From an uncultured bacterium (GTDB lineage: Bacteria; Oederibacteriota; PGYV01; Palsa-1178): DNA of 64,000 bases. A program made the translations under genes and the position numbers. The notes under the pieces were generated by a model. That model made no database searches. It worked only from the letters and a program-made list of their open reading frames with translations, and was not told the origin of the DNA. Within the stretch, counting starts at the first letter, position 1, and every line of letters starts with the position of its first letter. Where the stretch lies: contig CALAOR010000089.1 of assembly GCA_937889595.1 (NCBI GenBank), positions 28,548 through 92,547 of the forward strand, in the 5' to 3' direction. Below, piece by piece: positions 1 through 64,000 of this stretch.

Positions 1-6
1 GTTGGT

Positions 7-1146
7 TTGCGCGTAATGCTCGATACGCAGCTCGGAGGGAACGACAACTCGCCGGTAATGGTACAGGGCTACGGCCAGGTCACGCAGGAACAGCAATGGG
101 ACGGCGCGTCGGTCCCGGACGCGTGGCAGACTGTGGATGACATCGTAAACCCGACGCTTCGGGGACAGGGCACTTTTGTTGCGCCAAAACCCGACCATTT
201 GCTGATAGGCCAGTGGGATTACATGGGCGAAACTGCGTCGCGCTGGATGTACACGCTGCACCCCGCGCCTATCACGGACACGGCGGTCGCAATATTTTGG
301 GACCCGGTGACAATACCTCCGCAGAAATCAAACACATTCACCTCGTATTTCGGTATAGCGCAGGCCTCAGGCGCGGAACTGTCAATAAACAAAACAGTCA
401 GCCCGTCAGCAATGATCAATTACGGCGACACATTGAGTTATAATATGGTTTATTCCAACCTGTACAATATCCCGCTCACTAACCTTGTTACATGGGACAC
501 CATACCATGGAATACGACGCTTGTGGACGCGCAGCCGGGTTATACTGTCACAGGCCCGGTCATAAGCTGGGCCATGCCCGATATAAACGATAACATAACC
601 ACTTACAGCAGGTGGTTCAGGGTAAGATCAAACTACGCGCAGGGAAATATCGTTACGAACACCGCGGTCGCGGAATACATAGACACATACTGGAACGCCC
701 CCGAAACAAAGCGTTCCAACCTGGTTTTATCAAATATTGCGACGCTTACGCCGTCATATTCTCCTACCATAAGCCCGACTTTTACCATAACCCAGACGCA
801 CACCATAAGTCCGACCTTTACCATAACCCCCACGTTCACAGCCACGCCGCTTGCGCTTGTTTTATCGGTTATCGGCCCGTTCCCAAACCCGGCCAAGAAA
901 AACGCGAACATAGTATTTAACCTGACGGCAGATGCGTATGTAAAAATACGGGTTTATACGCTTTCAGGGGAGTTTGTAGTCCAGCTGGAAGGCAACTGTA
1001 TCAAAGGCAACAACTCGATAAGGTGGGACCTGAAAAACAGGCAGGGGAACAACGTAAGTTCAGGCACTTATCTATACGATATGGAAGCTGTAACCGCCAG
1101 GGGGGAAAAGCAAAATTCCAAAGGGCAGTTGGCTGTGGTCAAATAG
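7..1146 (+). CDS. C-terminal part of a large secreted protein, truncated at the window start. It has threonine/proline-rich (PT) linker repeats and a C-terminal T9SS-type sorting domain (Por_Secre_tail / FlgD-Ig-like).
   Basis: The ORF is open to the window edge. It contains repeats of the form TISPTFTITPTFTATP. The last ~85 aa (PNPAKKNANIVFNLTADAYVKIRVYTLSGEFV...WDLKNRQGNNVSSGTYLYDMEAVTARGEKQNSKGQLAVVK) match the conserved pattern of T9SS C-terminal domains. Confidence 0.6.
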   Translation: MRVMLDTQLGGNDNSPVMVQGYGQVTQEQQWDGASVPDAWQTVDDIVNPTLRGQGTFVAPKPDHLLIGQWDYMGETASRWMYTLHPAPITDTAVAIFWDPVTIPPQKSNTFTSYFGIAQASGAELSINKTVSPSAMINYGDTLSYNMVYSNLYNIPLTNLVTWDTIPWNTTLVDAQPGYTVTGPVISWAMPDINDNITTYSRWFRVRSNYAQGNIVTNTAVAEYIDTYWNAPETKRSNLVLSNIATLTPSYSPTISPTFTITQTHTISPTFTITPTFTATPLALVLSVIGPFPNPAKKNANIVFNLTADAYVKIRVYTLSGEFVVQLEGNCIKGNNSIRWDLKNRQGNNVSSGTYLYDMEAVTARGEKQNSKGQLAVVK

Positions 1147-1650
1147 TTCTTGGGACTTTCCTTAAGAAAAGTTGTTGTTTGGTTTTTAATCAGACGCCTA
1201 CCTCCTCAACCCTTCCTACTTAATCCTTAGTTATTGCATATTATTGTGTGTAAATTATCAAACATGCTTGTTCTTTTATAAAAACGCATTCCCCTTCCCC
1301 CTTGAAGGGGCTCCTTACAGTACCCCCTTGAGGGGTAGAAGGTCCGGATGGGAGTGGAGTAGCGGCAAAAACCACTTCAAATAAAATAAACTATAGGTTA
1401 CACGCTGGTCTAGGGTGATATTCCCTTGCGCCGCTGCTTCACCCTCTCCCTGACCCTCTCTCCCCCTCAAGGGGGGACTATAAGGAGCCTTCGAGGGATA
1501 GGGGAAAATATCAATTTACACACAACGACGGACAGTATCTAATCCTCAGACCATATTGACATTCCCTCAAACACAGGTTATAATCTTAATTAGGGCTTAT
1601 TTTCATCGTGACTTTTTGAATTTATTCATAAAAGCCGGAGGTATGGTTAT

Positions 1651-4269
1651 TTGCAAAAGTTAACAAAAAACTTAAGCCCCTACAAATGGCCTTTAATTCA
1701 TATAGTAATCCTGATTATATTTTTATCGCTTAACTCATGCAAAATGGCAAGCAATCCCACCGCTCCGCTTACTCCGACTTCTGTTGTAATAATACCTACT
1801 GATACTTTAATATCTACAATTGTAAATACACATACTCCCATAAACACGCCGGTTTCTACAAATACAATACAGACAACAAATACCAATACCCCGCAGGCAA
1901 CCGCAACAAATACACCTGTTTCAACATCAACCCTTGCTAAAACATCTACTGCTGCTGCTTCATTGACACAAACACAAACAGTGACTCAAACCATACCCGG
2001 GACATTAACGGGAACTCCGGCAGTAACGCTGACTGCCGCAGATACAATTACCATGGCCAATACATCAACCCAAACAGGCACGCCAACTTTCACTATTACC
2101 CCGACGCTATCCATAAACCACGGTAGCGCTATAGTCAATCCCACGATGGTTTATGGCATGACATCAGGCAACACTTTGAGCATCACTTACACGGCAGGGA
2201 CGCTTGGATGGACAACGGGAACTTTAAAGGTAACGCTGCCGCCGGGATGGTCGGCGCCCAGCCTTGATCCGGTTAAACAGGGATACTTCACAGTAACCTG
2301 TTCCGCAGGCACTATAGATTACAAAGCCTTTTCAGGGCAGGACATTATAATAACCGCAAGCAATATCCCGGCGCTTACCGGGACAATATCAATAACATAC
2401 GGAGACAAGTCATTCGGGAACGGCGCGGACACGGCGGGTTCGGGAACATATGATATAGCAATTGAGGTTGCTGAAAGCGGGACAGCGACTGTTCCCATAC
2501 AGTTTAATCCGCAGATACTCGTAATACCCGCCACCCTGACTCCGACGCTTACTCCGACAGTTACGCTTACACCGACCGTAATAATAGGCGAGGGATCTAT
2601 AACGCTGACGCCCGGGATAATCACAAGCGGAAGCACGGGAAACGTAATTACATTCAGCTACACGGCGGGCGCGTCTTCATGGACAAACGGCACGCTTAGG
2701 ATATCCATACCCCCGGGATGGAGTCCGCCTGACTTAAATACTTCAAGCGCGGGTTATGTATATGTGACCACAACGGGGACAAACTGGACCATGTCGGGTT
2801 CGGGCCAGGATATAGTTGTGAGCGTTACAGGACTGCAATCCGGAACGGGCACGATCACGGTTTTCTACGGATACCGAGGGTTCGGCGGGCCAGGGGCAAC
2901 GATCGCAGGACCCGGTATATTTACACTGGCAACAAGTACGGACCCTTTTGGTACAAATGTTTATCCCATCGCGGTATCGGCCCAGATAGTGATACTCGCG
3001 CCTACGCTTACATCAACCCTTACGGAAACTGTGACCAATACATTCACGGTAACACCCACGGTTACCGAGACGCTGACCTGGACGTTTTCATCGACCGACA
3101 CGGATACTACTACAATTACGCAGACCCACACAATAACCCCCACTTATACCGATACCCAGACCATTACCGAAACCGGCACATTTACCGCGACGCCTACAAT
3201 AACAGATACTGTTACGGTAACGCTGACTCCGACAGCCTACTGGACGCCAATCGGCGGAATGGGCGTATCGGATTCGACTGCCGATTACGTATCGCTTGCC
3301 ATAGATAAAAACAACGGTAATGTATTCGCCGGATACATGGACGCGGCAAAATCAAGCCGCGCCACAATGATGCAATATTCGGGAGCGGTATGGTCGCCGG
3401 TGGGGGCCAAAGGGTTCACATCGGGCCTGGCCTATGATATTTCAACCTTTTCGTTTTTTGACCAGTACCTGGCATACAGGGATGGCAGCGATTCTGACAG
3501 GGCAAAAGTTATGAAGTACTCGGCAGGTTCGTGGACGCTGCTCACAGGCGGGGCCGCTTCAGCCGCAGGCGCCTATAACACCGCTATTTTTTATGATTCT
3601 GACTACCTGTATCTTGCATACAGGGACGCGTCAGTTTCAGGCAGGGCAACGGTAAGAAGATATCACTATCTTATCCCTGGTTCATGGCTTGATGTGGGCG
3701 CGCCGGGATTTACGTCGGGTACCGCTTCAAGCATTTCATTATTTGTGGATAATAACGTGCCTTACGTGGCGTATATTGACTGGGCATATTCAAACAAGCT
3801 GAGCGTAATGAAATATGATTTTACCGGGTCGCAATGGATTCAGGTGGGCTTGCCCGGTTTCACTTCCGCCCCGGTTGATTATGTGTCTTTACAGGTTGCC
3901 GGCGGACCGGTTCCTTACGCGGCCTACTCTGACGCCTCGGTTTCCAATAAGATAACGGTTAATAGGTTTGACGGTTCAACATGGCTCCCGGTGGGCGGCG
4001 CGGGATTCTCTGTCGGCGCCGCAGCTTACATATCCATGTTCCTGGACGCGGCTGGCCAGCCTTCGGTTGCTTTTAGCGATGCGGGAATGGGCGGCAGGGC
4101 AGTCCTTATGAGATATAACGGGACTTCATGGGATCTAATTGCGGTATTATCATCAGGCTCCGCGAGTTATATATCAGCCGCGATTTACGGGGGCAAACCA
4201 TATGTGGCGTTTAAAGACGCGGCGAGCGGAGGGAAGCTGACGGTGATGAAGTTTGAGGGAGCGTATTAG
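1651..4269 (+). CDS. Large secreted/lipoprotein with T-rich linkers, two duplicated ~150-aa domains and a C-terminal 7-bladed beta-propeller-like repeat region
   Basis: The N-terminus is hydrophobic with a possible lipobox (LSLNSC). Two paralogous segments are present: TLKVTLPPGWSAPSLD... and TLRISIPPGWSPPDLN.... The C-terminal region carries seven ~45-aa repeats of the form (A/S)Y.S..xD...PYVAYxDxxxxxxxxVMKYxGxxWxxVGxxGFTSG. Confidence 0.55.
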   Translation: MQKLTKNLSPYKWPLIHIVILIIFLSLNSCKMASNPTAPLTPTSVVIIPTDTLISTIVNTHTPINTPVSTNTIQTTNTNTPQATATNTPVSTSTLAKTSTAAASLTQTQTVTQTIPGTLTGTPAVTLTAADTITMANTSTQTGTPTFTITPTLSINHGSAIVNPTMVYGMTSGNTLSITYTAGTLGWTTGTLKVTLPPGWSAPSLDPVKQGYFTVTCSAGTIDYKAFSGQDIIITASNIPALTGTISITYGDKSFGNGADTAGSGTYDIAIEVAESGTATVPIQFNPQILVIPATLTPTLTPTVTLTPTVIIGEGSITLTPGIITSGSTGNVITFSYTAGASSWTNGTLRISIPPGWSPPDLNTSSAGYVYVTTTGTNWTMSGSGQDIVVSVTGLQSGTGTITVFYGYRGFGGPGATIAGPGIFTLATSTDPFGTNVYPIAVSAQIVILAPTLTSTLTETVTNTFTVTPTVTETLTWTFSSTDTDTTTITQTHTITPTYTDTQTITETGTFTATPTITDTVTVTLTPTAYWTPIGGMGVSDSTADYVSLAIDKNNGNVFAGYMDAAKSSRATMMQYSGAVWSPVGAKGFTSGLAYDISTFSFFDQYLAYRDGSDSDRAKVMKYSAGSWTLLTGGAASAAGAYNTAIFYDSDYLYLAYRDASVSGRATVRRYHYLIPGSWLDVGAPGFTSGTASSISLFVDNNVPYVAYIDWAYSNKLSVMKYDFTGSQWIQVGLPGFTSAPVDYVSLQVAGGPVPYAAYSDASVSNKITVNRFDGSTWLPVGGAGFSVGAAAYISMFLDAAGQPSVAFSDAGMGGRAVLMRYNGTSWDLIAVLSSGSASYISAAIYGGKPYVAFKDAASGGKLTVMKFEGAY

Positions 4270-4448
4270 GAAGAGTATCAGAGACTGTCGGAAAAGCCCG
4301 CAAGGGGCGGGCAGCATGATATGCTGCCCCTACAAATGCAGGCAGATATTTGTAGGGGCCGAATATTATTCGGCCCACAACGATGGTTTTTAGAGGTTTT
4401 TCGACAGTATCTAAATAGAACGATAACAAACTAAAACGCGAGGTTACG

Positions 4449-5696
4449 ATGGCTGAACTTACCAGCTTGGTTTACGGCAACAAAGAGACTTTCTTCAACA
4501 GCGGCACCGAGATAGCTGTCTGGATAACCGATGAAGAAGGGAATGTGAAAAAGGACGGCGTAAAATTGGACGGGTCCATAAAACGTATCATGCTTGACAA
4601 CCTGGGAAATGAAGCGGCTGAAACAATAATCATAGAGAGGAACGAATTGAAAAAAGGCATTGCCAGGGTGTATTTTCCCGACGGGACAATAAAGCAGGAA
4701 ATGCAGTATGACAACTACAATGTCAACGGCTTCTGCAAAATTTACAGTGCTGAAGGAAAACTGCTCCTTGAGGGAGCTTACATTTCAGGGGTCGCGCAAT
4801 GGCCGATGAAAACATATTACGGGAACGGAAAGTTAAAAATAGAAAAATTATTCATTGATAACCGGAAAATACAGCGCGCCTTTTATGAGACAGGGGAGCT
4901 TGAAACCGAGGAAACATACGACAACGGCTGCGAGAACGGCCCTTTCAGGATTTATTACAAGAACGGGAAGGTTAAAGCCGAAGGAACATCCAGGGACGGG
5001 AACCGTGAAGGTGATTATAAATCATACTACGAGTCTGGTGTATTAAAAGTCGAAGGTTCCTTTAAAAACGGCAGTGAAGACGGCACGTTCAGGCTTTATT
5101 TCCCGGTAGGCGCGGTTGAGACAGAGGAAGTTTATAAAGACGGGAAACAAAGCGGCCCATACATACACTATTACCAGTCAGGCGGCGTCAGGCTGTCAGG
5201 GTACTTTGAATCAGGGAAGAAACAGGGCGAGTACAAGATGTTTTATGAAAGCGGAGTGGTCAAGCTTGAAGGGATATATAAAGACGGGAAGGAAGAAGGT
5301 CCGTATAAACTCTTTTATGAAACAGGCGGGCTGAAAATAGCGGGTGAATATAAGAACGGCATAGAAGACGGGCCGTACAGGCTTTTTTACATTGACGGCG
5401 CCCTGAAGGTTGAGGGATATTATAAGAACGGGAGCGAACACGGCACATACCGGCTGTATTACCCTTCGGGTAAATTGAAAGTCGAAGAAACCTATATAGA
5501 CGGCAAAGTGGAAGGGCTCTACCGCGCATATTTTGAATCGGGCAAAATACAGTCCGAAAAAATGTTTGTGGGAGGCCTGGCCGACGGCCCGTGCAACCTG
5601 TACCATGAAAACGGCAAGATCAAAGTGGAGGCTGTTTTTGAGAAAGACACGCAAATGGTTGCGGTGGAATATGATGAGAAGGGGAATAGGATATAG
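4449..5696 (+). CDS. MORN-variant (MORN_2 / YwqK-like) repeat protein
   Basis: There are about 14 tandem repeats of YxNGxLKxEGxYKNGxxxGxxRLYYxxG. Confidence 0.6.
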   Translation: MAELTSLVYGNKETFFNSGTEIAVWITDEEGNVKKDGVKLDGSIKRIMLDNLGNEAAETIIIERNELKKGIARVYFPDGTIKQEMQYDNYNVNGFCKIYSAEGKLLLEGAYISGVAQWPMKTYYGNGKLKIEKLFIDNRKIQRAFYETGELETEETYDNGCENGPFRIYYKNGKVKAEGTSRDGNREGDYKSYYESGVLKVEGSFKNGSEDGTFRLYFPVGAVETEEVYKDGKQSGPYIHYYQSGGVRLSGYFESGKKQGEYKMFYESGVVKLEGIYKDGKEEGPYKLFYETGGLKIAGEYKNGIEDGPYRLFYIDGALKVEGYYKNGSEHGTYRLYYPSGKLKVEETYIDGKVEGLYRAYFESGKIQSEKMFVGGLADGPCNLYHENGKIKVEAVFEKDTQMVAVEYDEKGNRI

Positions 5697-6191
5697 TTAA
5701 TGCGGATTTCGGATTGCGGAATCTGGAATCAGGGAGGATGTAATAGGAGTTGACGCCAAGATTAAAACTTATGATCTGGTGAAGAAATTCATGGATGAGT
5801 TCGCCAAAATCTACGGTTCCTGCATCTGCGATGAGATCATAGGGTTAAATTCCCTGCAGCTTGCTGCGTTATAACAAAGGCCGCAACCCTTCCGCAGCAA
5901 TTAAGTTTGATTTTAAGTCCTGACACATCAAAATTACGCGTTTAATTCAAAAAACCTACCATTTTAGTGGCATTTTCGATGATTTGCTGTTTTTTTCAAA
6001 AACCATTTGACATTTAAAGTTAAAAGTAGAATAATAGATTTTATAAAATATTTGGCCGGGATACGGGCCTGAAGTTTTGCTCATTGCGAAACACTGTTAT
6101 CAAATTTATACTTGAAATAAATTTTGAACTGTTGTATCATCAGTTTTGATTTTAAAACGCATGATAAACGGCACGAAGAGGAGCCTCACGG

Positions 6192-6674
6192 ATGATCGAG
6201 ATGAAGGTTAACGGACTTGCGATCGACAGCGCTTCGAAGATGCCGGTTGTGATACTTACGGATAAGGAAGAGAAAAGGTTTTTGCCCATATGGATCGGGG
6301 TTTATGAAGCGGACGCGATATTAGTGGCTCTTGAAAGCATAGATGTTCCGAGGCCGATGACTCATGACCTGATAAAGACCATGCTTGAAACCCTCGGGAT
6401 AGAAGTGGACCGGATAGCCATCCACGACATCAAAAACAACACTTTTTTCGCCAAGATCCACCTTATCAAGGATGGCAAGCAGTTTGAGATAGACTCGCGG
6501 CCTTCTGACGCGATAGCGCTGGCCTTAAGGATGGACTCGGACATATTTGTTTCGGAACAGGTCATTATGGAAGCCACTATAATGGACAAGGAAAAGTACG
6601 AGAAAGAAATGAAGGAATTCAAGGAGTTCTTAAAAGACATAAAGCCGTCTGATTTTTCGAATTACAAGGAATAG
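6192..6674 (+). CDS. Bifunctional nuclease family protein (DUF151/BFN domain)
   Basis: Residues matching the DUF151 fold: LPIWIG..EADAI, RPMTHDL, SRPSDAIALALR. Confidence 0.65.
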   Translation: MIEMKVNGLAIDSASKMPVVILTDKEEKRFLPIWIGVYEADAILVALESIDVPRPMTHDLIKTMLETLGIEVDRIAIHDIKNNTFFAKIHLIKDGKQFEIDSRPSDAIALALRMDSDIFVSEQVIMEATIMDKEKYEKEMKEFKEFLKDIKPSDFSNYKE

Positions 6675-6677
6675 GCT

Positions 6678-6896
6678 TTGAAAGAGGATGACAGGCAGTT
6701 CCTGCGCAGGGCCATTGAATTAAGTTCCGTCGGCTTTACGCTGGTGCTCTCGACCTTTACCGGTCTTGGGCTCGGGTTATTGCTTGATAAATGGACAAAA
6801 TTGACCCCTCTCTTTACGATAATTTTACTGCTTTTTGGCATTGCGGCCGGGTTCGTATACCTGGTATATAAGTTTGGTTCCAATGAAAAAAAGTAA
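6678..6896 (+). CDS. AtpZ/AtpI-family small membrane protein that precedes the ATP synthase operon
   Basis: It is 72 aa with two TM helices (GFTLVLSTFTGLGLGLLLDKW). It sits immediately upstream of, and overlaps, the next gene of the atp operon. Confidence 0.5.
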   Translation: MKEDDRQFLRRAIELSSVGFTLVLSTFTGLGLGLLLDKWTKLTPLFTIILLLFGIAAGFVYLVYKFGSNEKK

Positions 6897-7260
6897 TATT
6901 GTTCTTCTGATATCAGGCGCCATTGCGATGGTTCTGGGCGCGGGGTTGTATTTTATGGACGCCAGACTATCCCTCGGGGCCCTGGCGGGATACATGACGG
7001 GGCTTATTAATTTTTTCCTCATTGCCTCGCAGGTAAAAAAAATGCTGGGCAGGGAAGGCTCAACTGCGGCCAAGGTTACGATGGGTTCGTTCTTCTATTT
7101 ATTAAGGTTGCTTGGAGCGGCGGCTGTAATAACGGCGGTTGTGATTAATGCGAAATATTTCTCAATCGCGGGATTTTTGGCGGGATTTACGCTTTGTATC
7201 GGGGTTATTATCGCGGTACATTCAGTATACGCATCAAAAACTGGCAATATAAAAGGGTGA
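6883..7260 (+). CDS. atpI: ATP synthase protein I (AtpI-like membrane protein)
   Basis: The 125-aa hydrophobic protein has a start at ATG 6883, in frame within ORF 6835..7260. Its position is directly before atpB. Confidence 0.5.
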   Translation: MKKSNIVLLISGAIAMVLGAGLYFMDARLSLGALAGYMTGLINFFLIASQVKKMLGREGSTAAKVTMGSFFYLLRLLGAAAVITAVVINAKYFSIAGFLAGFTLCIGVIIAVHSVYASKTGNIKG

Positions 7261-7264
7261 TTCT

Positions 7265-8059
7265 ATGGAAGAAGCGCTGGTCCTAAGCGGTAAGTGGCTT
7301 TTGTTCGGGCTAAACTCGGAAGCTTCTATGAAAGTTTATATGATAATACTGGATATGCTCATAGTCATGGGCATTGTCTGGCTGGGCAGCGTGGGCGCAA
7401 AAAGAAGGCCCGGCGCAACCCAAAACCTGGTGGAATGGTCCGTCAAATATGTCTGTAATTATGCAGATTCCATAATAGGCGAAAAGGACGCTCCGCGTTA
7501 CTACGCGCTATTGGTCATGCTTTTCTTTTACATCTTTGTGGGGAACCTGATAGGCCTGATACCCGGGCTGGTATCGCCCACGTCATCACTTTCCGTAACC
7601 CTGACGCTGGCTATAGGCGTATGGCTGTTTACATGGGTTGACGGTTTAAGGCACAAAGGATTCATTAAATTTTTCGCGCATTATGCGGGCCCGTCAAGCG
7701 TGCCGCTCGCAATCAGGATCCCGCTTTTTTTCATTGAATTGTTATCCGATATTTCCAGGATGATATCGCTCTCGTTCAGGCTTTTCGGGAATATAGTCGC
7801 CAAAGAAGTCCTTTTGACCGTGCTTGTAACCCTGATAATGCTCTTTGGTCCGGGCCTGATACAAAGCATAAAACATGCCGACGTGCTGGGAATATCAATC
7901 AACGGTTTCATTTTTATACTTGTGGCGGCTCTAAGGCCATTGATCGTATGGCTCGGCGTGCTTGTAAGCCTCATTCAGGCGGGAGTTTTCGCCCTGCTGA
8001 CCGCGACTTATATAGCGGGCGCCGTGGTTGTACACGAAGAACATGGGGAACACTCTTAA
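7265..8059 (+). CDS. atpB: F0F1 ATP synthase subunit a
   Basis: It is a polytopic membrane protein with the essential-Arg region RLFGNIVAKE and conserved operon position. The exact start is uncertain. Confidence 0.85.
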   Translation: MEEALVLSGKWLLFGLNSEASMKVYMIILDMLIVMGIVWLGSVGAKRRPGATQNLVEWSVKYVCNYADSIIGEKDAPRYYALLVMLFFYIFVGNLIGLIPGLVSPTSSLSVTLTLAIGVWLFTWVDGLRHKGFIKFFAHYAGPSSVPLAIRIPLFFIELLSDISRMISLSFRLFGNIVAKEVLLTVLVTLIMLFGPGLIQSIKHADVLGISINGFIFILVAALRPLIVWLGVLVSLIQAGVFALLTATYIAGAVVVHEEHGEHS

Positions 8060-8104
8060 GCTAAATACTGTTTACCATATTAAAATAAACCAGGAGGTGG
8101 ATGT

Positions 8105-8485
8105 ATGAAAAAGTTCTCAAAGGTAGTTCTCGCAATGATGTTGGTCCTTTCACTGGCCTCAGTCGTGTTCGCGGCGGAAGCGGCGCCGGCAACAGGCGCT
8201 GCTGTCGCGCAAAAAGCTGACAGCGGAAGCGTCCAGTTTTTCGCTTTCTCAGCTCTTGCAGCGGCACTCGGAGTGGGGATCGGAGCTTTAGGATGCGGGA
8301 TCGGACAGGGTATCGCGACATCAAAAGCCTGCGAAGGCGTTGCGCGCCAGCCTGAAGCAGCTTCAAAGATCCAGGGTGTTTTGATCCTCGGACTTGCGAT
8401 CATCGAGTCGCTTACGATTTATGCCCTTGTTATCGGACTGATCCTGCTTTTCGCAAATCCTTTCACAAAATTTTTCGTAAGTTAA
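8105..8485 (+). CDS. atpE: F0F1 ATP synthase subunit c, with an N-terminal signal-like extension
   Basis: The core is [21 protein letters not shown]...[22 protein letters not shown]. It is preceded by [23 protein letters not shown]. Confidence 0.85.
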
Positions 8486-8618
8486 TTCATAAGGCGGGCC
8501 GTCAAAAGCCCGTCCGGACTTATAGATCTGCCGGTATCAGGCTTTACCGGGATATCTTAAGCTTTTGGCTGCCGGCCCTGCGGATGCGGACCCCAAGCTA
8601 TAAAAACGGAGGAATAAA

Positions 8619-9110
8619 ATGGTAACAGTTGATCTGCCGATAATATTTGTCCAGGCAATTACATTCCTGCTTGGAATGTGGTTCGTATGGAACTCCATGA
8701 TAAAAGCCCTGATCAAAACCATGAAGGAAAGGGATACCTATATCAATTCAACCCTCGACAAAGTGGAGAAGGACAAGAAGGATATAGAGGGAATAAAAGC
8801 CGATTACGAGAAAAAAGTGCAGGAGATGCTCGCTGTCTCGGCGGCGGCGCTGAACAAAGCCGTGGCTGATGGCGAGAAGATCAAGGAATCCATAATCAAT
8901 GAGGCCAAAACAGAAGGCGTCAAGCTTGTAAAAGAGGCCAAAAAGGAAATAGAGACTGAAAAACTCAAAGCAATAGAAGCGGTCAAGGACACCATAGTGG
9001 ACATATCCATGATGGTGGCCGAGAAGGCTATCAGGAAGACGGTCAACAAAAAAGACCAGATTTCCATGGTGAACGATTATTTAAAAGACATCGGCAAGTC
9101 TTCAAACTAA
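8619..9110 (+). CDS. atpF: F0F1 ATP synthase subunit b
   Basis: An N-terminal TM helix is followed by a long charged coiled coil, in the expected operon position. Confidence 0.8.
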   Translation: MVTVDLPIIFVQAITFLLGMWFVWNSMIKALIKTMKERDTYINSTLDKVEKDKKDIEGIKADYEKKVQEMLAVSAAALNKAVADGEKIKESIINEAKTEGVKLVKEAKKEIETEKLKAIEAVKDTIVDISMMVAEKAIRKTVNKKDQISMVNDYLKDIGKSSN

Positions 9111-9120
9111 AGGAGCGCTT

Positions 9121-9822
9121 ATGGCTAATACGGTTCTTCCTTCAAAATACGCAGAGGCTTTGTTCGGGGCGGCACAGGCGTCAAACTCCTTAAACGCCGT
9201 AACGGAGGAGTTGAAGTCCATCAGGAATATTATTGACATCAACCCGGAATTAAAAAAGATACTTTTTCATCCGGGGATCGGCAAGGCGGAAAAGAAAGAA
9301 ATGCTCAAATCGCTCTTCGGCGAAAAAGTCAGCAAGCTATCCCTGCGCCTGCTTATGCTCCTTGTTGAGAAGAAAAGGGAGGCTTTGTTCGGGGACATAT
9401 GCGGTATTTTCTTTCAGAAGATCGACGAGCTCTCCGGCCTGAAAAAGATAACCATAGAGACCGCGTTCCCGCTGGAAGAAGAGGAAAAGGCCAGGCTTAT
9501 AGCCAGGCTGGAAAAGGCCATGGACAAGAAGCTCGTTGTTGACGCAATAGTAAACCCGTCAATACTCGGAGGCATTATAATAAAGGAAAGGATGAAGCAG
9601 ATAGACGCAAGCGTCATCCAGTTCTTAAGGTCCATCAAGCAGGACCTGACAGTCATGAAAGTCGTTAAGGAAAAAAAAGCCGTGGTCAAAAAGCCCGCCG
9701 CAAGGAAACCGGCGAAAAAAGTCGTAAAAAAAGTCCTGGCAAAAAAAGCGAAACTGGCAGAGCCAGTGAAACCGGCAAAGCCGGCAAAACCCGCAAAAAA
9801 ATCGAAGAAAAATAAAAAATAA
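9121..9822 (+). CDS. atpH: F0F1 ATP synthase subunit delta (OSCP) with a C-terminal lysine/AKP-rich histone-H1-like tail
   Basis: It has OSCP-like helices and the right operon position. The last ~55 aa are KKAVVKKPAARKPAKKVVKKVLAKKAKLAEPVKPAKPAKPAKKSKKNKK. Confidence 0.75.
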   Translation: MANTVLPSKYAEALFGAAQASNSLNAVTEELKSIRNIIDINPELKKILFHPGIGKAEKKEMLKSLFGEKVSKLSLRLLMLLVEKKREALFGDICGIFFQKIDELSGLKKITIETAFPLEEEEKARLIARLEKAMDKKLVVDAIVNPSILGGIIIKERMKQIDASVIQFLRSIKQDLTVMKVVKEKKAVVKKPAARKPAKKVVKKVLAKKAKLAEPVKPAKPAKPAKKSKKNKK

Positions 9823-9829
9823 TCCGTAA

Positions 9830-11371
<1,542 letters not shown>

Positions 11372-11388
11372 AATAAAAAGGCGGGTTT

Positions 11389-12240
11389 ATGGCAACACTA
11401 AGAGCGATAAAAAAGAGGATAAAAAGCGCCGGAAACATACAGCAGATAACCAAAGCCATGAAAATGGTTTCCGCCGCTAAACTCAGGAAGTCGCAGGACC
11501 GCATCCTGGCGGCCAGGCCGTATTCTTCCAAAATAGCAGAAGTCATAGACGAATTGATCGTGAACGTAAAAGCTGAAAAGGGGAAGTATCCGCTGCTTCA
11601 GGAAAATAAGGGCGTGAAAAAAGAAGCCATAGTCCTTATAACGGCCGATAAGGGTCTCTGCGGAAGTTTTAACACGAATCTTGTAAAAGAAGCCATGATA
11701 AAGTACAGGGAAAATCCGGACATCAGCCTTTTCATAGTAGGCAAGAAGGGCCTGGACGCGTTTAAAAAACTCGGGCTTGAGATTGAAAAGTTCAAATTTA
11801 ACGACAAGAACATAAGCTGGGTCGATATTGAGGAAATAAGCGGGCAAATGCTCAAAAATTATATCGCGGGCAAGTACGCAAAAGTCACGGTGATTTTCAG
11901 CGAGTTCCAGACATCTCTCATGCAGAAAATAGTGAAAAAGCAGCTTGCTCCGGTGATATTTGAAGCCAAAGGGACCCCTGCCAGGGATTTTTTATATGAA
12001 CCCGGAGAAACAGAGGTTTTAAACGCCCTTCTCCTGCGTTATGTAAAGACCCAGTTATACAGGGCGGTTTTGGAGAGCCAGACCGCGGAACAGGGCGTGA
12101 GGATGGTTTCCATGGAAATGGCGACCAATAACGCGAAAGACATGATAAGGTCGCTCACACTGCTCGCGAATAAAACAAGGCAGGCCCAGATAACAAAGGA
12201 AATCCTGGAAATAGTATCAGGGGCGGAAGCTATAAAGTGA
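11389..12240 (+). CDS. atpG: F0F1 ATP synthase subunit gamma
   Basis: N-terminus MATLRAIKKRIKSAGNIQQITKAMKMVSAAKLRK and a C-terminal helix are typical of gamma. Confidence 0.9.
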   Translation: MATLRAIKKRIKSAGNIQQITKAMKMVSAAKLRKSQDRILAARPYSSKIAEVIDELIVNVKAEKGKYPLLQENKGVKKEAIVLITADKGLCGSFNTNLVKEAMIKYRENPDISLFIVGKKGLDAFKKLGLEIEKFKFNDKNISWVDIEEISGQMLKNYIAGKYAKVTVIFSEFQTSLMQKIVKKQLAPVIFEAKGTPARDFLYEPGETEVLNALLLRYVKTQLYRAVLESQTAEQGVRMVSMEMATNNAKDMIRSLTLLANKTRQAQITKEILEIVSGAEAIK

Positions 12241-12375
12241 TTTGATTGTTCTCTGTTCTGTGTTCTATGTTCTATGTTGGAGAACCAAAATAGAGAACAA
12301 ATAACAAAGAACAGAGAACAGAGAACAGAGAACAAAGAACAAAGAACAAAGAACAAAGAACAAATTGAACTCATA
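12241..12375. repeat. Inverted array of tandem heptamer repeats: (GTTCTRT)n on the left, (AGAACAR)n on the right, inside the atp operon between atpG and atpD
   Basis: The left arm reads tgttctctgttctgtgttctatgttctatg. The right arm reads agaacagagaacagagaacagagaacaaagaacaaagaacaaagaacaaagaacaa. Confidence 0.8.
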
Positions 12376-12389
12376 AACCCAGGAGGTAA

Positions 12390-13805
<1,416 letters not shown>

Positions 13806-13817
13806 GGCGGAATAAAA

Positions 13818-14246
13818 ATGGCAAAACTAATGACGATAGACATAGTAACACCTGAAAAGAGGATATTTGAAGGCAAAATAACGGAGTTAACCGCACCCGG
13901 TACGGACGGGGAGTTCGGGATACTTCCCGAGCACGCTCCTTTTGCCACTGCCATAGAACCGGGTGTTGTGACCATAGTAAAAGAAAACGGCGAGCGGGAA
14001 ATGCTGGCTGTCTCGGGCGGTTATATAGAAGTCACGCGTTACAAGGTCGTGCTTTTGGTCGAGTCAGCCGAGCGCGAGGGCGAAGTTGACATGGATACGT
14101 TAAAGCGCAGGAAAGAAGAAAAGGAAAAACTGCTCAAAACAAAAGACCGCAAAGACGTGGATTATGACATGATACAGGTGACGTTAGCCAGGGAGATAGC
14201 CAGGCTCAGGGCAAACGAAATATTGGGACGCAGGCAAAAAAGATAA
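13818..14246 (+). CDS. atpC: F0F1 ATP synthase subunit epsilon
   Basis: Length is 142 aa, with an N-terminal beta-sandwich followed by a C-terminal helical hairpin, at the end of the operon. Confidence 0.85.
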   Translation: MAKLMTIDIVTPEKRIFEGKITELTAPGTDGEFGILPEHAPFATAIEPGVVTIVKENGEREMLAVSGGYIEVTRYKVVLLVESAEREGEVDMDTLKRRKEEKEKLLKTKDRKDVDYDMIQVTLAREIARLRANEILGRRQKR

Positions 14247-14265
14247 GCGGTTTTGTGAATATAAA

Positions 14266-14298
14266 AGCCCCGGTGTAAAAGCCGGGGTTTTGTTTTTT
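14266..14298 (+). terminator. Rho-independent terminator of the atp operon
   Basis: The hairpin gccccggtgtaaaagccgggg is followed by a T-run. Confidence 0.7.
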
Positions 14299-14370
14299 GT
14301 AGAGCGGCTGCTTGCTGCCGCTCATCGTTGTGTAACCCCGCGTCAGAGAGGCAGCAAGCAGCCTCTCTAC
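14299..14370. repeat. Palindromic REP/MITE-like element, copy 1
   Basis: The sequence gtagagcggctgcttgctgccgctc...gagaggcagcaagcagcctctctac has a near-reverse-complement second copy at 47153..47300. Confidence 0.75.
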
Positions 14371-14406
14371 GGGTTTGAAAAAAAATACATCCGTGAAGGG
14401 AAATGA

Positions 14407-16230
14407 ATGGGACAGCAGGCCGGAAAGTATAATTTAGTCACGGTTCTAACCGTTCTATTAATTCTTGCCCTTGCGCAGGTCTTACCCGCCGAGAACGTCA
14501 CGCTCTGCTACCATAGTTTTGAATATTCCCTAAAAAACATTTATGCAACGCTTCCCGATGTGTTTGAATGGCAGACGGACTATATAAAAAGCAAAAACAT
14601 CCCAATAATAAGCCTGGAAGAGTTTGAAAAAAAATACGATTCAGGCGTTATGTCCGGCAACAGCGTGCTCATCACACTGGATGACGGATGGAAATCTTTT
14701 GACAACATACACCGCATAATCGACGATAAATGTTTCCCAATCACCATGTACATATACCCTTCTGTTATCGGGCGCAAGGAAAAATACGCTACACAGCAGG
14801 ATTTGCAGGGTTATGTGTCGGACCCGCTGATATCCATAGGTGTTCACAGCTATACGCATATACCCCTGACAAATCTCGACGGGGGCACGTTAAAAAGGGA
14901 AGTAATAAAGCCAATAGCGAAAATAAGGAAAATAACCGGCTCAAACCTGCCCCTTAACAGCTTTGCTTACCCTTACGGAATGTATGATTCGGCGGTTAAA
15001 GAGGCGGTTAAAGAAAACTACGGTTTTGCGTTTGGCGTAAATGACGAGTCAAATAACCAGCTCACGGACAGGTATAATCTCAACCGTTTTGTACTTTACA
15101 AGAACACAACTTTTGGGGAATTTATGGAAGTGATAAACCATATCTACGGCAAAAACAGGATAAGGGACCACAGGGTTCACGCGCTCGGGATCAGCATGGG
15201 CCTGAGCAAGTATTTCAAATACGCCAAGGTAAAGGTTTATGAATACAGGCCGTATGACGCAAATCAGTGCGTACTGGTCATGCCGGGTTCAAACATGGGC
15301 CCGGGATGGGTGTATAAAATCGCGGATAAAATGAAAAAAATGGGGATAAAAACATACATGACGGTCGGGAGGAACAATAACCTGCCGTTTTACAGGCCGG
15401 ACAAAGAAATGAAATTAATCACTTCATGGGGACTGCCCGAATACCTTGAAGACACAAAAAATCTCCTGGATTATGTGGTTGGCAAGGAAAAAAATATCGT
15501 CATATTGGTTTGGGGCGACAGTTTTGACCTTTTAACCGCGGCAATAGCGGCAAATCCCGGGTATTTTGGGAAAATAAAAGGAATATTGGCCGTTAACCCG
15601 TCCCTGCGCGGATGGGACGGGAACAAGGAATCATATAAAAAAGCGTACATGCAGCTTGACAGGTCCCTTGCCGCGGGGCAGTATTCAACCGAGAATATGT
15701 CGGTTTTTTTAAGCATAAAGACATTGTCGGACATGATGATCCTTAAACCGGATTCCATATCCCCTTTCGGGGCCGAACTCGGCTACAGGAATATTACGAA
15801 TAAGAAGATATTACTGAAAGCTCTTGATAATTTAAATCATCCCGACATGTCTATAAACCTGGATAACCGCGAATTCTCCATGGAAAGTTTTAAGGAGGCT
15901 TTTATGAGGCCTATGCCGCTTTTTTCAATGCTTGAACCAATAAAACTCATAAGGGACATAAATTTCCTAAAATACTCGGATTTTAGGGATGAAAGCCTGG
16001 GCATAAAAGGCCCTGATGGCGTGGCAGTGCCCGTGGTTGTTTTCTATAATGATGACTACTCCCCGAACGTCAGGGCCATGCAGGATACTTTCAAAAATGT
16101 GTCTTTTACCGTAAAACCAATCATGTCCGGGCAGTCAACCATAGAAATACTCCTGTCCGACAAGTTTTCAAATGAGGCTGAGAATGAAGTGCTTAATTTT
16201 ATGAGCGCGGTCCATCCGGGAAAAGACTGA
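14407..16230 (+). CDS. Polysaccharide deacetylase (CE4/NodB homology domain) with a C-terminal extension of unknown function
   Basis: It has a signal peptide and the NodB motifs ITLDDGW and HSYTH, plus a conserved AYPYG block. Confidence 0.7.
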   Translation: MGQQAGKYNLVTVLTVLLILALAQVLPAENVTLCYHSFEYSLKNIYATLPDVFEWQTDYIKSKNIPIISLEEFEKKYDSGVMSGNSVLITLDDGWKSFDNIHRIIDDKCFPITMYIYPSVIGRKEKYATQQDLQGYVSDPLISIGVHSYTHIPLTNLDGGTLKREVIKPIAKIRKITGSNLPLNSFAYPYGMYDSAVKEAVKENYGFAFGVNDESNNQLTDRYNLNRFVLYKNTTFGEFMEVINHIYGKNRIRDHRVHALGISMGLSKYFKYAKVKVYEYRPYDANQCVLVMPGSNMGPGWVYKIADKMKKMGIKTYMTVGRNNNLPFYRPDKEMKLITSWGLPEYLEDTKNLLDYVVGKEKNIVILVWGDSFDLLTAAIAANPGYFGKIKGILAVNPSLRGWDGNKESYKKAYMQLDRSLAAGQYSTENMSVFLSIKTLSDMMILKPDSISPFGAELGYRNITNKKILLKALDNLNHPDMSINLDNREFSMESFKEAFMRPMPLFSMLEPIKLIRDINFLKYSDFRDESLGIKGPDGVAVPVVVFYNDDYSPNVRAMQDTFKNVSFTVKPIMSGQSTIEILLSDKFSNEAENEVLNFMSAVHPGKD

Positions 16231-16431
16231 AGCAAATCGGATGAAATTTTTCCATGTGGTTCTTATTTTTGTTAAGCGTTTAAAAAGGAATGCTGTTGTT
16301 TAACGCAAAAAAATACCCATATTTTAAAGACGAAATTGTGTTTCAAAACCAATGAAACTATTAAATGAAATATTTGCCTAAATTAAGGGATAAAACGTGA
16401 AAAAGGCCGATAAATAAAGGCGAAAATATTC

Positions 16432-16460
16432 TTGACACTATAGTGTCGAAGTGATATATT
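16432..16460 (+). promoter_or_regulatory. Sigma70-like promoter (TTGACA-17-TATATT) with an embedded perfect 14-bp palindrome GACACTATAGTGTC, a candidate operator
   Basis: TTGACA lies at 16432-16437 and tatatt at 16455-16460. The palindrome spans 16434-16447, overlapping the -35 box and the spacer. Confidence 0.5.
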
Positions 16461-16481
16461 CTTTTGTAGAGAGGTGACTTT

Positions 16482-17426
16482 ATGAAAGTAAAAACGTCCG
16501 GAATTTTGGTTTTTACAGCGGTGTTTCTGTCTGTATTTTCCATTAATTTGCTTGCTGATCAGGGAACAACATCAGCGGTATTTTTAAAGCTTGAACAGGG
16601 AGTCAGGCCCATGGCTATGGGCGGGGCCTTTGTTGCCGCGGCTGATGATGTTAACGCGGTAATGTGGAACCCGGCAGGTCTGGCGGCACTTCCTGATTTT
16701 CAAATAACGCTTATGCATGTGATATATTTTGTTGACATGTTCTATTCATATGTTGCGGCGGCATATCCGGCGGGCGATATAGGCACATTCGGGCTTGGGC
16801 TTGTTTATGTTAATTCAGGGCCCATTAAAGCATGGGACAGCAGCGGAAACCCGGGCGCTGATTTTTCAGCGAGTGACATCGGCGTGAACCTCGCTTACGG
16901 GACAAAAATAAACCCCGAACTATCGCTCGGGTTCACGGTAAAGCTATTTGATGAAGCCATAAGTAATACCTCGCGGTTCGGGTTTGCGGCAGACATAGGC
17001 GGTATTTATAAACTGCCTGTCAAGGACCTTCAGATGGGGTTTGTCATAACAAACCTCGGGCCTAAATTCGGATTTGGCGACACTTTCATGCTGCCAATAC
17101 AGTTTAAAGGCGGCTTGAGCTATACCGGAGTAAAAAACCTTATGGTTAACCTGGATTACATACAACCCATAGAGACCAATGGAATAGTCGCGGTGGGGTT
17201 TGAATACTGGTATAAGAATATCATAGCTATACGCATGGGATACCAGTTTCAGGGAAAAATCGATCCAAATGCCCTTTATAATTACGTGGCCAGCCCCGGA
17301 GTACTTGCCGGATTTGTGGCGGGCGCGGGTATAAAATTAGACATATATGAGCTTGATTACTGTTACAAGCAGTATGGTGTTCTTGAAAGCACGCACAGGA
17401 TAGGGCTGACGCTTAAGTTTAAATAA
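16482..17426 (+). CDS. Outer-membrane beta-barrel protein of the FadL/PorV-like family
   Basis: It has a signal peptide and the N-terminal family signature RPMAMGGAFVAAADDVNAVMWNPAGLA. A C-terminal aromatic residue is present. Confidence 0.5.
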   Translation: MKVKTSGILVFTAVFLSVFSINLLADQGTTSAVFLKLEQGVRPMAMGGAFVAAADDVNAVMWNPAGLAALPDFQITLMHVIYFVDMFYSYVAAAYPAGDIGTFGLGLVYVNSGPIKAWDSSGNPGADFSASDIGVNLAYGTKINPELSLGFTVKLFDEAISNTSRFGFAADIGGIYKLPVKDLQMGFVITNLGPKFGFGDTFMLPIQFKGGLSYTGVKNLMVNLDYIQPIETNGIVAVGFEYWYKNIIAIRMGYQFQGKIDPNALYNYVASPGVLAGFVAGAGIKLDIYELDYCYKQYGVLESTHRIGLTLKFK

Positions 17427-17622
17427 TACGCGGGTTTAAATAATATGCGGATTAAAATGATATACTGGCCCGGGAAATTAAGCATTAAGAAAAGGGATAT
17501 AGTCTTTTTTTATATGCGTTTCAAACAGCTGTGGGGATTGCCATTAATACAAATTCGGATTTATCGGTAAAATGTTATGTTTTGGAAAAGATGTCCGGTC
17601 AAATAAAATTCAGGAGGCGAAG

Positions 17623-18723
17623 ATGGCAAGGGTAGTTTTAAAAAACGTTGGGAAAAAGTATGGCAATGTTGTGGCCGTAAAAGACGCTAATATAGTCTGC
17701 GAAGACAAGGAATTTTTAATACTTGTAGGGCCGTCAGGGTGCGGTAAGACAACGACGCTGCGCATGATAGCGGGCCTGGAAGAGATAACAACCGGCGAGA
17801 TATACATAGACGATGTGCTTGTAAATGACATACCGCCCAAAGACAGGGATATAGCGATGGTGTTCCAGAACTACGCGCTGTACCCGCATATGACAGTATA
17901 TGAGAACATGGCATTCGGATTAAAGCTGAGGAAGTACCCGGAAGCGGAGATCAAGCAGAGGGTAATGGAAGCTGCGGACATACTGAGTATAGAGAGATAT
18001 TTGAAGAGAAAGCCCAAGGAACTTTCCGGCGGAGAAAGGCAGAGGGTGGCCGTGGGCCGCGCCATAGTCAGGAAACCCAAAGTATTTTTATTTGACGAGC
18101 CGTTGTCAAACCTGGACGCGAAGCTGAGGGTGCAGATGAGGGCGGAGTTGTCAAAGCTGCACACCAGGCTGCAGGCGACGATGATATATGTGACACATGA
18201 CCAGGTAGAGGCCATGACAATGGGGGAAAAGATAGTTGTGATGAAGGCCACGGAGATACACCAGATATCGCCGCCGAAAGAACTGTATGACAAACCGAAA
18301 AACAAGTTTGTGGCCGGATTCATAGGGAGCCCGTCGATGAACTTCATAGACGGGACATTGGAGTCGAAAAAAGGCGGATTGTATTTCAACGAAGAGAATT
18401 TTGAAGTGCGGCTGCCGGATGCCATGGCGGAAAAGTTAAAGAGCCAGGCAGGGCAGGATATAACAATGGGGATAAGACCGGAAGACATATATGACAAGGT
18501 ATACGCGCCGAACGCGAGCGCGGATAACACGGTGGCCGCGACGGTCGAGGTCGTGGAGCACCTTGGAAGCGAAAGTTTTGTGTACTTAACGACCGGAAAG
18601 ACGCCGTTTATAGCAAAGATGGATTCTGACGCCGAGGTTGAGGTAAATCAGGAAGTGGAGCTTGTGTTTGACATGAACAAGGCCCATTTCTTTGATTCCA
18701 AGACCGAAGCTGCCATAATTTAA
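17623..18723 (+). CDS. Sugar ABC transporter ATP-binding protein (MalK/UgpC/MsmK family), orphan with no adjacent permease
   Basis: Motifs present: Walker A GPSGCGKTT, signature LSGGERQRV, Walker B FLFDEPLSNLD, and a MalK-like C-terminal regulatory domain. There is an RBS (aggagg) 8 nt upstream of ATG 17623. Confidence 0.85.
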   Translation: MARVVLKNVGKKYGNVVAVKDANIVCEDKEFLILVGPSGCGKTTTLRMIAGLEEITTGEIYIDDVLVNDIPPKDRDIAMVFQNYALYPHMTVYENMAFGLKLRKYPEAEIKQRVMEAADILSIERYLKRKPKELSGGERQRVAVGRAIVRKPKVFLFDEPLSNLDAKLRVQMRAELSKLHTRLQATMIYVTHDQVEAMTMGEKIVVMKATEIHQISPPKELYDKPKNKFVAGFIGSPSMNFIDGTLESKKGGLYFNEENFEVRLPDAMAEKLKSQAGQDITMGIRPEDIYDKVYAPNASADNTVAATVEVVEHLGSESFVYLTTGKTPFIAKMDSDAEVEVNQEVELVFDMNKAHFFDSKTEAAII

Positions 18724-18734
18724 AAGGAGGTAGT

Positions 18735-19748
18735 TTGATGAATGGTATAAAAATTAAAGTTTTAGCAATAGCCGCGTCAGCAGTTATTTTTTCAGCGGGT
18801 CTTTTTGCCGCTGCCCCGCAATCGGTTCAGTTTGCAGGGGAATCAATGGCAATAGGCGTGGGCGCAAGGCCTTTGGGCATGGGCGCGACATTTGCCGGTA
18901 TTGCGGACGACGCTTCCACTTCATATTGGAACCCTGCGGGCATGACGAACATTAACGGGGTTGAGGTATCGAGCGTTAAGCTGACAAGGATCAATGATCT
19001 TGATACAAATTATTCCTACGTCAACCTTGTTTATAATACCGGCGTAGCCGGAGCGATTGGCATAGGCTGGCTCAGGCAGTCAATCGGGGGTATAACGATT
19101 ACCGATTCATCGGGAACCATTGTTCCTGGAAAGGATAACATGTCGAACGCTGATAATGTTATATACCTCGCTTATGCGTACCCGATAACCAAGGGATTTT
19201 CAATAGGCTTGGGCGGAAAACTAATGCTTGGAAACTATCCCAACCAATACTCCACTGTTAACTACATGGGCGGAGGGCTTGACGTGGGTTTCTTCTTCAA
19301 AGCGGGTGAATTTGTGAAAGAACTGAAAGGGCTGCAGCTTGGCTTGAATCTTCAGGATGTAATTACCGAGATCAAATGGGATCCGATATCGGGCGTAACC
19401 ACTACCGCCGGAACCACGGAAAAAGTTGACATGAACGCCAAGCCCGGCATAGCGTATAAGATCGATTTTGGACAGTTCGAAATAACGCCCGCGATAGACC
19501 TTGACACCAAATATCAGCTTATAATTCACGGCGGTATGGAACTCTGGTGGAACAAGATGATAGCGATACGCGGAGGCATAAAAAGCTGGGGCGGAATCTC
19601 GAACGGCACGGCCGGCGGCACCCTGACCCAGAGGATGGACTGGAGCATGGGAGCTTCGATCAGATGGTACTTTATCGGCATAGACTATGCTTATGTAGAT
19701 TCCGAGCTGACGCCCGTACAGTACCTCTCAATTGTCGGGAAATTCTGA
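18735..19748 (+). CDS. Second FadL/PorV-like outer-membrane beta-barrel protein, a paralogue of 16482..17426
   Basis: It has a signal peptide and the shared motif RPLGMGATFAGIADDASTSYWNPAGM. Confidence 0.5.
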   Translation: MMNGIKIKVLAIAASAVIFSAGLFAAAPQSVQFAGESMAIGVGARPLGMGATFAGIADDASTSYWNPAGMTNINGVEVSSVKLTRINDLDTNYSYVNLVYNTGVAGAIGIGWLRQSIGGITITDSSGTIVPGKDNMSNADNVIYLAYAYPITKGFSIGLGGKLMLGNYPNQYSTVNYMGGGLDVGFFFKAGEFVKELKGLQLGLNLQDVITEIKWDPISGVTTTAGTTEKVDMNAKPGIAYKIDFGQFEITPAIDLDTKYQLIIHGGMELWWNKMIAIRGGIKSWGGISNGTAGGTLTQRMDWSMGASIRWYFIGIDYAYVDSELTPVQYLSIVGKF

Positions 19749-19823
19749 TCAGTTAAAAAACGGCTGAAAAGCGTTTCAGCGCAAATAAAAAGTTACGAAA
19801 AGGGATCATATATAGGTTATTTT

Positions 19824-19857
19824 AAAAGATAGGAGGGAGGGATCCCTCCTATCTTTT
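19824..19857 (+). terminator. Perfect 15-bp stem / GGGA-loop hairpin followed by T-rich sequence (terminator or attenuator)
   Basis: The sequence is aaaagataggaggga-ggga-tccctcctatctttt. Confidence 0.6.
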
Positions 19858-19881
19858 CTTATTAAAACAGGAGGTTCGTGC

Positions 19882-22227
19882 ATGCGATACGGATATTTTG
19901 ACGACGAGAACAGGGAATATGTTATAACAAGGCCCGATACACCGCTTCCGTGGATCAATTATCTCGGGGTTGATTCCTACTGCGGGCTCATGTCAAATAC
20001 GGCAGGCGGATACAGCTTTTATAAGGACGCGGCGCACAGGCGTCTTTTGCGCTACAGGTATAATAACGTTCCTTCAGACAGGCCGGGCAGGTATATTTAC
20101 CTGCGCGATAATAAATCAAAAGATTACTGGTCCGCCTCATGGCAGCCAACAAATAAGGACCTGAAAAAATATAAATATGAATGCAGGCACGGCCTTTCGT
20201 ACACGAAGATCAGCGCCGAGTACGCGGGCATCAAGAGCGAAACCGCGTATTTTGTTCCTATAGGCGAGGCAAATGAAATATGGAGGATCAAGGTAAAAAA
20301 CAACACAAACAAGGCGCGTTCGATCAGTTTGTTTACTTATGTGGAGTTCTGTCTTTGGGACGCTTTAAACGACATGACCGATTACCAGTACAACCTCAAC
20401 ATAGGAAAGACGGAATTCAGGAATAATTGCATGTACCATCTGACGCTCTATAACATGCACAAGCATAATTTCGCCTACTTCTGGTCAAACACGAAAGTTG
20501 CTTCATACGACGGCGTAAGGCAGGATTTTGTCGGACCGTACAGGGGCGAAGCAAACCCGATCGCGGTTGAAAACGGCAAGTGTTCGGGTTCTCTTGCGGT
20601 CGGATGGGCGCCGTTCGGTGGATTAAACGTAAACCTCACGCTTAAGGCAAAGGAAGAAAAAGAAGTGGTGTTTGTGCTGGGATATGGCGAAGGCCTGGGC
20701 GTTGAAAAGAAAATAATGGAAAAGTACAAGAACCCGAAAAACGTGGACAAGGCTTTGGCGGAATTAAAATCGCACTGGGACGAAAATCTCGCGAAGTACA
20801 CGGTAGAGACTCCGGACCCGGCGGTTAATTCCATGGTCAATATCTGGAACCAGTACCAGTGCAAGACAACATTTAACTGGTCGCGTTCGGCCTCCTACTA
20901 TGAAGCGGGCGGCGAGCGGGGCATGGGTTTCCGCGACTCAAACCAGGATACGCTCGGGTTTGCCCACCAGATACCCGACAAAGTGCGCTTAAGGCTGATC
21001 GACATAGCCTCGGTGCAGTTCCCGGAAGGCCGCGCGCATCACGGCTACTCGCCTTTGACCAAAAAAGGCAGCAAGGAAGGCTTCGGCGACGACCATTTGT
21101 GGCTGGTACAGGCAGTGCATAATTATATAAAAGAAACAGGCGACATGAACTTTTTAAATGAGCTTGTCCCGTATACGGACGGAAGCCGCGGCAAGATGTA
21201 TGAACACGTGCAGAGAGCCGTGGAATATTCATGGAACAACACAGGTTACCATGGCCTGCCAAAAGCAGGGACAGCCGACTGGAACGACTGCCTTAACTTA
21301 AGCGGGCCGAAAGGCATGGGCGTATCGGTCATGATAGCCTGCCAGTTTGTAATGGGCGCCAACCTGCTTTCGGAACTCGCAGAAAAATCAGGCAGGGTGC
21401 TTGATGTGGAAAAATACAGGGATATGGCCGTGGAAATGAAGAAAAGGATCAATGAAAAAGCCTGGGACGGCGAGTGGTACATGAGGGCCTTTGACGACAA
21501 CGGTACGCCGGTCGGGACATCCAAAACCGAAGAGGGAAAAATATGGCTTGAATCAAACACCTGGGCGGTAATGTCGGGGGTTGCCGAAGGCGACAGGATG
21601 ATACAGACACTGGACTCGATAAAAAAGAACCTTTACACAAAATACGGCATAGTGCTTTTCTACCCGGCATATTCACAGTACCATCCCGAGCTCGGCTATG
21701 TTTCGGTATTCCCGAGGGGCCTAAAAGAAAACGCGGCGATATTCTGCCACACAAATCCGTGGGCCATGTGTGCGGAAGCCATTGCCGGCCGCGGGGAGCA
21801 GGCATTTAAGTACTACAAGACCATACTGCCTTCCGCTTCAAACGACATAGCCGATATACACTGGACAGAGCCGTATGTATACTCGCAGATGATAGCTGGA
21901 AAAGAGCATAAGGACTTCGGGCAGGCAAAGAACAGCTGGCTGACCGGTACCGCGGCATGGAACTTTGTGGCGGCTTCACAGTATATACTCGGGGTAAGGC
22001 CGGATTTTGACGGATTGATCATAGACCCCTGCATACCCAAAACATGGAAGGGTTTTAAGGTTAAAAGGGTATGGAGGGGCACGACATACCGTATCAACGT
22101 GACAAACCCGAAGAAGGTAAACAAGGGCGTGTTTAACCTGACCGTTGACGGAAAAGCTGTTAAAGGCAATAAAGCGCCTATATTCAAGGACGGCAGGGAA
22201 CATACAGTTGAAGCAGTAATGGGATAG
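19882..22227 (+). CDS. Cellobiose (cellodextrin/chitobiose-type) phosphorylase, glycoside hydrolase family 94
   Basis: N-terminus MRYGYFDDENREYVITRPDTPLPWINYLG. Conserved blocks present include RDSNQDTLGF, ADWNDCLNL, KNSWLTGTAAWNF and GVRPDFDGL. Confidence 0.85.
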   Translation: MRYGYFDDENREYVITRPDTPLPWINYLGVDSYCGLMSNTAGGYSFYKDAAHRRLLRYRYNNVPSDRPGRYIYLRDNKSKDYWSASWQPTNKDLKKYKYECRHGLSYTKISAEYAGIKSETAYFVPIGEANEIWRIKVKNNTNKARSISLFTYVEFCLWDALNDMTDYQYNLNIGKTEFRNNCMYHLTLYNMHKHNFAYFWSNTKVASYDGVRQDFVGPYRGEANPIAVENGKCSGSLAVGWAPFGGLNVNLTLKAKEEKEVVFVLGYGEGLGVEKKIMEKYKNPKNVDKALAELKSHWDENLAKYTVETPDPAVNSMVNIWNQYQCKTTFNWSRSASYYEAGGERGMGFRDSNQDTLGFAHQIPDKVRLRLIDIASVQFPEGRAHHGYSPLTKKGSKEGFGDDHLWLVQAVHNYIKETGDMNFLNELVPYTDGSRGKMYEHVQRAVEYSWNNTGYHGLPKAGTADWNDCLNLSGPKGMGVSVMIACQFVMGANLLSELAEKSGRVLDVEKYRDMAVEMKKRINEKAWDGEWYMRAFDDNGTPVGTSKTEEGKIWLESNTWAVMSGVAEGDRMIQTLDSIKKNLYTKYGIVLFYPAYSQYHPELGYVSVFPRGLKENAAIFCHTNPWAMCAEAIAGRGEQAFKYYKTILPSASNDIADIHWTEPYVYSQMIAGKEHKDFGQAKNSWLTGTAAWNFVAASQYILGVRPDFDGLIIDPCIPKTWKGFKVKRVWRGTTYRINVTNPKKVNKGVFNLTVDGKAVKGNKAPIFKDGREHTVEAVMG

Positions 22228-22235
22228 GCGGGTAA

Positions 22236-23765
22236 TTGGGGAAAATGGAGAGAAGGTTATCCAAACCACAAAAACAGAAAAAACTTAAGATATTGATCGC
22301 GGCCTCGGAAGTCGTGCCTTTTGCAAAGACAGGCGGCCTGGCTGATGTGACGGGCGCGCTGCCAAAGGCGCTGCGCAGCCTGGGACATGATGTGCGCGTG
22401 GTCATGCCGTTTTACCGCCAGATAGACCGGATAAAATACTGCATAAAGCAAACCGAAAAAAAGATAAGCATAAATATAGCCCTTGTCGACCACCCGGCTA
22501 TCATTCATGAAGGATTCCTGCCTGATTCAGATGTTCCGGTTTACTTTATTGATTGTAAAAGTTTTTTTGACAGGGAGGAAATATACCGCACATCCCGCGG
22601 CGAGTACTGGGATAATAACGAGCGTTTCATGTATTTTTCAAAGGCTGTTATTGAAATGATCAGGGTCTCGGACTGGGTGCCTGAAGTTATAAACTGCAAT
22701 GACTGGCATACGGGCCTGATCCCGGTATTCTTAAAAACAATATACGCTTTTGACCCGGCCTTAAAGGACATTGCCGCGGTTTACTCCATCCACAACATAG
22801 CCTACCAGGGTTTTGCCTCAAAAGACATGATATCCCACGCCGGCCTGCCATGGGACATATTTAACATGCACCAGCTTGAATTCTACGGCGGCATCAATTA
22901 CATGAAGGGCGGCATTGTATTCTCCGATGCAATCAATACGGTCTCGGAAAAATACAAGGAAGAAATAAAAACACCCGAATACAGTTATTACCTCGAAGGC
23001 GTATTGGCCGCAAGGGACAAGGATCTATTCGGCATCTTAAACGGTATAGACTACACGTCATGGGACCCGGCAACAGACAAGTGCCTGCCCGTAAACTATA
23101 CGCCAGAAAACATGGCCCCCAAGGAAGAAATAAAGAAAAAACTTCTCGGAGAATTCGGGTTAAAGTATTATGAAAATGTCCCGGTAATAGGCATGGTCTC
23201 AAGGCTGGACCAACAGAAGGGCCTTGATTTTATAGAAACCATAATTGAAGAAATGATGAAGTTAAACCTGCAGTTCGTGGTCTTAGGCACAGGCGAAGAG
23301 CATTATCACCGGCTGTTCCGTGAATTAACGGCAAGATATCCGGAAAAATTGGGCGTGTCCCTGAAATTTGACAACAGCACCGCACACAATATTTACGCAG
23401 GTTCTGACATGTTCCTGATGCCGTCCAGGTTTGAGCCCTGCGGCCTGGGCCAGCTGATATCGTTAAAGTACGGCACAGTCCCGATAGTAAGGGAAACAGG
23501 CGGCCTGGCAGACACCATTAAACAGTATGATTTTAAGGCCAAAAAAGGGAACGGCTTCACGTTCCAGGGTTACAACCCGTGGGACCTGTTCAGGGCCATA
23601 CACGTAGCCACAGACACATACAAAAACAAATCAGTATGGGAGAGGCTCCAGCAGGCCGGCATGAAAGAGAACTTCTCCTGGGACATAGCCGCGGCCAAAT
23701 ACGTGGAATTATACTACCTGGCAATACACAATAAAAACTTGAAAAATACCGAAAAATCTGTATAA
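22236..23765 (+). CDS. glgA: Glycogen (starch) synthase, ADP-glucose type
   Basis: The KTGGLADV motif and a GT-B C-terminal domain (EPCGL) are present. The exact start is uncertain. Confidence 0.85.
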   Translation: MGKMERRLSKPQKQKKLKILIAASEVVPFAKTGGLADVTGALPKALRSLGHDVRVVMPFYRQIDRIKYCIKQTEKKISINIALVDHPAIIHEGFLPDSDVPVYFIDCKSFFDREEIYRTSRGEYWDNNERFMYFSKAVIEMIRVSDWVPEVINCNDWHTGLIPVFLKTIYAFDPALKDIAAVYSIHNIAYQGFASKDMISHAGLPWDIFNMHQLEFYGGINYMKGGIVFSDAINTVSEKYKEEIKTPEYSYYLEGVLAARDKDLFGILNGIDYTSWDPATDKCLPVNYTPENMAPKEEIKKKLLGEFGLKYYENVPVIGMVSRLDQQKGLDFIETIIEEMMKLNLQFVVLGTGEEHYHRLFRELTARYPEKLGVSLKFDNSTAHNIYAGSDMFLMPSRFEPCGLGQLISLKYGTVPIVRETGGLADTIKQYDFKAKKGNGFTFQGYNPWDLFRAIHVATDTYKNKSVWERLQQAGMKENFSWDIAAAKYVELYYLAIHNKNLKNTEKSV

Positions 23766-23819
23766 TATCACAGTTTTATAAAATGTGATTTTCTGGATAA
23801 AAAAAAGAATATAGAGCAT

Positions 23820-23894
23820 GTCCCCATCGTCTAACGGTTAGGACACCGCCCTTTCACGGCGGTAATGGGAGTTCGATTCTCCCTGAGGACGCCA
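23820..23894 (+). tRNA. tRNA-Glu (anticodon UUC), CCA encoded
   Basis: The cloverleaf was folded by eye. The anticodon loop is CTTTCAC and the T-arm is GGGAGTTCGATTCTCCC. There is one C-A mismatch in the acceptor stem. Confidence 0.8.
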
Positions 23895-23930
23895 AAAACG
23901 ATGGCCAGCGTAAGCTGGCCATCGTTTTTG
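23895..23930 (+). terminator. Perfect hairpin terminator after tRNA-Glu
   Basis: The stem is aaaaacgatggccagc-gtaa-gctggccatcgttttt. Confidence 0.7.
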
Positions 23931-23935
23931 GCGGA

Positions 23936-24211
23936 GCAGATTGAGCAGGTTGAACAGTTGAGCAGGTTGACGAACTAATCTAAACAAACTCAACTGTTTG
24001 CCGCACCACCACGCAATCTGCGGTCAATCTGCTCAACCTGCTCAATCTGTTCAGGTTTTGGTTTCAAAACGTAGGGGGTGATAATTCAAGTTTTCCATAT
24101 GTGTTGAGCGTCAAAACTCACTGAATTTTATAATCTAAAACTCATTCTTCCGGTTTCATTCCGGCTTGTTTTTTGTCCTCTCCACCTGCTCAATCTGTTC
24201 AACTGTTCGAC
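23936..24211. repeat. Array of direct and inverted ~12-bp TGAGCAGGTTGA / TGCTCAA(C/T)CTG motifs at the tRNA-proximal edge of the AT-rich island
   Basis: The left arm spans 23936-23972 and the imperfect inverse arm 24012-24056. A further copy lies at 24183-24211. Confidence 0.6.
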
Positions 24212-24234
24212 TTCAAAATATATGGGGTAAGTTT

Positions 24235-24522
24235 ATGTTCATGTTCGAAAACCTGCAGGTCTACCAAAAGTCCGTAGACCTTGCCGAAAAGATCACATCC
24301 ATCACCCACGATTTCCCGAAAGGCTACTTCTACTTAACGGACCAGCTAAACCGGGCGATTCTCTCCGTAACCCTGAACATCACCGAAGGCAACGGCCGTT
24401 GGCATAAAAACGACCGCAAACATTTTTTCTATATCTCCCGGGGTTCGACCCAGGAGTGTGTGCCTATTCTGGAACTGTGCAGGCGCAAGAAACTTATTTC
24501 AGATGAGGTTAATATGGAATGA
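24235..24522 (+). CDS. Four-helix-bundle protein (23S rRNA intervening-sequence protein family)
   Basis: The sequence MFENLQVYQKSVDLAEKI...LNRAILSVTLNITEGNGRWHKNDRKHFFYISRGSTQECVPILEL is typical of PF05635. Confidence 0.7.
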   Translation: MFMFENLQVYQKSVDLAEKITSITHDFPKGYFYLTDQLNRAILSVTLNITEGNGRWHKNDRKHFFYISRGSTQECVPILELCRRKKLISDEVNME

Positions 24523-24644
24523 AAATAGGCTCGGAAAACTACAAAAACATTAAAGCAAAGGTCAAATTTTGCCGATAATGGTATAACGATGAAGTAGGCA
24601 CCACAATTGGTTGACTAATTGTCTAACTTATTGTAATATTCTTT

Positions 24645-25064
24645 ATGGGACAAATAAGGATAGATACAAAAAGTTATCAAAACATTGACTTGGCACGATA
24701 TCATTTTAGAAAGACACATAATTACTTTAATGTAGTGATAAGTAATATGTATTATGGAGTATTTCAACTAATAAAGCATAAGCTATATAATTGGTATATT
24801 AACAATCATCGCTCAACAAAAGAAGTTGATTTTTTTAAACACAGTGATATCAAAACAAGACTTAAAGAATATGCATTAGATAAACAGGTTGCAGGATATG
24901 CACCTCAAATACAAACAAGGGTTGAAGATTATTTGTATTCTCTTCGAGAAACGAGAAGAGTATCAGATTATCACTTTACAAGTCCTATCATAGAACACGA
25001 GGAATTTAGAACTTTACTGGTAAAAAGTAGATTTATAATAGAGGTAATGAATAAAATATTTTAG
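24645..25064 (+). CDS. Small alpha-helical protein of unknown function with a C-terminal Rx4-6H motif (possible HEPN-like domain); first gene of a tight three-gene cassette
   Basis: It is 139 aa and AT-rich, with the motif RETRRVSDYH near the C-terminus. No other recognisable family. Confidence 0.4.
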   Translation: MGQIRIDTKSYQNIDLARYHFRKTHNYFNVVISNMYYGVFQLIKHKLYNWYINNHRSTKEVDFFKHSDIKTRLKEYALDKQVAGYAPQIQTRVEDYLYSLRETRRVSDYHFTSPIIEHEEFRTLLVKSRFIIEVMNKIF

Positions 25065-25071
25065 GAGAATT

Positions 25072-25581
25072 ATGAGAAAAAATGATGCAGTGATAAGCCG
25101 AATAAAGGATGAATTAAAGGAAAAGTTTAGCCCTAAAAAGTTAGTTTCTAAATTTGATTCTGATTCGCAAGAATACGTTATAATGGTTGATAGAAAAACC
25201 ATTAGGCGTAAAGATTTTGCAGAATGGAGCGTTAGGCTATTAGATGATGTTAGAAAAATGAATATTAATTTAGTTTTCACGTCACATATTCCCGTGGAAA
25301 CTTTAACCGAATATAAGAAGGTTGGTATATATTCGGAAATGTTAAAAACAATTTGGAGTTCTTTCGAAAAGTTAGAAAAAGTAGATGTAAAATTAGAGTT
25401 TGTTTCGGAAAATGTATCAGGTGACTATGGATGGAATAAGTTTTTGGTAAAAAGCCAGATGAAAACTCAAAATAAAATTGCAACGAATGATTTTGGATTA
25501 AATAGAGTGGAAGTTAAAAAAGTTATCAATACGGAATTAACAACGATTAAATTTCAAAGGGACTTTGCGGTGGCGGCATAA
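25072..25581 (+). CDS. Hypothetical protein, second gene of the cassette
   Basis: It is 169 aa. An RBS (aggag) lies 7 nt after the upstream stop, and its stop overlaps the start of the next gene. Confidence 0.45.
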   Translation: MRKNDAVISRIKDELKEKFSPKKLVSKFDSDSQEYVIMVDRKTIRRKDFAEWSVRLLDDVRKMNINLVFTSHIPVETLTEYKKVGIYSEMLKTIWSSFEKLEKVDVKLEFVSENVSGDYGWNKFLVKSQMKTQNKIATNDFGLNRVEVKKVINTELTTIKFQRDFAVAA

Positions 25582-26057
25582 TGTCTGAAAACCAGAATAA
25601 CAATATCAATATAAGCACAATACTTTTAGAAGAGTTAGAATTTAAGCGTAAACCAAACGTGCCTGATTATTTAATTGATGCATCGAAGTTTGATGCAGGT
25701 AAATTAGATTTTGCAACGTCGATAGAAAGGGCATTCTCCGAAAAAGGGGATGCGTTAATATTAAGAGTTAGAATTGCGATTACTGAAAAGGATGTTGCAG
25801 AACCGACGTTTAATCTTGTCTGTAAGATGGTTGGAATATTTAGTCAGGAAGAATCAGGCAGTATTTCTCTTGAAAAATTTGCCGAATATAATGCACCTGC
25901 TATAATAATTCCTTATATGAGAGAAGTCATAAGCAGTATATCAACGAAAGCAGGAATAATACCAATTATAATTCCACCACTAAATTTAATTAAAATGATA
26001 AATGAAGCAAAGACCATTCCTGGTGACGATAAGAAATTAATGCAAGATAAAAAATAA
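25581..26057 (+). CDS. Hypothetical protein, third gene of the cassette
   Basis: It is 158 aa. Its start overlaps the previous stop in a TAATG arrangement. Confidence 0.45.
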   Translation: MSENQNNNINISTILLEELEFKRKPNVPDYLIDASKFDAGKLDFATSIERAFSEKGDALILRVRIAITEKDVAEPTFNLVCKMVGIFSQEESGSISLEKFAEYNAPAIIIPYMREVISSISTKAGIIPIIIPPLNLIKMINEAKTIPGDDKKLMQDKK

Positions 26058-26144
26058 TTCCGATAGTCTATTATATAAGATAATCGGTTTCTCCGTCCTC
26101 ATCCAGTTGCGAATGTCGTCTATCTTGGAACGCCAATACAGAAG

Positions 26145-26177
26145 AGCCGTTTTGTCACAAGCAGAACGGCTTTTTTT
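26145..26177 (+). terminator. Rho-independent terminator downstream of the three-gene cassette
   Basis: The hairpin gccgttttgtcacaagcagaacggc is followed by a T-run. Confidence 0.55.
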
Positions 26178-26253
26178 CGTTATGGGACAAGGTTAATCCA
26201 AATAGACAAAAGTTCAAGTTTTATCCATCAAAACAGACAGGCAGACCGACCGA

Positions 26254-26311
26254 CCAACCAACCAACCAACCAACCAACCAACCAACCAACCAACCAACCA
26301 ACCAACCAACA
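26254..26311. repeat. Tetranucleotide microsatellite, (CCAA)~14
   Basis: ccaaccaacc... runs uninterrupted for about 56 nt, preceded by (gacc)3. Confidence 0.9.
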
Positions 26312-26437
26312 CTCGAACTTTAACCTTGCCTTTGTTATTTGTGGTGGCAAAATATGAATAGGATGAGAAATAAAGGGGAAAAATTAATAATCAACTCACA
26401 CCGGCTCACCCATCACATATTCGCTGGAGGCTTATAA

Positions 26438-27073
26438 ATGGAAATAAAAAATATGGTAATTATTGTTCTTTTATCAGTTTGTATTTTTATTTCTTGTCAG
26501 GGGAAGGATAAAAAGGTAAAACAAGCAGAGAATAATCAGTCAAAAAATAACCAGCATCTTTATACGGATATAACCCGGGTTGAAGAGGATATTCCAACTC
26601 AAGTTGAAAATGCTACTCCAACAGAAAACAAACAATATACTATTAAAGGCATTGAACAAATTCGTAACGACATTTTAAAAGAATCAGTACTCAATTTCTG
26701 TAAATTTACCAAAAAGCAAAATTACTCGGCTATTTATAAATATTTGTCAAAGGGTTATTTTGAATTACTACCTTCTAAGACTAAAATTAAGACAGCCAAT
26801 CAGTATATCGATTTTATGCGTAATTCATCGGAGATGGAAGAGACAAAAACTGACAAATTTTTGAAAATTATGAGCGTGCAATACATTGATGTCGCAACGG
26901 CCTATGTTGAAATTGTAAGCGAAGCGATTAACGAAGGTGACTATCATAAAGTTAAATCGATTTATGTTTTTAAAATGGAAAATGGAATATGGAAATTTGA
27001 CGGCATAGTTTTAAAAAGCATTAAAATCATTAAAACCATTCTTAATCGAGATATGGAAGAAACCCCTATGTAA
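26438..27073 (+). CDS. Lipoprotein of unknown function (possible NTF2-like/DUF4878-type fold)
   Basis: A signal peptide with lipobox (FISC) is present and the gene is AT-rich. The C-terminal segment reads DYHKVKSIYVFKMENGIWKFDGIVL. Confidence 0.4.
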   Translation: MEIKNMVIIVLLSVCIFISCQGKDKKVKQAENNQSKNNQHLYTDITRVEEDIPTQVENATPTENKQYTIKGIEQIRNDILKESVLNFCKFTKKQNYSAIYKYLSKGYFELLPSKTKIKTANQYIDFMRNSSEMEETKTDKFLKIMSVQYIDVATAYVEIVSEAINEGDYHKVKSIYVFKMENGIWKFDGIVLKSIKIIKTILNRDMEETPM

Positions 27074-27115
27074 GTTTACAATCAAGCCAACTGCAAATAA
27101 AAAACAAAGGAGCCT

Positions 27116-27418
27116 GTGCATATGCCGGTCTTAAAACCCAAAAGCAAAGCCGTAAGCGCCTTCATAAGGCGGTACCCCCCAAATGTCAGGAAAACACTTG
27201 AAAAGATCCGTGAAACCGTGCGAAAGGCTGCTCCGGCTGCTGAAGAAACCATCAGTTACATGATGCCGGCTTATAAACTGAACGGGATCCTGGTTTACTT
27301 TTCCGGATTTAAGGACCACATCAGTTTTTTCCCGACCTCCTCGGGGATAAAGGCGTTTAAAACGGAACTGTCCGGCTACGACCTGTCAAAAGGCACGGTG
27401 CATTTCCAGCCGGATTAA
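27116..27418 (+). CDS. DUF1801 (YdhG-like) domain protein
   Basis: The motif EETISYMMPAYKLNGILVYFSGFKDHISFFPT is characteristic of PF08818. Confidence 0.6.
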   Translation: MHMPVLKPKSKAVSAFIRRYPPNVRKTLEKIRETVRKAAPAAEETISYMMPAYKLNGILVYFSGFKDHISFFPTSSGIKAFKTELSGYDLSKGTVHFQPD

Positions 27419-27607
27419 CCCATACCATATGGTTTGATAACTAAAATCGTAAAATTCAGGGTTAAGGAAAATTTTATAGCAAAGAAAAAAAACGCATAAA
27501 CTACCGCGTTATTTCGGAGTAAAATGTGCAGCTTTTATGGAACTTTTTTGGGTTTTAACTGTCCAATATATATCTATATTTATAAGCCCAAAACCAGAGG
27601 TGAAAAG

Positions 27608-28900
27608 ATGAAAAAAGCAATGTCCGCAGTTTTAGTTATGATCAGTTTCTTGTTTTTTGTGGTATTATCCCAGGGCTGCGCCGCTAAGCACACGCCGGCT
27701 TCTGTAACAGGCGCTGACAATTCCGCAACAATCCAGTCATGCGTACCTAAAAAAGGCAATAATGTTTTTGCCGGCGATTTTTATGCCAAATGCAAGGACA
27801 CCACAAGCGGAAATGTGTTTTTCTCGCCTTATTCGATTTTTTCCGCGCTTTCAATGACATACGAAGGGGCAAAAGGCGCCACGGCTGACCAGATGGCTGC
27901 CGTGTTGCACCTTCCGAGCGATTCGGCTGCGCGCTTGGCCGGATTTGTCGAGCTTATGGGAGCCATTAACGCGCCCGGGAAAAATTACACTCTTAGTACG
28001 GCAAACAACCTCTGGCTTCAGACGGATTTCACTGTTTATCCGAGTTATACCTCTGTACTCACGCAGTATTACCTTGCTACTATCACGCTTCTTGATTTTG
28101 TGAATGATACGGAAAATTCGAGGTTGACCATAAACAATACGGTGGCAAACGAGACAAATAATAAAATAACAGACCTCTTGCCGTCCGGCACCATTACGAA
28201 TAAAACACGGCTTGTACTTACCAATGCGATTTATATGAAGGCTGACTGGGCGATCAAGTTCAAGGCGGCACTTACAATTACCGATAATTTCAATACCACT
28301 GCCTCAACGCCGGTTAAGGTATCCATGATGAGCCAGACTCTTGGAGGCAGCATAGAGGATTATTACGGCGCAGCGCAGGTATATGAGATGCCTTATGTGA
28401 ACAATGAACTTTCAATGTTCATCTTTTTGCCGCTCCAGGGCCAGATGGCAGGCCTGGAAAGCGTTATGACAGGGAACAAGTTAAATGACTGGTTCGCGGC
28501 CAGGACAGCTCCCGCGGCTCTGATAATAGGCGGGGTTGAGGTAATACTCCCGAAATTCACATTTACGGAAAACTATGACCTTACATCAGTACTGCCGGCT
28601 ATGGGAATGCCGCTGGCGTTTTCGGAAACTGGCGCTGATTTTACGGGCATAGCAAAGATCCCGGGCAAAAATCTTTATATTTCAAAGGTGCTGCATAAGG
28701 CTTTTGTGTCCGTTGACGAAGCGGGAACAGAAGCTGCCGCGGCCACGGCCGTGATAATTACGGTAATCACTTCAATCGCAACACAACCCCTTATCCCGCA
28801 GATTTTCAGGGTTGACCATCCGTTTATTTTCGTGATAAGGGAAAACACCACGAACGCGATTCTTTTCATGGGCAGGGTAATGGACCCGACGGCAAATTAA
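27608..28900 (+). CDS. Serpin (serine protease inhibitor), probable lipoprotein
   Basis: A lipobox (LSQGC) is present. Serpin blocks include NVFFSPYSIFSALSMTYEGAKG and LVLTNAIYMKADW. The reactive-centre hinge is GTEAAAATA and the C-terminal block is VDHPFIFVIRE. Confidence 0.8.
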   Translation: MKKAMSAVLVMISFLFFVVLSQGCAAKHTPASVTGADNSATIQSCVPKKGNNVFAGDFYAKCKDTTSGNVFFSPYSIFSALSMTYEGAKGATADQMAAVLHLPSDSAARLAGFVELMGAINAPGKNYTLSTANNLWLQTDFTVYPSYTSVLTQYYLATITLLDFVNDTENSRLTINNTVANETNNKITDLLPSGTITNKTRLVLTNAIYMKADWAIKFKAALTITDNFNTTASTPVKVSMMSQTLGGSIEDYYGAAQVYEMPYVNNELSMFIFLPLQGQMAGLESVMTGNKLNDWFAARTAPAALIIGGVEVILPKFTFTENYDLTSVLPAMGMPLAFSETGADFTGIAKIPGKNLYISKVLHKAFVSVDEAGTEAAAATAVIITVITSIATQPLIPQIFRVDHPFIFVIRENTTNAILFMGRVMDPTAN

Positions 28901-28976
28901 GGATATAAAGGCAAATCAAAGCAACTGTCCTGTGTGCAGCAGGGGAATAAACGCAGATTCTTCCCGTTTAAAACCA

Positions 28977-29004
28977 TTGACACATCCGCTTCTTCCTTTA
29001 TAAT
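28977..29004 (+). promoter_or_regulatory. Near-consensus sigma70 promoter (TTGACA-16-TATAAT) upstream of the GH13 gene
   Basis: ttgaca lies at 28977-28982 and tataat at 28999-29004. Confidence 0.5.
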
Positions 29005-29035
29005 AAAACAGTAAACCAATATCACGGAGGCGCTT

Positions 29036-30523
29036 GTGGCTGCGTACAAGGACAAAACACCTGACTGGGCAAAAAACTCCATAGGATACATTTGTTTTGT
29101 GGATTCTTTTGCCTCGTCTGTGACTGACCCGCAGGGGAAAAAGGAAATATACACAGGCGACGCTTACGGCGAGAAAATAACCAAGCTTCAATGGCATGAA
29201 AAAGACCCCACGCTCCACCATAACAGCGGTTTTTACGGCGGCGACCTGAATGGTGCGGCATATGCCTCTGATTATCTAAAGGAACTCGGTGTTGACCTGA
29301 TTTATCTTACCCCTGTATTTAAAGCCCTCAGCAACCACAAATACGACACTCTCGACCACCTGAGCATAGACCCCCATTTCGGGGATATTAATGATTTCAA
29401 AGATATGGTTAAAACTTTTCATTCCAAAGGCATTAAGGTCATTATTGACGGCGTATTTAACCATACAAGTTCCGAACATGAGTGGTATAAAAAGGCAAAA
29501 GCAGGCGACCCGAAATATAAGGCTATGTATCAGGTGAATAAGGAAGGCTACTTCATGGTATGGAACGGGATTGAAACCCTGCCTGTTCTCAACCAGGAAA
29601 ACGCTGATGTAATAGAATATCTATACAGCGGAAAAAACAGCGTGGTGAAGTACTGGTTAAAGCAGGGCGCGGATGGGTGGCGGCTTGATGTGGCTGAGCG
29701 GCTCGGAATAAAGTCGCTTGAAAGGATAAGGACGGCGATAAAAGAAACAGATGAGGACAAACTGCTCATTGGCGAGGTTGTCGAAACATACGGGAAAGAG
29801 TGGCTCGCAGACGGGCTTTTGGACGGCGTCATGAATTATGTTTTCAGGGGGACAACAGCGAACTTTATGACGGGGAAGATAGACGGCAAGAACTATATGG
29901 CGGAACTGGTGAAAATGTACGGGGAATACCCTGAAGAAAAACTGCGCGCAAGCTGGAACTTGATCTCGACCCACGACACAAACCGGCTGCTGTATGATGT
30001 GGGAAATGACGAGGGCTTGTTTAAGATAGCTGTGGCGCTGCAGTTTACCTATCCTGGCGCGCCCATGATATATTTCGGCGATGAGCTTGGCACCACAAAG
30101 GGCCAAAAAGAAGAGGAAAACCGCATGGGTCTTGACTGGGAAGTGGTGAACAGCTATGAGAAGTATTCGGCGGGATCTCCCATGGAGTGGGGGAAAGTGA
30201 ACAGGTACAACAGTTTCCACGGGTTTTACAAGCACATGATATGGATCAGAAAAAGTTTAAGCGCGCTTAATGACGGCGATTTTATCGAATCCTACGCTTC
30301 TGAAAATGTGCTGGCCTTTTTCAGGAGCAACAAAGACAGCATTGTATTTGTGATAATTAACAAAGGCAATGATATTTCAGTCAGACTTAATATACCTGAA
30401 TCGATCATAAGCAGGGCAGGGCAGTTAAAATGTATTTACGGCGGCAACGGATACTTTAAGCCTGACAGAAATATGATAGATTTCTACATTGGCGGCAGGA
30501 ACGCCTATATTTTTGCGGGATAA
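29036..30523 (+). CDS. Glycoside hydrolase family 13 alpha-glucan hydrolase (cyclomaltodextrinase / alpha-glucosidase-like)
   Basis: It uses a GTG start after a ggagg RBS. GH13 conserved regions present are VIIDGVFNHTS, DGWRLDVA, LIGEV and ISTHDTNR. Confidence 0.75.
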   Translation: MAAYKDKTPDWAKNSIGYICFVDSFASSVTDPQGKKEIYTGDAYGEKITKLQWHEKDPTLHHNSGFYGGDLNGAAYASDYLKELGVDLIYLTPVFKALSNHKYDTLDHLSIDPHFGDINDFKDMVKTFHSKGIKVIIDGVFNHTSSEHEWYKKAKAGDPKYKAMYQVNKEGYFMVWNGIETLPVLNQENADVIEYLYSGKNSVVKYWLKQGADGWRLDVAERLGIKSLERIRTAIKETDEDKLLIGEVVETYGKEWLADGLLDGVMNYVFRGTTANFMTGKIDGKNYMAELVKMYGEYPEEKLRASWNLISTHDTNRLLYDVGNDEGLFKIAVALQFTYPGAPMIYFGDELGTTKGQKEEENRMGLDWEVVNSYEKYSAGSPMEWGKVNRYNSFHGFYKHMIWIRKSLSALNDGDFIESYASENVLAFFRSNKDSIVFVIINKGNDISVRLNIPESIISRAGQLKCIYGGNGYFKPDRNMIDFYIGGRNAYIFAG

Positions 30524-30594
30524 AAGCATTTGATAAATATCAAAACTTAAGTTACAATCTATACGAAGTTAATTAATATATAACGGAGTTAAAA

Positions 30595-30966
30595 ATGCCA
30601 ATAGGCGAGATGTATATGGACAGGCGAAAGCATAAGAGGGCGCAGGCAAAACTCACCGTGACTTACAGGGTCATGTCTGATGATGAGTTTGAAAAGCCCG
30701 TGCCTGAAACCGAAAGGCGCCGCAAAGTTGAAACTGAAGACATAAGCACAACAGGATTGCAGCTCATATGTGATGAAGAAATAGGAAAGGATAAAATAGT
30801 AAGGCTTGACGTAGACATGGACAACACGGGAGGGACCCTTGCGACTTTCGCGGAAGTCAAATGGGCAAGGCGGGATGATGCCTTAAAAAAATACAGGGTT
30901 GGCCTGCAATTTCTGGTCGTAAAAGAAGACCACATAGCGGCAATCAGGAAGATAACAGGAGAATAG
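30595..30966 (+). CDS. PilZ domain protein (c-di-GMP binding)
   Basis: The RRKHKR (RxxxR) and DISTTG (DxSxxG) motifs are present. Confidence 0.65.
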   Translation: MPIGEMYMDRRKHKRAQAKLTVTYRVMSDDEFEKPVPETERRRKVETEDISTTGLQLICDEEIGKDKIVRLDVDMDNTGGTLATFAEVKWARRDDALKKYRVGLQFLVVKEDHIAAIRKITGE

Positions 30967-31117
30967 TTCATATTCTCCGGAAAAAACGCGAATAAAATAT
31001 GGGAAAAAGCATTTTGAAAGTTTTATGTCAGTTTTTAATTGACATCGTCTAAAATAGAGGTATAATGTATAGACACAACAGGATACTAAATTATCTTCTT
31101 TACAGGAGGTTGTTTGC

Positions 31118-32206
31118 ATGATAAATATCGATACGCTTCTCAGGGTAATGTTTGAAAAAGGTGCTTCAGACCTTCATCTAACCGTGGGATTGCCGCCTAT
31201 GCTGCGTATAGACGGGGACATGGTACAGACTGAATTTGAGAAAATGAGGCCCGATGACTGTCAGCACATAATATACAGCATATTGACCGACGAGCAAAAG
31301 GAAAAATTTGAAAGGGAAAACGAGCTTGATATTTCTTTCGGTGTTGAGGGTATAGGCCGCGTCAGGATGAATGTATTCAAGCAAAGAGGCGCGGTTGCGG
31401 CCGCGCTGCGCAACATACCCATGCATATTTTAACTTTTGACGAACTCGGGATGCCGCAGGTCATAAATGACATCGTAAAAACCCCCAAAGGCCTGATACT
31501 TGTCACAGGCCCGACAGGCTCCGGGAAATCCACTACGCTCGCTTCCATGGTTGACTGGATCAATTCCCACGAAGCGGGGCACATCATGACGATAGAGGAC
31601 CCTATAGAATATATCCATACCCATAAAAACTGCATAGTTAACCAGCGGGAAGTCGGCACAGATACGGCCAGTTTCGCTACAGCATTAAAATATGTATTAA
31701 GGCAGGACCCGGATGTCATATTAGTCGGCGAAATGAGGGATTTGGAAACCATACAGGCCGCGCTGACCATAGCTGAAACGGGGCACCTTGTTTTCGGAAC
31801 GCTTCACACGCCTGACGCGGTACAGGCAATTAACCGTATCATTGACGTTTTTCCGGCGCACCAGCAGCAGCAGGTGAGGGCGCAGATCTCATTTACATTG
31901 CAGGCTGTAATATCACAGCAGTTGCTTCCAAAGGCCTATTCCACGGGCAGGGCAATGGCCGTGGAAGTATTGATATCAACCGCGGCTATTAAAAACCTGA
32001 TAAGGGAAGAAAAAGTTCACCAAATATACTCCATAATGCAGACAGGAACGGAATACGGGATGAAAACCATGAACCAGTCTCTGGCCGAACTTTACCAGAA
32101 ACAGCTTGTAACTTATAATGAAATATTTGCAAGGACATCGGACTCAAAGGACCTGCAAAGAATCATATCGACCGGCGGGAACGCCGGCAGCAGCGGGAAT
32201 TTTTAA
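31118..32206 (+). CDS. pilT: Type IV pilus retraction ATPase PilT
   Basis: Walker A GPTGSGKSTT is present, along with the PilT-specific AIKNLIREEK motif. Length is 362 aa. Confidence 0.8.
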   Translation: MINIDTLLRVMFEKGASDLHLTVGLPPMLRIDGDMVQTEFEKMRPDDCQHIIYSILTDEQKEKFERENELDISFGVEGIGRVRMNVFKQRGAVAAALRNIPMHILTFDELGMPQVINDIVKTPKGLILVTGPTGSGKSTTLASMVDWINSHEAGHIMTIEDPIEYIHTHKNCIVNQREVGTDTASFATALKYVLRQDPDVILVGEMRDLETIQAALTIAETGHLVFGTLHTPDAVQAINRIIDVFPAHQQQQVRAQISFTLQAVISQQLLPKAYSTGRAMAVEVLISTAAIKNLIREEKVHQIYSIMQTGTEYGMKTMNQSLAELYQKQLVTYNEIFARTSDSKDLQRIISTGGNAGSSGNF

Positions 32207-32261
32207 GGCTAAAAAGCAGCCCCATGGTCTTAAGGGTTGAAATTTATGGCGGAGGATTTTA

Positions 32262-33464
32262 GTGCCTACATTTTCTTACAAGGCAAAAACACCTGACGGC
32301 AAGGTCATTGACGGGCAGATAGAGGCGGACAGCGAAGAAACGCTTCAGCATAAAATGAAGCAGCAGAAACTTGTTGTCATATCGGTAACCAAGCAGGGCG
32401 GATGGGCCGCGATCTTTAATGCGGGTCCGCAGGTAAAAACATCCCTAATTTCAATATTATCCCGCCAGTTTTCCACCATGATCACCGCGGGACTCCCGGT
32501 TCTTCAGGCTTTAAGCATACTTGCCGATCAACAGGAAGATAAGATTTTTAAGAACGTTCTGATCAAGATAAGGGATGACATAGGCAGCGGGGCAAACCTG
32601 TCGGACGCCATGTCAAAGTACCCGACCGTATTTTCCACGCTTTACTGCAACATGATAAAAGCAGGCGAAATGTCAGGTTCTTTGGACCAGATTTTGGACA
32701 GACTGTCGACATTCCTTGAAAAAGCAGAAAACTTAAACGCAAAAATAAAAGGCGCGATGTCATATCCGATAACAATCCTTGTGATCGCGACAGTAATAAT
32801 AATCATACTGCTCGTAAAAGTTGTGCCGTCGTTTAAGGAGGTTTTTTCGAGTTTTGGGGGAAAGCTTCCGCCAATGACACAGGTTCTCCTGGATGTCAGC
32901 GCGTTTGAACAAAAATACGCTATTTTTGAGATCATTGGCATGGGTTTGATAGGGTTTGCTTTTAACGTGGCAAAAAAAACGGAAAAAGGCGGGTATATAA
33001 TTGACAAATATATGCTTAAATTGCCGGTATTCGGTCTTTTAATAAAAAAACAGACCGTGGCCAGGTTTTCGAGAACGCTTGGAACGCTTTTGAAGTCCGG
33101 CGTTGGGATCCTGGATGCCCTGGAAACAGTAGCCAGGTCTTCGGGAAATAAGGTTGTGGAAAAAGCTCTCCTTGACACAAGGGCCGCTGTCAGGGAAGGG
33201 CAGAACCTGACTGATCCTATGAAAGCCACGGGACTTTTCCCGACCATGGTAACCCAGATGGTGGCGGTCGGCGAAGAAACAGGGCAATTGGATGACATGC
33301 TTTTGAGGATGTCTGATTTTTACGACGCGGAAGTAGATACTGCGGTGGAGTCGCTTATGTCAATGATCGAGCCCATGATTATGTCGATTTTAGGCGTTGT
33401 AATAGGATATCTGGTTATAGCCATGTTCCTGCCAATGTTTTCCATGGGCGAAATGATCAAATAA
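32262..33464 (+). CDS. pilC: Type IV pilus platform protein PilC (GspF family)
   Basis: It uses a GTG start after ggagga. Two GspF repeats and three TM segments are present. Confidence 0.8.
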   Translation: MPTFSYKAKTPDGKVIDGQIEADSEETLQHKMKQQKLVVISVTKQGGWAAIFNAGPQVKTSLISILSRQFSTMITAGLPVLQALSILADQQEDKIFKNVLIKIRDDIGSGANLSDAMSKYPTVFSTLYCNMIKAGEMSGSLDQILDRLSTFLEKAENLNAKIKGAMSYPITILVIATVIIIILLVKVVPSFKEVFSSFGGKLPPMTQVLLDVSAFEQKYAIFEIIGMGLIGFAFNVAKKTEKGGYIIDKYMLKLPVFGLLIKKQTVARFSRTLGTLLKSGVGILDALETVARSSGNKVVEKALLDTRAAVREGQNLTDPMKATGLFPTMVTQMVAVGEETGQLDDMLLRMSDFYDAEVDTAVESLMSMIEPMIMSILGVVIGYLVIAMFLPMFSMGEMIK

Positions 33465-33574
33465 TGGCAAAATGAACAAATAAAAATAGTAACAAAAAAC
33501 TTGACAAAATGCAGGTTGACGGCTATAATAACTTTAAGAGGCTTAAAATTTTAAAAGAAAAAGGAGGTGAGAGT

Positions 33575-34027
33575 ATGAGAAAACAGAAAGGTTTTACATT
33601 GATCGAGCTCATGATCGTCGTTGCCATCATTGGTATCTTGGCAGCGGTAGCAATCCCGAAATTCGCTCAAATGCTTGAAAAAGCAAGAGAAGGCGCAACA
33701 AAAGGAAACGTGGGTGCCATCAAATCGGCAATATCGATTTATTATGGTGACAACCAGGGTATTTTTCCGACGTCATTAACAGATCTTATGTTCCAGAAAT
33801 ATTTGAGCGCAATGCCGGCGGTGAAAGTTACACATCCGTCCAATTTGGGAGGAAACACGCTTAGCGGTTCATCAATAGGCGTGATAGTTGATCAGGCATT
33901 GGCACCAGCGGCAATTGGTGCAGCCACAGACGGATGGAAGTACAATACAGTTGATGGAAATGTCTATGTAAATAATTCCCAGACAGATTCGTCCGGAACC
34001 AATTATTCAATGTACGGATACCAGTAA
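33575..34027 (+). CDS. pilA: Type IV pilin
   Basis: It has the class III signal KGFTLIELMIVVAIIGILAA. An RBS (aaggaggtg) is present. Confidence 0.85.
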   Translation: MRKQKGFTLIELMIVVAIIGILAAVAIPKFAQMLEKAREGATKGNVGAIKSAISIYYGDNQGIFPTSLTDLMFQKYLSAMPAVKVTHPSNLGGNTLSGSSIGVIVDQALAPAAIGAATDGWKYNTVDGNVYVNNSQTDSSGTNYSMYGYQ

Positions 34028-34040
34028 AACATCATTTCGA

Positions 34041-34084
34041 AAAGGCCGGAAATTTTCCAAAAGAAAATTCCGGCCTTTTTTTTT
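34041..34084 (+). terminator. Rho-independent terminator after the pilin gene
   Basis: The hairpin ggccggaattttcc...ggaaaattccggcc is followed by a T9 run. Confidence 0.7.
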
Positions 34085-34270
34085 GATGGTTGTTTGTTTT
34101 TCGGAGCTTGCGCGACGAAAAACAATTACAACCATCAATCCCCGGTCAAGTCCTCGCCTACTGGCGAGGACGAGCGGGATAATATAATAGTACGGGTGGG
34201 TTGTCTTGTTTTGCCTTGCCTTGCCTTGCTTGAGCGAGGAAAAACAAACAACCATCAATCCCCGCAAAAA
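34083..34270. repeat. Structured intergenic repeat element, copy 1: two hairpins plus a gggataatataatag tail
   Basis: The hairpins ttgatggttgtttgttttt...aaaaacaattacaaccatcaa and gtcctcgcctactggcgaggac are homologous to 55297..55405. The differences between copies are compensatory. Confidence 0.7.
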
Positions 34271-34317
34271 TCCGGAATAAGCGGTAAAAATGGGAAAGTC
34301 CACACAGGAGGCATGCC

Positions 34318-35046
34318 ATCACCGTTATAGCAACGGCTTTTTTTATTTTTATATATGGTCTTTGTATTGGAAGTTTCCTGAATGTATGCATTTACAGGAT
34401 ACCTGCCGGGAAATCAATAATTAACCCGCCATCATCATGTCCCAAATGCAAGAAGCCAATTAAAGCCTATGATAATATACCACTTTTAAGTTTTTTAATG
34501 CTTAAGGGCCGCTGCAGGAACTGTTCTGCGAAAATTTCGCTGAGATACCCGTTTATTGAATTCATCACGGGATTGCTGTTTGTTATCTTTTTTCTTAAGT
34601 TTGGACTTGAAAAAATCTATTTTTTTTATATAATAATGGTAGGATATATGGTAACACTGGCGTTCATTGATATTGACAAAAGAATAGTTCCGGACGGCAT
34701 TGTCCTGTGTTTAACCGTTACAGGGATGGTTTTTGGAATATTTGGCGTAAATCCAGGGGTCAGTATTTTTGAAGGTATTATCGGCGCTGTTGCCGGAGGA
34801 TTAATAATGCTTGTCCTGTATATTTTCTCCAACGGCAAGATAGGCGAAGGTGATATAAAACTGATTGCCGCAATGGGGCTTTGTACCGGGTTTAAGGAAA
34901 TAACAGGCATAATAACTTACGCTTTCATAATTGGCGGTGCTTACGCGTTTTTATTGCTCGCGCGGGGCAGACATAAGAAAACTGACGCTGTAGCTTTTGT
35001 GCCATTCATAGCGGCCGCGTTTATTTTAAGGGCATTGATACAATAA
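34318..35046 (+). CDS. pilD: Prepilin peptidase PilD (A24 family), with no canonical start codon for the conserved N-terminus
   Basis: The N-terminal Zn-finger domain (CPKC...CRNC) and the membrane domain are in frame from 34318. In-frame ATG 34498 would truncate the conserved N-terminus. ATG 34313 is out of frame (+1) and only 1 nt after aggagg. Confidence 0.65.
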   Translation: MTVIATAFFIFIYGLCIGSFLNVCIYRIPAGKSIINPPSSCPKCKKPIKAYDNIPLLSFLMLKGRCRNCSAKISLRYPFIEFITGLLFVIFFLKFGLEKIYFFYIIMVGYMVTLAFIDIDKRIVPDGIVLCLTVTGMVFGIFGVNPGVSIFEGIIGAVAGGLIMLVLYIFSNGKIGEGDIKLIAAMGLCTGFKEITGIITYAFIIGGAYAFLLLARGRHKKTDAVAFVPFIAAAFILRALIQ

Positions 35047-35087
35047 TATGCCGTAAAGCAGCGGTAAATAAAGTATCGGGAGAGTAA

Positions 35088-36212
35088 ATGGGACTTTTTG
35101 AAAATCAGTTAATCGGCCTGGATATAGGTTCTTCGACTATAAAAGCCGTCAAGCTGAAAAAGTTAAAAGAGGGTTTTGAACTGACCGGAGCGGAGATTAT
35201 AAACGTTTCTTCCGAATCGGCCGATGAAATGGATCCTGACGTAAAACACGCGCTGTTTGTCAATACCATCAAAAAGATCATCAAACAAAAAAACATAAGC
35301 GGCAAAAAAGTTGTCACGGCCATACCAAGCGATTCAGCCATCATACGCTACATTAAAGTCCCTTATATGACGGAAGAAGAATTAAAAAACATGATTCCCT
35401 ATGACGCGGAGCAGTACATACCGCTCGGCATGGACCAGGTTGTTTTTGACTACAAGGTTTTAAATGAGATTGAGGAAGAAAACCAGAAAAAACTGGAAGT
35501 CCTGCTTGTGGCGGTAAAAAATGAAACCATGGGACAGCACCTTACTCTTCTCAAAGATGCGGGCGTGGAACCGGTCGTAATAGACGTGGATTCTTTTTCG
35601 CTGTGCAACGCGTACTCGCTCAATGTAAATGACGATTCCGAAACGGGTGTTAAAGCCGACACCGTGGCCCTGATAAACATGGGGGCGAAATTTACAACGA
35701 TCACGATCTGCGAAAAAGACATACCCCACTTAACGCGCGATGTTAATATCGGCGGGAATAATTTTACAAAGGAAATACAGAGGGAGTTTAACCTGAGTTT
35801 TTCCCAGGCTGAGGAAATGAAAAAACAACACGCGGCTATAGTAGTGGAAAGCGAAGCGCTTCTTTTGAATTCCATGCCTTCTTCCGATGATGATAAATCT
35901 TCCCGGATATTTGAAGCCATCACGCCGGCTTTAAACAAATTATTAAACGACGTCAGGCGTTCTTTTGACTATTATGAGTCCACTGTTAAGCGTAAACCCG
36001 TGCAGAAGATACTCCTGTCGGGCGGCACTTCCAAAATAAAGAATATAGATAGGTTCCTGTCGGAGCGCTTGGGAATGCCGGTTGAGATAAACTATCCTTT
36101 TAAGAACATAAACATAAATTCAAAAAACTTTGATTTTGATTATCTGCGCGCGAACGCCGTGCATTTTAACGTGGCTTTAGGGCTTGCCCTCAGGAAGGCG
36201 GGGGGCAAATGA
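35088..36212 (+). CDS. pilM: Type IV pilus assembly protein PilM
   Basis: N-terminus reads GLDIGSSTIKAVKL; actin-like ATPase fold; length 374 aa. Confidence 0.8.
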   Translation: MGLFENQLIGLDIGSSTIKAVKLKKLKEGFELTGAEIINVSSESADEMDPDVKHALFVNTIKKIIKQKNISGKKVVTAIPSDSAIIRYIKVPYMTEEELKNMIPYDAEQYIPLGMDQVVFDYKVLNEIEEENQKKLEVLLVAVKNETMGQHLTLLKDAGVEPVVIDVDSFSLCNAYSLNVNDDSETGVKADTVALINMGAKFTTITICEKDIPHLTRDVNIGGNNFTKEIQREFNLSFSQAEEMKKQHAAIVVESEALLLNSMPSSDDDKSSRIFEAITPALNKLLNDVRRSFDYYESTVKRKPVQKILLSGGTSKIKNIDRFLSERLGMPVEINYPFKNININSKNFDFDYLRANAVHFNVALGLALRKAGGK

Positions 36213-36775
36213 TAGAGATTAACCTGATACCGCAGAAATTAAAAAAACAAAAGCAGATGCAGCTTGTCATAATGGCGGGTTTCGGCATAGGGTTGCTGGT
36301 TTTGGCGGCCCTTATGGGCGTCTATGTCCTTCAGGTCCAAAAGAACGCGGAGATCGACAGGCAGATAAAAATAATCGACGCCGAATCCAGGTCGCTTTCG
36401 GATAAGATAGAAGAAGTAAAAAAGTTCAATGCCATGGAAGATACCTACGCCAAAAAGAAAAAAGTAGCGGACAGCCTGCTTTATGACCAGGCGTTGTGGC
36501 CGAAGATCCTTGACTCCATAGGCGAGATGCTGCTGCCTGATATGTGGCTCACCAAAATAGAACAGACAAAAGACAAGGACGATGGGGTAGTAATCAACGT
36601 GTCGGGAAACACCCTTTCGAAAGTTATTGTGGCTGATTTTATAAAAAGGCTGGAAGAATCAAAAGGCTTGATGGACATAAAGACCGCAAAAATATCCGAC
36701 GTTATCGACGATGCCAGAAAGATGAAAGTTACCGCTTTTGAAATAAGTTTTCTTTACAAAAAAGACAAACCTTAA
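36209..36775 (+). CDS. pilN: Type IV pilus assembly protein PilN
   Basis: It starts MIEINLIPQKLKK, has a single TM helix and then a coiled coil. Confidence 0.7.
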   Translation: MIEINLIPQKLKKQKQMQLVIMAGFGIGLLVLAALMGVYVLQVQKNAEIDRQIKIIDAESRSLSDKIEEVKKFNAMEDTYAKKKKVADSLLYDQALWPKILDSIGEMLLPDMWLTKIEQTKDKDDGVVINVSGNTLSKVIVADFIKRLEESKGLMDIKTAKISDVIDDARKMKVTAFEISFLYKKDKP

Positions 36776-36796
36776 GTCTAAGGAGACTGAAAAGCA

Positions 36797-37423
36797 ATGG
36801 CAGAACCGCAGAGAAAACCAGGCCCAGGAACGGCAAAGCAGGGAGCCGGGCCCGGAATAAAGCTGACGACAAAGCAGCAGCAAAATCTGATAGCAGCCGG
36901 CTTGATTACAATTGCGTTCGGGTTCGCGTATGTGAAATTTCTTTTTTTGCCGGCCATGCAGCAGTTCAAGGAAAAGACAACTGTTCTTGAACAAAAAAAC
37001 AAGGAACTTCAGGATGCCAGGAACATGGTCGCCAAATATCCGGAATTCTTAAAGCGGGCATCTGAGATCAGCAGCAGGACGGAATTCATAAACAGGAGGC
37101 TTCCGCAGGACTCCAATGTCTCGGAAACGATAAGGGAGATAACAAAGCGCGCCACCGAGTCAAACATCAACATTATAAATTTTGAACCTGGAAAAGAGAC
37201 GGTGAAAGGCGAATACAAAGAAATGGAAATAAAGGTCACATTTCGAGCGACTTTTGTCGACCTTGGTGATTTTCTGACAAAACTGGGATATATAGAAAGG
37301 CTGACAACTTCATCACAACTGTCTATCAAGGGCATGACTGCCACGGAGCTCAAAAGCCCGACAAAAACAGGGCGGGAGAACTTAAACATTGACATGATAA
37401 TCAAAATATATTCATTCATATAG
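36797..37423 (+). CDS. pilO: Type IV pilus assembly protein PilO
   Basis: It is a single-TM, coiled-coil protein in the expected operon position. Confidence 0.6.
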   Translation: MAEPQRKPGPGTAKQGAGPGIKLTTKQQQNLIAAGLITIAFGFAYVKFLFLPAMQQFKEKTTVLEQKNKELQDARNMVAKYPEFLKRASEISSRTEFINRRLPQDSNVSETIREITKRATESNINIINFEPGKETVKGEYKEMEIKVTFRATFVDLGDFLTKLGYIERLTTSSQLSIKGMTATELKSPTKTGRENLNIDMIIKIYSFI

Positions 37424-37444
37424 ATTTTTACCGGGAGATGTTTT

Positions 37445-37948
37445 ATGTTGAAACAGGAAAACAAAAGGTATATAATGGTAATGATAAGCGCTTTATTATT
37501 AAGCGTTTTTCTTGGTTTTGCCGTTATAAAAGCTGAGGGAAACGCGGATGATTTTACTGTAAAACCCATTTATATTTTTCAGAATAAGGCAGGAAGGGAT
37601 CCTTTTACCCCCAGATTCGAAAAAGAAAATTCTTTTTCCATATCAGCCGTGGACATAACCACGCTGTCCATACAGGGTGTGTCGGAAAGTAACGGCATAA
37701 AAACCGCGCTTTTCAGGACAAAAAGCGGAATTGCTTTCGGGTATATTTTTACTGAAGGAAAGTTATACGGTGATAATGACATGGAAATAACCGACGTGAA
37801 CGGCGAATTTAAGAGCGATTTTGAGGTTATGCTGCGCCAGGGCGACAGGGAAGTGCTTTTTAGGCTGCCTTCAGAAGCGTCTGACGGGCCGAACATAAGG
37901 CCGGAACAATCGGCCAATACCACAAATAATAACGCGGCTGCAAAATAG
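37445..37948 (+). CDS. pilP: Type IV pilus assembly protein PilP-like
   Basis: It has a signal/TM segment and the RDPFTP motif, in the expected position. Confidence 0.55.
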   Translation: MLKQENKRYIMVMISALLLSVFLGFAVIKAEGNADDFTVKPIYIFQNKAGRDPFTPRFEKENSFSISAVDITTLSIQGVSESNGIKTALFRTKSGIAFGYIFTEGKLYGDNDMEITDVNGEFKSDFEVMLRQGDREVLFRLPSEASDGPNIRPEQSANTTNNNAAAK

Positions 37949-38037
37949 GATAAACATTCATATTTGGGCGGGGACATAACCCGCGAAAGAAAAGCAGGAT
38001 GCCCGGGATATACCGGGGGACCTGAAATTCAGGAGGC

Positions 38038-40461
38038 ATGATGAAGCTCAATGGCAAAGTGTTAATACTTGCAGTGATGGTATTAGCCGCTTTTATTTTT
38101 ATACCTTTTTCATACGGTGAAGAAGAGGATTTTATCAGCGTCTCTCCCGTGGAAAAACAGGATAATTCCCGGGCGCTTGAATCCGGAAGCGTGCAGAAAA
38201 TCACGCCTGCGGCTGCGGCAATGCAGGTTGAAGCCGTAAAGCCGGCTGAAAAACCCGCTGAAAAACCGGCGGCAACCGCGTCAAAGGGCAACAAAATTGA
38301 AAATATTCTGCCGCTTGACCTTAAAGATAAAATGGAAATAAGGATCATGACATCCTCGCCTGTCAAATACAAGACGACCGAGCTTGCTTCACCTCCCAAC
38401 CCCAGGATACTTATACAGCTGATCAATTGCGGCGTAAAAAGCGATACCAAATCTGTTGATAAGTCAAATGTGGGAAAGATCAGGACTGCGCCGCACTCAT
38501 CCACGGCATGGGTCGTAATTGATCTAAAGGACAGGCAAAAGTGGGACGTAACCCAGAACGGAAGCACATTGTCGGTGAATATTCCCAAGGGCGCAGCGGC
38601 TTCAAGCCGGCCGGCGGCGGAAAGGGAAGCGGCGGCACCGGCTGCAAGACCCGGCTCCATGATGTACAGGGTCATTGACGTGGCCGGGAAAAATATTTTG
38701 AAAAAAACGCGTGTAATAATAACCACAGACGGCCCGGTTAAGTACAGGGTTAAAAAAGACACTGACGGAAAATTCCTCAGCATAAACATACAGGACGCCG
38801 TATCCATATGGCATAAAGATTCGGTGGAAGTTTCCCAGGGAACCGTGACAAAAATAGCTGTAAGTGAAAAAACCGATACAAAAGAAGTTGAAGTGCGCAT
38901 AAATATGAGCGAGAACGCGCCTTATACGGTCACGCGCGACCAGAATCAGATAATTGTCGACGTGGATAACGTCGCTGGCGGAAATAAAAAAGTAAAGAAA
39001 AATCTTGACCTGTATCAGCGCATATCGCTTAACATACAGGACGCTTCTCTGACAAGCGTGCTCAGGCTCCTGTCCACACAGACAGGCTTTGAGTTCTCCG
39101 TTAGTCCCGGAGCTTCTATAGCGACGCTTGTCACCATCAGGGAGGATGACCAGACCCTTGATAAAGTACTAAAAGACATACTGATACCGCAGGGGATTTA
39201 TTATGAATTAAGTGACGGCATAATCAGGATAGGGACCACGATGGAATTAAAGTTGGCAAAATCATTAAGGCCCAAAATAACAAAGTTCTACACGCCACGG
39301 AACACGGACCCGGCGTCATTATTGGCCATGGTAACCACATTGCTGACAAAAGAACCACTTATGGACGTTGCCACACAAGTTGACCCTTCCTCGGGCTCAA
39401 ACAGGCTAATGCTTGTCGGGACACATGAGGATATTAATAAAGCCATGGATATGATAGCTGACATAGACGCCGGCGGGGAATCCAATAATGATTCTGAAGG
39501 CGGAAGCATGTACAAGACTAAAGTCTTTAAGCTTGAAAATGTCAGGCTCCAGATAGAACCCGGAAACATATATGAGGAGCCATTCATAACTGACCTGAAA
39601 TTAACCCTTCAGAATATGATGACATCGCCGACGCTGAGCAAATTTAGTATTGACAGAAGGACATCCAGCATAATAGTGACTGAAACAGTCCCCAACCTGA
39701 AGAAAATTGAAAAAATGATAAAGGCGCTTGACGAAAGGGTCCCGCAGGTGGCAATAGAAGCCAAATTATATGAAGTTGATGTGACGGCCGAGAAAGATCT
39801 GGGTGTCTCATGGAACGTGAAGGATAATAATAACCAGCCATACATAAACGGGGACTCGACACTCGGAGGCGGCGCGTTTCTGGGCTCTGGACTGACAGGC
39901 GGGACGCTTAACATCGGAACGCTCCTGAACGGCTTCAAGTTTGACGCGTCGATCAGGGCATTGGAGAGCAGAAATAAAGCCACGCTTTTATCCGCCCCAA
40001 AAGTTGCCGTTGAAAATAACCAGCCTGCCACTATAACCACGAACAAGACCGTATACTATGAAGTGCAGACAGTAGTCACGTCAAACGCGGGTCCGCCTAC
40101 GATAACGTCAGCTTTTTCAAGCATAGTCCTGCCCATACAGCTTAAGGTGTGGTGTAAAACATCAAAGGACGGATTTATCAACATGCGTGTTGATGTCCAG
40201 GTATCAAAGATAGTGCCGACGAACAGGATCGCAGGCCCGCCTGACACATCCATACAGGAAGCGTCCACATATATCAAGGCAAAAAACAACGAGACAGTTG
40301 TTATAGCGGGCCTCATCAATGAAAATATAGCGGATATAGAGGAAAAAGTTCCTCTCCTGGGGGACCTGCCTTTGATAGGCGGGTTATTCAGGGGAACAAA
40401 GAAAACAACGGAAAAAGTCGAACTTGTTGTTTTCCTGACGCCTTCAATAGTTGAAGAATAG
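38038..40461 (+). CDS. pilQ: Type IV pilus secretin PilQ
   Basis: The C-terminal secretin domain contains VPLLGDLPLIGGLFR. N-terminal AMIN/N-domains are present. Length is 807 aa. Confidence 0.85.
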   Translation: MMKLNGKVLILAVMVLAAFIFIPFSYGEEEDFISVSPVEKQDNSRALESGSVQKITPAAAAMQVEAVKPAEKPAEKPAATASKGNKIENILPLDLKDKMEIRIMTSSPVKYKTTELASPPNPRILIQLINCGVKSDTKSVDKSNVGKIRTAPHSSTAWVVIDLKDRQKWDVTQNGSTLSVNIPKGAAASSRPAAEREAAAPAARPGSMMYRVIDVAGKNILKKTRVIITTDGPVKYRVKKDTDGKFLSINIQDAVSIWHKDSVEVSQGTVTKIAVSEKTDTKEVEVRINMSENAPYTVTRDQNQIIVDVDNVAGGNKKVKKNLDLYQRISLNIQDASLTSVLRLLSTQTGFEFSVSPGASIATLVTIREDDQTLDKVLKDILIPQGIYYELSDGIIRIGTTMELKLAKSLRPKITKFYTPRNTDPASLLAMVTTLLTKEPLMDVATQVDPSSGSNRLMLVGTHEDINKAMDMIADIDAGGESNNDSEGGSMYKTKVFKLENVRLQIEPGNIYEEPFITDLKLTLQNMMTSPTLSKFSIDRRTSSIIVTETVPNLKKIEKMIKALDERVPQVAIEAKLYEVDVTAEKDLGVSWNVKDNNNQPYINGDSTLGGGAFLGSGLTGGTLNIGTLLNGFKFDASIRALESRNKATLLSAPKVAVENNQPATITTNKTVYYEVQTVVTSNAGPPTITSAFSSIVLPIQLKVWCKTSKDGFINMRVDVQVSKIVPTNRIAGPPDTSIQEASTYIKAKNNETVVIAGLINENIADIEEKVPLLGDLPLIGGLFRGTKKTTEKVELVVFLTPSIVEE

Positions 40462-40480
40462 GGAATAAATCCCCAACATA

Positions 40481-40516
40481 AAAAACGCCGCGGCTTCAAA
40501 CCGCGGCGTTTTTTAT
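40481..40516 (+). terminator. Rho-independent terminator after pilQ
   Basis: The hairpin aacgccgcgg...ccgcggcgtt is followed by a T-run. Confidence 0.7.
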
Positions 40517-40693
40517 GCCGGTTGTTTGCTTTGCGGCACGCCCTGCACCACTCGCTTTGCTCGGGTACGGGGCACGCGGCGAAAAGTAATTACATCCGAC
40601 AGGACCCGTTAAAGTCCAGGCGCTGAAGCGGCCGGACTTTAGAGGGATAAATACCAATGCCGCGTTTCTTTGGCGCAGGAAAAAGAGGAAAAA

Positions 40694-41872
40694 ATGCTCA
40701 GATATATGACAGCGGGGGAATCACACGGAAAAGGCCTGATCATCATAATTGACGGAGTGCCTTCGGGCCTGAAATTTGACGTATCATGCATAAACCCGGT
40801 TTTAGCGGAGCGGCAGAAAGGATACGGCAGGGGCGGCAGGCAGAAAATAGAAACTGACAGCGCGGATATCATATCCGGCGTCCGTTTCGGCAGGACCACA
40901 GGCGCGCCAGTGTCGGTTATGATAAAGAACAGGGACTTTGAGAACTGGAAAAAAATACTGTCGGTATCGGAAATTTCAGGCGCTGTGGGCGAGTTTAATG
41001 TTCCAAGGCCGGGTCACGCGGATCTGTCAGGCGGTGTAAAATATGCGCATCATGATTTTAGGAATGTCCTGGAGCGCGCGAGCGCCAGGGAAACCGCGGC
41101 CAGGGTTGTTTCCGGCGCGTGCGCCAAGGTTTTACTCAAGGAGATCGGCATAGATGTTTTTGGTTATGTCATAAACATTGCCGGGGTTTTAACCGATGAC
41201 GACACCCGCATGGGAATAGACGCCGTAAAGAAAAGGATATCCGAGCTTGATAAAAAATACGGGGCTAACCTGAGGTTCCCTGGAGAAAACGAAATACCGG
41301 TAATAATCCGCAAGATCAGGGCCGCGGTTGAGGAAGGCGAGACTTTAGGTGGCGTGGTAAAAGTCATAACTTCACCGCTTCCCATGGGCCTCGGGGATTA
41401 CACGCAGTGGGACAAAAAACTCGACGCCATGATCGCAAGGTCGCTCATGAGTATACAGGCTATCAAAGGCGTGGAATTCGGGCTCGGGTTTGCCTGCGCC
41501 GGCACTCCCGGCTCCAAGTTCCACGACAGCATACAATACAGCGCCCAAAAGGGATTTTACCGCGCGTCAAATAACGCCGGAGGCATGGAAGGCGGCATGA
41601 GCGACGGCGAACCGCTCATAGTCAAGGCGGCCATGAAGCCCATATCGACCGTAAGGAAGGGAATTGATTCGGTAAATGCCAGGTCAAAAAAGCGGGTAAA
41701 GACTGTTTATGAGCGGTCAGACATATGCGCAGTGCCCGCGGCGGCAATTGTGGCCGAGGCTGCGGTGGCTTTTGAGCTGGCAAACGCGGCTTTAACCAAG
41801 TTCGGCGGGGATACGGTCGCTGAGTTTAAATTGAATCACAATAACTACATAAAGTACGTCAAAAATTTCTAA
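40694..41872 (+). CDS. aroC: Chorismate synthase
   Basis: It starts MLRYMTAGESHGKGL, and the GRSSARETA-like ERASARETAARV block is present. Confidence 0.9.
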   Translation: MLRYMTAGESHGKGLIIIIDGVPSGLKFDVSCINPVLAERQKGYGRGGRQKIETDSADIISGVRFGRTTGAPVSVMIKNRDFENWKKILSVSEISGAVGEFNVPRPGHADLSGGVKYAHHDFRNVLERASARETAARVVSGACAKVLLKEIGIDVFGYVINIAGVLTDDDTRMGIDAVKKRISELDKKYGANLRFPGENEIPVIIRKIRAAVEEGETLGGVVKVITSPLPMGLGDYTQWDKKLDAMIARSLMSIQAIKGVEFGLGFACAGTPGSKFHDSIQYSAQKGFYRASNNAGGMEGGMSDGEPLIVKAAMKPISTVRKGIDSVNARSKKRVKTVYERSDICAVPAAAIVAEAAVAFELANAALTKFGGDTVAEFKLNHNNYIKYVKNF

Positions 41873-41875
41873 GCG

Positions 41876-42412
41876 ATGAAAAATATCATACTGATAGGAT
41901 TCATGGGCAGCGGCAAGACTTCCGTGGGAAAAGAAATATCTTCCATAACTGGAATGAAGCTGGAAGATACTGACTTAAGGATTGTTAATGACTCGAAAAT
42001 GGAAATAAAGGACATATTCAGCGGATATGGGGAAGATCACTTCAGGAAACTTGAGACAAAAGCCGCAAAAAAGGTTTTATCCCTTACTAACAGGGTTATT
42101 TCGACAGGCGGCGGCATCGTCACCGTGCCGGGTAACCTTGAAATATTAAAAAGGGGCGGTACTGTAGTTTACTTAAAAAACAGTTTTGCGGTTTCGTCAA
42201 AGAGGCTTGCGGGCAGGAAAGACAGGCCGTTGTTTGACCGGGGCAACCTCAAGAAAACAGAACTGCTTTTTAGGAAAAGGCTTAAGCTGTATGAAAATGC
42301 AGCGGATATAACGGTTGTCACAGACACAAAAACCGTTCTACAGGCGGCAAAAGAGGTAATAAAGAAAGCAGGTATCAAACTTGAAAAAAATAAGGTTAAA
42401 ACTGAAAAATAA
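41876..42412 (+). CDS. aroK: Shikimate kinase
   Basis: The P-loop motif GFMGSGKTSVGK is present; length is 178 aa. Confidence 0.8.
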   Translation: MKNIILIGFMGSGKTSVGKEISSITGMKLEDTDLRIVNDSKMEIKDIFSGYGEDHFRKLETKAAKKVLSLTNRVISTGGGIVTVPGNLEILKRGGTVVYLKNSFAVSSKRLAGRKDRPLFDRGNLKKTELLFRKRLKLYENAADITVVTDTKTVLQAAKEVIKKAGIKLEKNKVKTEK

Positions 42413-43490
42413 CCCGTACACTATATATATAGGCTCCGGGATCATGAAAAAAGCCGGCATCCTGCTTAAAACGGAAATAACCGGGCACAAGGCCATGATT
42501 GTCAGCAATAAAAAGGTATATTCCCTGCATGGGCAAAAACTTTATAAAAGCCTGTCAAAGTATTTTGATACATCCGTATTTCTCATGCCTGACGGCGAAA
42601 AATACAAGACCATAGACACGGTAAAGGATATATACGACGCCGCGGCAAAAAACATGCTCGACCGTAAAAGCGCGATTGTGGCCTTAGGCGGCGGGGTAAC
42701 AGGGGACACTGCCGGATTTGCGGCAGCCACTTACATGCGGGGTATTAAAGTAGTGCAGGTGCCGACCTCACTGCTTGCCATGGCTGATTCTTCAATAGGC
42801 GGAAAAACAGGGGTTGACTTAAAGGCGGGAAAGAACCTTGCAGGCGCTTTTCACCAGCCTTTGTTTGTGCTCATGGACATCGACACTTTGAAAACCCTGC
42901 CTGATGAAGAATTCATAAACGGCATGGCTGAAGTCATCAAACACGGCATAATCATGGACAGGAAATTCCTGGATTATATACAAAATAATTCCGCGAGGAT
43001 ACTCAAAAAAGACAAAAAAGCGCTTTTCCGCATTGTTGAAGGATCGGCGCAATGCAAGGCAAAAATCGTATCGCGGGATGAAAAGGAAGAAACGGGGCTC
43101 AGGGCGATTTTAAATTACGGACATACCATAGGCCATGCTATAGAGGCTGAAAGCGGCTATAAGGGGTTAAAACACGGTGAAGCCGTAGCTTTAGGCATGG
43201 TAGCGGCGGCCAGGATAGCCAAAGCCATGAACTTATGCGGCCAGGACACGTTAAACAGGCAAATTAAAGTGCTTAATTCGTTTAATTTAATCAAACCTTT
43301 AAAGAAATTGAAAACCGGCAATATAATCAAAAGGTTATATAACGACAAGAAAGTAAAAGACGGCAAAATAATATTTATATTGACAAAGAAAATAGGTCAT
43401 GCTAAATTAAATGAAACTGTACCTATTACCATTATTAAAGCGGAGCTAAAGAGAATTTTGTCAGAGGCGGCACAAGGAGGCATTTTTTAA
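42381..43490 (+). CDS. aroB: 3-dehydroquinate synthase
   Basis: Motifs GGGVTGDTAGFAAATYMRGI and HTIGHAIE are present; it overlaps aroK. Confidence 0.85.
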   Translation: MKKIRLKLKNNPYTIYIGSGIMKKAGILLKTEITGHKAMIVSNKKVYSLHGQKLYKSLSKYFDTSVFLMPDGEKYKTIDTVKDIYDAAAKNMLDRKSAIVALGGGVTGDTAGFAAATYMRGIKVVQVPTSLLAMADSSIGGKTGVDLKAGKNLAGAFHQPLFVLMDIDTLKTLPDEEFINGMAEVIKHGIIMDRKFLDYIQNNSARILKKDKKALFRIVEGSAQCKAKIVSRDEKEETGLRAILNYGHTIGHAIEAESGYKGLKHGEAVALGMVAAARIAKAMNLCGQDTLNRQIKVLNSFNLIKPLKKLKTGNIIKRLYNDKKVKDGKIIFILTKKIGHAKLNETVPITIIKAELKRILSEAAQGGIF

Positions 43491-44803
43491 TGGCGTATGA
43501 TGCCATGGCTGAAGTGGAAGAACTTAAGAAAAAGCTTGCGCAGAATCCCGACTCCTTGATTTTTGTGCCGTTAGCCGACGCCTATAGGAAGGCAGGGCAG
43601 CTTCAGGAAGCGATTGACGTGTGCAAAAAAGGGCTTGAAAAGCACCCTGCATACATGTCGGCAAGGGTCGTTCTTGGCAGGATATACGGCGAGAAAAACA
43701 TGCTTGAAGAAGCTGTCGTAGAACTGCAAAAAGTTGAAAAAGCGGACGTTGACAACATTATGGTCCACAGTATGCTGGGCAGTGTTTATCTTAAAAAAAA
43801 AATGTACGCCGACGCGGTGAGCCAGTTCCAGAGGGTGCTCGCGCTTAATCCGGATGATACGGAAACACAGGAAAAACTGGAAGAGGCGCTTGCCGCGAAG
43901 CAGGAACCCGCTGCAGCAAAAGAAACATCGCCTGTAAAACACGCGGAGCCGGCAAAGCCGGTTGAAGTACAAAATGCCTCTGTTGCGGCGCCAGCGGCAA
44001 AAGCCGGGCCGGGAAAAGATGCAGACCCAAAACTTGACGTGCAGAAGAACATGAAAGCCGCGGAATTATACACAAAAAAAGAGGAATTTGACAAGGCCAT
44101 TGAAATATATAAGGAAATACTTGATAGGGACCAGGAAAATATAATAGTATCGCAGCGGCTCAGGGAAATCTACGATTTTCAGGAAAAGAAAGTCATGAAA
44201 GCCAGGGCAAAGTCAGCCGAGCAGCCGGGGAAAATAGATCCTAATAAGTTCAGCACGGAAGATATTCTGGGCCTTATGAAAGACGCTGTGGAAAATGACA
44301 GCGTGGATGACAAGCAGCCGGCGCATGGCGCAAAACCGGCTGAACACGCGAAACCCGCAGAAGCAAAAAAAGAAGATACGGCAAGATCCGCGGCGGCAAA
44401 ACCGGAAGAAAAAGCTGAAACATCCCACGCAAAGATAGGCACGGAGAAAGCAAAGCTGCTTGAAAAAGTCCTTATGGACCTGGGCAATGTCGAAGGAATG
44501 GTGGGGAGTTTTTTCCTGCTGCGCGACGGCAGCATAGTGGCAAGTGTTCTTCCAAAAAGCATAAACGCGTCGGAGATAGGAAAGCTCATCGCGTCAATAG
44601 TTGAGAAAACAGAGGAATCGGTCAGGAACATGAACCAGGGCAAGTTAAACCAGGTTGTGATATCTTCGGAAGCAGGGCAGCTGCTTTTTACCGAAGTGTT
44701 AAGCGGAGTATTGTTCATGATAGGCAATGAGGCGATAAACGTCGGGAAAATGCGCCACATTTTAAAAGACGTGATAGACAATATAAAGCGCGTCCTTGCA
44801 TAA
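43490..44803 (+). CDS. TPR-repeat protein with a C-terminal Roadblock/LC7 (MglB-like) domain
   Basis: There are N-terminal TPR helices, then a low-complexity charged linker. The C-terminal ~110 aa (GMVGSFFLLRDGSIVASVLP...) is Roadblock-like. Confidence 0.6.
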   Translation: MAYDAMAEVEELKKKLAQNPDSLIFVPLADAYRKAGQLQEAIDVCKKGLEKHPAYMSARVVLGRIYGEKNMLEEAVVELQKVEKADVDNIMVHSMLGSVYLKKKMYADAVSQFQRVLALNPDDTETQEKLEEALAAKQEPAAAKETSPVKHAEPAKPVEVQNASVAAPAAKAGPGKDADPKLDVQKNMKAAELYTKKEEFDKAIEIYKEILDRDQENIIVSQRLREIYDFQEKKVMKARAKSAEQPGKIDPNKFSTEDILGLMKDAVENDSVDDKQPAHGAKPAEHAKPAEAKKEDTARSAAAKPEEKAETSHAKIGTEKAKLLEKVLMDLGNVEGMVGSFFLLRDGSIVASVLPKSINASEIGKLIASIVEKTEESVRNMNQGKLNQVVISSEAGQLLFTEVLSGVLFMIGNEAINVGKMRHILKDVIDNIKRVLA

Positions 44804-44825
44804 GGCGCAAAAGGATAACTGATAC

Positions 44826-45182
44826 ATGGATTTTAAAAGTTTACTCCAGAAAATAGTGGACAGCGTGGACGGTGCCATAGGCGCGGCTGTAATAGGCGAA
44901 GACGGCATAGCCATAGACAAATTTTCCGCCAAGCCGGAATTTGACATAACCGCGGCCGGCGCCGAGTATTCGACCATTATTTCAAGCGCGAGAAAAGCAT
45001 CGACCAGCTTCGGCCTCGGCAAAACCAATGAAGTCCTGATATCCACGGAAAAAGCAACTATGATCATGATGGTGGTCGGGTCCAGCTACTTTGTAACGCT
45101 TGCTTTAAGCCTGGACGGGAACTTAGGACGCGGAAGGCTTGAACTCAAAAAAGCCATTCCGGAACTGGAAAAGTTACTTTAA
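44826..45182 (+). CDS. Roadblock/LC7 domain protein (MglB-like)
   Basis: The 118-aa sequence has the pattern VDGAIGAAVIGEDGIAID...ATMIMMVVGSSYFVTLAL. Confidence 0.6.
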   Translation: MDFKSLLQKIVDSVDGAIGAAVIGEDGIAIDKFSAKPEFDITAAGAEYSTIISSARKASTSFGLGKTNEVLISTEKATMIMMVVGSSYFVTLALSLDGNLGRGRLELKKAIPELEKLL

Positions 45183-45974
45183 ATGTTTGGCCGGGCGCTC
45201 ACCCGTACGTTCTGGGTATTCTACGATAATTTCTTCAAGGGCGTGATGCTCAACCTACTTCTTTTCATTGTTTATTTTGTCATATTTTTTTTCATGTGGA
45301 AGGGTAAGCTGTACATCCCGACAATACTTATAATCGGCATACTGTGGCATGTGGTTACGCCCGCTGTCATGCATTTTTGGGTTAAGGTCATACGCACTGA
45401 CGACCGCAAGAACATGTTCGTGGAAATGTGGGAAGGCCTGAAACTTTTCTGGTTAAAAGGCATCGCGTTATTTTTGATCAACATTGCGGCCGCATACCTG
45501 GTATATATCGGCATGGATTTTTACAAAGCGCACGCCTCAAACAAAATATTCCTTGTCCTTGGCGGCATAGGCGTATGGCTCGCCTTTACATTCCTGCTCG
45601 TGCAGGTGTATTTAATCCCCATCATGGTCATGGACGAAAAACACAGGGTGCTCATATCCTACAAAAAGTCCCTGATAATGCTTTTGTCGGCCCCGTTTTC
45701 GTCGATCGGCGTCCTCGCAATTATCGCGTATCTTGAGATAATCATTTATCCCGTTGTCATGCTCATCGGCGGCCCGCAGGCCAATCATATTCTTGTTTAT
45801 TTCACGCTGTTTCCCATATTCCTGCTGCCATTTTTATCTATTATATACATAATTTTAATCCAGCTTAATGCAACAATACTCATATATGAAAAACACAACA
45901 TTATGCCCGACCTCAAGGAAATATGGGAGGAAAAGAAGTGGTCAAATATCTTTAGGCCCTGGGAGGTAAAGTAA
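45183..45974 (+). CDS. Polytopic membrane protein of unknown function
   Basis: About six predicted TM helices. The start is uncertain. Confidence 0.4.
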   Translation: MFGRALTRTFWVFYDNFFKGVMLNLLLFIVYFVIFFFMWKGKLYIPTILIIGILWHVVTPAVMHFWVKVIRTDDRKNMFVEMWEGLKLFWLKGIALFLINIAAAYLVYIGMDFYKAHASNKIFLVLGGIGVWLAFTFLLVQVYLIPIMVMDEKHRVLISYKKSLIMLLSAPFSSIGVLAIIAYLEIIIYPVVMLIGGPQANHILVYFTLFPIFLLPFLSIIYIILIQLNATILIYEKHNIMPDLKEIWEEKKWSNIFRPWEVK

Positions 45975-46276
45975 TGTCCGCCTGGAAGTCCAGGAACGCG
46001 TTTACAGCCAAAGGCCTGGATGTCAAGAAAGTCGTGTATATCATAGTGATAGCCGTAGGGGTGATCGCCCTGTTGAAAAACGGCCTGACTTATTTTAACG
46101 CCAGGTCCCACCGGGACGCCTTAAAAGCCGAGATTGAGGAATTAAAAGTTAAAAACATCGAGGAAGAAAAAAAGATAAAGGACATATATAACGACAGGGA
46201 GTTTGTAGAAAAAAAGGCAAGGGAAGATCTGGGCATGGTGAAAGACGGGGAAACAGTGATAAAGATCAAGAAGTAA
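45974..46276 (+). CDS. Septum formation initiator (FtsB/DivIC-like) protein
   Basis: An N-terminal TM helix is followed by a coiled coil and the C-terminal block REDLGMVKDGETVIKI. Confidence 0.6.
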   Translation: MSAWKSRNAFTAKGLDVKKVVYIIVIAVGVIALLKNGLTYFNARSHRDALKAEIEELKVKNIEEEKKIKDIYNDREFVEKKAREDLGMVKDGETVIKIKK

Positions 46277-46362
46277 AAAGTCAAAATCTTGCAGATAGTA
46301 GATAGTAGAAGGTCAAAAATTAAAAACAGTATTTAAGCTGCAAGTCAGGGAAAGCAGTAACA

Positions 46363-46390
46363 AACCGGCCATGTTGCCGGTTTTTTTGTT
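46363..46390 (+). terminator. Rho-independent terminator
   Basis: The hairpin aaaccggccatgttgccggttt is followed by a T-run. Confidence 0.65.
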
Positions 46391-46621
46391 TTTTATGGAA
46401 AAATAACCAATTACCTGCCGGGGTGGCGCTCGTATCATTAGCGTGTCTAAGGATGTGGCCGTCCGCCTTGGAATCCGTAGAGTGGCTGTTGCAGCCGGCC
46501 GGTTGCACGTATTGCAGCACGTGTATTAATCTAAGTATGAAAGTATTATAAGGTATTATTTTGTACTTGATTAAGGCAAACTCCTCTTGTATACTTATAT
46601 AAAACAACAACGAGGTGGTGC

Positions 46622-46882
46622 ATGCCCGGAAAAAACGTTACTTTTACCATGAAAGTGGACAAAGACGTCAGGGATCTGCTGAAAGATTTCTGCAAGTCCA
46701 GGGGCTTTTTGATGAAATCTTTTATTGAAAAAGCCATAGTTGACGAGATAGAAAAGGAAGAGCTGAAGGAAGACCTGCTCGCAATACAGAATTATGAAAA
46801 GTACGAGAAGGAAACTACGATTCCGCTGGATAAGGTGGCTAAAGAACTGGGCCTATACCGCGGGAAAAAGAAACATGCATAA
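46622..46882 (+). CDS. Type II antitoxin (ribbon-helix-helix / RelB-like)
   Basis: An 86-aa protein whose stop overlaps the start of the RelE/ParE toxin gene. Confidence 0.55.
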   Translation: MPGKNVTFTMKVDKDVRDLLKDFCKSRGFLMKSFIEKAIVDEIEKEELKEDLLAIQNYEKYEKETTIPLDKVAKELGLYRGKKKHA

Positions 46883-47147
46883 GATTGAATTGTCAGCCAC
46901 GGCTTATAAATGGCTTAAAACCCCAAAAGCGCCGGCCGTTGACTTGACAGCCATTAAAGATAAAATCCTGTCCCTGTCCGAAGATCCAAGGCCGGCCGGA
47001 TGCGAGAAGATAAAGGGTATGACAGGAAGCTATTTCAGGGTAAGGCAGGGTAATTACAGGATCGTCTATGAGGTTGATGATAAAACAAACAGGATGGTCA
47101 TAGTCGCCATAGGTCACAGGCGGGAGATTTACAGAAAAAAGAAGTAA
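46875..47147 (+). CDS. RelE/ParE family type II toxin
   Basis: The motif YRIVYEVDDKTNRMVIVAIGHRREIYRK is typical of PF05016. The start was chosen at ATG 46875. Confidence 0.7.
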   Translation: MHKIELSATAYKWLKTPKAPAVDLTAIKDKILSLSEDPRPAGCEKIKGMTGSYFRVRQGNYRIVYEVDDKTNRMVIVAIGHRREIYRKKK

Positions 47148-47152
47148 ATCCT

Positions 47153-47300
47153 GTAGAGAGGCTGCTTGCTGCCTCTCTGACGCGGGGGTTAAACCGTAGA
47201 AGCCGTTATGAACGGTCAACTGCCGCTAAGCCGTAGGGTTTTAAACCGCAGGAACCGTTTCATAAGGCCAACGATGAGCGGCAGCAAGCAGCCGCTCTAC
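47153..47300. repeat. Palindromic REP/MITE-like element, copy 2: reverse orientation of 14299..14370 with a ~78-bp internal insertion
   Basis: The sequence is gtagagaggctgcttgctgcctctctgacgcggg...aacgatgagcggcagcaagcagccgctctac. Confidence 0.75.
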
Positions 47301-47391
47301 GGATTATTTTTTTTAATAAAACGCAGGTTAATATTGTTTTTGTAAATGAACATGATAGACTGTCTTTAACAAAAAATTACAGGAGCCGAAA

Positions 47392-47856
47392 ATGAAACTC
47401 GACACATCAGCTATGAAAAACATCATAAACCTGGAGACCGTCAAGGATGACAAATACAGCCTCTACGAATTCGCGCAGGAGGCCAAACGCTTCGTCCACA
47501 GTCACCGCTGGGTTGAGAGGGTATTTGACGGGTTCCTTGCCAAAGGTTTTGACGGCATCCTGGGCATATTCTACTTCGAAGTCCTGCCAAAATCAAAAAA
47601 ACTGGATTCGGAAATATGGGTGATAACAGGCGACCTTCCCCCCGCGTACTTTCCCACGGATGAATGCCCCACGCCAATTAATGTCCTGGATTCCTACATC
47701 TGCGAAATGCGCATATGGATAAACGCGATAAAACGCGGCGACCCGGTGGACGAACTGATACCGGTAAACGTGCCCGCGGAACCCAAGTACGCGCAGATAC
47801 TGAAGGAACGGCTGGATTTTTTGGAGAAGAACGTGGTGAAAGGAATGAGGGGATAA
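47392..47856 (+). CDS. Hypothetical protein
   Basis: 154-aa ORF with a start context. No recognisable motif. Confidence 0.4.
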   Translation: MKLDTSAMKNIINLETVKDDKYSLYEFAQEAKRFVHSHRWVERVFDGFLAKGFDGILGIFYFEVLPKSKKLDSEIWVITGDLPPAYFPTDECPTPINVLDSYICEMRIWINAIKRGDPVDELIPVNVPAEPKYAQILKERLDFLEKNVVKGMRG

Positions 47857-47952
47857 AGTCAATAAAGTCAAAAAATTGAGAGAGTAGAAAGTAGATAGTT
47901 GATCTTGTTGTGTAGTTCTTCTACTCTCAACTTTCTACTCTCTCCTCTCTCC

Positions 47953-47993
47953 AAAAAAGCAAAAGGCATCCGTAAGGATGCCTTTTGCTTTTT

Positions 47994-47994
<1 letters not shown>
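47953..47994. terminator. Bidirectional hairpin terminator between ORF 47392..47856 and tRNA-fMet
   Basis: The stem aaaagcaaaaggcatcc-gtaa-ggatgccttttgctttt has A-runs and T-runs on both sides. Confidence 0.65.
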
Positions 47995-48068
<74 letters not shown>

Positions 48069-48197
48069 TCCGATCAGAGAGTAGATAGGAGAGAGTAGAT
48101 AGGTGATAAGTCCCATCTGCCATCGCCTGTCTGCTATTGTTTGTCTACTATCTACTTTCTACTCTCTACTATCTCCAGAATTTGCATCAGCAAATTC

Positions 48198-48286
48198 TGG
48201 TGCCGGGAACCGGACTTGAACCGGTACGGAGGGTGAACTCCGGAGGATTTTAAGTCCTCTGCGTCTACCAATTTCGCCATCCCGGC
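48198..48286 (-). tRNA. tRNA-Leu (anticodon UAA), type II with a long variable arm
   Basis: Reverse complement is GCCGGGATGGCGAAATTGGTAGACGCAGAGGACTTAAAATCCTC...GGTTCAAGTCCGGTTCCCGGCACCA. Confidence 0.75.
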
Positions 48287-48445
48287 CCGCACGGTTTTGT
48301 AAAAAGAACAATTTTGCAACGAGGCATATTATATAGAAAAGAAAAGGGTAAGTCAAGACATATAAAAAACGTGGGAAAATAATGAAAAAAGGGAAGTATA
48401 GAGTGGCAATCAAAACGCCTGCCTCCTCATCCTAAATCTTTATCC

Positions 48446-50323
48446 TCAATCGCTACTGTCCCTGCCGTGTTTTTTCAGCATTATCAGCAGCACGTTTATA
48501 TCCGCGGGGGTTATGCCCATGATCCTGGACGCCTGGCCTATGGTGGCGGGCCTTATGATGGAAAGTTTTTGTTTGGCTTCTATTGACAGGCCGTGGTAGC
48601 GGGAATAATCAAAGTTGCCCGGGATCTGTTTTTCTTCCAGGCTTTTGGAGTGTTCTATTTCCTTCATTGACCTTGCTATATAACCGTCGTACTGAACCTC
48701 GGCGTTTAAAAATTCCATGAAGTGGCCGGGAACTGTTTCGTTTATGTCTGTGAAATGTTTTAAATCGAGGTATGATATTTCCGGGCGTTTCAGCAGGGAA
48801 TATAATGACAGTTCGTCCGTGATCGCTGTCGTCCCAATGGAAACAAGTTTGGCGTTTGTTTCTTCGGACGGGTGTATGTGTATACTGTGCAGTCTTTTTA
48901 TCTCGTCCCTGAAGAATTCCTGTTTTTCATGCAGTTCCTTTTTCCTGCTTTCGTCAACCAGGCCCGCTTTTATGCCGTATTCAGTCAGGCGGATGTCCGC
49001 GTTGTCCGAACGCAGTACCAGCCTGTATTCCGCGCGCGATGAGAACAGCCGGTACGGCTCTTTTAAATCGTTGGTTATCAGGTCGTCAATCATTACCCCT
49101 ATGTAGGATTGCGACCTTTTGGGACAGAAAGGTTCTTCGCCCCTGATCTTAAGCGCCGCATTCATACCCGCTATCAGCCCCTGCGCAGCGGCTTCCTCAT
49201 AGCCTGACGTGCCGTTTATCTGGCCGGCAAGGTAAAGGCCCGGCATGCCTTTAATTTCAAGCGCTGAATTAAGCTGTGACGGAGGGACAAAGTCATATTC
49301 TATTCCGTAGCCGGGTTTTAATATTTCAACCTTTTCGAATCCCGGTATTGTGTGCAGATACGCGTACTGAACGTCGAGAGGAAGAGAGGTTGACAGGCCG
49401 TTCAAATACATCTCGTCCGAGAAACGTTCCTGTGGTTCTATGAAAACGTGGTGTTTTTTCTTTTCCGGGAACTTCATTACCTTGTCTTCTATGGACGGGC
49501 AGTAACGGGGGCCCAGCCCGAATATCATCCTGTTTTTCGTGCTGTATAATGGGGAGCGGTCAAGGTTGGCAAGGATGACCTCGTTTGTTCTTTCATTTGT
49601 GTTTGCCAGCCAGCACATTACCTGTTCTGTGACTATTTTACTTGATGTAAAAGAAAAGGGAGTTGGAACTTTGTCGCCGGGCTGTTCGGAAAATCTGGAA
49701 AAGTCCAGTGAGTTTTTATTTACCCTCGGAGTTGTGCCTGTTTTCAACCGACCGAGTTTCAAACCCAGGCCCAGCAGGGAACCAGACAGTTTGTTTGACG
49801 GCGGGTCGCCCAGCCTGCCGCCTTCTTTGGATTCCAGGCCCACAAACATGCGGCCGTTCAGGAATGTTCCTGTGGCAACTATGACCGCTTTTGCCTTATA
49901 CTCCGCGCCGGATTCTGTAATGACCCCGGTTATTTTTATTCCGTCCGATGTAATGGAATCGACCATGGTTTCCACGACATCGAGATTGGATTGATCACCA
50001 ATGACATTCTTCATATAAAGCCTGTATTCTTTCATGTCAGCCTGCGCGCGTAAACCGCGCACTGCCGGGCCTTTTTTGATATTGAGGACTTTAAACTGTA
50101 TGCAGGTCTTATCCGCGGCTTTTGCCATTTCCCCGCCTAAAGCGTCTATTTCGCGCACGAGCTGGCCCTTGGCAAGCCCGCCTATGGCCGGATTGCAGGA
50201 CATCTCGCCGATCTTATCCTTATTAATTGTAAATAGGGCCGTCTTTTCCCCCATTCGCGCGCAGGCAAGAGCGGCTTCTATGCCCGCGTGGCCCGCGCCT
50301 ATTACTATTACCGAATAATCCAT
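48446..50323 (-). CDS. mnmG: tRNA uridine 5-carboxymethylaminomethyl modification enzyme MnmG (GidA)
   Basis: It starts MDYSVIVIGAGHAGIEAALACARMG, the FAD-binding N-terminus; length is 625 aa. Confidence 0.9.
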   Translation of the reverse strand: MDYSVIVIGAGHAGIEAALACARMGEKTALFTINKDKIGEMSCNPAIGGLAKGQLVREIDALGGEMAKAADKTCIQFKVLNIKKGPAVRGLRAQADMKEYRLYMKNVIGDQSNLDVVETMVDSITSDGIKITGVITESGAEYKAKAVIVATGTFLNGRMFVGLESKEGGRLGDPPSNKLSGSLLGLGLKLGRLKTGTTPRVNKNSLDFSRFSEQPGDKVPTPFSFTSSKIVTEQVMCWLANTNERTNEVILANLDRSPLYSTKNRMIFGLGPRYCPSIEDKVMKFPEKKKHHVFIEPQERFSDEMYLNGLSTSLPLDVQYAYLHTIPGFEKVEILKPGYGIEYDFVPPSQLNSALEIKGMPGLYLAGQINGTSGYEEAAAQGLIAGMNAALKIRGEEPFCPKRSQSYIGVMIDDLITNDLKEPYRLFSSRAEYRLVLRSDNADIRLTEYGIKAGLVDESRKKELHEKQEFFRDEIKRLHSIHIHPSEETNAKLVSIGTTAITDELSLYSLLKRPEISYLDLKHFTDINETVPGHFMEFLNAEVQYDGYIARSMKEIEHSKSLEEKQIPGNFDYSRYHGLSIEAKQKLSIIRPATIGQASRIMGITPADINVLLIMLKKHGRDSSD

Positions 50324-50424
50324 TTGCTCTCCTGAAGATTTTAGCGCTTAATTATCGCACTGCTGTGTTATAATTATATAGCACAAAATGAAAATGTAAA
50401 TTAAAAACATTCACGGAGCTAAAA

Positions 50425-51462
50425 ATGAAAAGCATGGATTTAAGGTGTTTTACCCGGGACGAAATAAAGGAAATAATGGTTTTAATGGAACAGCCCAAAT
50501 ACAGGGGCGACCAGGTATTTGAGTGGCTATTCAAAGGCGCGGAAAGTATAGACGATATGAAGACGATATCGAAAGACCTAAAAGATACCCTTAAAAAAGA
50601 GGGGTATTACCTGAGCTGTCTTAGGACCGTTAAAAGGATAGAGTCGGCGATAGACGGCACGGTTAAGTTCCTTTTTGAGCTTGAAGACAAGGAACGCATA
50701 GAAAGCGTGGTTTTGCCCGACAAAGAACGCACCACGCTCTGCATATCTTCCCAGGTGGGCTGCGCGTGCGCCTGCGCTTTCTGCGCCACGGGCTCCATAG
50801 GATTTAAAAGGGACCTGACAACGGGCGAGATCGTGGACCAGTTCATATGGGCGCAGAAGGAAACGGGGATAAAAATTGACAATGTGGTTTTTATGGGAAT
50901 GGGCGAGCCCATGCTTAACTGGGAAAATGTAAAGAAAGCCATTTTCATTTTAAATGATGAGAAGGGATTTCACTTTGCCCAGCTCAGGGTAACGGTTTCA
51001 ACTATAGGCATTTTGCCGGCGATCAAGGAAATGGCTGACAAGGACTACAGGTTTGGGCTGGCTGTTTCCATTATAACCGCCAATGACGAAGTCAGGTCAA
51101 AACTCATCCCAATGAACAAGGCATACCCGCTGGCGGAGATCGTGAAAATGGCAAGGTACTATACTACAAAAACAGAAAGGACCATAATGTTCGAATATCC
51201 CATATTCGCGGGGATTAATGATTCCATAAAAGACGCTGACGCATTTTACAAAATGATGCGCGGCATAGACTATAAGGTAAACCTTATCCCTTATAACAGC
51301 GTGGTTGGCAGGGAATACACAAAGCCCGAGATAGACAAGGTAAAGGCATTCCAGAAACACCTTATGGAAAAAGGCGTTAAGATATTCATAAGGAAGGAAA
51401 AAGGCTCGGACATAGCCGGCGCGTGCGGACAGCTGGCCGGGGCGATTGAGTATAAGGAATAA
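50425..51462 (+). CDS. rlmN: 23S rRNA/tRNA m2A methyltransferase RlmN (radical SAM)
   Basis: The CISSQVGCACACAFCATG cluster, DNVVFMGMGEPMLN and the C-terminal GSDIAGACGQL block are present. Confidence 0.85.
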   Translation: MKSMDLRCFTRDEIKEIMVLMEQPKYRGDQVFEWLFKGAESIDDMKTISKDLKDTLKKEGYYLSCLRTVKRIESAIDGTVKFLFELEDKERIESVVLPDKERTTLCISSQVGCACACAFCATGSIGFKRDLTTGEIVDQFIWAQKETGIKIDNVVFMGMGEPMLNWENVKKAIFILNDEKGFHFAQLRVTVSTIGILPAIKEMADKDYRFGLAVSIITANDEVRSKLIPMNKAYPLAEIVKMARYYTTKTERTIMFEYPIFAGINDSIKDADAFYKMMRGIDYKVNLIPYNSVVGREYTKPEIDKVKAFQKHLMEKGVKIFIRKEKGSDIAGACGQLAGAIEYKE

Positions 51463-51603
51463 GGGTTGAGGAGTGAGGCGTTTTGATTAATCCCGGATTA
51501 TTGCCAATTTATCAAAAAACCAAAATAGCCTTGACTTTTTAAGTCAAAAGAGTAGAATAATCAAATAATGTTCTAAAAAAATATTTTATATAAGGAGGGT
51601 GGC

Positions 51604-52902
51604 ATGAGGAGAGGTTTTCTAATTTTATTGGCAGTTTTATCGGTTTTAACCATTGTATTCCTTGCGGGGTGCAAAGGGGGATTGAGTCTTGGCGGTACAA
51701 CGCTCAGGTTCATGTACTGGGGAGACACAAGTGAAATAACGATAATCAAGGAAATGGTAACGAAATTCGAGAAAGAGACCGGAGTAAAGGTGAGCGCGGA
51801 AAGAGCGCCGTCAGGCCCTCCTTACATGGAAAAAGTCCTCACTCAGTTCGCGGGCGGCTCGGCACCGGATGTTCTTTTCGTCGAGGTAAATAACTTCAAG
51901 GAATTCGCGTCCAAAGGTGTCCTTGAAGACCTGACGCCTTATATTGAAAAGGACCCGAATCTTAAGACTACCGACTTCTATCCGGAAATCATCGACAGGT
52001 TTACCGTGGGAAAAAGCCTATATGTATTGCCGCGTGACATCGCGCCCATATGCTGTGTTTACTACAACAAAAATATGTTCAACGAATCAGGCGTAAAGTA
52101 CCCGACCGACAACTGGAACTGGAACGACCTTTTAAGGCTGGCCAAGAAATTCGTCAAAAAAGATTCTAACGGAATACCCATACAGTACGGATATGTGGAT
52201 GACTGGCCGATCTGGGAAGCGTTTGTTTACTCCAACGGCGGCGCCATGGTTGATAATGTAAAGGACCCGAAGAAATGCGTTATGGACAGTAAGGCCGTGA
52301 TCGAGGCGGTGCAGTTCAGGTCGGATATGATAAATAAATGGGGAGTTGTGCCTTCGCCTTCACAGATGACAGCCATGGGAGGCATGGGAACCGGCGACAT
52401 GTTTGTGTCGGGCAGGGTCGCGATGTTTTTCTCCGGGCTGTGGAAGACCCCTATTTTCAGGGAACAGATCAAGGGATTTGACTGGGATGTAGTAATGTTC
52501 CCGACGAACCCCAAGGGAATAAGGGCGTTCCCGACCGGCGGTTCGGGATATGCCATAGTCAAGTCAGCCAAGAACAAAGCAATGGCATGGAAGCTTGTAA
52601 CTTACCTCGCGGGCGTTGAAGGTCAGAAAAAGCTCGCGGCAACAGGCCTTTCGCAGCCGGCAATGAAAAAGATAGCCGAGTCCAAGCTGTTCCTCGACGG
52701 ATTAAAGCCGCTTCACAAAGACATGCTTTTGAGAGCGGTTAAGTACGTGAAATTCGCGCCACTCATGCCGGAATGGGAAGAGATCAACGTATCCATGATA
52801 GCCCCGGCATTTGATAAGATATGGAACGGCAAGGAAAAAGCAGCGCCGGTATTGAAAAGAGTAGTCCCGGAAATCAACGCCAATTATTTCAGCGAAAAAT
52901 AG
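51604..52902 (+). CDS. Carbohydrate ABC transporter substrate-binding lipoprotein (family 1 SBP)
   Basis: A lipobox (LAGCKGG) is present; the protein is 432 aa with a sugar-SBP-like sequence. Confidence 0.7.
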   Translation: MRRGFLILLAVLSVLTIVFLAGCKGGLSLGGTTLRFMYWGDTSEITIIKEMVTKFEKETGVKVSAERAPSGPPYMEKVLTQFAGGSAPDVLFVEVNNFKEFASKGVLEDLTPYIEKDPNLKTTDFYPEIIDRFTVGKSLYVLPRDIAPICCVYYNKNMFNESGVKYPTDNWNWNDLLRLAKKFVKKDSNGIPIQYGYVDDWPIWEAFVYSNGGAMVDNVKDPKKCVMDSKAVIEAVQFRSDMINKWGVVPSPSQMTAMGGMGTGDMFVSGRVAMFFSGLWKTPIFREQIKGFDWDVVMFPTNPKGIRAFPTGGSGYAIVKSAKNKAMAWKLVTYLAGVEGQKKLAATGLSQPAMKKIAESKLFLDGLKPLHKDMLLRAVKYVKFAPLMPEWEEINVSMIAPAFDKIWNGKEKAAPVLKRVVPEINANYFSEK

Positions 52903-52918
52903 TTTTTAATATATATTT

Positions 52919-52947
52919 AAACCCGCGGCGCGCAGGCCCGCGGGTTT
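52919..52947 (+). terminator. Intra-operon hairpin between the SBP and permease genes (partial terminator/attenuator)
   Basis: The stem is aaacccgcggcgcgcaggcccgcgggttt. Confidence 0.5.
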
Positions 52948-53043
52948 AAAAGCAATCATAGAAATAAAATAATAAATACTGATCCTAAAAGCCGCGGATA
53001 ATTTAAGGCGGCGGGTAAAATAAACAAACCCGGAGGAATTTAA

Positions 53044-53964
53044 ATGGAGAAAGCCATTAAAAGAAGCAAGTTGAAAATGTCCACACAGGATGCAATCTGG
53101 GGATATGTGTTTTTGAGCCCCTGGATACTCGGCATGATCTTTTTCACGGGCGGACCCATCATCGCGTCTTTGATACTGTCTTTCTGCGACTGGGACCTGA
53201 TAACCCCTCCCAAGATAATCGGGTTCGGGAACTTTATCAAGATGTTCTCCGACTCGAGATTTTTAAACAGCATGTTCAACACATTTTATTATACGGTATT
53301 TTCAGTGCCGATAGGCATAATCGGCTCCATTATGGTCGCCCTGCTTATGAACCAAAAATGGAAGACCGTAAGGCTCCTTCGCACCATCTATTATCTGCCT
53401 TCGGTTACGGCGGGTGTGGCGTCGGCAATCATATGGATGTGGCTGTTAAACCCTGATTTTGGACTTATCAATTACGGTCTGTCATTACTCGGGGTAACCG
53501 GCCCCAAGTGGATGGCCGATGAAGTATGGGCCAAACCCGCCATAATTATCATGAGCCTCTGGGGCGTCGGCGGAAACATGATAATATATTTAGCTGGGCT
53601 CCAGGGAATACCGCGGCAGCTATACGAGGCGGCGGACATAGACGGCGCGGGTATGGTTGATAAGTTCAGGTATGTCACGCTTCCCATGTTAACGCCGGTA
53701 ATATTTTTCAACCTGATAATGAGCGTAGTGGCTTCATTCCAGATATTTACGCAGGTGTACGTCTTGACGGGCGGACAGGGCGGTCCGGCGGACTCCACCC
53801 TCGTTATGGTGCTATATATATACCAGCAGGCCTTTAAGTTCCACAATATGGGCTATGCTTCGGCTATTGCCTGGATCCTGTTCATAATCATACTGATATT
53901 CACGCTCCTGCAGTTTAAGATAGCGGGCGGCTGGGTGCATTACGAGGGAGAACTGAAGAAATAA
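53044..53964 (+). CDS. Carbohydrate ABC transporter permease (MalF/UgpA-like)
   Basis: Six TM helices are predicted. The EAA-loop region reads YEAADIDGAGMVDKFRYVTLP. Confidence 0.75.
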   Translation: MEKAIKRSKLKMSTQDAIWGYVFLSPWILGMIFFTGGPIIASLILSFCDWDLITPPKIIGFGNFIKMFSDSRFLNSMFNTFYYTVFSVPIGIIGSIMVALLMNQKWKTVRLLRTIYYLPSVTAGVASAIIWMWLLNPDFGLINYGLSLLGVTGPKWMADEVWAKPAIIIMSLWGVGGNMIIYLAGLQGIPRQLYEAADIDGAGMVDKFRYVTLPMLTPVIFFNLIMSVVASFQIFTQVYVLTGGQGGPADSTLVMVLYIYQQAFKFHNMGYASAIAWILFIIILIFTLLQFKIAGGWVHYEGELKK

Positions 53965-53999
53965 TCTGAATTTTAAAATTATAACCGGAGGTTTGCAAT

Positions 54000-55235
54000 A
54001 TGGCGAAAAAAAGTGCGGGTTTTTTTGAAAGCCAGAAGTTACAGGCGGGCATAACAAGCTGGATTTTATATATCATAGCATGGTGCGGCGCGATTGTTTT
54101 TGTTATTCCGCTTGTGTGGATGATAACCACGTCGCTCAAAGCGCCTGACCAGATATTCACGAATCCTCCAAAATGGCTGCCGTATTCACAGCTTTTTTTG
54201 ACGTATGAAACCAAGATACTGGCCAGGAACGACGGTAAAATAAAACTTACCACGGATGCAGACGGGACAAAAAGAATAGACCTTGGCGGATACAGCCATG
54301 TAATCCCGGCTATAGCCGAGCTTAAGGTCAGGAAAAATGACAGGGTAGTGAAAGGCGACGTGATTGCTACAATTCCCGCAAAGGGCAAAGTGGGAATAAT
54401 TGAAAAAGCGAACAAGACAAAGATCATAACTATTACAGATAAAACAGGCAGGCTTATCAAGGAGTTTCAGATATCCGAGGATACCAAAGCTGTGGTTAAA
54501 GACGGTGACACGGTAAGCGAGGGGGATAAAATCGCGGATGTATGGCCCCAGTGGTCAAACTACGCAAAAGCCTGGGCCCCGAAGGCGCTCGACGAGACAT
54601 TTACCAAGTATCTAATGAACACCCTGATAATCACGATAACAGGCATTATAGGAGTATTGCTAAGTTCGACTTTTGTCGCGTATGGTTTTGCAAGGTTTAA
54701 ATTCCCTTACAGGGACGAGCTTTTCCTTATTATGGTATCCACCATGATGATACCTGCGCAGGTAACCATGATCCCGAATTTCTTTCTTTTTAAGTCCCTG
54801 GGGTGGATCGATACATTTGCCCCGCTGATCGTGCCGACATTCTTCGGAGGCGGCGCTTTCAACATATTCTTAATGAGACAGTTCCTGATGACCATACCCA
54901 CAGAGCTTGACGAAGCCGCGAAAATAGACGGCTGCAACTACCTCCAGATATTCTGGATAATACTTGTGCCGCTGGTCAAGCCGGCTATGGCAACAACAGC
55001 AATATTCGGATTTGTATATAACTGGAATGATTTTATGAATCCCTTGATTTACTTGAACAGCACTTCCAATTACACGCTCGCGCTCGGCCTGCAGACATTC
55101 ACCACCATGTACGGCACGAATTATGACCTTATGATGGCAGCGTCCACAATAGTCCTCCTGCCGATACTTATAATATTTTTCTTCGGCCAGAGATTCTTCA
55201 TAGAGGGCGTGGCAACAAGCGGATTAAAAGGCTGA
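54000..55235 (+). CDS. Carbohydrate ABC transporter permease (MalG/UgpE-like) with a ~130-aa periplasmic insertion resembling lipoyl/barrel-sandwich hybrid domains
   Basis: The EAA loop reads ELDEAAKIDGCNYLQIFWIILVP. Between TM1 and TM2 lie the repeats KVRKNDRVVKGDVIATI and VKDGDTVSEGDKIADV. Confidence 0.7.
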   Translation: MAKKSAGFFESQKLQAGITSWILYIIAWCGAIVFVIPLVWMITTSLKAPDQIFTNPPKWLPYSQLFLTYETKILARNDGKIKLTTDADGTKRIDLGGYSHVIPAIAELKVRKNDRVVKGDVIATIPAKGKVGIIEKANKTKIITITDKTGRLIKEFQISEDTKAVVKDGDTVSEGDKIADVWPQWSNYAKAWAPKALDETFTKYLMNTLIITITGIIGVLLSSTFVAYGFARFKFPYRDELFLIMVSTMMIPAQVTMIPNFFLFKSLGWIDTFAPLIVPTFFGGGAFNIFLMRQFLMTIPTELDEAAKIDGCNYLQIFWIILVPLVKPAMATTAIFGFVYNWNDFMNPLIYLNSTSNYTLALGLQTFTTMYGTNYDLMMAASTIVLLPILIIFFFGQRFFIEGVATSGLKG

Positions 55236-55260
55236 TTATTCAATAACAATTTATGACATA

Positions 55261-55295
55261 AGGGCCCTCTCTTTAATTGGAGAGGGCCTTTTCTT
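55261..55295 (+). terminator. Rho-independent terminator after the ABC permease genes
   Basis: The hairpin agggccctctctttaattggagagggcct is followed by a T-run. Confidence 0.65.
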
Positions 55296-55296
55296 T

Positions 55297-55405
55297 TGAT
55301 GACTGTTTGCTTTGAGGAGCCTCGGCGACGAAAAGCAATTACAGTCATCAATCCCCGGTCAAGTCCCCGCCTACTGGCGGGGACGAGCGGGATAATATAA
55401 TAGTC
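55297..55405. repeat. Structured intergenic repeat element, copy 2 (homologous to 34083..34270)
   Basis: The hairpins ttgatgactgtttgc...caattacagtcatcaa and gtccccgcctactggcggggac are followed by cgagcgggataatataatagt. Confidence 0.7.
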
Positions 55406-55540
55406 AAAAGCGCGAGATAGTAGATAGTAGAAAAGCAAATGCAAATGTAGAGGCGGGACTTAAGCCCGCCCAACGCAACGTGGCAAGGCAAGGCGGGCGC
55501 GCTTTCGTCGCGCCCCTACGCAGGCAAAAAAAGAGGGAAA

Positions 55541-56512
55541 ATGAAACAATACATACTAAAACGGCTTCTGCTTATAATTCCTGTCCTTATCGGTATCACC
55601 GTAATCACTTTTGCCATCGTCCATCTGACCCCCGGCGGGTTTGTACGGTCCAATATGGAGATGAATGTCAAAGTATCGCCTGATTCCATGGAAAGGCTTA
55701 AAGTGCTTTACGGGCTGGACAGGCCGCTTTATGAACAGTATTTCAAATGGCTATGGCGTTTTGTGCGCTTTGATTTCGGGGAATCATTTATAGACAACAG
55801 GCCCGTTCTTGATAAGGTTTTAGAAAGGCTTCCTGCCACGCTTTTGCTGAACATTGTATCTTTAACCGTCATATTTTTCCTCGGTATTATTATCGGTGTC
55901 ACATCGGCGCTGAAAAGAAACAGTTTTTACGATCGTTTCATGACGCTTTTTACCTTCATAGGTTATTCTGTCCCTGCTTTCTGGCTGGCTTTGATACTAA
56001 TGATGGTATTCGCGGTTAAGTGGCCCATACTGCCCGTATCAGGCATTACTTCCTTTAATTTTGACATGATGTCCGCAGGCGAGCAGGCACTGGACGTCAT
56101 GTGGCACCTCATACTTCCAGTATTTATAACGGCATTTGGCGGGCTTGCTTACATTTCCCGGTATGTGAAATCCAGCATGATCGAATCACTGACCCAGCAA
56201 TACACAATAGCCGCATACGCCAAGGGACTTCCCGAAAACCGGATCATATATAAAAATGCGCTTAAAAACAGCCTGCTTCCGGTAATCACACTTCTGGGGC
56301 TGTCTCTGCCGGGTTTGATAGGAGGGAGTTTCATATTTGAAACAATTTTTGCCTGGCCGGGCATGGGAAGGCTCGCTTATGAATCAGCCATGACATTTGA
56401 TTACCCGGTTATCATGGGCACGGTCACTATGGCCGCGTTTCTCACGCTTTTGGGGAATTTAATTGCCGACATATCTTACGCGCTTGTTGACCCGCGCATC
56501 AGGTACAGGTAG
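55541..56512 (+). CDS. Peptide/nickel-type ABC transporter permease (OppB/DppB-like)
   Basis: It has an N-terminal TM segment plus an EAA-containing permease domain; length is 323 aa. Confidence 0.75.
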   Translation: MKQYILKRLLLIIPVLIGITVITFAIVHLTPGGFVRSNMEMNVKVSPDSMERLKVLYGLDRPLYEQYFKWLWRFVRFDFGESFIDNRPVLDKVLERLPATLLLNIVSLTVIFFLGIIIGVTSALKRNSFYDRFMTLFTFIGYSVPAFWLALILMMVFAVKWPILPVSGITSFNFDMMSAGEQALDVMWHLILPVFITAFGGLAYISRYVKSSMIESLTQQYTIAAYAKGLPENRIIYKNALKNSLLPVITLLGLSLPGLIGGSFIFETIFAWPGMGRLAYESAMTFDYPVIMGTVTMAAFLTLLGNLIADISYALVDPRIRYR

Positions 56513-56520
56513 GCGGATAT

Positions 56521-57333
56521 ATGAATAAAATGATAATAACCGGCGCAGCGGCCGCTATATTCCTGATACTTGCCGCGTTATCCGCGCCTTTGCTCACATC
56601 ATATGATTATAAGGCCCAGGACCTGAATATCAGGCTTGCCCCGCCGGATGCAAAACACATATTCGGCACTGATGAGCTCGGCCGTGATGTATTCTCGCGC
56701 ATGCTTTACGGCGCGCGCGTTTCCATGACAGTCGGAATAATCGCGGTGCTGATATCCGCCGTCATAGGCATCCTGTTCGGGGCCGTGGCGGGATTTTTCG
56801 GAGGGTTTATAGATAACATAATAATGCGTTTCGTGGACATCATGCTGACCATACCCACGCTTTTCTTAATACTTATGCTCATAGTGTTTTTAGGGCCCTC
56901 AATAGTCAATGTAATGATAATAATAGGGCTCACGTCATGGACCGACATAGCAAGGCTTATCAGGGCCGAGGTTATGTCCGTAAAAAAGCTGGCTTATGTC
57001 GATGCGGCCAGGCTGATCGGTTTAAAAAGGCGGACAATAATACTCAAACACATCATGCCGAACATACTCGGGCCCGTATTTGTCTATATGACTTTCGGCA
57101 TATCAGGGGCCATACTGACCGAATCAGGGCTGTCCTTTTTGGGGCTCGGCGTGCAGCCGCCTTACCCGAGCTGGGGCAATATCTTAACCGCGGGAAAAGA
57201 CTACATACACACGGCCTGGTGGATGGTTTTTTATCCCGGGCTCGCCATATTTCTCGCTGTCTTTTCATATAATATTCTCGGTGAGGGGCTCAGGGATTAT
57301 TTTAACCCCAGGCTGAAAAGGGAAAATAAATGA
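56521..57333 (+). CDS. Peptide/nickel-type ABC transporter permease (OppC/DppC-like)
   Basis: It is a 270-aa permease in the expected operon position. Confidence 0.7.
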   Translation: MNKMIITGAAAAIFLILAALSAPLLTSYDYKAQDLNIRLAPPDAKHIFGTDELGRDVFSRMLYGARVSMTVGIIAVLISAVIGILFGAVAGFFGGFIDNIIMRFVDIMLTIPTLFLILMLIVFLGPSIVNVMIIIGLTSWTDIARLIRAEVMSVKKLAYVDAARLIGLKRRTIILKHIMPNILGPVFVYMTFGISGAILTESGLSFLGLGVQPPYPSWGNILTAGKDYIHTAWWMVFYPGLAIFLAVFSYNILGEGLRDYFNPRLKRENK

Positions 57334-58295
57334 GCATAATAGAGATTAAATCATTAAGCGTTGATTACGCGCTCGGGCAAAACGGGGTGCTGCATGCTTT
57401 AAGAAACGTGAACCTTGAAGTTAACGCAGGTGAATCCATCGCAATTGTAGGGGAATCAGGCTGCGGCAAGTCGACTTTTGCCTCATCGCTTGTAAAACTC
57501 CTGGCTTTAAACTCAAAGGCGGCGGGTCAAGTGCTTATAGATGGCAACGATGTATTAGCCATGACAAACAGGGAGCTTGAGGCGATCAGGGGCGTGAAAG
57601 CAGGGACCATATTCCAGGATCCGGCAGCCTCGCTTAACCCCGTATTTTCGGTTAAAGAACAGATAGAAGAGACCATAACCGCGCATTTAAAAGTAAGGGA
57701 TAAAGTGGAGCTGAAGCAAAGGGCAATAAAACTGCTTGAAGAAACAGGCATTAAGGAAACGCAAAGGGTATATGAGGCATACCCCCACCAGCTCTCTGGC
57801 GGACAACAGCAGCGTGTCATGACCGCGATAGCCTTGTCATGCTCGCCAAAAATACTTATAGCGGACGAACCAACCACGGCCCTTGACGTCACGGTCCAGG
57901 CACAGATAATAGCGCTGTTAAAAAGGCTCAAAAAAGAGCGCAACCTTACCCTGATCCTCATCACCCATGACCTGCATCTCGCGCTTGATCTGTGCGCGAG
58001 GATCATAGTCATGTATGCCGGCGAGGTAGTGGAGGACGCTGAAATAAAAAGTGAAACAGATTCAAAACACCCGTACACAAGGGCTTTATTTGAGATAATA
58101 CCCGATATAAACGAGGATAGGCATGAGTTCTCGGTCATACCCGGGGAAGTCCCAGAACTAAAGACGGTAATGAACGAGTGTTATTTCAGGAACAGGTGCG
58201 TAAAGGCGGGAAAAAAATGCAGCGAATCCCACCCCGAAATGGAAAACGGGGTAAGGTGTTTTTATCCGTACACAAAAGGAAGGCTCAAAGCATAA
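57330..58295 (+). CDS. Peptide ABC transporter ATP-binding protein (OppD-like)
   Basis: Walker A GESGCGKST and signature LSGGQQQRV are present, with a C-terminal oligopeptide-transporter extension. Confidence 0.8.
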   Translation: MSIIEIKSLSVDYALGQNGVLHALRNVNLEVNAGESIAIVGESGCGKSTFASSLVKLLALNSKAAGQVLIDGNDVLAMTNRELEAIRGVKAGTIFQDPAASLNPVFSVKEQIEETITAHLKVRDKVELKQRAIKLLEETGIKETQRVYEAYPHQLSGGQQQRVMTAIALSCSPKILIADEPTTALDVTVQAQIIALLKRLKKERNLTLILITHDLHLALDLCARIIVMYAGEVVEDAEIKSETDSKHPYTRALFEIIPDINEDRHEFSVIPGEVPELKTVMNECYFRNRCVKAGKKCSESHPEMENGVRCFYPYTKGRLKA

Positions 58296-59086
58296 TGCTG
58301 AAGGTTACAGGGTTAAAAAAGGTTTTCAGGGTTGAAAAAATGTTTGGCGCGGGCAAAACCGAGATTGCGGCAATAGACGGGGTTTCGTTTGAGGCCAAAG
58401 AAGGCAGTATCCTGGCCATTGTGGGCGAGTCGGGTTCGGGAAAAACAACTATCGCGCGCTGTCTTGCAGGGATAGAAACGCCGGACGGGGGCGAAATGGT
58501 ATATAACGGCAATAAACTTGAATTTGACACAAAAGAAAAAAGAGCCGCTGTGCAGTATGTTTTTCAAGACACATTCGGCTCCTTAAATCCAAGGATGAAG
58601 ATCAGGGACGCCATAGCAGAACCCATAGAATTTCATTTCGGCAAAAAATCCGCGGATTTGCGGACGAGCGTCGATGCATGCCTTGAAAGCGTGGGGATAA
58701 AGGCGGAAACAGGTAATAAATACCCGCATGAATTGTCGGGCGGCCAGAGGCAGAGGGTGGTAATCGCAAGGGCGCTTTCCATGAACCCGCGGCTGTTAAT
58801 CGCGGACGAGCCAGTGTCTTCGCTTGATGTCTCGGTGCAGGCGCAGATACTCTCGCTTTTCCAGAAACTCAACAGGGAAAAAGGCATAAGCATTATTTTT
58901 ATCACGCATGACCTGCGTATAGTAAAAAGCCTGGCTCATGATATAATAGTCCTGAAAAACGGGAAGATAGAGGAACGAGGCGGTGTTGCAGATGTTTACA
59001 GGGAACCTAAAAGCCCCTATACAAGGCTGCTGCTGTCCTCAATACCGGGAAATCAGGCCGGATCAGAAAAAATACACGGGAGTTAA
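58295..59086 (+). CDS. Peptide ABC transporter ATP-binding protein (OppF-like)
   Basis: Walker A GESGSGKTT and signature LSGGQRQRV are present. Start ATG 58295 overlaps the previous stop. Confidence 0.8.
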   Translation: MLKVTGLKKVFRVEKMFGAGKTEIAAIDGVSFEAKEGSILAIVGESGSGKTTIARCLAGIETPDGGEMVYNGNKLEFDTKEKRAAVQYVFQDTFGSLNPRMKIRDAIAEPIEFHFGKKSADLRTSVDACLESVGIKAETGNKYPHELSGGQRQRVVIARALSMNPRLLIADEPVSSLDVSVQAQILSLFQKLNREKGISIIFITHDLRIVKSLAHDIIVLKNGKIEERGGVADVYREPKSPYTRLLLSSIPGNQAGSEKIHGS

Positions 59087-59088
59087 AT

Positions 59089-59589
59089 ATGCCTTTTACG
59101 CCTTATCATGCCGGTCCAAACGGTTTGATCGGATTGGTCCTGTACAGGTGGGTGAACCTGCCCGCGATAATACTCGTAAATATCGCGATGGACCTGGAGC
59201 CGCTTGTTGTTATTGTGTTCAGGATAAATAAATATCCCGAACACGGTTTTATTCATTCGTTTGGCGGGGCTTTGATAATAGGCCTTCTTTTTGCGGTATT
59301 TTATGAACGGATAAAAAAACCAATAGGCGCGGCAATGGCTGCGGCCGGATTGAAACAGGGCAATTCCTTATTGTCAATTATACTGGGGTCAATATTAGGC
59401 AGCGGCATTCATGTGGTTCTTGACTCTTTCATGTACAGGGACATAATGCCTTTTTATCCCAGCGACTACAACCCGTTTTACGGGGTATTCACGCCTTCTG
59501 AAGTGAGGATACTCTGCCTTATATGCGCCGGGATATCGGTTTTGATTTATGCGGGTAAAATGATTTTTAAGACAAGACTAAAAAAATAA
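59089..59589 (+). CDS. Small polytopic membrane protein of unknown function
   Basis: 166 aa with four to five hydrophobic helices. Confidence 0.4.
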   Translation: MPFTPYHAGPNGLIGLVLYRWVNLPAIILVNIAMDLEPLVVIVFRINKYPEHGFIHSFGGALIIGLLFAVFYERIKKPIGAAMAAAGLKQGNSLLSIILGSILGSGIHVVLDSFMYRDIMPFYPSDYNPFYGVFTPSEVRILCLICAGISVLIYAGKMIFKTRLKK

Positions 59590-59630
59590 GGCAGGGTAAG
59601 GAGTAAGGGTGAGGAGGAAGGGGTATTATA

Positions 59631-60974
59631 TTAGAACGGCATACCCGGCATGCCGGGGAAGCCCCCTCCGCCCATGCCATGCTTCCTGCGGCCCACGCTT
59701 TTCATCATTTTCCTGACCTGCGCGAACTGCTTTAACAGCCGTGAAACGTTTTCGGTCCTAACCCCGCTGCCTTTTGCTATTCTTGCTTTGCGCGAGGAGT
59801 CTATGATCTCCGGATGGTTGCGTTCTCTTTTGGTCATTGAAAGTATGATGGCTTCCGTGTGTTTAAGTTCTTTTTCATCCATGTTTACGTTTGACAGGCC
59901 CATCTTCTGCGCGCCGGGGAGCATTTTCAATATATCCTCCATGGGGCCCATTTTTTTCATCTGCTGCATCTGTTCCAAAAAGTCCTCAAGGTTAAATGAA
60001 TTCTTCCTGAATTTTTCCTCGGTTCTTTTTGCCTGCTCCATATCCATGCCGGCGCTTACTTTTTCAACCAATGACACCACATCGCCCATGCCCAGTATCC
60101 TGGAGGCTATCCTGTCAGGGTGAAAAAGCTCAAGCTTGTCGGTTTTTTCGCCTGTTCCCATGAACTTGATGGGGACATTTGCAGTGTGTTTCATAGAAAG
60201 CGCTGCGCCGCCCCTGGCGTCGCCGTCTATTTTTGTGAGTATAAGGCCTGTTATGCCGAGCGCGTTATTGAAATTCCTGGCGACATTGACCGACTCCTGG
60301 CCGAGCATGGAGTCGGCAACAAGGAATATTTCCCTGAAAGGGATGGCTTGTTTCATTTTTTTCAGTTCTTCTATCATATCGTCGTCTATGTGCAGCCGGC
60401 CTGCGGTGTCGAAAATAACAGCGTCATAAACCCTGGTTTCCAGTTCCTTATAAGCGTTAACCGCAATTTTAACTGCGTCATTATGGGGTTCCGTATAAAA
60501 TGAGGCATTTACGGTCTTTGAAAGTTTTTCAAGCTGTTCCTTTGCGGCGGGCCTGTAGGTGTCGGCTCCGACAAGCAGAATCTTTTCAAACTTTTTTTCA
60601 TGTATCAGATAATTCGCGAGTTTCGCGGCCGTAGTGGTTTTGCCGGAGCCCTGCAGGCCGATTAAAAGTATCAAAAGCGGCCTGTTGGAAACGTCGATCC
60701 CGATGTTTTTATCGCCAAGGAATGAAACCAGCTCGTCATGCACGATCTTTATGAACTGCTGTCCCGGGGATATGGATCTCAGTACTTCTCCACCCAGGGC
60801 TTTCTGTTTCACCGTTTCTATAAAACTTTTTACGACTTTGTAGTTTACATCGGCTTCGAGCAGGGACATGCGTATGTCTTTTAAAGCGTCTTCGATATTT
60901 TTTTCGCTGATTACCCCGGTGCCTTTTATTTTTCTTATGACTTCGTATAGCTTGCTTGAAACAGCATCAAACAT
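59631..60974 (-). CDS. ffh: Signal recognition particle protein Ffh
   Basis: The NG domain carries GLQGSGKTTT, the M domain is methionine-rich, and there is a C-terminal GMPGMPF tail. Confidence 0.9.
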   Translation of the reverse strand: MFDAVSSKLYEVIRKIKGTGVISEKNIEDALKDIRMSLLEADVNYKVVKSFIETVKQKALGGEVLRSISPGQQFIKIVHDELVSFLGDKNIGIDVSNRPLLILLIGLQGSGKTTTAAKLANYLIHEKKFEKILLVGADTYRPAAKEQLEKLSKTVNASFYTEPHNDAVKIAVNAYKELETRVYDAVIFDTAGRLHIDDDMIEELKKMKQAIPFREIFLVADSMLGQESVNVARNFNNALGITGLILTKIDGDARGGAALSMKHTANVPIKFMGTGEKTDKLELFHPDRIASRILGMGDVVSLVEKVSAGMDMEQAKRTEEKFRKNSFNLEDFLEQMQQMKKMGPMEDILKMLPGAQKMGLSNVNMDEKELKHTEAIILSMTKRERNHPEIIDSSRKARIAKGSGVRTENVSRLLKQFAQVRKMMKSVGRRKHGMGGGGFPGMPGMPF

Positions 60975-60975
60975 T

Positions 60976-61671
60976 TTATTGCTTCTTGGGCATGAGTCGG
61001 GGATCGATATCGCGCCAAAAAGACGCGCGGAGTTCCTTTATGGCTTGTGCCGGGTTCTTTGACCCGAATATGGCATTGCCGGCCACGATCGCGTCCACGC
61101 CGGCGCTGCAGGCTAAATGGGCATTTTCCCTGTTAATGCCGCCGTCTATTTCAATTATGCAGTTTAATTTATTGCTGTCTATTATTGACCTGAAATCCCT
61201 GACTTTGTCCAGCATTGGCTCCATGAATTTCTGGCCGCCAAAGCCGGGTTCCACGCTCATGACCAGTACAAGGTCAAGGTTTTCCATATATTTATGGAGG
61301 GTCTTAGATGGTGTATCGGGCTTGATGGAAACGCCGATCTTTTTGCCGCGGTCCTTTACCTGCTTTATCATGGCTTTCATGTCTTTGACAGCTTCCATAT
61401 GCACGGTGACGATATCAGCGCCTGCGTCAATAAATAAGTCCGCATACTTGTCCGGGTTTAAGATCATGAGGTGTGTGTCAAATACGATTTTTGTCAGGGC
61501 GCGGAGCGGCTTCATGATCTTTGGCCCGAAAGTGATGGCGGGCACGAAGTTGCCGTCCATGACATCAAAGTGTATGAATTCGGCTTTGGCCTTATCCAGC
61601 ATTTTTATGGTGGATTTTATCTCGGAAAAATCAGAGTCGAGAATGGAAGGAGAAAGCATAACTTTGCGCAT
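60976..61671 (-). CDS. rpe: Ribulose-phosphate 3-epimerase
   Basis: N-terminus reads LSPSILDSDFSEI...IHFDVMDGNFVPAITFGP; length is 231 aa. Confidence 0.85.
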   Translation of the reverse strand: MRKVMLSPSILDSDFSEIKSTIKMLDKAKAEFIHFDVMDGNFVPAITFGPKIMKPLRALTKIVFDTHLMILNPDKYADLFIDAGADIVTVHMEAVKDMKAMIKQVKDRGKKIGVSIKPDTPSKTLHKYMENLDLVLVMSVEPGFGGQKFMEPMLDKVRDFRSIIDSNKLNCIIEIDGGINRENAHLACSAGVDAIVAGNAIFGSKNPAQAIKELRASFWRDIDPRLMPKKQ

Positions 61672-62622
61672 TTAGTTTTTAAACTCCATTTCCTTCGCGA
61701 TCTCGGTCCCGCTCCATATCTGGACAAGCGCCTCGCCGCGTATGGCGGCGTTTATGTTGATAGGTTCGTTGGGCTGGGCCACTTCATTATATACGGTTTC
61801 GCTGCCGTTTAAACTGAGCACATTGATCCTGACCAGTTTCGGGAGATTTTCAGGGTTTGCGTATGCGATCTTTATCATGCGCTTTTTAAGCGTTGTGTCG
61901 GATTCCTTTATGCTTGCATTGATCGATATCGGTGTTTTTTCATTTATCATATAACCGGCCGGAGGCTCCTGGTTCAGTATGGTGCCTGAGGCAATTTCCT
62001 CGCTGGGTTCCACCGTGAGTTTTTCGACCAAAAGCTTGTTTTTTCGCAGCGACTGAAAAGCGTCAAAAGTGTTCCTGCCGGTTAAGTCGGGCATAAGATA
62101 ATCTGTTTTGCGCGGGCCGGACGACCTGAGCATGTTGACTTTGATGCCGGCAGGTGATTCCTGACCCGCAGGCGGGGACTGCGATATGACCGTAGTGTCC
62201 TTGTAAATTGACGAGAAAACCACGGTGTCATCACCCTCCAAAAGCCCGGCGTTCCTGACCAGTACCAAAGCCGCTGATCTTGACTGCGCGGCTATATCGG
62301 GTATTATCACTGTTTTTGAGCCTTTGCTGACAACTATGTAAACGGTCCTGCCTTTTTTTATTTCCGTGCGCGCCGGGATGTCCTGCGATACGACGCAGCC
62401 AACCTCGTAAATAGGGCTGTAAATCTCATCGTCGATTTTCAGGTCTATCTTCATCCTTTGCGCCATTTTCTGGGCCTTTTCGGTTTTTATGCCGCTAAAA
62501 TCAGGCATTGAAATGGTGGAAAACATGAAAATAACCTTCGTAATTGCGGCAGCGCTGATGAGCATAAGAAGCACTCCCAGAACGGCAAGTTTCAATATGT
62601 AGGATACTTTTACTTTTTCCAT
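61672..62622 (-). CDS. Membrane-anchored PASTA-domain protein with no kinase domain
   Basis: An N-terminal TM helix is followed by about three PASTA-like repeats, for example GCVVSQDIPARTEIKKGRTVYIVVSKG. No Ser/Thr kinase motifs are present. Confidence 0.5.
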   Translation of the reverse strand: MEKVKVSYILKLAVLGVLLMLISAAAITKVIFMFSTISMPDFSGIKTEKAQKMAQRMKIDLKIDDEIYSPIYEVGCVVSQDIPARTEIKKGRTVYIVVSKGSKTVIIPDIAAQSRSAALVLVRNAGLLEGDDTVVFSSIYKDTTVISQSPPAGQESPAGIKVNMLRSSGPRKTDYLMPDLTGRNTFDAFQSLRKNKLLVEKLTVEPSEEIASGTILNQEPPAGYMINEKTPISINASIKESDTTLKKRMIKIAYANPENLPKLVRINVLSLNGSETVYNEVAQPNEPININAAIRGEALVQIWSGTEIAKEMEFKN

Positions 62623-62853
62623 TTTATTCCTTTCGGGTGTACTTAAAACATGCGATTATTATAAGTAAATATGGGGATTTTTGCAAGAAATTTGTTGCGG
62701 TCCGACAAACGCGATAGACCTGTTTTTATTGTTCAAAAACATAATATCTGTATTTAACGTTTTTATTGTTGCCTTTGTTGATGCGGGTGATAAAATGTAA
62801 CAAGTCCGGTTTTAGACCCGGGCAATAATATAAATATATAAAAGGATATCCGC

Positions 62854-63585
62854 ATGCTCAGCCAGATGTTTTTCATTATCACAGTATCATTGTTCGACAG
62901 TTTTTCCACAACCCAGCAAATCATAGTTTTTATCCTTATACTTACTACCGTTAATCCGGTCAGGAACTCGCTTTCTTACCTCGCGGGGCTGTCAATTTCT
63001 TATTTTGTCTGCGGTATTATCGGGTTTATGGCGCTTGATAAGCTTAATGCCTTTGTCGCCAGGTTCTTTGTCAAACCTGCGGGCGTTTCCGACGCCATGT
63101 ACTACCACACCCAGATATTCATCGGCATCGTATTCGCGGCAATTGGGATAATTAATTATATGATGAAAAGGAATTCAACAAAGCCGCCAATGGAAAATGC
63201 CGTAATACAGAGGCTTAAAAATATGAACGGATTTGCTGCTTTTGGGATCGGGGTATTCATATCCGTGTCCGGTTTCCCGCTTTCCCTTCCTTATATAGCC
63301 GCGCTGGGGAAGTTCGCCCTTCTGCAAATGGGCATGCCTGAGGTTGTTTTGTGCCTGGTGCTTTATAACATCATTTACGCGCTGCCTATGGCCGTGATCT
63401 TTGTAATATACCTGCATGCCGCGGGGAAAAGTGAAAACATCCATGATAGACTGCACGAAAGGGCCCGCAGCCTCAATCTTAAACTAACATCCGCCATGTT
63501 CGTGGGCATGGGGCTGCTTTCGATTGCGGACGCTCTTTTTTATTTTCTGAGCGGCCACCCCTTGCTTAAAAACAGGTATTTTTAA
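62854..63585 (+). CDS. Polytopic membrane protein (possibly GAP/Sap-like family)
   Basis: 243 aa with about six TM helices. Confidence 0.35.
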   Translation: MLSQMFFIITVSLFDSFSTTQQIIVFILILTTVNPVRNSLSYLAGLSISYFVCGIIGFMALDKLNAFVARFFVKPAGVSDAMYYHTQIFIGIVFAAIGIINYMMKRNSTKPPMENAVIQRLKNMNGFAAFGIGVFISVSGFPLSLPYIAALGKFALLQMGMPEVVLCLVLYNIIYALPMAVIFVIYLHAAGKSENIHDRLHERARSLNLKLTSAMFVGMGLLSIADALFYFLSGHPLLKNRYF

Positions 63586-63714
63586 TCTTTATAAACCGCT
63601 GCCGAAATAAGTCTATAAAAAGCGGAATACCGCAATATCATTATTTGCCCCCCCTGTGTATTATTAACCATCGAAATGCGCATATTGAAACTTAAAAGAA
63701 GGGAGGAATCTAAA

Positions 63715-63987
63715 ATGAAAAATATAATAATCTCGGTATTGGCCATTGTTTTTATGGCGTCAATCGCGTTTGCGGCTGACAAAACCACAACAACGACCAC
63801 CACGGAAAAAACTGTAATTACAAAAGACGCGCCTGTGGATGCAGCTGGAAACACTGCGGCGGCAAAAAAGCACGCGAAAAAGGTAAAGCATGCCAAGAAA
63901 GCGGTAAAAGACGCTACGGCAGCGGTAACAACAACGGCCAAAGCTTTAGGTGAGGCAGTGGCTGAAGAAACGAAAATAGCAAAATAG
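63715..63987 (+). CDS. Small secreted protein with a Thr-rich stretch and a Lys/Ala-rich basic region
   Basis: An RBS (gggagga) and a signal peptide (MKNIIISVLAIVFMASIAFA) are present. Notable stretches are TTTTTTEKT and AKKHAKKVKHAKKAVK. Confidence 0.45.
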   Translation: MKNIIISVLAIVFMASIAFAADKTTTTTTTEKTVITKDAPVDAAGNTAAAKKHAKKVKHAKKAVKDATAAVTTTAKALGEAVAEETKIAK

Positions 63988-64000
63988 AATTAAAAGCATG

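Follow-up and report, generated by a model that had tools for sequence, protein, structure and literature searches.

The locus described here comes from a bacterium of Goldbacteria, an uncultured lineage, and raises the question of why a gene for a sugar-ABC ATPase should lie between the genes for two outer-membrane barrels (OMP1 and OMP2). We approached it through the 64-kb stretch of DNA that was analysed as a whole (the window) and through the orthologous loci of relatives. The explanation that we favour, at about even confidence, is that the operon places two PorV-like barrels, partners of proteins tagged with a C-terminal sorting domain (CTD), around a multitask ATPase of the MsmX type, and that a palindrome in its promoter is coincidental. 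All parts of the operon are of known kinds.

Gene content and conservation of the locus

The sequence features of the preliminary description were all present where it had placed them (Table 1), and comparison with relatives showed that the unusual order of barrel, ATPase and barrel is genuine and conserved in the lineage. The arrangement OMP1-(UPF0047)-MalK-OMP2, terminator, GH94-glgA was conserved across the recovered Goldbacteria-lineage genomes: MalK was next after OMP1 in all 12 loci long enough to show it, OMP2 and GH94 came next in all five loci extending further, and the ATP-synthase operon directly upstream was syntenic as well. This conservation of gene order, together with that of the promoter, in every assessable relative is beyond chance.

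Table 1. Positions of the features discussed, in window coordinates
Feature	Position	Strand	Description
Secreted DUF11-repeat protein	1..1146	+	5' end cut off at the window edge; C-terminal sorting domain resembling T9SS type A
Sigma-70-type promoter	16432..16460	+	-35 TTGACA 16432..16437, 17-nt spacer, extended -10 TG 16452..16453, -10 TATATT 16455..16460
Perfect 14-bp palindrome GACACTATAGTGTC	16434..16447		Covers -35 box and spacer
OMP1	16482..17426	+	314 aa; PorV/PorQ-family outer-membrane barrel; signal peptide, N-terminal hatch with WNPAG, 14 beta-strands
UPF0047/YjbQ decayed remnant	17504..17605	+	Inside the 196-bp OMP1-MalK spacer; tblastn
ATPase (MalK)	17623..18723	+	366 aa; orphan MalK/MsmX-type CUT1 ABC-importer ATPase; ABC_tran, OB_MalK and TOBE
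OMP2	18738..19748	+	336 aa from ATG 18738; second PorV/PorQ-family barrel; TTG 18735 a possible start
Intrinsic-terminator hairpin	19825..19861	+	15-bp stem, GGAT loop, T-rich tail; closes the OMP1-MalK-OMP2 unit
GH94 cellobiose-phosphorylase-like enzyme	19882..22227	+	Pfam GH94 domains; separate downstream unit with glgA
Glycogen synthase GlgA	22236..23765	+	TIGR02095, 572 bits
CUT1 sugar importer lacking an ATPase of its own	51604..55235	+	SBP 51604..52902; permeases 53044..53964 and 54000..55235

The spacer between OMP1 and MalK holds the remnant of a further gene, which was recognised with the UPF0047 protein of a relative (L005; 35% identity over 34 aa, E 1e-3) and is kept as a clearer C-terminal fragment in L004. 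An intact UPF0047 gene of 129-132 aa fills this slot in L005-L007, L010-L013, L018 and L086, overlapping in the OMP1-MalK gap where it is kept, and L008, L009 and L015 are without the gene and have a gap of 22-35 bp. A terminator scan found no plus-strand terminator between OMP1 and MalK. The start of OMP2 is more likely ATG 18738 than TTG 18735, because the ATG sits 7 nt past an AAGGAGG ribosome-binding site of its own and agrees with a 336-aa public gene call; it lies 14 nt past the MalK stop, and the tight MalK-OMP2 junction (a gap of 11-14 bp) is retained in most relatives. A longer ATPase ORF from 17572 was unsupported by family alignments or public gene calls. OMP1, MalK and OMP2 form one lineage-conserved operon, ancestrally of four genes and today of three. 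Because the operon included the unrelated UPF0047 gene and the ATP-synthase operon just upstream is conserved too, the position of the ATPase between the barrels may reflect no more than an inherited order of genes, with no functional coupling behind it.

Promoter, palindrome and terminator

The promoter, some 20 nt ahead of the OMP1 start codon, is the best promoter-like site in 16200..24200, with 11 of 12 positions matching in addition to the TG. Its architecture (TTGACA, 17 nt, TG, TATATT-like) was kept in 17 of 17 orthologous loci. Such a near-consensus, extended -10 sigma-70 promoter suggests strong and probably constitutive expression of the operon, whose transcripts would end at the hairpin terminator.

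Promoter and palindrome both exist as claimed, but the reading of the latter as an obvious operator for a repressor did not hold up. The palindrome is not beyond chance: the window has six perfect palindromes of 14 bp, and shuffled sequence gave 3.8 +/- 1.7. A search of the window for further copies of GACACTATAGTGTC with up to three mismatches returned only one chance-level match, within an atp gene, and the window ORFs that were scanned included no gene for a regulator. The palindrome was also absent from all 16 orthologous promoters, where 0-4 of the seven arm positions match. Its left arm is the conserved -35 GACA(C), upon which the palindrome was built as a strain-specific coincidence, probably without a function.

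The data do not support GH94 and glgA as part of the same transcript: a hairpin with a T-run follows OMP2 in all six loci examined. In the window some 20 nt separate this hairpin (terminator scan, RNAfold) from the ribosome-binding site of GH94, and its stem, GATAGGAG...CTCCTATCTTTT, recurs in L005, L009 and L013.

The ATPase and a candidate importer

The ATPase belongs to the NCBIfam UgpC subfamily (483 bits; cutoff 432), is 82-94% identical in relatives, and has 7X0Q, 2D62, MsmX (6YIR) and T. litoralis MalK (1G29) as its closest solved structures. Four charged residues set multitask ATPases of the MsmX type apart from E. coli MalK (PMC7658222); D76, R103, E109 and K153 of the present protein correspond to MsmX D77, R104, E110 and K154; the equivalent residues of E. 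coli MalK are G, A, V and S. We confirmed that no permease or binding protein adjoins the ATPase at the locus and that the SBP and two permeases at 51604..55235 (SBP_bac_1 and BPD_transp_1 in Pfam; UgpA/UgpE/MalF/MalG-like in NCBIfam) have no ATPase. The genes after this importer encode Opp-type permeases with two OppD/F-type ATPases of their own.

A lone MalK/MsmX-type NBD with all four multitask residues, and an NBD-less CUT1 importer in the same window as its candidate client, are consistent with the MsmK-style shared energiser that had been proposed. We infer, with good support, that the ATPase energises NBD-less CUT1 importers and so supplies GH94 and glycogen synthesis: its dimer would dock onto permease pairs without an ATPase, for example 53044..55235 with the SBP 51604..52902, and the oligosaccharides imported would feed the cellobiose phosphorylase. 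The GH94 enzyme matches C. thermocellum cellobiose phosphorylase (3QDE) over its full length with 868 bits, and the position of GH94 and glgA next to the OMP1-MalK-OMP2 unit is conserved in the lineage. Goldbacteria have been reported as cellulose degraders with cellobiose phosphorylase (PMC7031533).

Family and fold of the barrels

The claim of two paralogous barrels with a common N-terminal signature was confirmed (30% identity over 248 aa, E 2e-19). The signatures are MGGAFxAxADDxxxxxWNPAG in OMP1 and MGATFxxxADDxxxxxWNPAG in OMP2, and the WNPAG signature that they have in common corresponds to the hatch motif general to the FadL superfamily. Both proteins pass the NCBIfam model for the PorV/PorQ family, NF033709 (186.3 bits for OMP1 and 109.3 for OMP2; cutoff 90), and both score far short of the equivalog cutoffs for PorV, PorQ and PorV2 (OMP1 scored 141 against 220 for PorQ and 79 against 250 for PorV). 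The best specific models were PorQ for OMP1 and PorV2 and PorV for OMP2. Pfam Toluene_X missed its gathering cutoff of 29.7 (24.5 and 22.4 for the two proteins), and UPF0164 was matched at or near threshold. Relatives of OMP2 include proteins fused to SLH domains.

Structure prediction, which the preliminary description had proposed as a check, gave barrels with an N-terminal plug for both proteins (AF2; pLDDT 88.4 and 14 strands for OMP1, pLDDT 87.9 and 14 main strands for OMP2). In Foldseek searches PorV came top for OMP1 (8gl6_F and 6h3i_F, TMq 0.73 and 0.72), followed by FadL, TbuX and TodX, and for OMP2 (8gl6_F, TMq 0.68), followed by FadL and TodX. The barrels are thus PorV/PorQ by sequence, with PorV as their best match by fold, an outcome that the preliminary description had itself named as refuting and that speaks against dedicated glucan/cellodextrin channels. 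To our knowledge, no characterised member of the FadL/PorV superfamily carries hydrophilic oligosaccharides; their ligands are hydrophobic compounds or the CTDs of proteins.

Association with CTD-tagged proteins

In 33 of the 58 distant loci that could be assessed, which come from many phyla, a gene for a CTD-bearing protein ends at most 400 bp before the PorV-like gene; only 5% of the other genes at these loci carry a CTD. Outside the lineage these neighbours are proteins of any kind (PQQ propeller, subtilase, PorU) and not sugar genes; that the conserved neighbour of the family is a T9SS-type CTD protein rather than a sugar transporter also speaks against sugar channels. At the loci of the closest OMP2 out-paralogues (42-47% identity), a CTD-tagged protein was encoded upstream in all cases, with a gap of 19-121 bp (647 bp at one locus). 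These proteins include a GH30/GH43/CBM6/CBM35/CBM3 enzyme and CBM3 proteins, and the loci adjoin LacI regulator and GH62 genes. The suggested link to polysaccharide use therefore stands for OMP2 paralogues behind CTD-tagged xylanase and CBM3 genes, but not in the form of sugar channels. Adjacency to GH genes, taken by itself, fits an uptake channel equally well.

The basal OMP1 orthologues (L018, L086) are preceded by an F5/8-type-C protein of 991-995 aa with a weak FlgD-like CTD. No CTD-protein gene lies next to OMP1 or OMP2 in the window or in most close relatives, and the polysaccharide deacetylase in the slot before OMP1 gave no CTD match. Judging from domain matches, the host genome does encode CTD-tagged proteins, as the DUF11-repeat protein of the window exemplifies: its C-terminus scored 24.1 bits with TIGR04183 (cutoff 23), 26.8 with Por_Secre_tail (cutoff 27) and 25.2 with FlgD_ig, and its closest C-terminal homologues matched FlgD_ig (26 of 29), Por_Secre_tail (15 of 29) and CHU_C (10 of 29). 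These CTD matches are near threshold and the same Ig-like domain is also an internal tandem repeat in many proteins, so that it is not a sorting signal in every case. Among the entries in a supplementary table of a published study is a cellulose-binding protein from Goldbacteria that carries a FlgD-Ig-like domain (PMC7031533).

We infer, with moderate support, that the barrels are not hydrophilic sugar channels but PorV-like partners of CTD-tagged surface proteins; the sequence, structure and neighbourhood analyses gave no evidence for sugar conduction. As PorV does, they would receive or hold at the outer membrane secreted proteins that carry a C-terminal Ig-like sorting domain of the T9SS type; in this organism group, CBM3 proteins and glycoside hydrolases are among the proteins so tagged. 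On this reading, OMP1 and OMP2 would be constitutively expressed general copies, and the paralogues beside particular CAZyme genes dedicated ones.

Alternative explanations

It is possible, although we think it rather unlikely, that the barrels are housekeeping proteins of the FadL type, abundant general OMPs without a functional tie to the ATPase, and that their position around MalK is inherited order. They might then serve hydrophobic uptake by lateral diffusion, as in FadL and TodX and as proposed for the Treponema UPF0164 OMPs, or be mainly structural. The NPA hatch motif and 14-strand barrel are common to FadL, TodX and TbuX, and the UPF0164 matches point the same way, since the UPF0164 proteins of Treponema, for which no T9SS has been described, are classed with the FadL-family OMPs (PMC12369335). 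A strong conserved promoter is typical of major OMP genes, the unrelated UPF0047 gene and the syntenic ATP-synthase operon show that order need not mean common function, and the SLH-fused relatives of OMP2 suggest a structural, tethering use. However, Toluene_X stayed below its gathering cutoff where the PorV/PorQ family model was clearly passed, the best structural match is PorV and not FadL, lipid uptake leaves the family-wide association with CTD genes unexplained, and most relatives retain the tight MalK-OMP2 junction of 11-14 bp.

We see little probability in the model of the preliminary description, in which the barrels are glucan/cellodextrin channels co-expressed with an MsmK-style ATPase, repressed through the palindrome and induced by sugar. 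Its ATPase part is well supported, Goldbacteria are cellulolytic (PMC7031533), and both the conserved adjacency to GH94 and glgA and the clustering of OMP2-like paralogues with GH30, GH43, GH62 and LacI genes agree with it. The barrels nevertheless belong to a plugged FadL/PorV superfamily and both model as PorV, the terminator parts GH94 and glgA from the unit, and the common neighbour outside the lineage is a CTD-bearing protein of any kind. As for the regulation, the palindrome is not conserved, repeated or enriched, no regulator was seen among the scanned window ORFs, and the element conserved among relatives is a near-consensus promoter of constitutive appearance. It is very doubtful that OMP1 and OMP2 are PorQ and PorV orthologues of a divergent, complete T9SS encoded elsewhere and unrelated to sugar import. 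Membership in the PorV/PorQ family, the specific models matched best, PorV as the top structural match and the type-A-like CTD protein in the window would all suit such a system, but every equivalog cutoff was missed by a wide margin, and no T9SS core gene (SprA/Sov, PorK-N, PorU) was found within the 64-kb window, nor any core gene at the 17 loci of the lineage that were screened for neighbours of the CTD and PorU types. The T9SS is described as restricted to the FCB group (PMC12398890, PMC5445135), and our literature search found no paper tying it to Goldbacteria or Elusimicrobia.

Comparison with known systems

The explanation that we favour, PorV-like barrels around a multitask ATPase, has its closest parallel for the barrels in PorV and PorQ of the T9SS (Flavobacterium johnsoniae, Porphyromonas gingivalis; 6H3I, 8GL6 chain F). 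OMP1 and OMP2 are in the same NF033709 family and share the FadL-type barrel of 14 strands together with its N-terminal plug (best Foldseek match, TMq 0.68-0.73), their host genome encodes type-A-like CTD proteins, and family members typically lie right behind a CTD-bearing gene, as porV does behind porU. They differ in having only 15-20% identity to PorV/PorQ, a smaller size (about 290-310 mature residues, with short loops), a host phylum outside the FCB group with no T9SS core genes in the window or loci examined, and genes that flank one for a cytoplasmic sugar-ABC ATPase instead of adjoining a CTD gene. FadL, TodX, TbuX (PF03349) and the Treponema UPF0164 OMPs have in common with them the superfamily fold and the N-terminal hatch signature G-x-G...D-D...W-N-P-A-G, the one that the preliminary description had noticed, but the TM-scores are lower than to PorV (0.52-0.67), the proteins here are about 100 residues shorter than FadL, and no fatty-acid or aromatic catabolic genes lie nearby. 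SusC/SusD and the CymA/LamB/KdgM oligosaccharide channels resemble them as outer-membrane barrels encoded near glycan-catabolic genes; there is no sequence or family match, the Foldseek scores for CymA, KdgM and OmpG are weak (TMq 0.38-0.51, well under PorV and FadL), and an N-terminal hatch plugs the present barrels where the SusC, CymA, LamB and KdgM types are open or TonB-gated sugar pores.

For the ATPase, the nearest systems are MsmX (B. subtilis, 6YIR), MsmK (S. pneumoniae) and MsiK (Streptomyces), likewise stand-alone MalK-type NBDs with a C-terminal regulatory OB/TOBE region. They have in common an NBD-less CUT1 operon in the same genome, the four MsmX residues and a tie to the use of plant-polymer oligosaccharides. 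The present ATPase differs in coming from a diderm candidate phylum, where energisation of several importers is a prediction, and in the place of its gene between two barrel genes, ancestrally with UPF0047 and under a promoter common to OMP1.

Operon organization and conservation

A strongly promoted and terminated transcription unit in the window encodes two barrels of the PorV family and a sugar ATPase of the multitask type (see the table for coordinates). The barrel genes, OMP1 and OMP2, are paralogous as first proposed, with 30% identity (E 2e-19) and the common N-terminal motif present in both. The MalK-type ATPase between them does stand alone: its flanking genes are the OMPs, and no permease or binding protein (SBP) is encoded there. 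ATG 18738 is the likelier OMP2 start because it lies 7 nt after AAGGAGG and agrees with a 336-aa public gene call. The gap between the ATPase gene and OMP2 is 11-14 bp, and a terminator scan found no + strand terminator inside the OMP1-MalK-OMP2 unit. A hairpin with a T-run was found 3' of OMP2 in six of six loci examined. From the short gaps, the absence of an internal terminator, and the hairpin after OMP2, we concluded that OMP1-(UPF0047)-MalK-OMP2 is a single transcription unit. The GH94 and glgA genes, which the preliminary description had listed after the cluster, do follow in that order but form a separate unit behind the terminator.

Coordinates of features in the window
Feature	Position	Remarks
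DUF11-repeat protein, 5'-truncated	1..1146	TIGR04183 24.1 bits (cutoff 23); PF18962 26.8 bits (cutoff 27)
ORF of 872 aa	1651..4269	
Secreted polysaccharide deacetylase	14407..16230	ORF listing and family scans
Promoter -35, TTGACA	16432..16437	
Perfect palindrome GACACTATAGTGTC	16434..16447	
Promoter -10, TATATT	16455..16460	
OMP1	16482..17426	314 aa
OMP1-MalK spacer	17427..17622	196 bp
Decayed UPF0047/YjbQ remnant	17504..17605	Inside the OMP1-MalK spacer
MalK-type ATPase	17623..18723	366 aa; start backed by family alignments and public gene calls on identical contigs
OMP2	18735/18738..19748	Start ATG 18738 favoured over TTG 18735
Intrinsic-terminator hairpin	19825..19861	After OMP2
GH94 enzyme	19882..22227	
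glgA	22236..23765	
tRNA-Glu	23820..23894	
Low-GC island	within 23820..27100	34% GC vs about 46%
(ACCA)n tetranucleotide repeat	26245..26310	In the island
Serpin	27524..28900	458 aa; Pfam Serpin, 367 bits
GH13 cyclomaltodextrinase-like enzyme	29036..30523	
Type IV pilus or T2SS-like cluster	30595..40461	
CUT1 operon	51604..55235	SBP and two permeases
MalG-like permease	54000..55235	

The stem of the terminator (GATAGGAG...CTCCTATCTTTT) is kept in three related loci (L005, L009, and L013) whose proteins are only 58-64% identical, and such conservation of a stem sequence is unusual for a plain terminator. This hairpin stops about 20 nt short of the GH94 ribosome-binding site and might act on GH94-glgA, as an attenuator or as a site bound by a protein; it had no match in Rfam. 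Across the whole window, the Rfam scan returned three tRNAs only; neither a riboswitch nor a leader was detected close to the operon. A regulatory element hidden in the OMP1-MalK spacer was also considered and was rejected; the spacer is a decayed UPF0047 gene.

We compared the locus with 17 orthologous loci in which OMP1 is at least 60% identical, taken from a species-level genome collection. OMP1 orthologues with 56-80% identity occur in MAGs whose labels read Candidatus Goldbacteria/Goldiibacteriota, candidate division FCPU426, or, wrongly, "uncultured Spirochaetia". Goldbacteria have been reported to degrade cellulose, with numerous cellulases and a pathway through cellobiose phosphorylase (PMC7031533). 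The MalK gene came next in all 12 loci that reach beyond OMP1, followed by OMP2 and then GH94 in all five that reach further, with glgA next in three. Identity to the window genes was highest for MalK (82-94%), followed by GH94 (69-85%), OMP1 (60-77%), and OMP2 (52-64%). Most relatives have a UPF0047/YjbQ gene of 129-132 aa between OMP1 and MalK that overlaps the OMP1 stop codon; it is fragmentary in L004 and cleanly missing in L008, L009, and L015, where the OMP1-MalK gap is 22-35 bp. These differences indicate that UPF0047 was lost repeatedly from an operon whose ancestral form had four genes. The ATP-synthase operon directly upstream is also syntenic among relatives, so the gene order kept here does not by itself prove a common function. 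As suggested at the outset, the OMP-ATPase-OMP order is not a standard one: it is kept within the lineage, and none of 63 distant loci has MalK adjoining a PorV-like gene, the ABC ATPases found there being unrelated (24-37% identity).

Promoter and palindrome

The predicted TTGACA-17-TATATT promoter is present upstream of OMP1, has an extended -10 TG, and is the top-scoring sigma-70-like site within 16200..24200. TTGACA, the 17-nt spacer length, TG, and a TATATT-like -10 were found upstream of OMP1 in 17 of 17 orthologous loci, with the spacer sequence free to vary. This conservation is striking given that the proteins are only 60-80% identical, and it indicates a strong OMP1 promoter that is probably constitutive.

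The perfect palindrome over the -35 box, GACACTATAGTGTC, is likewise present, but the preliminary description had taken it for an obvious repressor operator, and that part did not stand. The 16 orthologous promoters matched only 0-4 of the 7 arm positions; the right arm occurs in the window strain only, and the left arm is merely the -35 GACA(C). Perfect 14-bp palindromes number six in the window, compared with 3.8 +/- 1.7 in shuffled sequences, which is chance level. A search of the window for additional copies, allowing up to three mismatches, returned a single chance-level match, within an atp gene. The window ORFs that were scanned yielded no transcription-factor gene or domain. Because the palindrome is not kept in orthologues, is not repeated, occurs at a chance-level count, and has no regulator found beside it, the operator reading is unsupported, and this palindrome is almost certainly not an operator.

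Identity of the barrels

Both OMPs passed the NCBIfam model for the PorV/PorQ family (NF033709, cutoff 90 bits), with 186.3 bits for OMP1 and 109.3 bits for OMP2. Both widely missed the equivalogs NF033710, NF033711, and NF052325 (cutoffs PorV 250, PorQ 220, and PorV2 325 bits), as OMP1 scored 141.1 bits for PorQ, 79.2 for PorV, and 65.1 for PorV2, and OMP2 scored 73 for PorV2, 38.3 for PorV, and 24.6 for PorQ. AF2 models from 48-sequence alignments (pLDDT 88.4 for OMP1 and 87.9 for OMP2) each showed a FadL-type barrel of 14 strands, together with a signal peptide and a short helical plug at the N-terminus. In Foldseek searches against the PDB, PorV of the F. johnsoniae type IX secretion system (T9SS) ranked first (8gl6_F and 6h3i_F; TMq 0.73 for OMP1 and 0.68 for OMP2). 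FadL, TbuX, TodX, and CymD came next at 0.52-0.67, then BamG, and the sugar channels CymA, KdgM, and OmpG were far weaker matches. Pfam Toluene_X (PF03349) gave 24.5 and 22.4 bits, under its gathering cutoff of 29.7, with only the hatch aligned (profile positions 24-58), and UPF0164 scored at threshold. WNPAG is found in both proteins, and N63/P64 of OMP1 and N65/A67 of OMP2 are invariant across the 48-sequence alignments; the hatch motif G-x-G...A-D-D...W-N-P-A-G is common to the entire FadL/PorV superfamily.

A BamG identity, prompted by weak NCBIfam and Foldseek matches, was rejected (22 bits vs a cutoff of 250). The OMP2 matches also included SLH-fused PorV/PorQ-like barrels of 428-577 aa (P0186 and P0190-P0199) from Margulisbacteria and related MAGs. 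By analogy with OmpM/SLH porins, this fusion suggests use as a tether between the outer membrane and peptidoglycan.

The ATPase and its candidate importer

The ATPase contains PF00005 (ABC_tran), PF17912 (OB_MalK), and PF03459 and PF08402 (TOBE) domains and passed the UgpC subfamily model NF008653 (483.2 bits vs a cutoff of 432). Its score for the MalK equivalog, 428.7 bits, was below the cutoff of 568, and it is therefore not E. coli-type MalK itself. For PDB 7X0Q, which is among its closest solved structures, the literature searched offered nothing relevant. Family scans confirmed that the CUT1-class sugar importer further along the window consists of an SBP and two permeases (TMDs) without an ATPase subunit (NBD), as had been read from the sequence; two ATPases further downstream of it belong to an Opp-type system. 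At its N-terminus, the MalG-like permease of this importer is extended by about 195 aa, which match Peptidase_M23 and biotin-lipoyl-like domains only weakly and below threshold; such an extension is atypical of CUT1 permeases.

It is well established that an orphan CUT1 ATPase can serve several importers encoded without an NBD (MsmX, MsmK, and MsiK; PMC7658222), so the lone ATPase is ordinary in kind. Mutagenesis showed that D77, R104, E110, and K154 of MsmX, where E. coli MalK has G, A, V, and S, matter for promiscuous function; these four charged residues set functional MsmX substitutes apart from E. coli MalK, although the authors caution against taking this criterion as a strict requirement (PMC7658222). 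Aligned against 6YIR, the window ATPase has D76, R103, E109, and K153 at these positions. The CUT1 importer in the window is a probable client of this ATPase. The GH94 enzyme scored 868 bits to C. thermocellum cellobiose phosphorylase.

CTD proteins beside PorV-like genes

The partnership between PorV and proteins with a T9SS-type C-terminal (Ig-like) sorting domain (CTD) is viewed as a hallmark of T9SS in the FCB group. When the genes around 63 distant family members (25-42% identity to OMP1) were clustered, the commonest neighbour was a big secreted protein encoded directly upstream on the same strand. This neighbour is PorU in Bacteroidia, a roughly 1,070-aa protein that combines a PQQ propeller with fn3 and Por_Secre_tail (31.3 bits vs a cutoff of 27) in Elusimicrobia, a subtilase in Margulisiibacteriota, and an adhesin-like protein of 2,300 aa in Poribacteria, and all of these terminate in a T9SS-type CTD. 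A profile built from these CTDs was assessed over 58 loci from Elusimicrobia, Poribacteria, Firestonebacteria/FCPU426, Margulisiibacteriota, and FCB phyla (within the set L022-L082). A CTD gene ended at most 400 bp upstream of the PorV-like gene in 33 of these 58 loci, compared with 5% for other genes there (binomial p ~7e-28, a rough guide only as the loci are phylogenetically related), with CTD scores that lie near threshold. Examples are L024 (4593..7847 and 8001 onwards), L033 (4731..7892), L064 (5855..7894), and L046 (894..7826). In the literature searched, we found no paper that describes this pairing beyond the FCB group and nothing relevant on PorV or T9SS in Elusimicrobia, an absence of evidence and no more.

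Each of the closest out-paralogues of OMP2 (42-47% identity) is encoded behind a gene for a CTD-tagged protein, at a distance of 19-121 bp (647 bp once). These proteins include a 1,420-aa GH30/GH43/CBM6/CBM35/CBM3 enzyme, CBM3 proteins, and arabinofuranosidase-like and ricin-lectin proteins, and the same loci hold LacI regulators and GH62 genes. In the PUL-like clusters (L083, L085, and L088-L092; contexts of the OMP2-like paralogues P0170, P0172, P0102, P0171, and P0166), a CTD-tagged multi-domain CAZyme or CBM3 protein is followed by the PorV-like barrel, LacI, and GH62 genes or large unknown proteins; at one locus, a PilZ gene separates the CBM3-CTD protein gene from the barrel gene. Three loci labelled Firestonebacteria/FCPU426 (L049, L052, and L059; 7884..11634) have two genes for PorV-like barrels, of 344 and 517 aa, flanking a gene for a 184-aa HAMP-domain membrane protein; this sandwich comes after a CTD-tagged protein gene, and its filling differs from MalK.

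No CTD match adjoins either barrel gene in the window, nor in the orthologous loci L003-L017 and L019. Only the basal OMP1 orthologues (L018, L086, and L087) have one, a weak FlgD-like CTD on an upstream F5/8-type-C protein of 991-995 aa. The window itself holds a single T9SS type-A-like CTD cargo, the near-threshold DUF11-repeat protein. Its 94-aa CTD had no matches in a word-indexed homologue search, and an exhaustive representative search showed a very common domain (10,215 representatives), which also serves as an internal repeat. Among its 29 nearest C-terminal relatives, FlgD_ig matched 26, Por_Secre_tail 15, and CHU_C 10; in the window protein and these relatives, a Thr/Pro-rich linker precedes the domain. 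Passenger domains of the 29 were diverse with no enrichment of CAZymes, and the CAZyme link thus comes from the OMP2-paralogue neighbourhoods rather than from this CTD subtype.

Proposed functions and alternatives

The components of the operon all come from known families; what is new is the context, in which barrels of the PorV family come from a candidate phylum outside the FCB group, are parted from their usual CTD-gene partner, enclose the gene for a cytoplasmic sugar-ABC ATPase, and keep this arrangement lineage-wide. We consider it likely that the ATPase would power CUT1 importers, bringing oligosaccharides to GH94 and glycogen synthesis. The barrels would sit in the outer membrane as PorV-like receptors or anchors for secreted proteins with a C-terminal Ig-like sorting domain, which in this organism group include cellulose-binding and glycan-degrading proteins. 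Family models, fold comparisons, and paralogue neighbourhoods point to this role, which we propose tentatively and rate somewhat short of an even chance. The two roles taken as a package strike us as evenly balanced between right and wrong. If the PorV-like reading is true, PorV-type barrels receive CTD-tagged CAZymes while one common ATPase serves the sugar importers, and the locus offers a testable handle on cell-surface organization in an uncultured cellulolytic phylum.

Ordinary FadL-type or structural OMPs in a merely inherited gene order would fit the superfamily-wide hatch motif and the neighbouring ATP-synthase synteny; the PorV/PorQ family scores and the first rank of PorV in the fold search speak against them, and we find this explanation doubtful. 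In that case, the locus is a lineage-specific gene order only, and the lesson is mainly cautionary, as a perfect -35 palindrome and an OMP-ATPase-OMP sandwich can give an impression of regulation or function yet fail a simple comparative test. The model of sugar channels under an operator, as the preliminary description framed it, draws on the promoter, the lone ATPase, and the NBD-less importer, all of which are present; the barrels, however, are PorV/PorQ-like at the family and fold levels, an outcome that the preliminary description had itself named as refuting, and with the fate of the palindrome this makes the model improbable. Components of a canonical T9SS would match the PorV family assignment and the CTD cargo, but no core genes (SprA/Sov, PorK/L/M/N, PorU, or PorZ) were found among the window ORFs scanned or the lineage loci, and this phylum is not known for T9SS. 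We regard this last explanation as improbable too.

Returning to the receptor role, the more interesting lead goes beyond the initial framing: a gene for a CTD protein with a PorV-like barrel gene behind it is a conserved pair that turns up again in several unrelated candidate phyla, namely Elusimicrobia, Firestonebacteria, Margulisiibacteriota, Poribacteria, and the Goldbacteria group. One speculative extension, rather unlikely in its full form, is that PorV-like barrels and CTD proteins make up a widespread surface-display module in these taxa beyond the FCB group, possibly without a canonical T9SS translocon. In cellulolytic Goldbacteria, OMP1 and OMP2 would serve this module as general receptors, made constitutively, that keep CTD-tagged cellulases and binding proteins at the cell surface, and sharing a transcript with the universal sugar-import ATPase would match the breakdown of surface glycans to uptake capacity.

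Other features of the window

The 872-aa ORF near the start of the window had no match in Pfam or NCBIfam. The tRNA-Glu gene after glgA is followed by a low-GC island that encodes a four-helix protein of the 23S-rRNA-intervening-sequence type, a SecB-like protein, and several ORFs without a family match. The island is probably an integrated element; no direct repeat of the tRNA-Glu end was found flanking it. Beyond it, the bacterial serpin gene adjoins that of the GH13 enzyme. The complete type IV pilus or T2SS-like cluster comprises PilZ, a PilB/T-type ATPase, PilC, a pilin, a prepilin peptidase, PilM/N/O, and an 807-aa secretin (AMIN and STN), and it might offer surface proteins another route of export.

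Follow-up and report, generated by a model that had tools for sequence, protein, structure and literature searches.

The three-gene cassette that lies downstream of tRNA-Glu in the analysed window, a 64,000-nt stretch of DNA from an uncultured bacterium, is probably a toxin–antitoxin–chaperone (TAC) system whose toxin–antitoxin pair has hitherto not been described alongside a SecB chaperone. To our knowledge, only four toxin–antitoxin pairs are described with such a chaperone, namely HigBA, MqsRA, HicAB and CmdTA. The pair encoded by g1 and g2 (Table 1) falls within none of them, and neither g1 nor g2 has a match to any of the four in Pfam, NCBIfam and PADLOC. Membership in these pairs describes the known representatives of TAC systems and does not define their mechanism. 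The gene arrangement is that of all described TAC systems, which follow the order toxin, antitoxin, chaperone (PMC3581621): g1, g2 and the SecB-like gene g3 form a co-directional tricistron with a 7-nt gap containing AGGAG between g1 and g2 and a 1-nt overlap (TAATG) of the g2 stop with the g3 start. Moreover, g2 ends in Ala-Ala, one of the two C-terminal degron dipeptides (Ala-Ala or Val-Ala) of TAC antitoxins. The initial annotation had delineated the three ORFs of 139, 169 and 158 aa, the 7-nt gap with its ribosome-binding site and the TAATG overlap; the coordinates proved exact and both junctions were recovered.

Table 1. Features of the cassette and its surroundings (positions in the window)
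Feature	Position	Strand	Evidence or remark
tRNA-Glu(UUC)	23,820-23,894	+	ARAGORN; Rfam tRNA 59.6 bits
tRNA-Glu 3' end TGAGGACGCCAA	23,884-23,895	+	putative integration target
Perfect 20-bp hairpin over tRNA 3' end	23,890-23,933	+	inverted repeat, 100% complementary
Arrays of 9-nt GAGCAGGTT-type units, direct and inverted	23,934-23,970, 24,014-24,053, 24,186-24,212	.	repeat scans
23S-rRNA-IVS-type four-helix-bundle protein gene	24,235-24,522	+	PF05635, E 5.5e-24, profile positions 1-88 of 106
Promoter-like TTGACT-17-TAATAT	24,611-24,639	+	consensus scan, 9/12
g1, putative toxin, HEPN-fold, 139 aa	24,645-25,064	+	ORF, structure and family comparison
g2, putative antitoxin, 169 aa	25,072-25,581	+	ORF; family alignment
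g3, SecB-like TAC-type chaperone, 158 aa	25,581-26,057	+	PF02556, 2.3e-10
66-nt element	26,071-26,136	+	blastn, 92% to relative L003; unique in window
Intrinsic terminator, hairpin and T-run	26,138-26,177	+	fold -23.2 kcal/mol, z -6.4
(CCAA)14 microsatellite, exact	26,254-26,309	+	repeat scan
AT-rich lipoprotein-type gene, 211 aa	26,438-27,073	+	ORF; GC 0.30

The low-GC insert and the recurrence of the triad

Computation of GC and GC3 confirmed a region of foreign composition. Between 24,520 and 27,080 the GC content is ~31% as compared to 46% for the whole window; in 400-nt windows it amounts to 0.29-0.35 from 24,400 to 27,000 and to 0.44-0.52 in the flanks, and the 1.5-kb window with the lowest GC content in the entire 64 kb starts at 24,601 (0.307; mean 0.459, sd 0.035). 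GC3 is 0.20 in g1, 0.28 in g2, 0.25 in g3 and 0.28 in the lipoprotein gene, as compared to 0.52-0.65 across the GH94, GlgA, IVS, DUF1801, serpin and amylase genes. The AT-rich region of about 30% GC reported in the initial annotation is therefore real and anomalous in GC3 as well, but it does not begin immediately 3' of tRNA-Glu as had been stated. Rather, the insert has its left edge at about 24,505-24,525, within the 3'-terminal part of the IVS gene, since repeat block and IVS gene alike show a host-like GC content (0.476) and are kept in the nearest relative. Both had been counted as part of the island. The GAGCAGGTT-type arrays (23,934-24,212) do exist, but they belong to the host backbone, relatives carrying analogous arrays built from another unit, as seen by alignment; likewise, the IVS ORF was recovered and matches PF05635, but the gene is a host gene.

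The closest genome is a MAG of the candidate division FCPU426 (L002), whose syntenic slot is devoid of the cassette. There, the IVS gene is full length (116 aa) and is followed by the terminator that in the window sits after g3; window positions 26,125-26,228 correspond to L002 3,106-3,209 with 81% identity in this terminator region. The window IVS protein is truncated to 95 aa, and its homology does not extend beyond about residue 91 (nt ~24,507), a point that marks the left junction of the insert. Insertion of the cassette truncated the IVS gene. The hairpin with T-run, which had been regarded as the cassette's own terminator, originally belonged to this host gene and has come to terminate transcription of the cassette. 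A low-GC insert of ~1.6 kb (about 24,510-26,124) that separates the body of the host IVS gene from its terminator is the best explanation of the locus, as is a variable slot downstream of tRNA-Glu for the site of insertion, and most likely the cassette was acquired horizontally.

The right junction of the insert is marked by the 66-nt element. This element is closed by TTGGAACGCCAA at 26,125-26,136, a copy of the tRNA-Glu 3' end found at the same position in L002 and L003. The downstream repeat of the tRNA end that had been suggested as a check is thus present, albeit in degenerate form, with 9 of 12 bases matching and an exact core of ACGCCAA. The 20-bp hairpin over the tRNA end is kept in L002 and L003 according to the alignment, and L003 duplicates at least 47 nt of this region, as window positions 23,887-23,933 also match L003 2,858-2,904 (89%) in an alignment that runs to the contig end. 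No integrase gene was found between tRNA-Glu and the conserved amylase gene. Further downstream, the (CCAA)14 repeat and the AT-rich lipoprotein gene are both present as initially noted, and both lie outside the TAC module: the repeat is located within an intergenic stretch otherwise shared with L002, ~130 nt upstream of the lipoprotein gene, which is itself a separate gene of the variable slot.

The full g1-g2-g3 triad is present in five other distinct low-GC metagenomic loci, namely L029 (grouped with L030 and L031), L033, L036, L037 (identical to L039) and L040. Order and tight coupling are the same in all of them, and the Ala-Ala-stop-ATG junction of g2 and g3 is kept in L029, L033, L036 and L037. 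In addition, g1 and g2 occur in four end-cut contigs (L032, L034, L035, L038). In three end-cut contigs a restriction-endonuclease-like domain or DUF4145 lies beside them; DUF4145 and a restriction-endonuclease domain are found on L034 and L035. The contigs carrying cassette homologues have 24-40% GC, and no relatives were found in viral contigs. The loci with the full triad adjoin ParA/ParB, transposases of the Mutator and IS200 types, and Vsr. The triad is a conserved mobile unit that is kept together in unrelated mobile contexts. The neighbourhood comparison proposed earlier thus places homologues beside transposase, ParAB and Vsr genes, but the window locus itself, with glycogen-metabolism, serpin and pilus genes as neighbours, is not a defence island.

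The HEPN-fold protein g1

Judged by its structural model and its sequence family, g1 is a HEPN-fold protein. The model, built from an alignment of four sequences and of medium confidence (pLDDT 75), is an all-helical bundle with the four-helix up-and-down HEPN topology, and its top Foldseek hit is 2hsb (TM 0.64). The window protein has no significant Pfam hit and reaches no threshold; Pfam HEPN is matched by seven of ten g1 relatives (best E 2.3e-6), and the profile built from the family can be aligned with PDB 9xbd, a protein with a HEPN domain, the YY, SH and R-x3-DY motifs being shared. Three relatives are detectable among 1.84 billion representative proteins, and seven further loci were obtained via a DNA scan. 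Every g1 locus long enough to show neighbours is linked to a g2-like gene and SecB. The promoter-like element ends 5 nt ahead of the g1 ATG, with a comparable layout in L029, and there is no Shine-Dalgarno sequence before g1, so that its mRNA may be leaderless.

Eight residues (Y36, Y37, Q41, K44, H66, R104, D108 and Y109) are invariant in the g1 family, the sequences of which are only 23-39% identical. The Rx4-6H motif reported in the initial annotation is found in the window protein as R104-x5-H110, but only three of ten family members retain the His, so that the canonical catalytic motif is not a feature of the family, whose invariant His is H66. For this reason, RNase activity of g1 is uncertain. 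The invariant set, composed of H66, R104-x3-D108-Y109, Y36, Y37, Q41 and K44, could constitute either a different active site or no more than a surface for binding. A rival reading is a chaperone-dependent module in which g1 is not a nuclease toxin and its HEPN fold serves as a non-catalytic RNA- or protein-binding module, the effector residing elsewhere, e.g. in the g2 N-domain, or the cassette acting in addiction or regulation without RNA cleavage. The rarity of the canonical His agrees with this idea, as do the existence of catalytically inactive HEPN domains, e.g. in human sacsin (PMC3710099), and the adjoining IVS protein, which is a non-catalytic four-helix bundle as well. However, eight polar or aromatic residues, Arg and His among them, that remain invariant at such low identity fit an active site better than a scaffold. 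Moreover, in every described TAC the upstream gene encodes the toxin and the antitoxin carries a C-terminal extension (PMC3581621). We therefore consider a non-nuclease g1 unlikely, and by analogy with these systems g1 would be toxic, probably through RNase activity.

The candidate antitoxin g2 and the SecB-like chaperone g3

The g2 protein is composed of a conserved N-domain of ~75 aa and an aromatic-rich variable tail of 94 aa. No match was found in Pfam, PDB or PADLOC, and the PADLOC model of CmdA, PD-T4-9_B, is not matched either. The N-domain matches no known antitoxin or family, and neither an HTH nor an RHH fold is detectable in it; F19 is its only invariant residue, with E34, D40 and F49 being nearly invariant. 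A HEPN toxin next to a small partner could also suggest a HEPN-MNT-type pair (type VII or type II), in which g2, as a minimal nucleotidyltransferase, would AMPylate the HEPN toxin or bind to it and g3 would be an add-on. This appears rather improbable: no member of the g2 family matches a nucleotidyltransferase in Pfam (E up to 5) or the PDB, the family is devoid of the G-[SG]...D-x-[DE] signature, the HEPN gene comes first, as in TAC systems, and such a pair would leave the Ala-Ala-ended tail and the SecB partner unexplained.

Ala-Ala forms the C-terminus of all seven complete members of the g2 family (AVAA, PEAA, WVAA, GLAA, NLAA, YQAA, AKAA). Their tails vary in sequence and in length (43-94 aa) with 8-16% aromatic residues, whereas the N-domain is steady at 73-83 aa; in the window protein, aromatic clusters are located at about residues 95/98, 119-124, 141 and 161/165. 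Chaperone-addiction (ChAD) elements are variable in length and sequence and are recognized via aromatic residues (bioRxiv 10.1101/2024.02.24.581848). Demonstrated ClpXP degrons are provided by the LAA end of CmdA (PMC11618068) and by the VA end of M. tuberculosis HigA1 (bioRxiv 10.1101/2024.02.24.581848). By comparison with these proteins, the g2 tail is a candidate ChAD element with a candidate ClpX degron.

On sequence grounds, g3 is homologous to SecB but differs from the export chaperone of the housekeeping type. It matches Pfam SecB (PF02556) with 41 bits at a gathering cut-off of 26, retrieves SecB structures from the PDB and finds its best defence-database match in PADLOC PD-T4-9_C, i.e. 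CmdC (3.3e-14). Against the housekeeping SecB equivalog TIGR00809 it scores 38.2 bits at a cut-off of 102.8, and it remains far under every such cut-off. Thus, the initial impression that none of the three proteins belongs to a recognizable family does not hold for g3, nor for g1 with its HEPN fold. PADLOC-type models detect only the chaperone of this cassette, and in the public record g3 is named 'preprotein translocase subunit SecB' and the two other genes hypothetical proteins. An alternative view, with g3 as the ordinary export SecB of the organism next to two unrelated small hypothetical genes, all in a housekeeping operon within an AT-rich patch, would agree with this name and with homology to SecB over the full length. 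It is very hard to reconcile, however, with the low equivalog score, the absence of g3 from the syntenic slot of the nearest genome, a GC3 of 0.25 versus about 0.58 in host genes, the overlap of the g3 start with the g2 stop, and the fact that homologues of g1 and g2 accompany g3 in unrelated mobile contexts wherever contigs reach far enough.

Proposed mechanism and relation to known systems

In the TAC system proposed here, g1 would act as a HEPN-fold toxin, most likely an RNase, which is bound and masked by the conserved N-domain of g2. The long aromatic-rich tail of g2 would serve as a ChAD element ending in an Ala-Ala ClpX degron. The g3 protein, presumably a tetramer, would hold this tail, thereby shielding g2 from aggregation and from degradation by ClpXP. 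Titration of the chaperone would in turn lead to degradation of g2 and release of g1, resulting in cell arrest. Toxicity, neutralisation of g1 by g2, chaperone addiction and the involvement of ClpXP are thus predicted from the behaviour of known TAC systems. TAC modules are known to abort phage infection, as in the case of CmdTAC. If CmdTAC and HigBAC serve as a guide, newly made phage capsid or tail protein may compete for g3; alternatively, proteotoxic stress may provide the trigger.

A more far-reaching proposal, to which as a whole we give somewhat less than even credence, combines four elements. The catalytic His would be relocated to H66, in a helix inserted between alpha-2 and alpha-3, and would act with R104-x3-D108-Y109; the antitoxin domain neutralising g1 would have a previously unseen fold; the chaperone would double as phage sensor, as in CmdTAC and HigBAC; and the cassette would be a portable 1.4-kb abortive-infection module of low-GC environmental bacteria. 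The novel toxin- or defence-type cassette initially suspected is indeed foreign, tRNA-adjacent, coupled and mobile and bears TAC hallmarks, but it is not a new kind of system, as its CmdC-like SecB and its HEPN fold are recognizable. If our reading is correct, a HEPN-armed TAC would show that the demonstrated modularity of these systems includes the defence RNase fold that is most widespread. Structural studies would gain a small antitoxin domain not described before, and the HEPN superfamily a branch in which the putative active site is rearranged. As the mechanism can be predicted from what is known of TAC biology, the advance would be an incremental and not a conceptual one. The locus also illustrates how TAC modules escape annotation.

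Among HEPN proteins, the HEPN-MNT systems (Shewanella SO_3166/SO_3165; Aphanizomenon HEPN/MNT) likewise feature a HEPN-fold toxin candidate that stands alone and is small (about 130-140 aa), in line with the structural matches. Their partner, however, is a nucleotidyltransferase, which g2 is not according to the searches above; the cassette has the reverse gene order and an additional SecB chaperone, and the g1 family keeps R-x3-D-Y with a distal His instead of the Rx4-6H His. With respect to the UPF0332/Pfam HEPN family (PF05168), e.g. AF0298 (PDB 2hsb), and to PDB 9xbd, the window g1 stays under every Pfam threshold.

The operon logic is that of HigBA-SecB^TA (M. tuberculosis Rv1955-1957; E. 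coli NT1F31 HigBAC), MqsRAC and HicAB-SecB. The toxins of these TACs are RNases (RelE/HigB, MqsR or HicA), paired with DNA-binding antitoxins of the HTH or RHH type (PMC3581621), whereas g1 has a HEPN fold and the g2 N-domain shows neither of the two DNA-binding folds. A C-terminal small aliphatic dipeptide degron is common to these antitoxins and g2. The middle gene of these operons encodes a ChAD tail recognized through aromatic residues, for which the g2 tail is the candidate equivalent: the ChAD of E. coli HigA comprises 96 aa with four aromatic anchors (bioRxiv 10.1101/2024.02.24.581848), the tail of the window protein 94 aa.

CmdTAC (PD-T4-9, E. coli ECOR22) differs from the cassette in its toxin: CmdT is an mRNA ADP-ribosyltransferase, whereas g1 has a HEPN fold and is not matched by the CmdT model PD-T4-9_A. 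The antitoxins differ as well, as g2 does not match PD-T4-9_B. In E. coli, CmdTAC occupies a P2-like prophage hotspot, while the cassette lies next to tRNA-Glu in a slot of an uncultured bacterium that belongs to a candidate phylum. A phage trigger and a role in defence are demonstrated for CmdTAC and would be predictions for the cassette. Both are three-gene operons of toxin, antitoxin and SecB-like chaperone, and g3 best matches CmdC. The CmdTAC antitoxin, like g2, has a small N-terminal part and a long C-terminal extension with an Ala-Ala ClpX degron (LAA in CmdA; PMC11618068), and its sequence varies widely among homologous systems, as is the case for g2.

Composition and insertion site

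The window, which is identical to contig Ga0435751_0000081 of JGI metagenome 3300039455, had been described as harbouring a compositionally foreign, AT-rich island at tRNA-Glu with three tightly coupled small genes (g1, g2 and g3), taken as a candidate defence or toxin-like system. The foreign composition was borne out by windowed GC and GC3 values: GC is 0.29-0.35 at about 24,400-27,000 versus 0.44-0.52 on either flank, GC3 is 0.20-0.28 in g1, g2, g3 and the AT-rich lipoprotein gene versus 0.52-0.65 in six flanking genes, and the 1.5-kb segment starting at 24,601 is the GC minimum of the whole 64 kb, about 4 sd under the mean. The landmarks of the initial annotation were all recovered in place, that is tRNA-Glu, the 9-nt repeat arrays, the ORF for a 23S-rRNA-IVS-type four-helix-bundle protein (IVS gene), the three ORFs with a 7-nt gap containing AGGAG and a TAATG overlap, the terminator hairpin, the (CCAA)14 repeat and a lipoprotein-type ORF. 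Its interpretation found partial support: the observation was confirmed, but the terminator is not the cassette's own, as the same hairpin lies within a stretch conserved in the relative L002.

Searching with the flanking glycogen synthase retrieved the nearest genomes, three MAGs with 86% (L002, candidate division FCPU426), 83% (L003) and 78% (L004) protein identity. The order in L002 is GlgA, tRNA-Glu, a full-length IVS gene (116 aa) and a terminator, followed by glycosyltransferase-like membrane proteins with an NHL-repeat protein and then by alpha-amylase and PilZ. In the window, the IVS protein is cut past about residue 91, near nt 24,507, leaving 95 aa versus 116 aa in L002 and lacking most of the last helix; about 1.6 kb of DNA of 31% GC follows, after which homology to L002 (81%) picks up again. 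The insertion truncated the IVS gene, which may now be a pseudogene.

The right boundary carries TTGGAACGCCAA, a degenerate pseudo-copy of the 3' end of tRNA-Glu (TGAGGACGCCAA). The same pseudo-copy is also found downstream of the IVS gene in L002, and in L003 it is part of a duplicated segment that comprises the tRNA 3' end together with its hairpin (47 nt by BLAST, 89%, the alignment reaching the L003 contig end). A 66-nt element, which occurs once in the window and is 92% identical in L003, immediately precedes the pseudo-copy at the right end in both genomes, while the cargo genes differ; it had no match in the viral contigs scanned. This element may represent the end of a small cassette that lacks an integrase, or else the remnant of an old att site. 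An integrase-borne island was rejected, since no integrase was found. Rfam detected only the tRNA between 23,700 and 27,200.

Further downstream, the (CCAA)14 repeat, exact in the one assembly examined, interrupts an intergenic region that L002 shares except for the repeat; it could allow slipped-strand variation in promoter spacing. About 130 nt beyond it begins the lipoprotein gene (GC 0.30, weak DUF4878 match). The repeat and this gene were rejected as parts of the system, because both lie past the terminator with the L002-conserved stretch in between. Neither the lipoprotein gene nor the DUF1801 and secreted serpin genes are present in the syntenic slot of L002, where their place is taken by two large membrane proteins together with a small lipoprotein and an NHL-repeat protein. 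Because these contents differ, the region from the IVS gene to the alpha-amylase gene is a variable slot.

Inverted arrays of short tandem units, which would form long hairpins, occur in several intergenic regions of the window. L002 and L003 carry a AGAGTAGATAG-type unit after tRNA-Glu in place of that of the window, and Rfam gave no match for the arrays at 23.9-24.2 kb, the only ones scanned.

Coordinates of features in the window and of their counterparts or relatives on other contigs
Feature	Window	Other contig	Remark
TGTTCTA / AGAACAA array	12,247-12,364		about 12.3 kb
Duplicated tRNA 3' end	23,887-23,933	L003 2,858-2,904
GAGCAGGTT array	23,934-24,053; 24,186-24,212		after tRNA-Glu
IVS gene	24,235-24,522		PF05635
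Variable slot	24.5-28.96 kb
Promoter-like -35/-10 pair	24,611-24,647	L029, about 2,455-2,497
g1	24,645-25,064		139 aa
g2	25,072-25,581		169 aa
g3	25,581-26,057		158 aa
66-nt element	26,071-26,136	L003 2,801-2,866
TTGGAACGCCAA	26,125-26,136		tRNA-Glu pseudo-copy
Stretch conserved in L002	26,125-26,228		contains terminator hairpin
(CCAA)14	26,254-26,309
Lipoprotein, DUF1801 and serpin genes	26,438-28,900
AGAGAGTAGATAGG / CTACTATCT array	48,076-48,174		between tRNA-Met and tRNA-Leu
DUF4145 protein		L034 3-587	cassette directly downstream
Restriction-endonuclease-like domain		L035 2-331	cassette directly downstream

Assignment of the three proteins

By sequence, g3 is homologous to SecB, with 41 bits against Pfam PF02556 (gathering score 26) and matches to solved SecB structures. 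Its score against the housekeeping SecB equivalog is only 38 bits, with a cut-off of 102.8 bits, and among the defence-library models it matches best that of CmdC (PD-T4-9_C, 3.3e-14), which is the CmdTAC chaperone.

Fold prediction and profile comparison place g1 among the HEPN-fold proteins. An AlphaFold2 model built from four sequences is all-helical and usable (pLDDT 75, pTM 0.69), and the fold calls use this model alone, the single-sequence model (pLDDT 43) having been discarded. Foldseek with the retained model agrees with a HEPN fold, and a search of the viral fold library BFVD returned no meaningful match. The Pfam HEPN model is matched by seven of ten g1-family members (best E 2.3e-6), and the family profile aligns with the HEPN protein 9xbd across common motifs. 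PADLOC PDC-M05B gave weak matches for three of ten g1 relatives (best E 1.2e-4). Invariant in the alignment of ten sequences are Y36, Y37, Q41, K44, H66, R104, D108 and Y109. The Rx4-6H motif previously noted in g1 is present as R104...H110, but its histidine is retained in just 3/10 family sequences. That this canonical residue is not conserved is the chief weak point in assigning RNase activity to g1; H66, R104, D108 and Y109 may form a rearranged catalytic centre.

Searches with g2 as whole protein, family or N-domain alone against Pfam, NCBIfam, PHROGs, PADLOC and PDB yielded noise only, and g2 as a minimal nucleotidyltransferase (MNT) was rejected on these grounds. Members of the g2 family consist of a conserved N-domain of 73-83 aa and a tail of variable sequence and length (43-94 aa), which is 8-16% aromatic and ends in Ala-Ala in all seven complete members.

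Homologous cassettes

The first two genes are extremely rare. In a word-indexed search of 5.8 billion proteins, g1 and g2 each matched only themselves, as did g3 in its own word-indexed search. Exhaustive phmmer with the g1+g2 concatenation against 1.84 billion representatives retrieved three relatives of g1 and one of g2, and scanning metagenome contigs with a degenerate pattern brought in seven further loci. On every contig of sufficient length, the order is g1-like, g2-like, SecB, with genes that overlap or nearly abut. The full triad is present on L029 (also L030 and L031), L033, L036, L037 (identical to L039) and L040, and four contigs (L032, L034, L035 and L038) end past the g2-like gene. 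The junction between putative antitoxin and chaperone genes, ...GCN-GCN-TAA(T)ATG, is conserved. These contigs have 24-40% GC, like the cassette and unlike its host.

The homologous cassettes lie next to genes characteristic of a mobile or defence context, namely ParA and ParB (L029), a Mutator-type transposase and GIY-YIG (L033), and an IS200-like transposase and Vsr (L040). The DUF4145 protein and the restriction-endonuclease-like domain next to two further cassettes hint at a defence-island context for the g1/g2 family elsewhere. Neither the g1 nor the g3 family alignment matched anything in scans of viral contigs.

Both in the window and in L029, the closest homologous cassette, 5-6 nt separate the end of a promoter-like -35/-10 pair from the start codon of g1, and a Shine-Dalgarno sequence is lacking. 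Such an arrangement suggests that the mRNA of the putative toxin is leaderless.

Comparison with toxin-antitoxin-chaperone systems

In toxin-antitoxin-chaperone (TAC) operons, the toxin gene comes first, the antitoxin gene second and the gene for a SecB-like chaperone third, and the antitoxin carries a variable C-terminal chaperone-addiction element that is recognised via aromatic residues (PMC3581621; PMC5105189; bioRxiv 10.1101/2024.02.24.581848). A terminal aliphatic dipeptide acts as ClpXP degron (LAA for CmdA, VA for Mtb HigA1), and in CmdTAC and HigBAC a phage capsid or tail protein vies with the tail of the antitoxin for chaperone binding, whereby the antitoxin is lost and the toxin released (PMC11618068; bioRxiv 10.1101/2024.02.24.581848). 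The features of the cassette match the published definition, and therefore g1 is read as putative toxin, g2 as putative antitoxin and g3 as the putative chaperone that would shield the g2 tail. We consider it rather likely that the cassette is a TAC-type module, works like one and shows the testable defining features. The toxin would have a HEPN fold and probably be an RNase, and for HEPN RNase toxicity of g1 specifically, a less secure claim than the TAC reading, we see about even chances. By analogy, the trigger would most likely be a phage capsid or tail protein competing for g3 as in CmdTAC and HigBAC, which is purely inferred.

Toxin-antitoxin pairs known to be associated with SecB are HigBA, MqsRA, HicAB (plus MqsA-like and HTH-like antitoxins) and CmdTA (PMC5105189; PMC3581621). 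A HEPN-armed TAC was not reported in the literature searched (TAC, SecB-like or chaperone addiction in combination with HEPN), which does not prove that none has been described. The cassette falls outside CmdTAC, HigBAC, MqsRAC and HEPN-MNT. Under the TAC reading, the g2 N-domain would represent a new antitoxin domain, and the result would extend the modularity of TAC systems in a testable manner, adding this domain to a known principle rather than a new one.

Follow-up and report, generated by a model that had tools for sequence, protein, structure and literature searches.

A three-gene cassette encoding a HEPN-fold protein, a candidate antitoxin and a SecB-like chaperone: a candidate toxin-antitoxin-chaperone module

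A compact operon of foreign composition

Three genes follow one another on the forward strand of the 64,000-nt stretch of DNA from an uncultured bacterium that was analysed here (the window). P1 (24645..25064, +) is a real, ATG-started open reading frame of 139 aa; it codes for a candidate toxin, a HEPN-fold protein which appears to be of the HEPN-T type (PF05168/AF0298). P2 (25072..25581, +; 169 aa), a candidate antitoxin with homologues at the same operon position, starts 7 nt past the P1 stop, and an AGGAG overlaps the P1 stop codon. P3 (25581..26057, +; 158 aa) and the P2 stop codon share one base (TAATG). The tight coupling of two further ORFs to P1, pointed out in the original prediction, was thus borne out. 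The operon ends with an intrinsic-terminator-like hairpin followed by a U-run (26138..26177, +; dG -22 kcal/mol, z -5.95, none of 200 shuffles as stable). Just 5' of P1 a consensus scan, and this only, gave a sigma-70-like promoter, TTGACT-17-TAATAT (24611..24639, +; 9/12 positions); it is a weak candidate because such sites are no commoner in the region than in shuffles. There was no obvious Shine-Dalgarno sequence ahead of the P1 ATG.

P3 is a SecB-like TAC chaperone (SecB-TA) that resembles CmdC, the chaperone of PD-T4-9, i.e. CmdTAC, an anti-phage toxin-antitoxin-chaperone (TAC) defence system of E. coli. It matched Pfam SecB with an E-value of 2.3e-10 and the PADLOC model of CmdC, PD-T4-9_C, with 3.3e-14. 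Against the SecB equivalog of NCBIfam it scored 38 bits, far under the cut-off of 102.8; therefore P3 is SecB-like and not a housekeeping SecB. A P3 profile matched the structures of SecB from E. coli and H. influenzae with E-values of about 5e-6. In public records P3 is named 'preprotein translocase subunit SecB', and P1 and P2 are each a 'hypothetical protein'. PADLOC did not recognise the three genes together as a system.

The GC content is about 0.30 over positions 24550-27100 compared with about 0.47 in the flanks, i.e. the cassette has a foreign composition. There is no recognisable defence island around it in the window; the neighbours are carbohydrate-metabolism genes. Upstream, a tRNA-Glu(TTC) gene (23820-23894) lies downstream of a glycogen synthase gene and ahead of a perfect inverted repeat of 20 nt (23890-23933). 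An element resembling GAGCAGRTTGAGCAGGTTGA occurs there in several direct and inverted copies (within 23890-24211) that extend into the next ORF at its 5' end. This tRNA-Glu/repeat region may be an integration hot spot. Directly upstream of the cassette, at 24166-24522 (the equivalent JGI call is 24235-24522), is a 23S rRNA-intervening-sequence/four-helix-bundle gene (PF05635, E 1e-23; TIGR02436) with host-like GC, which is absent from the homologous loci.

Some further features flank the cassette. A 15-nt direct repeat, TTCTTTATGGGACAA (24639-24653) and TTCGTTATGGGACAA (26176-26190), identical at 14 of 15 positions, brackets the three genes, one copy over the P1 start codon and the other just past the terminator. 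This repeat may be a scar of insertion or have arisen by chance, the expected number of such pairs in the 3.8-kb region being roughly 0.3. Between the terminator and the next ORF is a (CCAA)n tetranucleotide microsatellite (26245-26316) of about 15 units with CCGA variants ahead. It is length-polymorphic: compared with the window and contig L001, metagenome contig L002 has one additional unit (a CCAAG variant). An ORF of 211 aa (26438-27073; GC about 0.31) has a lipoprotein-like signal (…CIFISC) and weak similarity to DUF4878/DUF6550. It shares the foreign composition of the cassette and is not conserved beside the homologous cassettes. Finally, 1.5 kb downstream a bacterial serpin (PF00079; 27524-28900) with an N-terminal signal or lipoprotein-like region is encoded among alpha-amylase, GH94 and glycogen synthase genes.

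P1 is a HEPN-fold protein of a divergent family

The original prediction described P1 as an all-helical protein rich in aromatic and Lys residues, and both properties were confirmed. The predicted structure consists of six helices (mean pLDDT 87.4), and the composition includes 12 Tyr, 9 Phe, 11 Lys, 11 Arg and 7 His. The peptide YLYSLRETRRVSDYHFTSPIIEHEEF, which had been taken for the C-terminus, is contained within the protein and is followed by 18 more residues. The model has the four-helix up-and-down core of HEPN domains. A helix inserted into this core (66-79) begins at H66, and helix 3 comprises residues 87-109. P1 of the window matched no Pfam, NCBIfam or PADLOC model, and a Foldseek search of the PDB returned no significant structure. 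A weak match to PHROGs was to phrog_5176, a phage family of unknown function, which was also reached by other members of the P1 family (8/12 in total, best E 1.6e-8). Therefore, relatives of the P1 HEPN branch are phage-encoded.

The P1 family surfaced only through an exhaustive phmmer search combined with a profile search; word-indexed homologue searches with P1 and P2 retrieved nothing except the queries themselves. Among 1.8 billion representatives phmmer found five real relatives with 25-39% identity; a further entry in the list (P0004) was discarded as a repeat-protein artefact. The profile search added three relatives, and another three came from loci that were located via the chaperone, the related loci having been gathered with a SecB (P3) alignment. 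The resulting alignment, A5, contains 12 P1-family sequences with identities of 17-39%. One of the homologues, P0011, matched Pfam PF05168 with 26.4 bits (cut-off 22), two others stayed just under (P0006, 20.6; P0010, 20.1) and P1 of the window was unmatched. When PDB sequences were searched, single-sequence P1 and early profiles gave nothing significant; the 12-sequence profile alone reached the PF05168 protein 9xbd (E 9e-4). This is the closest solved relative of P1, and a Y-to-F variant of it has been deposited as 9xbc. Literature searches gave nothing relevant on 9XBD/9XBC, no functional study of UPF0332/AF0298 and no demonstration that AF0298-type HEPN-T domains are RNases. We conclude that P1 has a HEPN (RNase-type) fold.

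Conserved residues of the P1 family

HEPN membership had originally been proposed on account of the string RRVSDYH, read as the catalytic signature Rx4-6H. The string is indeed there (R104 to H110, DNA 24954-24974), at the end of helix 3. Its significance is another matter: Rx4-6H occurs in at least one place in 82% of 20,000 shuffles of P1, a second match is located at residue 18 of P1 and the pattern is present in 25 of the 91 window ORFs of 100 aa or more. Therefore, the string alone is no evidence. The test named beforehand, conservation of Arg and His among homologues, split the pair. R104 was invariant in A5 (12/12), whereas H110 (24972..24974, +) was not conserved, as position 110 is occupied by H/D/H/G/D/E/E/E/S/K/K/Y. 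A conserved Rx4-6H at the end of helix 3 is thus not a property of the family, the Arg being invariant and the His position variable, and canonical catalysis via H110 was rejected.

Instead, six residues are invariant in 12/12 sequences at identities of 17-39%: Y36, Y37, H66, R104, D108 and Y109. Y36-Y37 (24750..24755, +) are in helix 2 and align with the YYA.F motif of AF0298 and 9xbd. H66 (24840..24842, +), the proposed alternative catalytic His, is part of the insert that separates helix 2 from helix 3 of the HEPN core and aligns with a His of 9xbd. R104-x3-D108-Y109 (24954..24971, +) forms the C-terminal end of helix 3, ahead of the loop that leads to helix 4, and is aligned to lRnrSDYd of 9xbd. 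To judge from the alignment, it is the conserved form of the HEPN motif in the P1 family. A variant of this kind has been described. HEPN-T domains of the AF0298 type and AbiV were grouped as one in which the Arg is kept and a second, upstream His is strongly conserved; this extra His precedes the motif, being located in the insert linking helix 2 to helix 3, and could make an alternative active site (PMC3710099; Anantharaman et al. 2013). The position of H66 agrees with this description, and the residue pattern of P1 fits the published alternative-His AF0298/AbiV-type variant. From topology and literature we infer that H66 and R104 are close to each other. By analogy, P1 is most likely a metal-independent RNase toxin with an active site of R104 and the upstream H66, D108 and Y109 being nearby. 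The original prediction about P1 was therefore largely correct with respect to the fold, and the reason stated for it was wrong: the conserved site is H66 plus R104-x3-D108-Y109 and not RRVSDYH.

P2 is a candidate antitoxin with a variable tail

P2 matched nothing in any family library searched (Pfam, PADLOC, NCBIfam), and a signal peptide is absent. Comparison of homologues revealed a common N-terminal domain of about 70 aa (residues 1-69 in P2; 25072-25278, +), followed by divergent tails of 47-100 aa which are unalignable and 10-14% aromatic. In P2 this variable, aromatic-rich tail comprises residues 70-169 (25279-25578, +). It ends in Ala-Ala (25573..25578, +), a candidate ClpX degron. Ala-Ala-COOH was present in 8/8 complete P2 homologues compared with 2/91 window ORFs, and the two CmdA-like antitoxins of our control loci (see below) terminate likewise. 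Precedents exist. The chaperone-addiction (ChAD) element of CmdA terminates in Ala-Ala, an experimentally proven ClpX degron, and its change to Asp-Asp abolishes CmdTA toxicity. In HigA1 of M. tuberculosis Val-Ala serves as C-terminal degron; HigA of E. coli has no such degron, i.e. the feature is not universal. ChAD tails grip the SecB tetramer via spaced aromatic residues.

A single-sequence AF2 model of P2 was moderately confident for an alpha/beta N-terminal domain (pLDDT about 72) and fell below 50 in the tail. On the basis of this model the tail would be disordered. None of the fold matches of the model was a nucleotidyltransferase, and the model is too poor for fold matches to be interpretable.

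The cassette recurs as a unit in distant bacteria

The order P1-P2-SecB, with ORFs that overlap or almost abut, was found in seven distinct loci: the window itself, identical to contigs L001/L002; L003/L004/L016; L007/L008; L011, a MAG of Ca. Wallbacteria; L012 from Raineya orbicola (NZ_NKXO01000022.1, cassette 3180-4387); L013, a MAG of Ca. Edwardsbacteria; and L019. The incomplete contigs L010 and L018 are compatible with it. P1 and P2 genes were present beside all close P3 relatives for which upstream DNA was readable, and the P1 family ranges over Bacteroidota, Ca. Wallbacteria, Ca. Edwardsbacteria and soil metagenomes. More distant SecB-like genes (L014 and L017) were preceded by CmdT-like toxins instead. 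These two are CmdTAC-like loci (L014, IMGVR_UViG_3300009870_001189, 398-1718; L017, 1488-2824), which code for a toxin resembling CmdT, a short antitoxin whose last residues are LAA or GAA, and a SecB-like chaperone. L014 served as positive control, the PADLOC model of CmdT (PD-T4-9_A) finding its toxin with an E-value of 3.4e-12. It is on a viral contig, and about 1.2 kb downstream, in opposite orientation, an ORF of 504 aa looks like a terminase large subunit by sequence alone.

The surroundings of the cassette differ from locus to locus. In Raineya orbicola it splits the ATP synthase operon, with atpB (subunit a) on one side and atpE (subunit c) on the other, and P1 starts 1 nt past the atpB stop. 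In L005 it adjoins a gene with a TaqI_C domain (restriction-modification specificity; 3-812), in L019 a Transposase_mut gene and a GIY-YIG gene (159-1379 and 3810-4133). The neighbours in L005 and L019 hint at a defence or mobile context elsewhere. In the window the cassette lies about 750 nt downstream of tRNA-Glu. Given such varied contexts (atp operon, TaqI_C, transposase, tRNA-Glu), the cassette behaves as a small mobile module.

A proposed mechanism and its alternatives

The cassette is very likely a TAC-type module with a HEPN-fold first gene. We further consider it reasonably probable that P1, P2 and P3 form a TAC system in which P1 is a HEPN RNase toxin, P2 the antitoxin and P3 chaperone and sensor. 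Toxin identity, RNase chemistry, ClpXP dependence and phage sensing are proposed here by analogy to CmdTAC, HigBAC and AbiV. In such a system P2 would bind and neutralise P1 via its conserved N-terminal domain, and its aromatic-rich C-terminal tail would be a ChAD-like element ending in an Ala-Ala ClpX degron. P3 would hold the tail of P2 and shield the latter from aggregation and from ClpXP. A competing client, possibly a newly made phage structural protein as in CmdTAC and HigBAC, may titrate P3 away; P3 would be the likely sensor. Devoid of P3, P2 would be degraded by ClpXP, P1 freed, RNA cleaved and the infection aborted. By the same analogies the cassette probably acts in phage defence. 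The most specific proposal, a new family of chaperone-gated anti-phage systems with a SecB-like sensor, a ClpX-degradable antitoxin of a new family and a HEPN toxin with a His66/Arg104 (Asp108/Tyr109) site, is put forward tentatively, with somewhat less than even confidence.

Could P1 be a HEPN protein without catalysis? It might bind RNA or a nucleotide or act as a scaffold, and any toxicity would then be due to RNA binding in stoichiometric amounts or to the P2 N-terminal domain. We consider this unlikely. Six polar or aromatic residues are invariant down to 17% identity, which argues for an active site rather than a mere scaffold. P2 itself has the typical traits of antitoxins (variable tail, Ala-Ala degron, SecB neighbour), and its fold matches are meaningless in this respect as the model is too poor. 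If P1 is catalytic, the residues might still be the canonical ones, R104 or R105 paired with H110. RRVSDYH satisfies Rx4-6H and stands where helix 3 ends, the usual place of the canonical motif, and the homologue P0005 likewise has a His at position 110. Yet H110 is present in only 2/12 homologues in contrast to the invariant H66, D108 and Y109, 9xbd has an Asp at this position and a pattern found in 82% of shuffles has little to say. A canonical pair is thus very improbable.

The remaining alternatives concern the partners of P1. That P2 is a divergent nucleotidyltransferase which AMPylates the invariant Tyr109, as in a type VII HEPN-MNT-like pair with the SecB protein as accessory, appears most improbable. 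A Tyr is invariant beside the motif as it is in the RX4HXY of HepT (7ae2, H107A-Y109F), and the Y-to-F variant of the closest solved HEPN protein was deposited (9xbc). Against this, nucleotidyltransferase features were found neither in the P2 sequence nor among its model matches, and an MNT role for P2 was rejected. Alternatively, there is no toxin system at all; P3 would be a general or export chaperone, P1 and P2 its clients or unrelated neighbours. The public name of P3 and the metabolic neighbours in the window would agree with this. We regard it as highly unlikely. P3 scores far under the SecB equivalog cut-off (38 vs 102.8 bits) and matches CmdC better; the trio is kept as a unit across phyla, translationally coupled and of foreign GC; the Raineya cassette interrupts the atp operon; and P2 lacks a signal peptide and has a degron-like end.

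If the most specific proposal above is true, the PF05168/AF0298 branch of HEPN proteins would obtain its first assigned biological role and its first protein antitoxin other than an MNT. The cassette is a tractable test bed for the question whether the alternative-His site of HEPN-T domains is catalytic. The family occurs in poorly studied lineages, and profiles from the present alignments could improve the annotation of defence systems.

Comparison with known systems

In the open-access full texts searched we found no description of a HEPN toxin in a TAC system, and the CmdTAC paper in Nature does not mention HEPN. CmdTAC is similar to the cassette in its order of toxin, antitoxin and SecB-like chaperone, and P3 matches the CmdC models. 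In CmdTAC, CmdC holds the tail of the antitoxin; once the T4 capsid protein has displaced CmdC, CmdA is degraded by ClpP and the toxin set free. Like CmdA, P2 terminates in Ala-Ala after a long tail that is predicted to be poorly structured. The differences concern toxin and antitoxin. The first gene here encodes a HEPN fold, there the ADP-ribosyltransferase CmdT, and PD-T4-9_A matched neither P1 nor three P1 homologues although this model finds the L014 toxin. No similarity between P2 and CmdA models was detectable, and the N-terminal domain of P2 is predicted to be alpha/beta instead of two helices. The cassette lacks a CmdT toxin and accordingly was not assigned to CmdTAC.

Among HEPN systems, P1 is closest to the AF0298 type of PF05168 (UPF0332; PDB 2hsb; including 9xbd). 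It differs by strong divergence, longer inserts and a proposed SecB-dependent protein antitoxin as partner in place of a minimal nucleotidyltransferase. In the type VII system HepT-MntA, HepT is from the DUF86 branch, has the canonical RX4HXY and is neutralised by AMPylation through the MNT. No adjacent minimal nucleotidyltransferase gene (MNT) was found at the cassette, which thus lacks the partner that defines type VII. AbiV of Lactococcus has the same nearest structures as P1, 2hsb (AF0298), 1ufb (TT1696) and 3o10 (sacsin). It is a proven, EDTA-insensitive anti-phage RNase which loses its activity on mutation of the motif Arg. In contrast to P1, AbiV is 201 aa long, and its inhibitor is an RNA antitoxin (type III); the AbiV model of PADLOC did not match at the cassette. 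We rejected the possibility that the flanks encode an RNA antitoxin or another ncRNA, as the upstream 128 nt are unstructured (z -0.64) and no Rfam match was found. An AbiV-like RNA antitoxin is also disfavoured by the Raineya copy, which abuts atpB without an upstream spacer.

With the classical TAC systems (HigBAC of M. tuberculosis and E. coli, MqsRAC, HicAB-SecB) the cassette shares the SecB-TA chaperone in third position, a candidate antitoxin with a variable, aromatic and putatively ChAD-like C-terminal extension, and a modular architecture. The published toxin-antitoxin units of TAC systems are HigBA, MqsRA and HicAB, plus CmdTA, and neither a HEPN toxin nor the antitoxin family of P2 is among them. 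TAC systems, in which the chaperone is the sensor, have begun to emerge as a class of phage defence; only four types of toxin (HigB, MqsR, HicA and CmdT) have been described for them. A HEPN-based TAC would extend this modularity to the most widespread superfamily of RNase toxins. The architecture and logic of the cassette are already known from TAC systems and its toxin-antitoxin pair is new; it fits existing concepts and does not overturn them.

Follow-up and report, generated by a model that had tools for sequence, protein, structure and literature searches.

A two-hairpin intergenic repeat behind intrinsic terminators in Candidatus Goldbacteria, a putative non-autonomous insertion element

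A stretch of 64,000 nt from the genome of an uncultured bacterium, hereafter the window, harbors several copies of a small structured element in its intergenic spacers. The explanation which we favor, and which we consider reasonably probable, is that the element is a lineage-specific, non-coding and non-autonomous repeat of about 110 nt which spread by insertion behind Rho-independent terminators in Candidatus Goldbacteria. The PilM homologues used in this work carry the labels Candidatus Goldbacteria or Goldiibacteriota. Relatives with 80-93% protein identity have kept the respective terminators, and the sites behind them are either empty or occupied by a different insert. This identifies the element as an insertion and not as a conserved locus.

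Two complete copies are present on the + strand. Copy 1 extends from 34083 to 34192, copy 2 from 55296 to 55405, and in a repeat-family comparison they are 88% identical over 120 nt. Hairpin 1 of copy 1 (34083-34138; 137 bits with the covariance model CM R1) has the structure TTGATGGTTGTTTGTTTTTCGG ... CGAAAAACAA(TT)ACAACCATCAA, i.e., 21 pairs and a bulged TT. After a 2-nt linker follows hairpin 2 (34141-34178), in which, according to the fold and the pair counts, a G+C-rich inner stem of 9 bp (GTCCTCGCC/GGCGAGGAC, loop TACT) is nested in an outer stem CCCG/CGGG. The A/T-rich tail ATAATATAATAGTA (34179-34192) resembles a -10 hexamer and is without a -35 at the correct spacing. Copy 2 (140 bits with CM R1) has hairpin 1 at 55296-55351 and hairpin 2 at 55354-55391, again followed by the tail. 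Hairpin 1 measures 56 nt with 18-21 pairs; its stem is A/T-rich, its apex tolerates insertions and its 3' arm keeps the 2-nt TT bulge in both copies. Hairpins 1 and 2 have no sequence in common, and neither arm of hairpin 1 forms a palindrome by itself.

Copies 1 and 2 adopt the same two-hairpin fold irrespective of whether they are modelled as RNA or as single-stranded DNA. The predicted folding energies are about -60 kcal/mol for RNA and -35 to -38 kcal/mol for single-stranded DNA. The z-score of the fold is about -9, and none of 200 shuffled sequences folds equally well. A previous sequence-only reading had described a two-copy, two-hairpin element behind the pilin and ABC-permease terminators on the + strand. 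The sequences which it quoted are indeed present, with an identical fold at both sites, and its designation as a REP-type structured repeat is appropriate in the sense of a dispersed, multi-copy structured intergenic repeat. The element has no coding capacity.

Gene callers place a spurious 98-aa ORF across copy 1. This ORF as well as a 78-aa ORF, also across copy 1, were considered as genes and rejected; neither is conserved in copy 2 and neither has a Pfam match.

Copies 1 and 2 differ at 14 positions, yet not a single modelled pair is broken. Eight of the 14 differences make up four exactly compensatory pairs. Reading from copy 1 to copy 2, G7-C50 is replaced by A-T, T8-A49 by C-G, T15-A40 by C-G and, in hairpin 2, T72-A85 by C-G. 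Two differences at positions 19-20 abolish two apical pairs which are found in copy 1 alone; the remaining ones are located in the apical loop (three) and beyond the tail (one). When 14 changes were placed at random, four or more compensatory pairs arose in 32 of 2,000,000 simulations (P about 1.6e-5) and zero broken pairs in 186 of 2,000,000. Such an excess of compensatory changes is genuine and lies well outside what chance would produce. The exact compensation claimed earlier (GT/AC to AC/GT and T:A to C:G) is confirmed, and the exchange at T15-A40, which had not been listed, has to be added. Compensation of this kind does not single out RNA: in copies 1 and 2 and in the copy of contig L004 (see below) all stem pairs are Watson-Crick with not one G-U, hence there is no RNA- or strand-specific signal. 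Further, compensatory stem changes are reported to be common in mobile REPIN hairpins (PMC3116915).

The search for more copies, which had been suggested from the sequence, was rewarding. An exact-pattern scan of metagenome contigs with ATCAATCCCCGGTCAAGTCC produced one true copy, in L004 (contig OCZT010000003.1, positions 5632-5741); the matches in L003 and L005 are chance matches inside coding DNA. The L004 copy is full-length and in blastn 94-96% identical to copy 2. Its hairpin 2, GTCCCAGCC/GGCTGGGAC, contributes a fifth compensatory pair. In the closest relative, which has 97% PilM identity and is represented by GCA_003167475.1 and ENA contigs (L008), a copy is located between the pilin gene and pilD (L008:8939-9103; 67 bits with CM R1). 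This copy is decayed. At the apex a nested hairpin of 59 nt is inserted, three modelled pairs are non-standard, and two more are lost because 2 nt are deleted from the 3' arm of hairpin 1. The observation named earlier as speaking against a selected structure, non-compensatory stem changes in further copies, has herewith been made in part; copy 3, moreover, is heavily diverged. For the L008 copy an insertion event of its own at this hotspot, instead of orthology with copy 1, is conceivable. Taking the four full copies together, 97.7% of all pair cells are occupied by standard pairs, and the 3 unpaired cells all belong to L008. Changes on both sides are seen at 5 pairs; one-sided changes which keep the pair are not seen at all.

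Two further members reside in the window. Copy 3 (40513-40679, + strand), recognized by sequence, fold and repeat-family comparison, is a diverged member and is seen as an insertion of about 168 nt. The order of its parts is that of copy 1: GGTTGTTTGCTTTGCGG ... CGGCGAAAAGTAATTACA, then CCCGTTAAAGTCC ... GGACTTT, then GGGATAAATA. The apex of its hairpin 1 has about 32 additional nt. The scores are weak, 14 bits for a partial match with CM R1 and E = 0.006 in blastn, and membership in the family is, from its sequence, probable and not proven. The partial copy 1b (34199-34264, + strand) comprises a hairpin-1-like stem, GGGTTGTCTTGTTTT ... AAAAACAAACAACC, and the linker CATCAATCCCCG (ATCAATCCCCG), and scores only 9.9 bits with CM R1. 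A local duplication of copy 1 up to 34270, as had been proposed, is therefore correct as far as this stem and linker are concerned; hairpin 2 and the tail are missing from it.

In all, the sites which count as independent are at least four and belong to two or more related genomes, namely those of copies 1, 2 and 3 in the window and that of L004. The sequence examined amounted to about 82 kb for this genome and about 450 kb for relatives, and 4-5 full copies came to light. When run with filters off, CM R1 detected no further copy in about 18 kb of additional flanking sequence, and none beyond L008/L010 in the approximately 450 kb from relatives; sensitive blastn over 533 kb likewise returned no additional copies. 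A scan of genome contigs with the tail sequence GAGCGGGATAATATAATAG gave two matches in Clostridia MAGs, and the match in L007 is due to chance. Scans of viral contigs yielded chance matches or nothing, and BLAST against plasmids and phages gave no match to the element.

The position of the element is uniform. The intrinsic terminator of the pilin gene (34044-34084, + strand) consists of the stem GGCCGGAAATTTTC/GAAAATTCCGGCC, the pairing of which is also apparent in a reverse-strand cmsearch alignment, and of a T9 run, within which copy 1 starts. According to a terminator scan the ABC-permease gene ends in an intrinsic terminator at 55260-55297 (+ strand) with a T-run which continues into copy 2, and another one follows the pilQ secretin gene at 40477-40517 (+ strand), ahead of copy 3. 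All five copies begin 0-3 nt from a terminator T-run and are co-oriented with the flanking genes. Four of the five begin with TTGAT, and all follow a T-run. The left boundary of the element is ambiguous because it merges with the T-run of the terminator. A supposed terminator at 34322-34336 was discarded; it lies inside the reading frame of pilD, the real start of which is near 34318.

Orthologous spacers were retrieved via PilM, KpsF and OppB homologues. In relatives with 87, 82, and 80% PilM identity the pilin-pilD spacer is empty, and about 12-35 nt lie between the terminator and the pilD ribosome-binding site. In the same relatives the pilQ-aroC spacer is empty as well, with about 11-20 nt from the terminator to the aroC ribosome-binding site. 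Particularly instructive is L011. Its pilQ terminator, AACGCCGCGG...CCGCGGCGTTTTT, is nearly identical to that in the window, and the aroC ribosome-binding site comes directly after it. By this comparison copy 3 owes its presence to the insertion of about 168 nt directly behind the T-run. In L014 and L035 the terminators have diverged, are found at the same position after pilQ, and are again directly followed by the aroC ribosome-binding site. At the site of copy 2, L031 and L033 (93% and 90% OppB identity) have kept the terminator and do not have the element.

Other relatives have filled the same slots differently. At the L004 site, L004, L026, and L028 share the same terminator, which is followed by three different hairpin-bearing inserts. 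In L026 this is an 'agatagt'-type motif with a G+C-rich hairpin and (AAAGAAC)n, in L028 a perfect 18-bp hairpin. The copy-2 site of L034, an 83% relative, is occupied by an unrelated-looking perfect hairpin of 140 nt, in which only the words GAGGAGCC and GGCGACGAA..GCAAT are common to hairpin 1, with no homology shown beyond these. In the window itself a GTAG REP doublet is located directly after a terminator at 14298. The occurrence of different hairpin inserts behind the same terminators marks the post-terminator slot as a hotspot for hairpin inserts in this lineage.

Two reservations apply to orientation and site choice. The + strand shows a positive GC skew, carries nearly all genes of the window (about 90%) and is probably the leading strand. 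With about 90% of genes on one strand, co-orientation at four of four independent sites is statistically weak. The native spacers between terminator and ribosome-binding site are 11-45 nt long, and the apparent site preference could in part reflect survivorship and not targeting.

How might such an element spread? We envisage repeated insertion into the first bases after a T-run, along the direction of transcription; that mobility gave rise to the copies is our inference. During copying, a trans-acting enzyme encoded elsewhere would recognize the hairpins in their folded state, be it single-stranded DNA or RNA. Spreading lineages would then keep perfect pairing, which would generate compensatory differences between subfamilies, and resident copies would be free to decay after insertion. 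The copies may accordingly be arranged by age. Copy 2 and the L004 copy, about 95% alike, would be recent, the copy-2 site being empty in a 93% relative. The insertion of copy 1 would be older, common to the 97% relative and decaying there (L008), and copy 3, the most diverged, would be old. Perfect compensation between subfamilies together with the decay of resident copies would be expected if the hairpins served propagation and not the host; probably they are needed for spread.

Expression of the downstream genes is pertinent here. From terminator to the next ribosome-binding site there are 11-12 nt in the pilQ-aroC spacer of L011 and in the pilin-pilD spacer of L035. This leaves no room for a promoter, consequently pilD and aroC must be expressed by read-through. 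The element is, by the same token, probably transcribed passively within a polycistronic operon mRNA.

A bolder version of the insertion model supposes a miniature element homing to terminators. A Goldbacteria enzyme with its gene at another locus would read the terminator hairpin and T-tract, as is the case for group IIC introns, and insert a 110-nt two-hairpin cargo one way, with the post-terminator slot as a dedicated landing pad in the phylum. The landing-pad part is suggested by the different hairpin inserts at identical terminators (L004, L026, and L028; copy 2 of the window and L034). As a whole we offer this version tentatively and would rather expect it to fail.

Among the rival explanations one addresses exclusively the covariation and is compatible with insertional spread. 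The compensation could be a mutational by-product, in which one arm is rewritten from the other by intrastrand template switching or hairpin repair; a single event would then produce both changes of a pair, without any function of the fold. Several details look as one would expect from such a process. Adjacent dinucleotides are swapped and mirrored on both arms (GT/AC to AC/GT), the change from GA to TC at positions 19-20 of copy 1 creates two pairs at once, the exclusively Watson-Crick pairing in copies 1, 2 and L004 is what DNA-level symmetry predicts, and the region contains many other long perfect hairpins with arms of low complexity. On the other hand, neither the TT bulge nor the internal loops of hairpin 2 have been 'corrected' in any copy, and the mismatches in L008 persist. 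Arm-to-arm conversion as the source of the compensation is in our view rather doubtful.

A second rival assigns the element to the host. It would be a selected cis-acting module, the hairpins of which act on read-through mRNA or on DNA. As has been proposed for enterobacterial REP/BIME, the hairpins might form a barrier at the 3' end or against exonucleases, insulate against read-through, mark a site of processing, or bind a protein or gyrase; such cis-acting roles have been ascribed to REPs (PMC3333891). Invariably the element is found in sense orientation, with a terminator before it and the next gene behind it, and, given gaps of 11-12 nt in relatives, it must be part of the read-through transcript. 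Moreover, parsimony at position 15/40 (C-G in copy 2 and L004, C.A in L008, T-A in copy 1) suggests compensation in place. However, relatives at 80-93% identity manage with the same spacers empty, and in the 97% relative the L008 copy persists with broken pairs and the 59-nt insertion. Further, no common function connects the downstream genes: pilD-pilMNOPQ, aroC-aroK-aroB, oppBCDF, and a Zn-ribbon gene with kpsF. A host-selected module is, on balance, unlikely.

The tail invites yet another proposal, that of a mobile outward-facing promoter. The tail GGGATAATATAAT would provide a -10 box which restores transcription of the downstream gene. Copies 1 and 2 indeed have a perfect TATAAT at their 3' end, facing the downstream gene, and the insertion separates a terminator from a gene which otherwise relies on read-through. 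Yet there is no -35 at a distance of 16-18 nt and the promoter scan was negative. Nor is the -10 conserved, the corresponding tails being GGGATAACTTAACATG (L004) and GGGATAAATACCAAT (copy 3). The tail had been termed invariant; this is accurate for copies 1 and 2 and does not extend to L004, L008, and copy 3. For want of a -35 and of conservation a promoter in the tail was rejected, and the outward-promoter reading is quite improbable.

The reading as a trans-acting sRNA gene, or as a sibling sRNA family, transcribed from a promoter of its own finds some encouragement in the strong conserved structure (z about -9) and in the intergenic location of several copies that resemble one another, a situation met with in some sibling sRNA families, but is hardly credible because no sigma-70-like promoter is predicted on the + strand, though clear ones exist elsewhere in the genome, no U-tract follows either hairpin, Rfam gives no match, and the insertion is polymorphic among close relatives. 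The underlying scans were as follows. Consensus scans predicted no sigma-70 promoter on the + strand upstream of the element, and none in or after any copy; canonical TTGACA-17-TATAAT promoters are clear elsewhere in the window. No U-tract is found after hairpin 1 or hairpin 2. With Rfam 15 at gathering level the element remained unmatched, the only matches in the window being 3 tRNAs, and lax scans of two loci (E up to 10) gave only generic hairpin matches, all below gathering scores, and no group II intron. With these results, and with the absence of the element from the orthologous spacers of relatives, the candidate ncRNA of the sequence-only reading is not supported.

It remains to compare the element with known systems. 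REPs are imperfect palindromes of 20-40 nt with CTAC on the inverted unit, and a REPIN consists of two inverted REPs which form one long hairpin. The gene of the cognate RAYT (TnpA-REP, a Y1 HUH transposase) is usually flanked by the repeats. Similar to REP, BIME, and REPIN sequences our element forms short, extragenic, multi-copy hairpins at the 3' ends of genes, is found in mosaic spacers with other repeats, has compensatory stem changes and differs in presence between strains. Different from them, it is longer, asymmetric and of fixed orientation, its hairpins are unrelated to each other and thus do not constitute an inverted doublet, and it has no GTAG/CTAC head. The defining feature of a REP is the GTAG on the 5' side of the stem foot (PMC3333891). 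Reading of the flanks and a script scan revealed neither GTAG nor CTAC at the foot of hairpin 1 or 2 on either strand. GTAG REP doublets do occur separately in the window, at 4333-4376, 14299-14370, 47153-47300, and 55447-55519 (GTAG plus stem scan). In ten unannotated ORFs no Y1_Tnp match was obtained, and among these ORFs there is no transposase, reverse transcriptase or master element.

MITE, enterobacterial ERIC, and Correia elements are non-coding, intergenic sequences of about 100-150 bp with long hairpins and are co-transcribed with their neighbors. The element resembles them, including the Correia elements of Neisseria, in size range, in being non-coding, in its intergenic dispersal and in hairpin formation; hairpin 1 alone is reminiscent of an inverted-repeat pair. 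It is unlike them in its ends, TTGATGG... and ...TAATAGT, which are not terminal inverted repeats: TTGATGGTTG at the 5' end bears no relation to ACTATTATAT, the reverse complement of the 3' end. No target-site duplication is detectable, no flank being repeated when copy 3 was compared with L011/L035 and copy 2 with L031, although the right flanks are too diverged to make this comparison firm.

PATEs derived from IS200/IS605 depend on single-stranded DNA. Their left and right subterminal hairpins are similar since one TnpA binds both, and they insert 3' of a fixed tetra- or pentanucleotide. Common features are the lack of inverted terminal repeats and of a detectable target duplication, the subterminal hairpins, and a strand- and orientation-specific insertion by a short target, here on the strand of positive GC skew. 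The two hairpins of the element are, in contrast, dissimilar, which speaks against membership, and TnpA/TnpB were not found in ten nearby ORFs. The T-run ahead of all copies and the TTGAT start of four of the five would be compatible with it.

Group IIC introns exceed 600 nt, start with a 5' GUGYG, possess domains V/VI and usually an RT ORF. Their insertion sites directly follow the stem-loop and T-run of an intrinsic terminator, the intron lies in sense orientation, and the DNA hairpin is one determinant of recognition (PMC3898094). The likeness in location is obvious as all five copies of the element sit immediately after intrinsic terminators in sense orientation. The element itself, however, has 110 nt, no RT ORF, a 5' end TTGATGG and no Rfam intron match. 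A group II intron fragment was rejected, as Rfam gave no match even at E up to 10. An integron attC site was rejected as well; the flanking genes are core operons, and RYYYAAC/GTTRRRY core sites are absent.

In behavior the nearest counterparts of the element are REP/BIME/REPIN and MITE-type repeats, in site choice group IIC introns. Without a GTAG, an inverted doublet, terminal inverted repeats, a ribozyme, or any match in Rfam or to plasmids and phages it fits no known family.

What do these observations signify? The element is a new representative of the small structured intergenic repeats, a kind of sequence which is already known, and would add a structured repeat family from the candidate phylum Goldbacteria. 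The data also contain a caution, since two copies which differ by perfect compensatory changes need not, on that ground alone, represent an RNA gene. The element stands out as an exception in that it possesses neither the GTAG head of a REP nor the terminal inverted repeats of a MITE, yet is sited at the flank of terminators in the manner of group IIC introns. Homing to terminators, if true, would be a targeting mechanism which has not been described in REPs, MITEs, or miniature elements derived from IS. Real targeting, if this is what underlies the site preference, would imply an enzyme which reads terminator hairpins, and would bear on the question of how mobile DNA chooses safe sites in compact genomes.

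In the relatives L011 and L035, which lack the element, only 11-12 nt separate the pilQ terminator from the aroC ribosome-binding site, or the pilin terminator from that of pilD (spacers L011:15255-15295, L035:12610-12655 and L035:6395-6425). This proximity places both strong terminator-like hairpins inside operons. As such they must be read through, or else act as attenuators or stabilisers.

A further peculiarity concerns the start of the prepilin peptidase. The pilD frame is open 5' of the listed ATG at 34498 as far as about 34318 (window 34306-34500), and at this upstream end AGGAGG is followed, after a 6 nt gap, by ATC. An ATG close by, at 34313, belongs to another frame, which meets a stop after 5 codons. 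An in-frame ATG at the pilD start is also absent in the relatives L008:9215-9260, L011:9210-9240 and L014:9240-9270, where the candidates are ATT or TTG. Thus, this lineage seems to use a non-canonical pilD start. The extended pilD coding region contains the 'terminator-like' site at 34322-34336.

The pilin region of the closest relative (97% PilM identity) differs by about 826 nt between two assemblies (L008:7616-8891 vs L009:8442-8891). According to the gene tables, the ENA contig carries a tandem pair of pilin genes, of which the second is annotated as two short ORFs, whereas a single pilin gene is listed for the NCBI MAG. The discrepancy suggests that pilin is duplicated or variable here, or that the assemblies differ.

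In L034, a relative at 83%, the orthologue of the copy-2 site of the element is occupied by a near-perfect hairpin of 140 nt (L034:9826-9965; -72.7 kcal/mol, z -8.3). It has the words GAGGAGCC and GGCGACGAA..GCAAT in common with the apex of hairpin 1, the long A/T-rich stem-loop of the element, in a different arrangement. The L034 hairpin may be distantly related to the element, or it may have arisen by inverted duplication.

Long intergenic hairpins and low-complexity tracts are located at 12241-12372, 23940-24060, 26237-26316, 47880-47950 and 48075-48180. The hairpin arms consist of low-complexity short repeats, e.g., GTTCTCTGTTCTGTGTTC ... GAACAGAGAACAGAGAAC, and others of them flank the two tRNA genes at 47997-48286. 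An (ACCA)n tract is also present. The (AAAGAAC)n motif of these hairpins recurs 3' of a terminator in L026 (L026:9170-9225), a relative compared at the site of the element copy on contig OCZT010000003.1. A short motif, AGATAGTAGATAGTAGA, is common to 55411-55432, 46296-46312 and L026:9064-9100, in spacers, immediately past a terminator or the end of a gene; close to the tRNAs it has related forms, GAGAGTAGATAGG. This motif may constitute an additional small repeat family.

Finally, doublets of classical REP/REPIN-like architecture, in which a GTAG head with its short G+C-rich hairpin is separated by a spacer from an inverted unit with a terminal CTAC (e.g., GTAGAGCGGCTGCTTGCTGCCGCTC ... GAGAGGCAGCAAGCAGCCTCTCTAC), are present at 4333-4376, 14299-14370, 47153-47300 and 55447-55519, and in L034 at L034:11062-11140 and L034:16671-16730. 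Their stems are not alike from locus to locus. The doublet at 14299 is positioned directly 3' of a terminator, that at 55447 is 40 nt downstream of copy 2, and directly 5' of the doublet at 47153-47300 is a ParE-family toxin gene (46794-47147; Pfam PF05016, E = 1.7e-10), the antitoxin of which may be the preceding ORF. Ten ORFs were scanned and none was a RAYT gene. The presence of the GTAG/CTAC doublets implies a RAYT-type system in these Goldbacteria.
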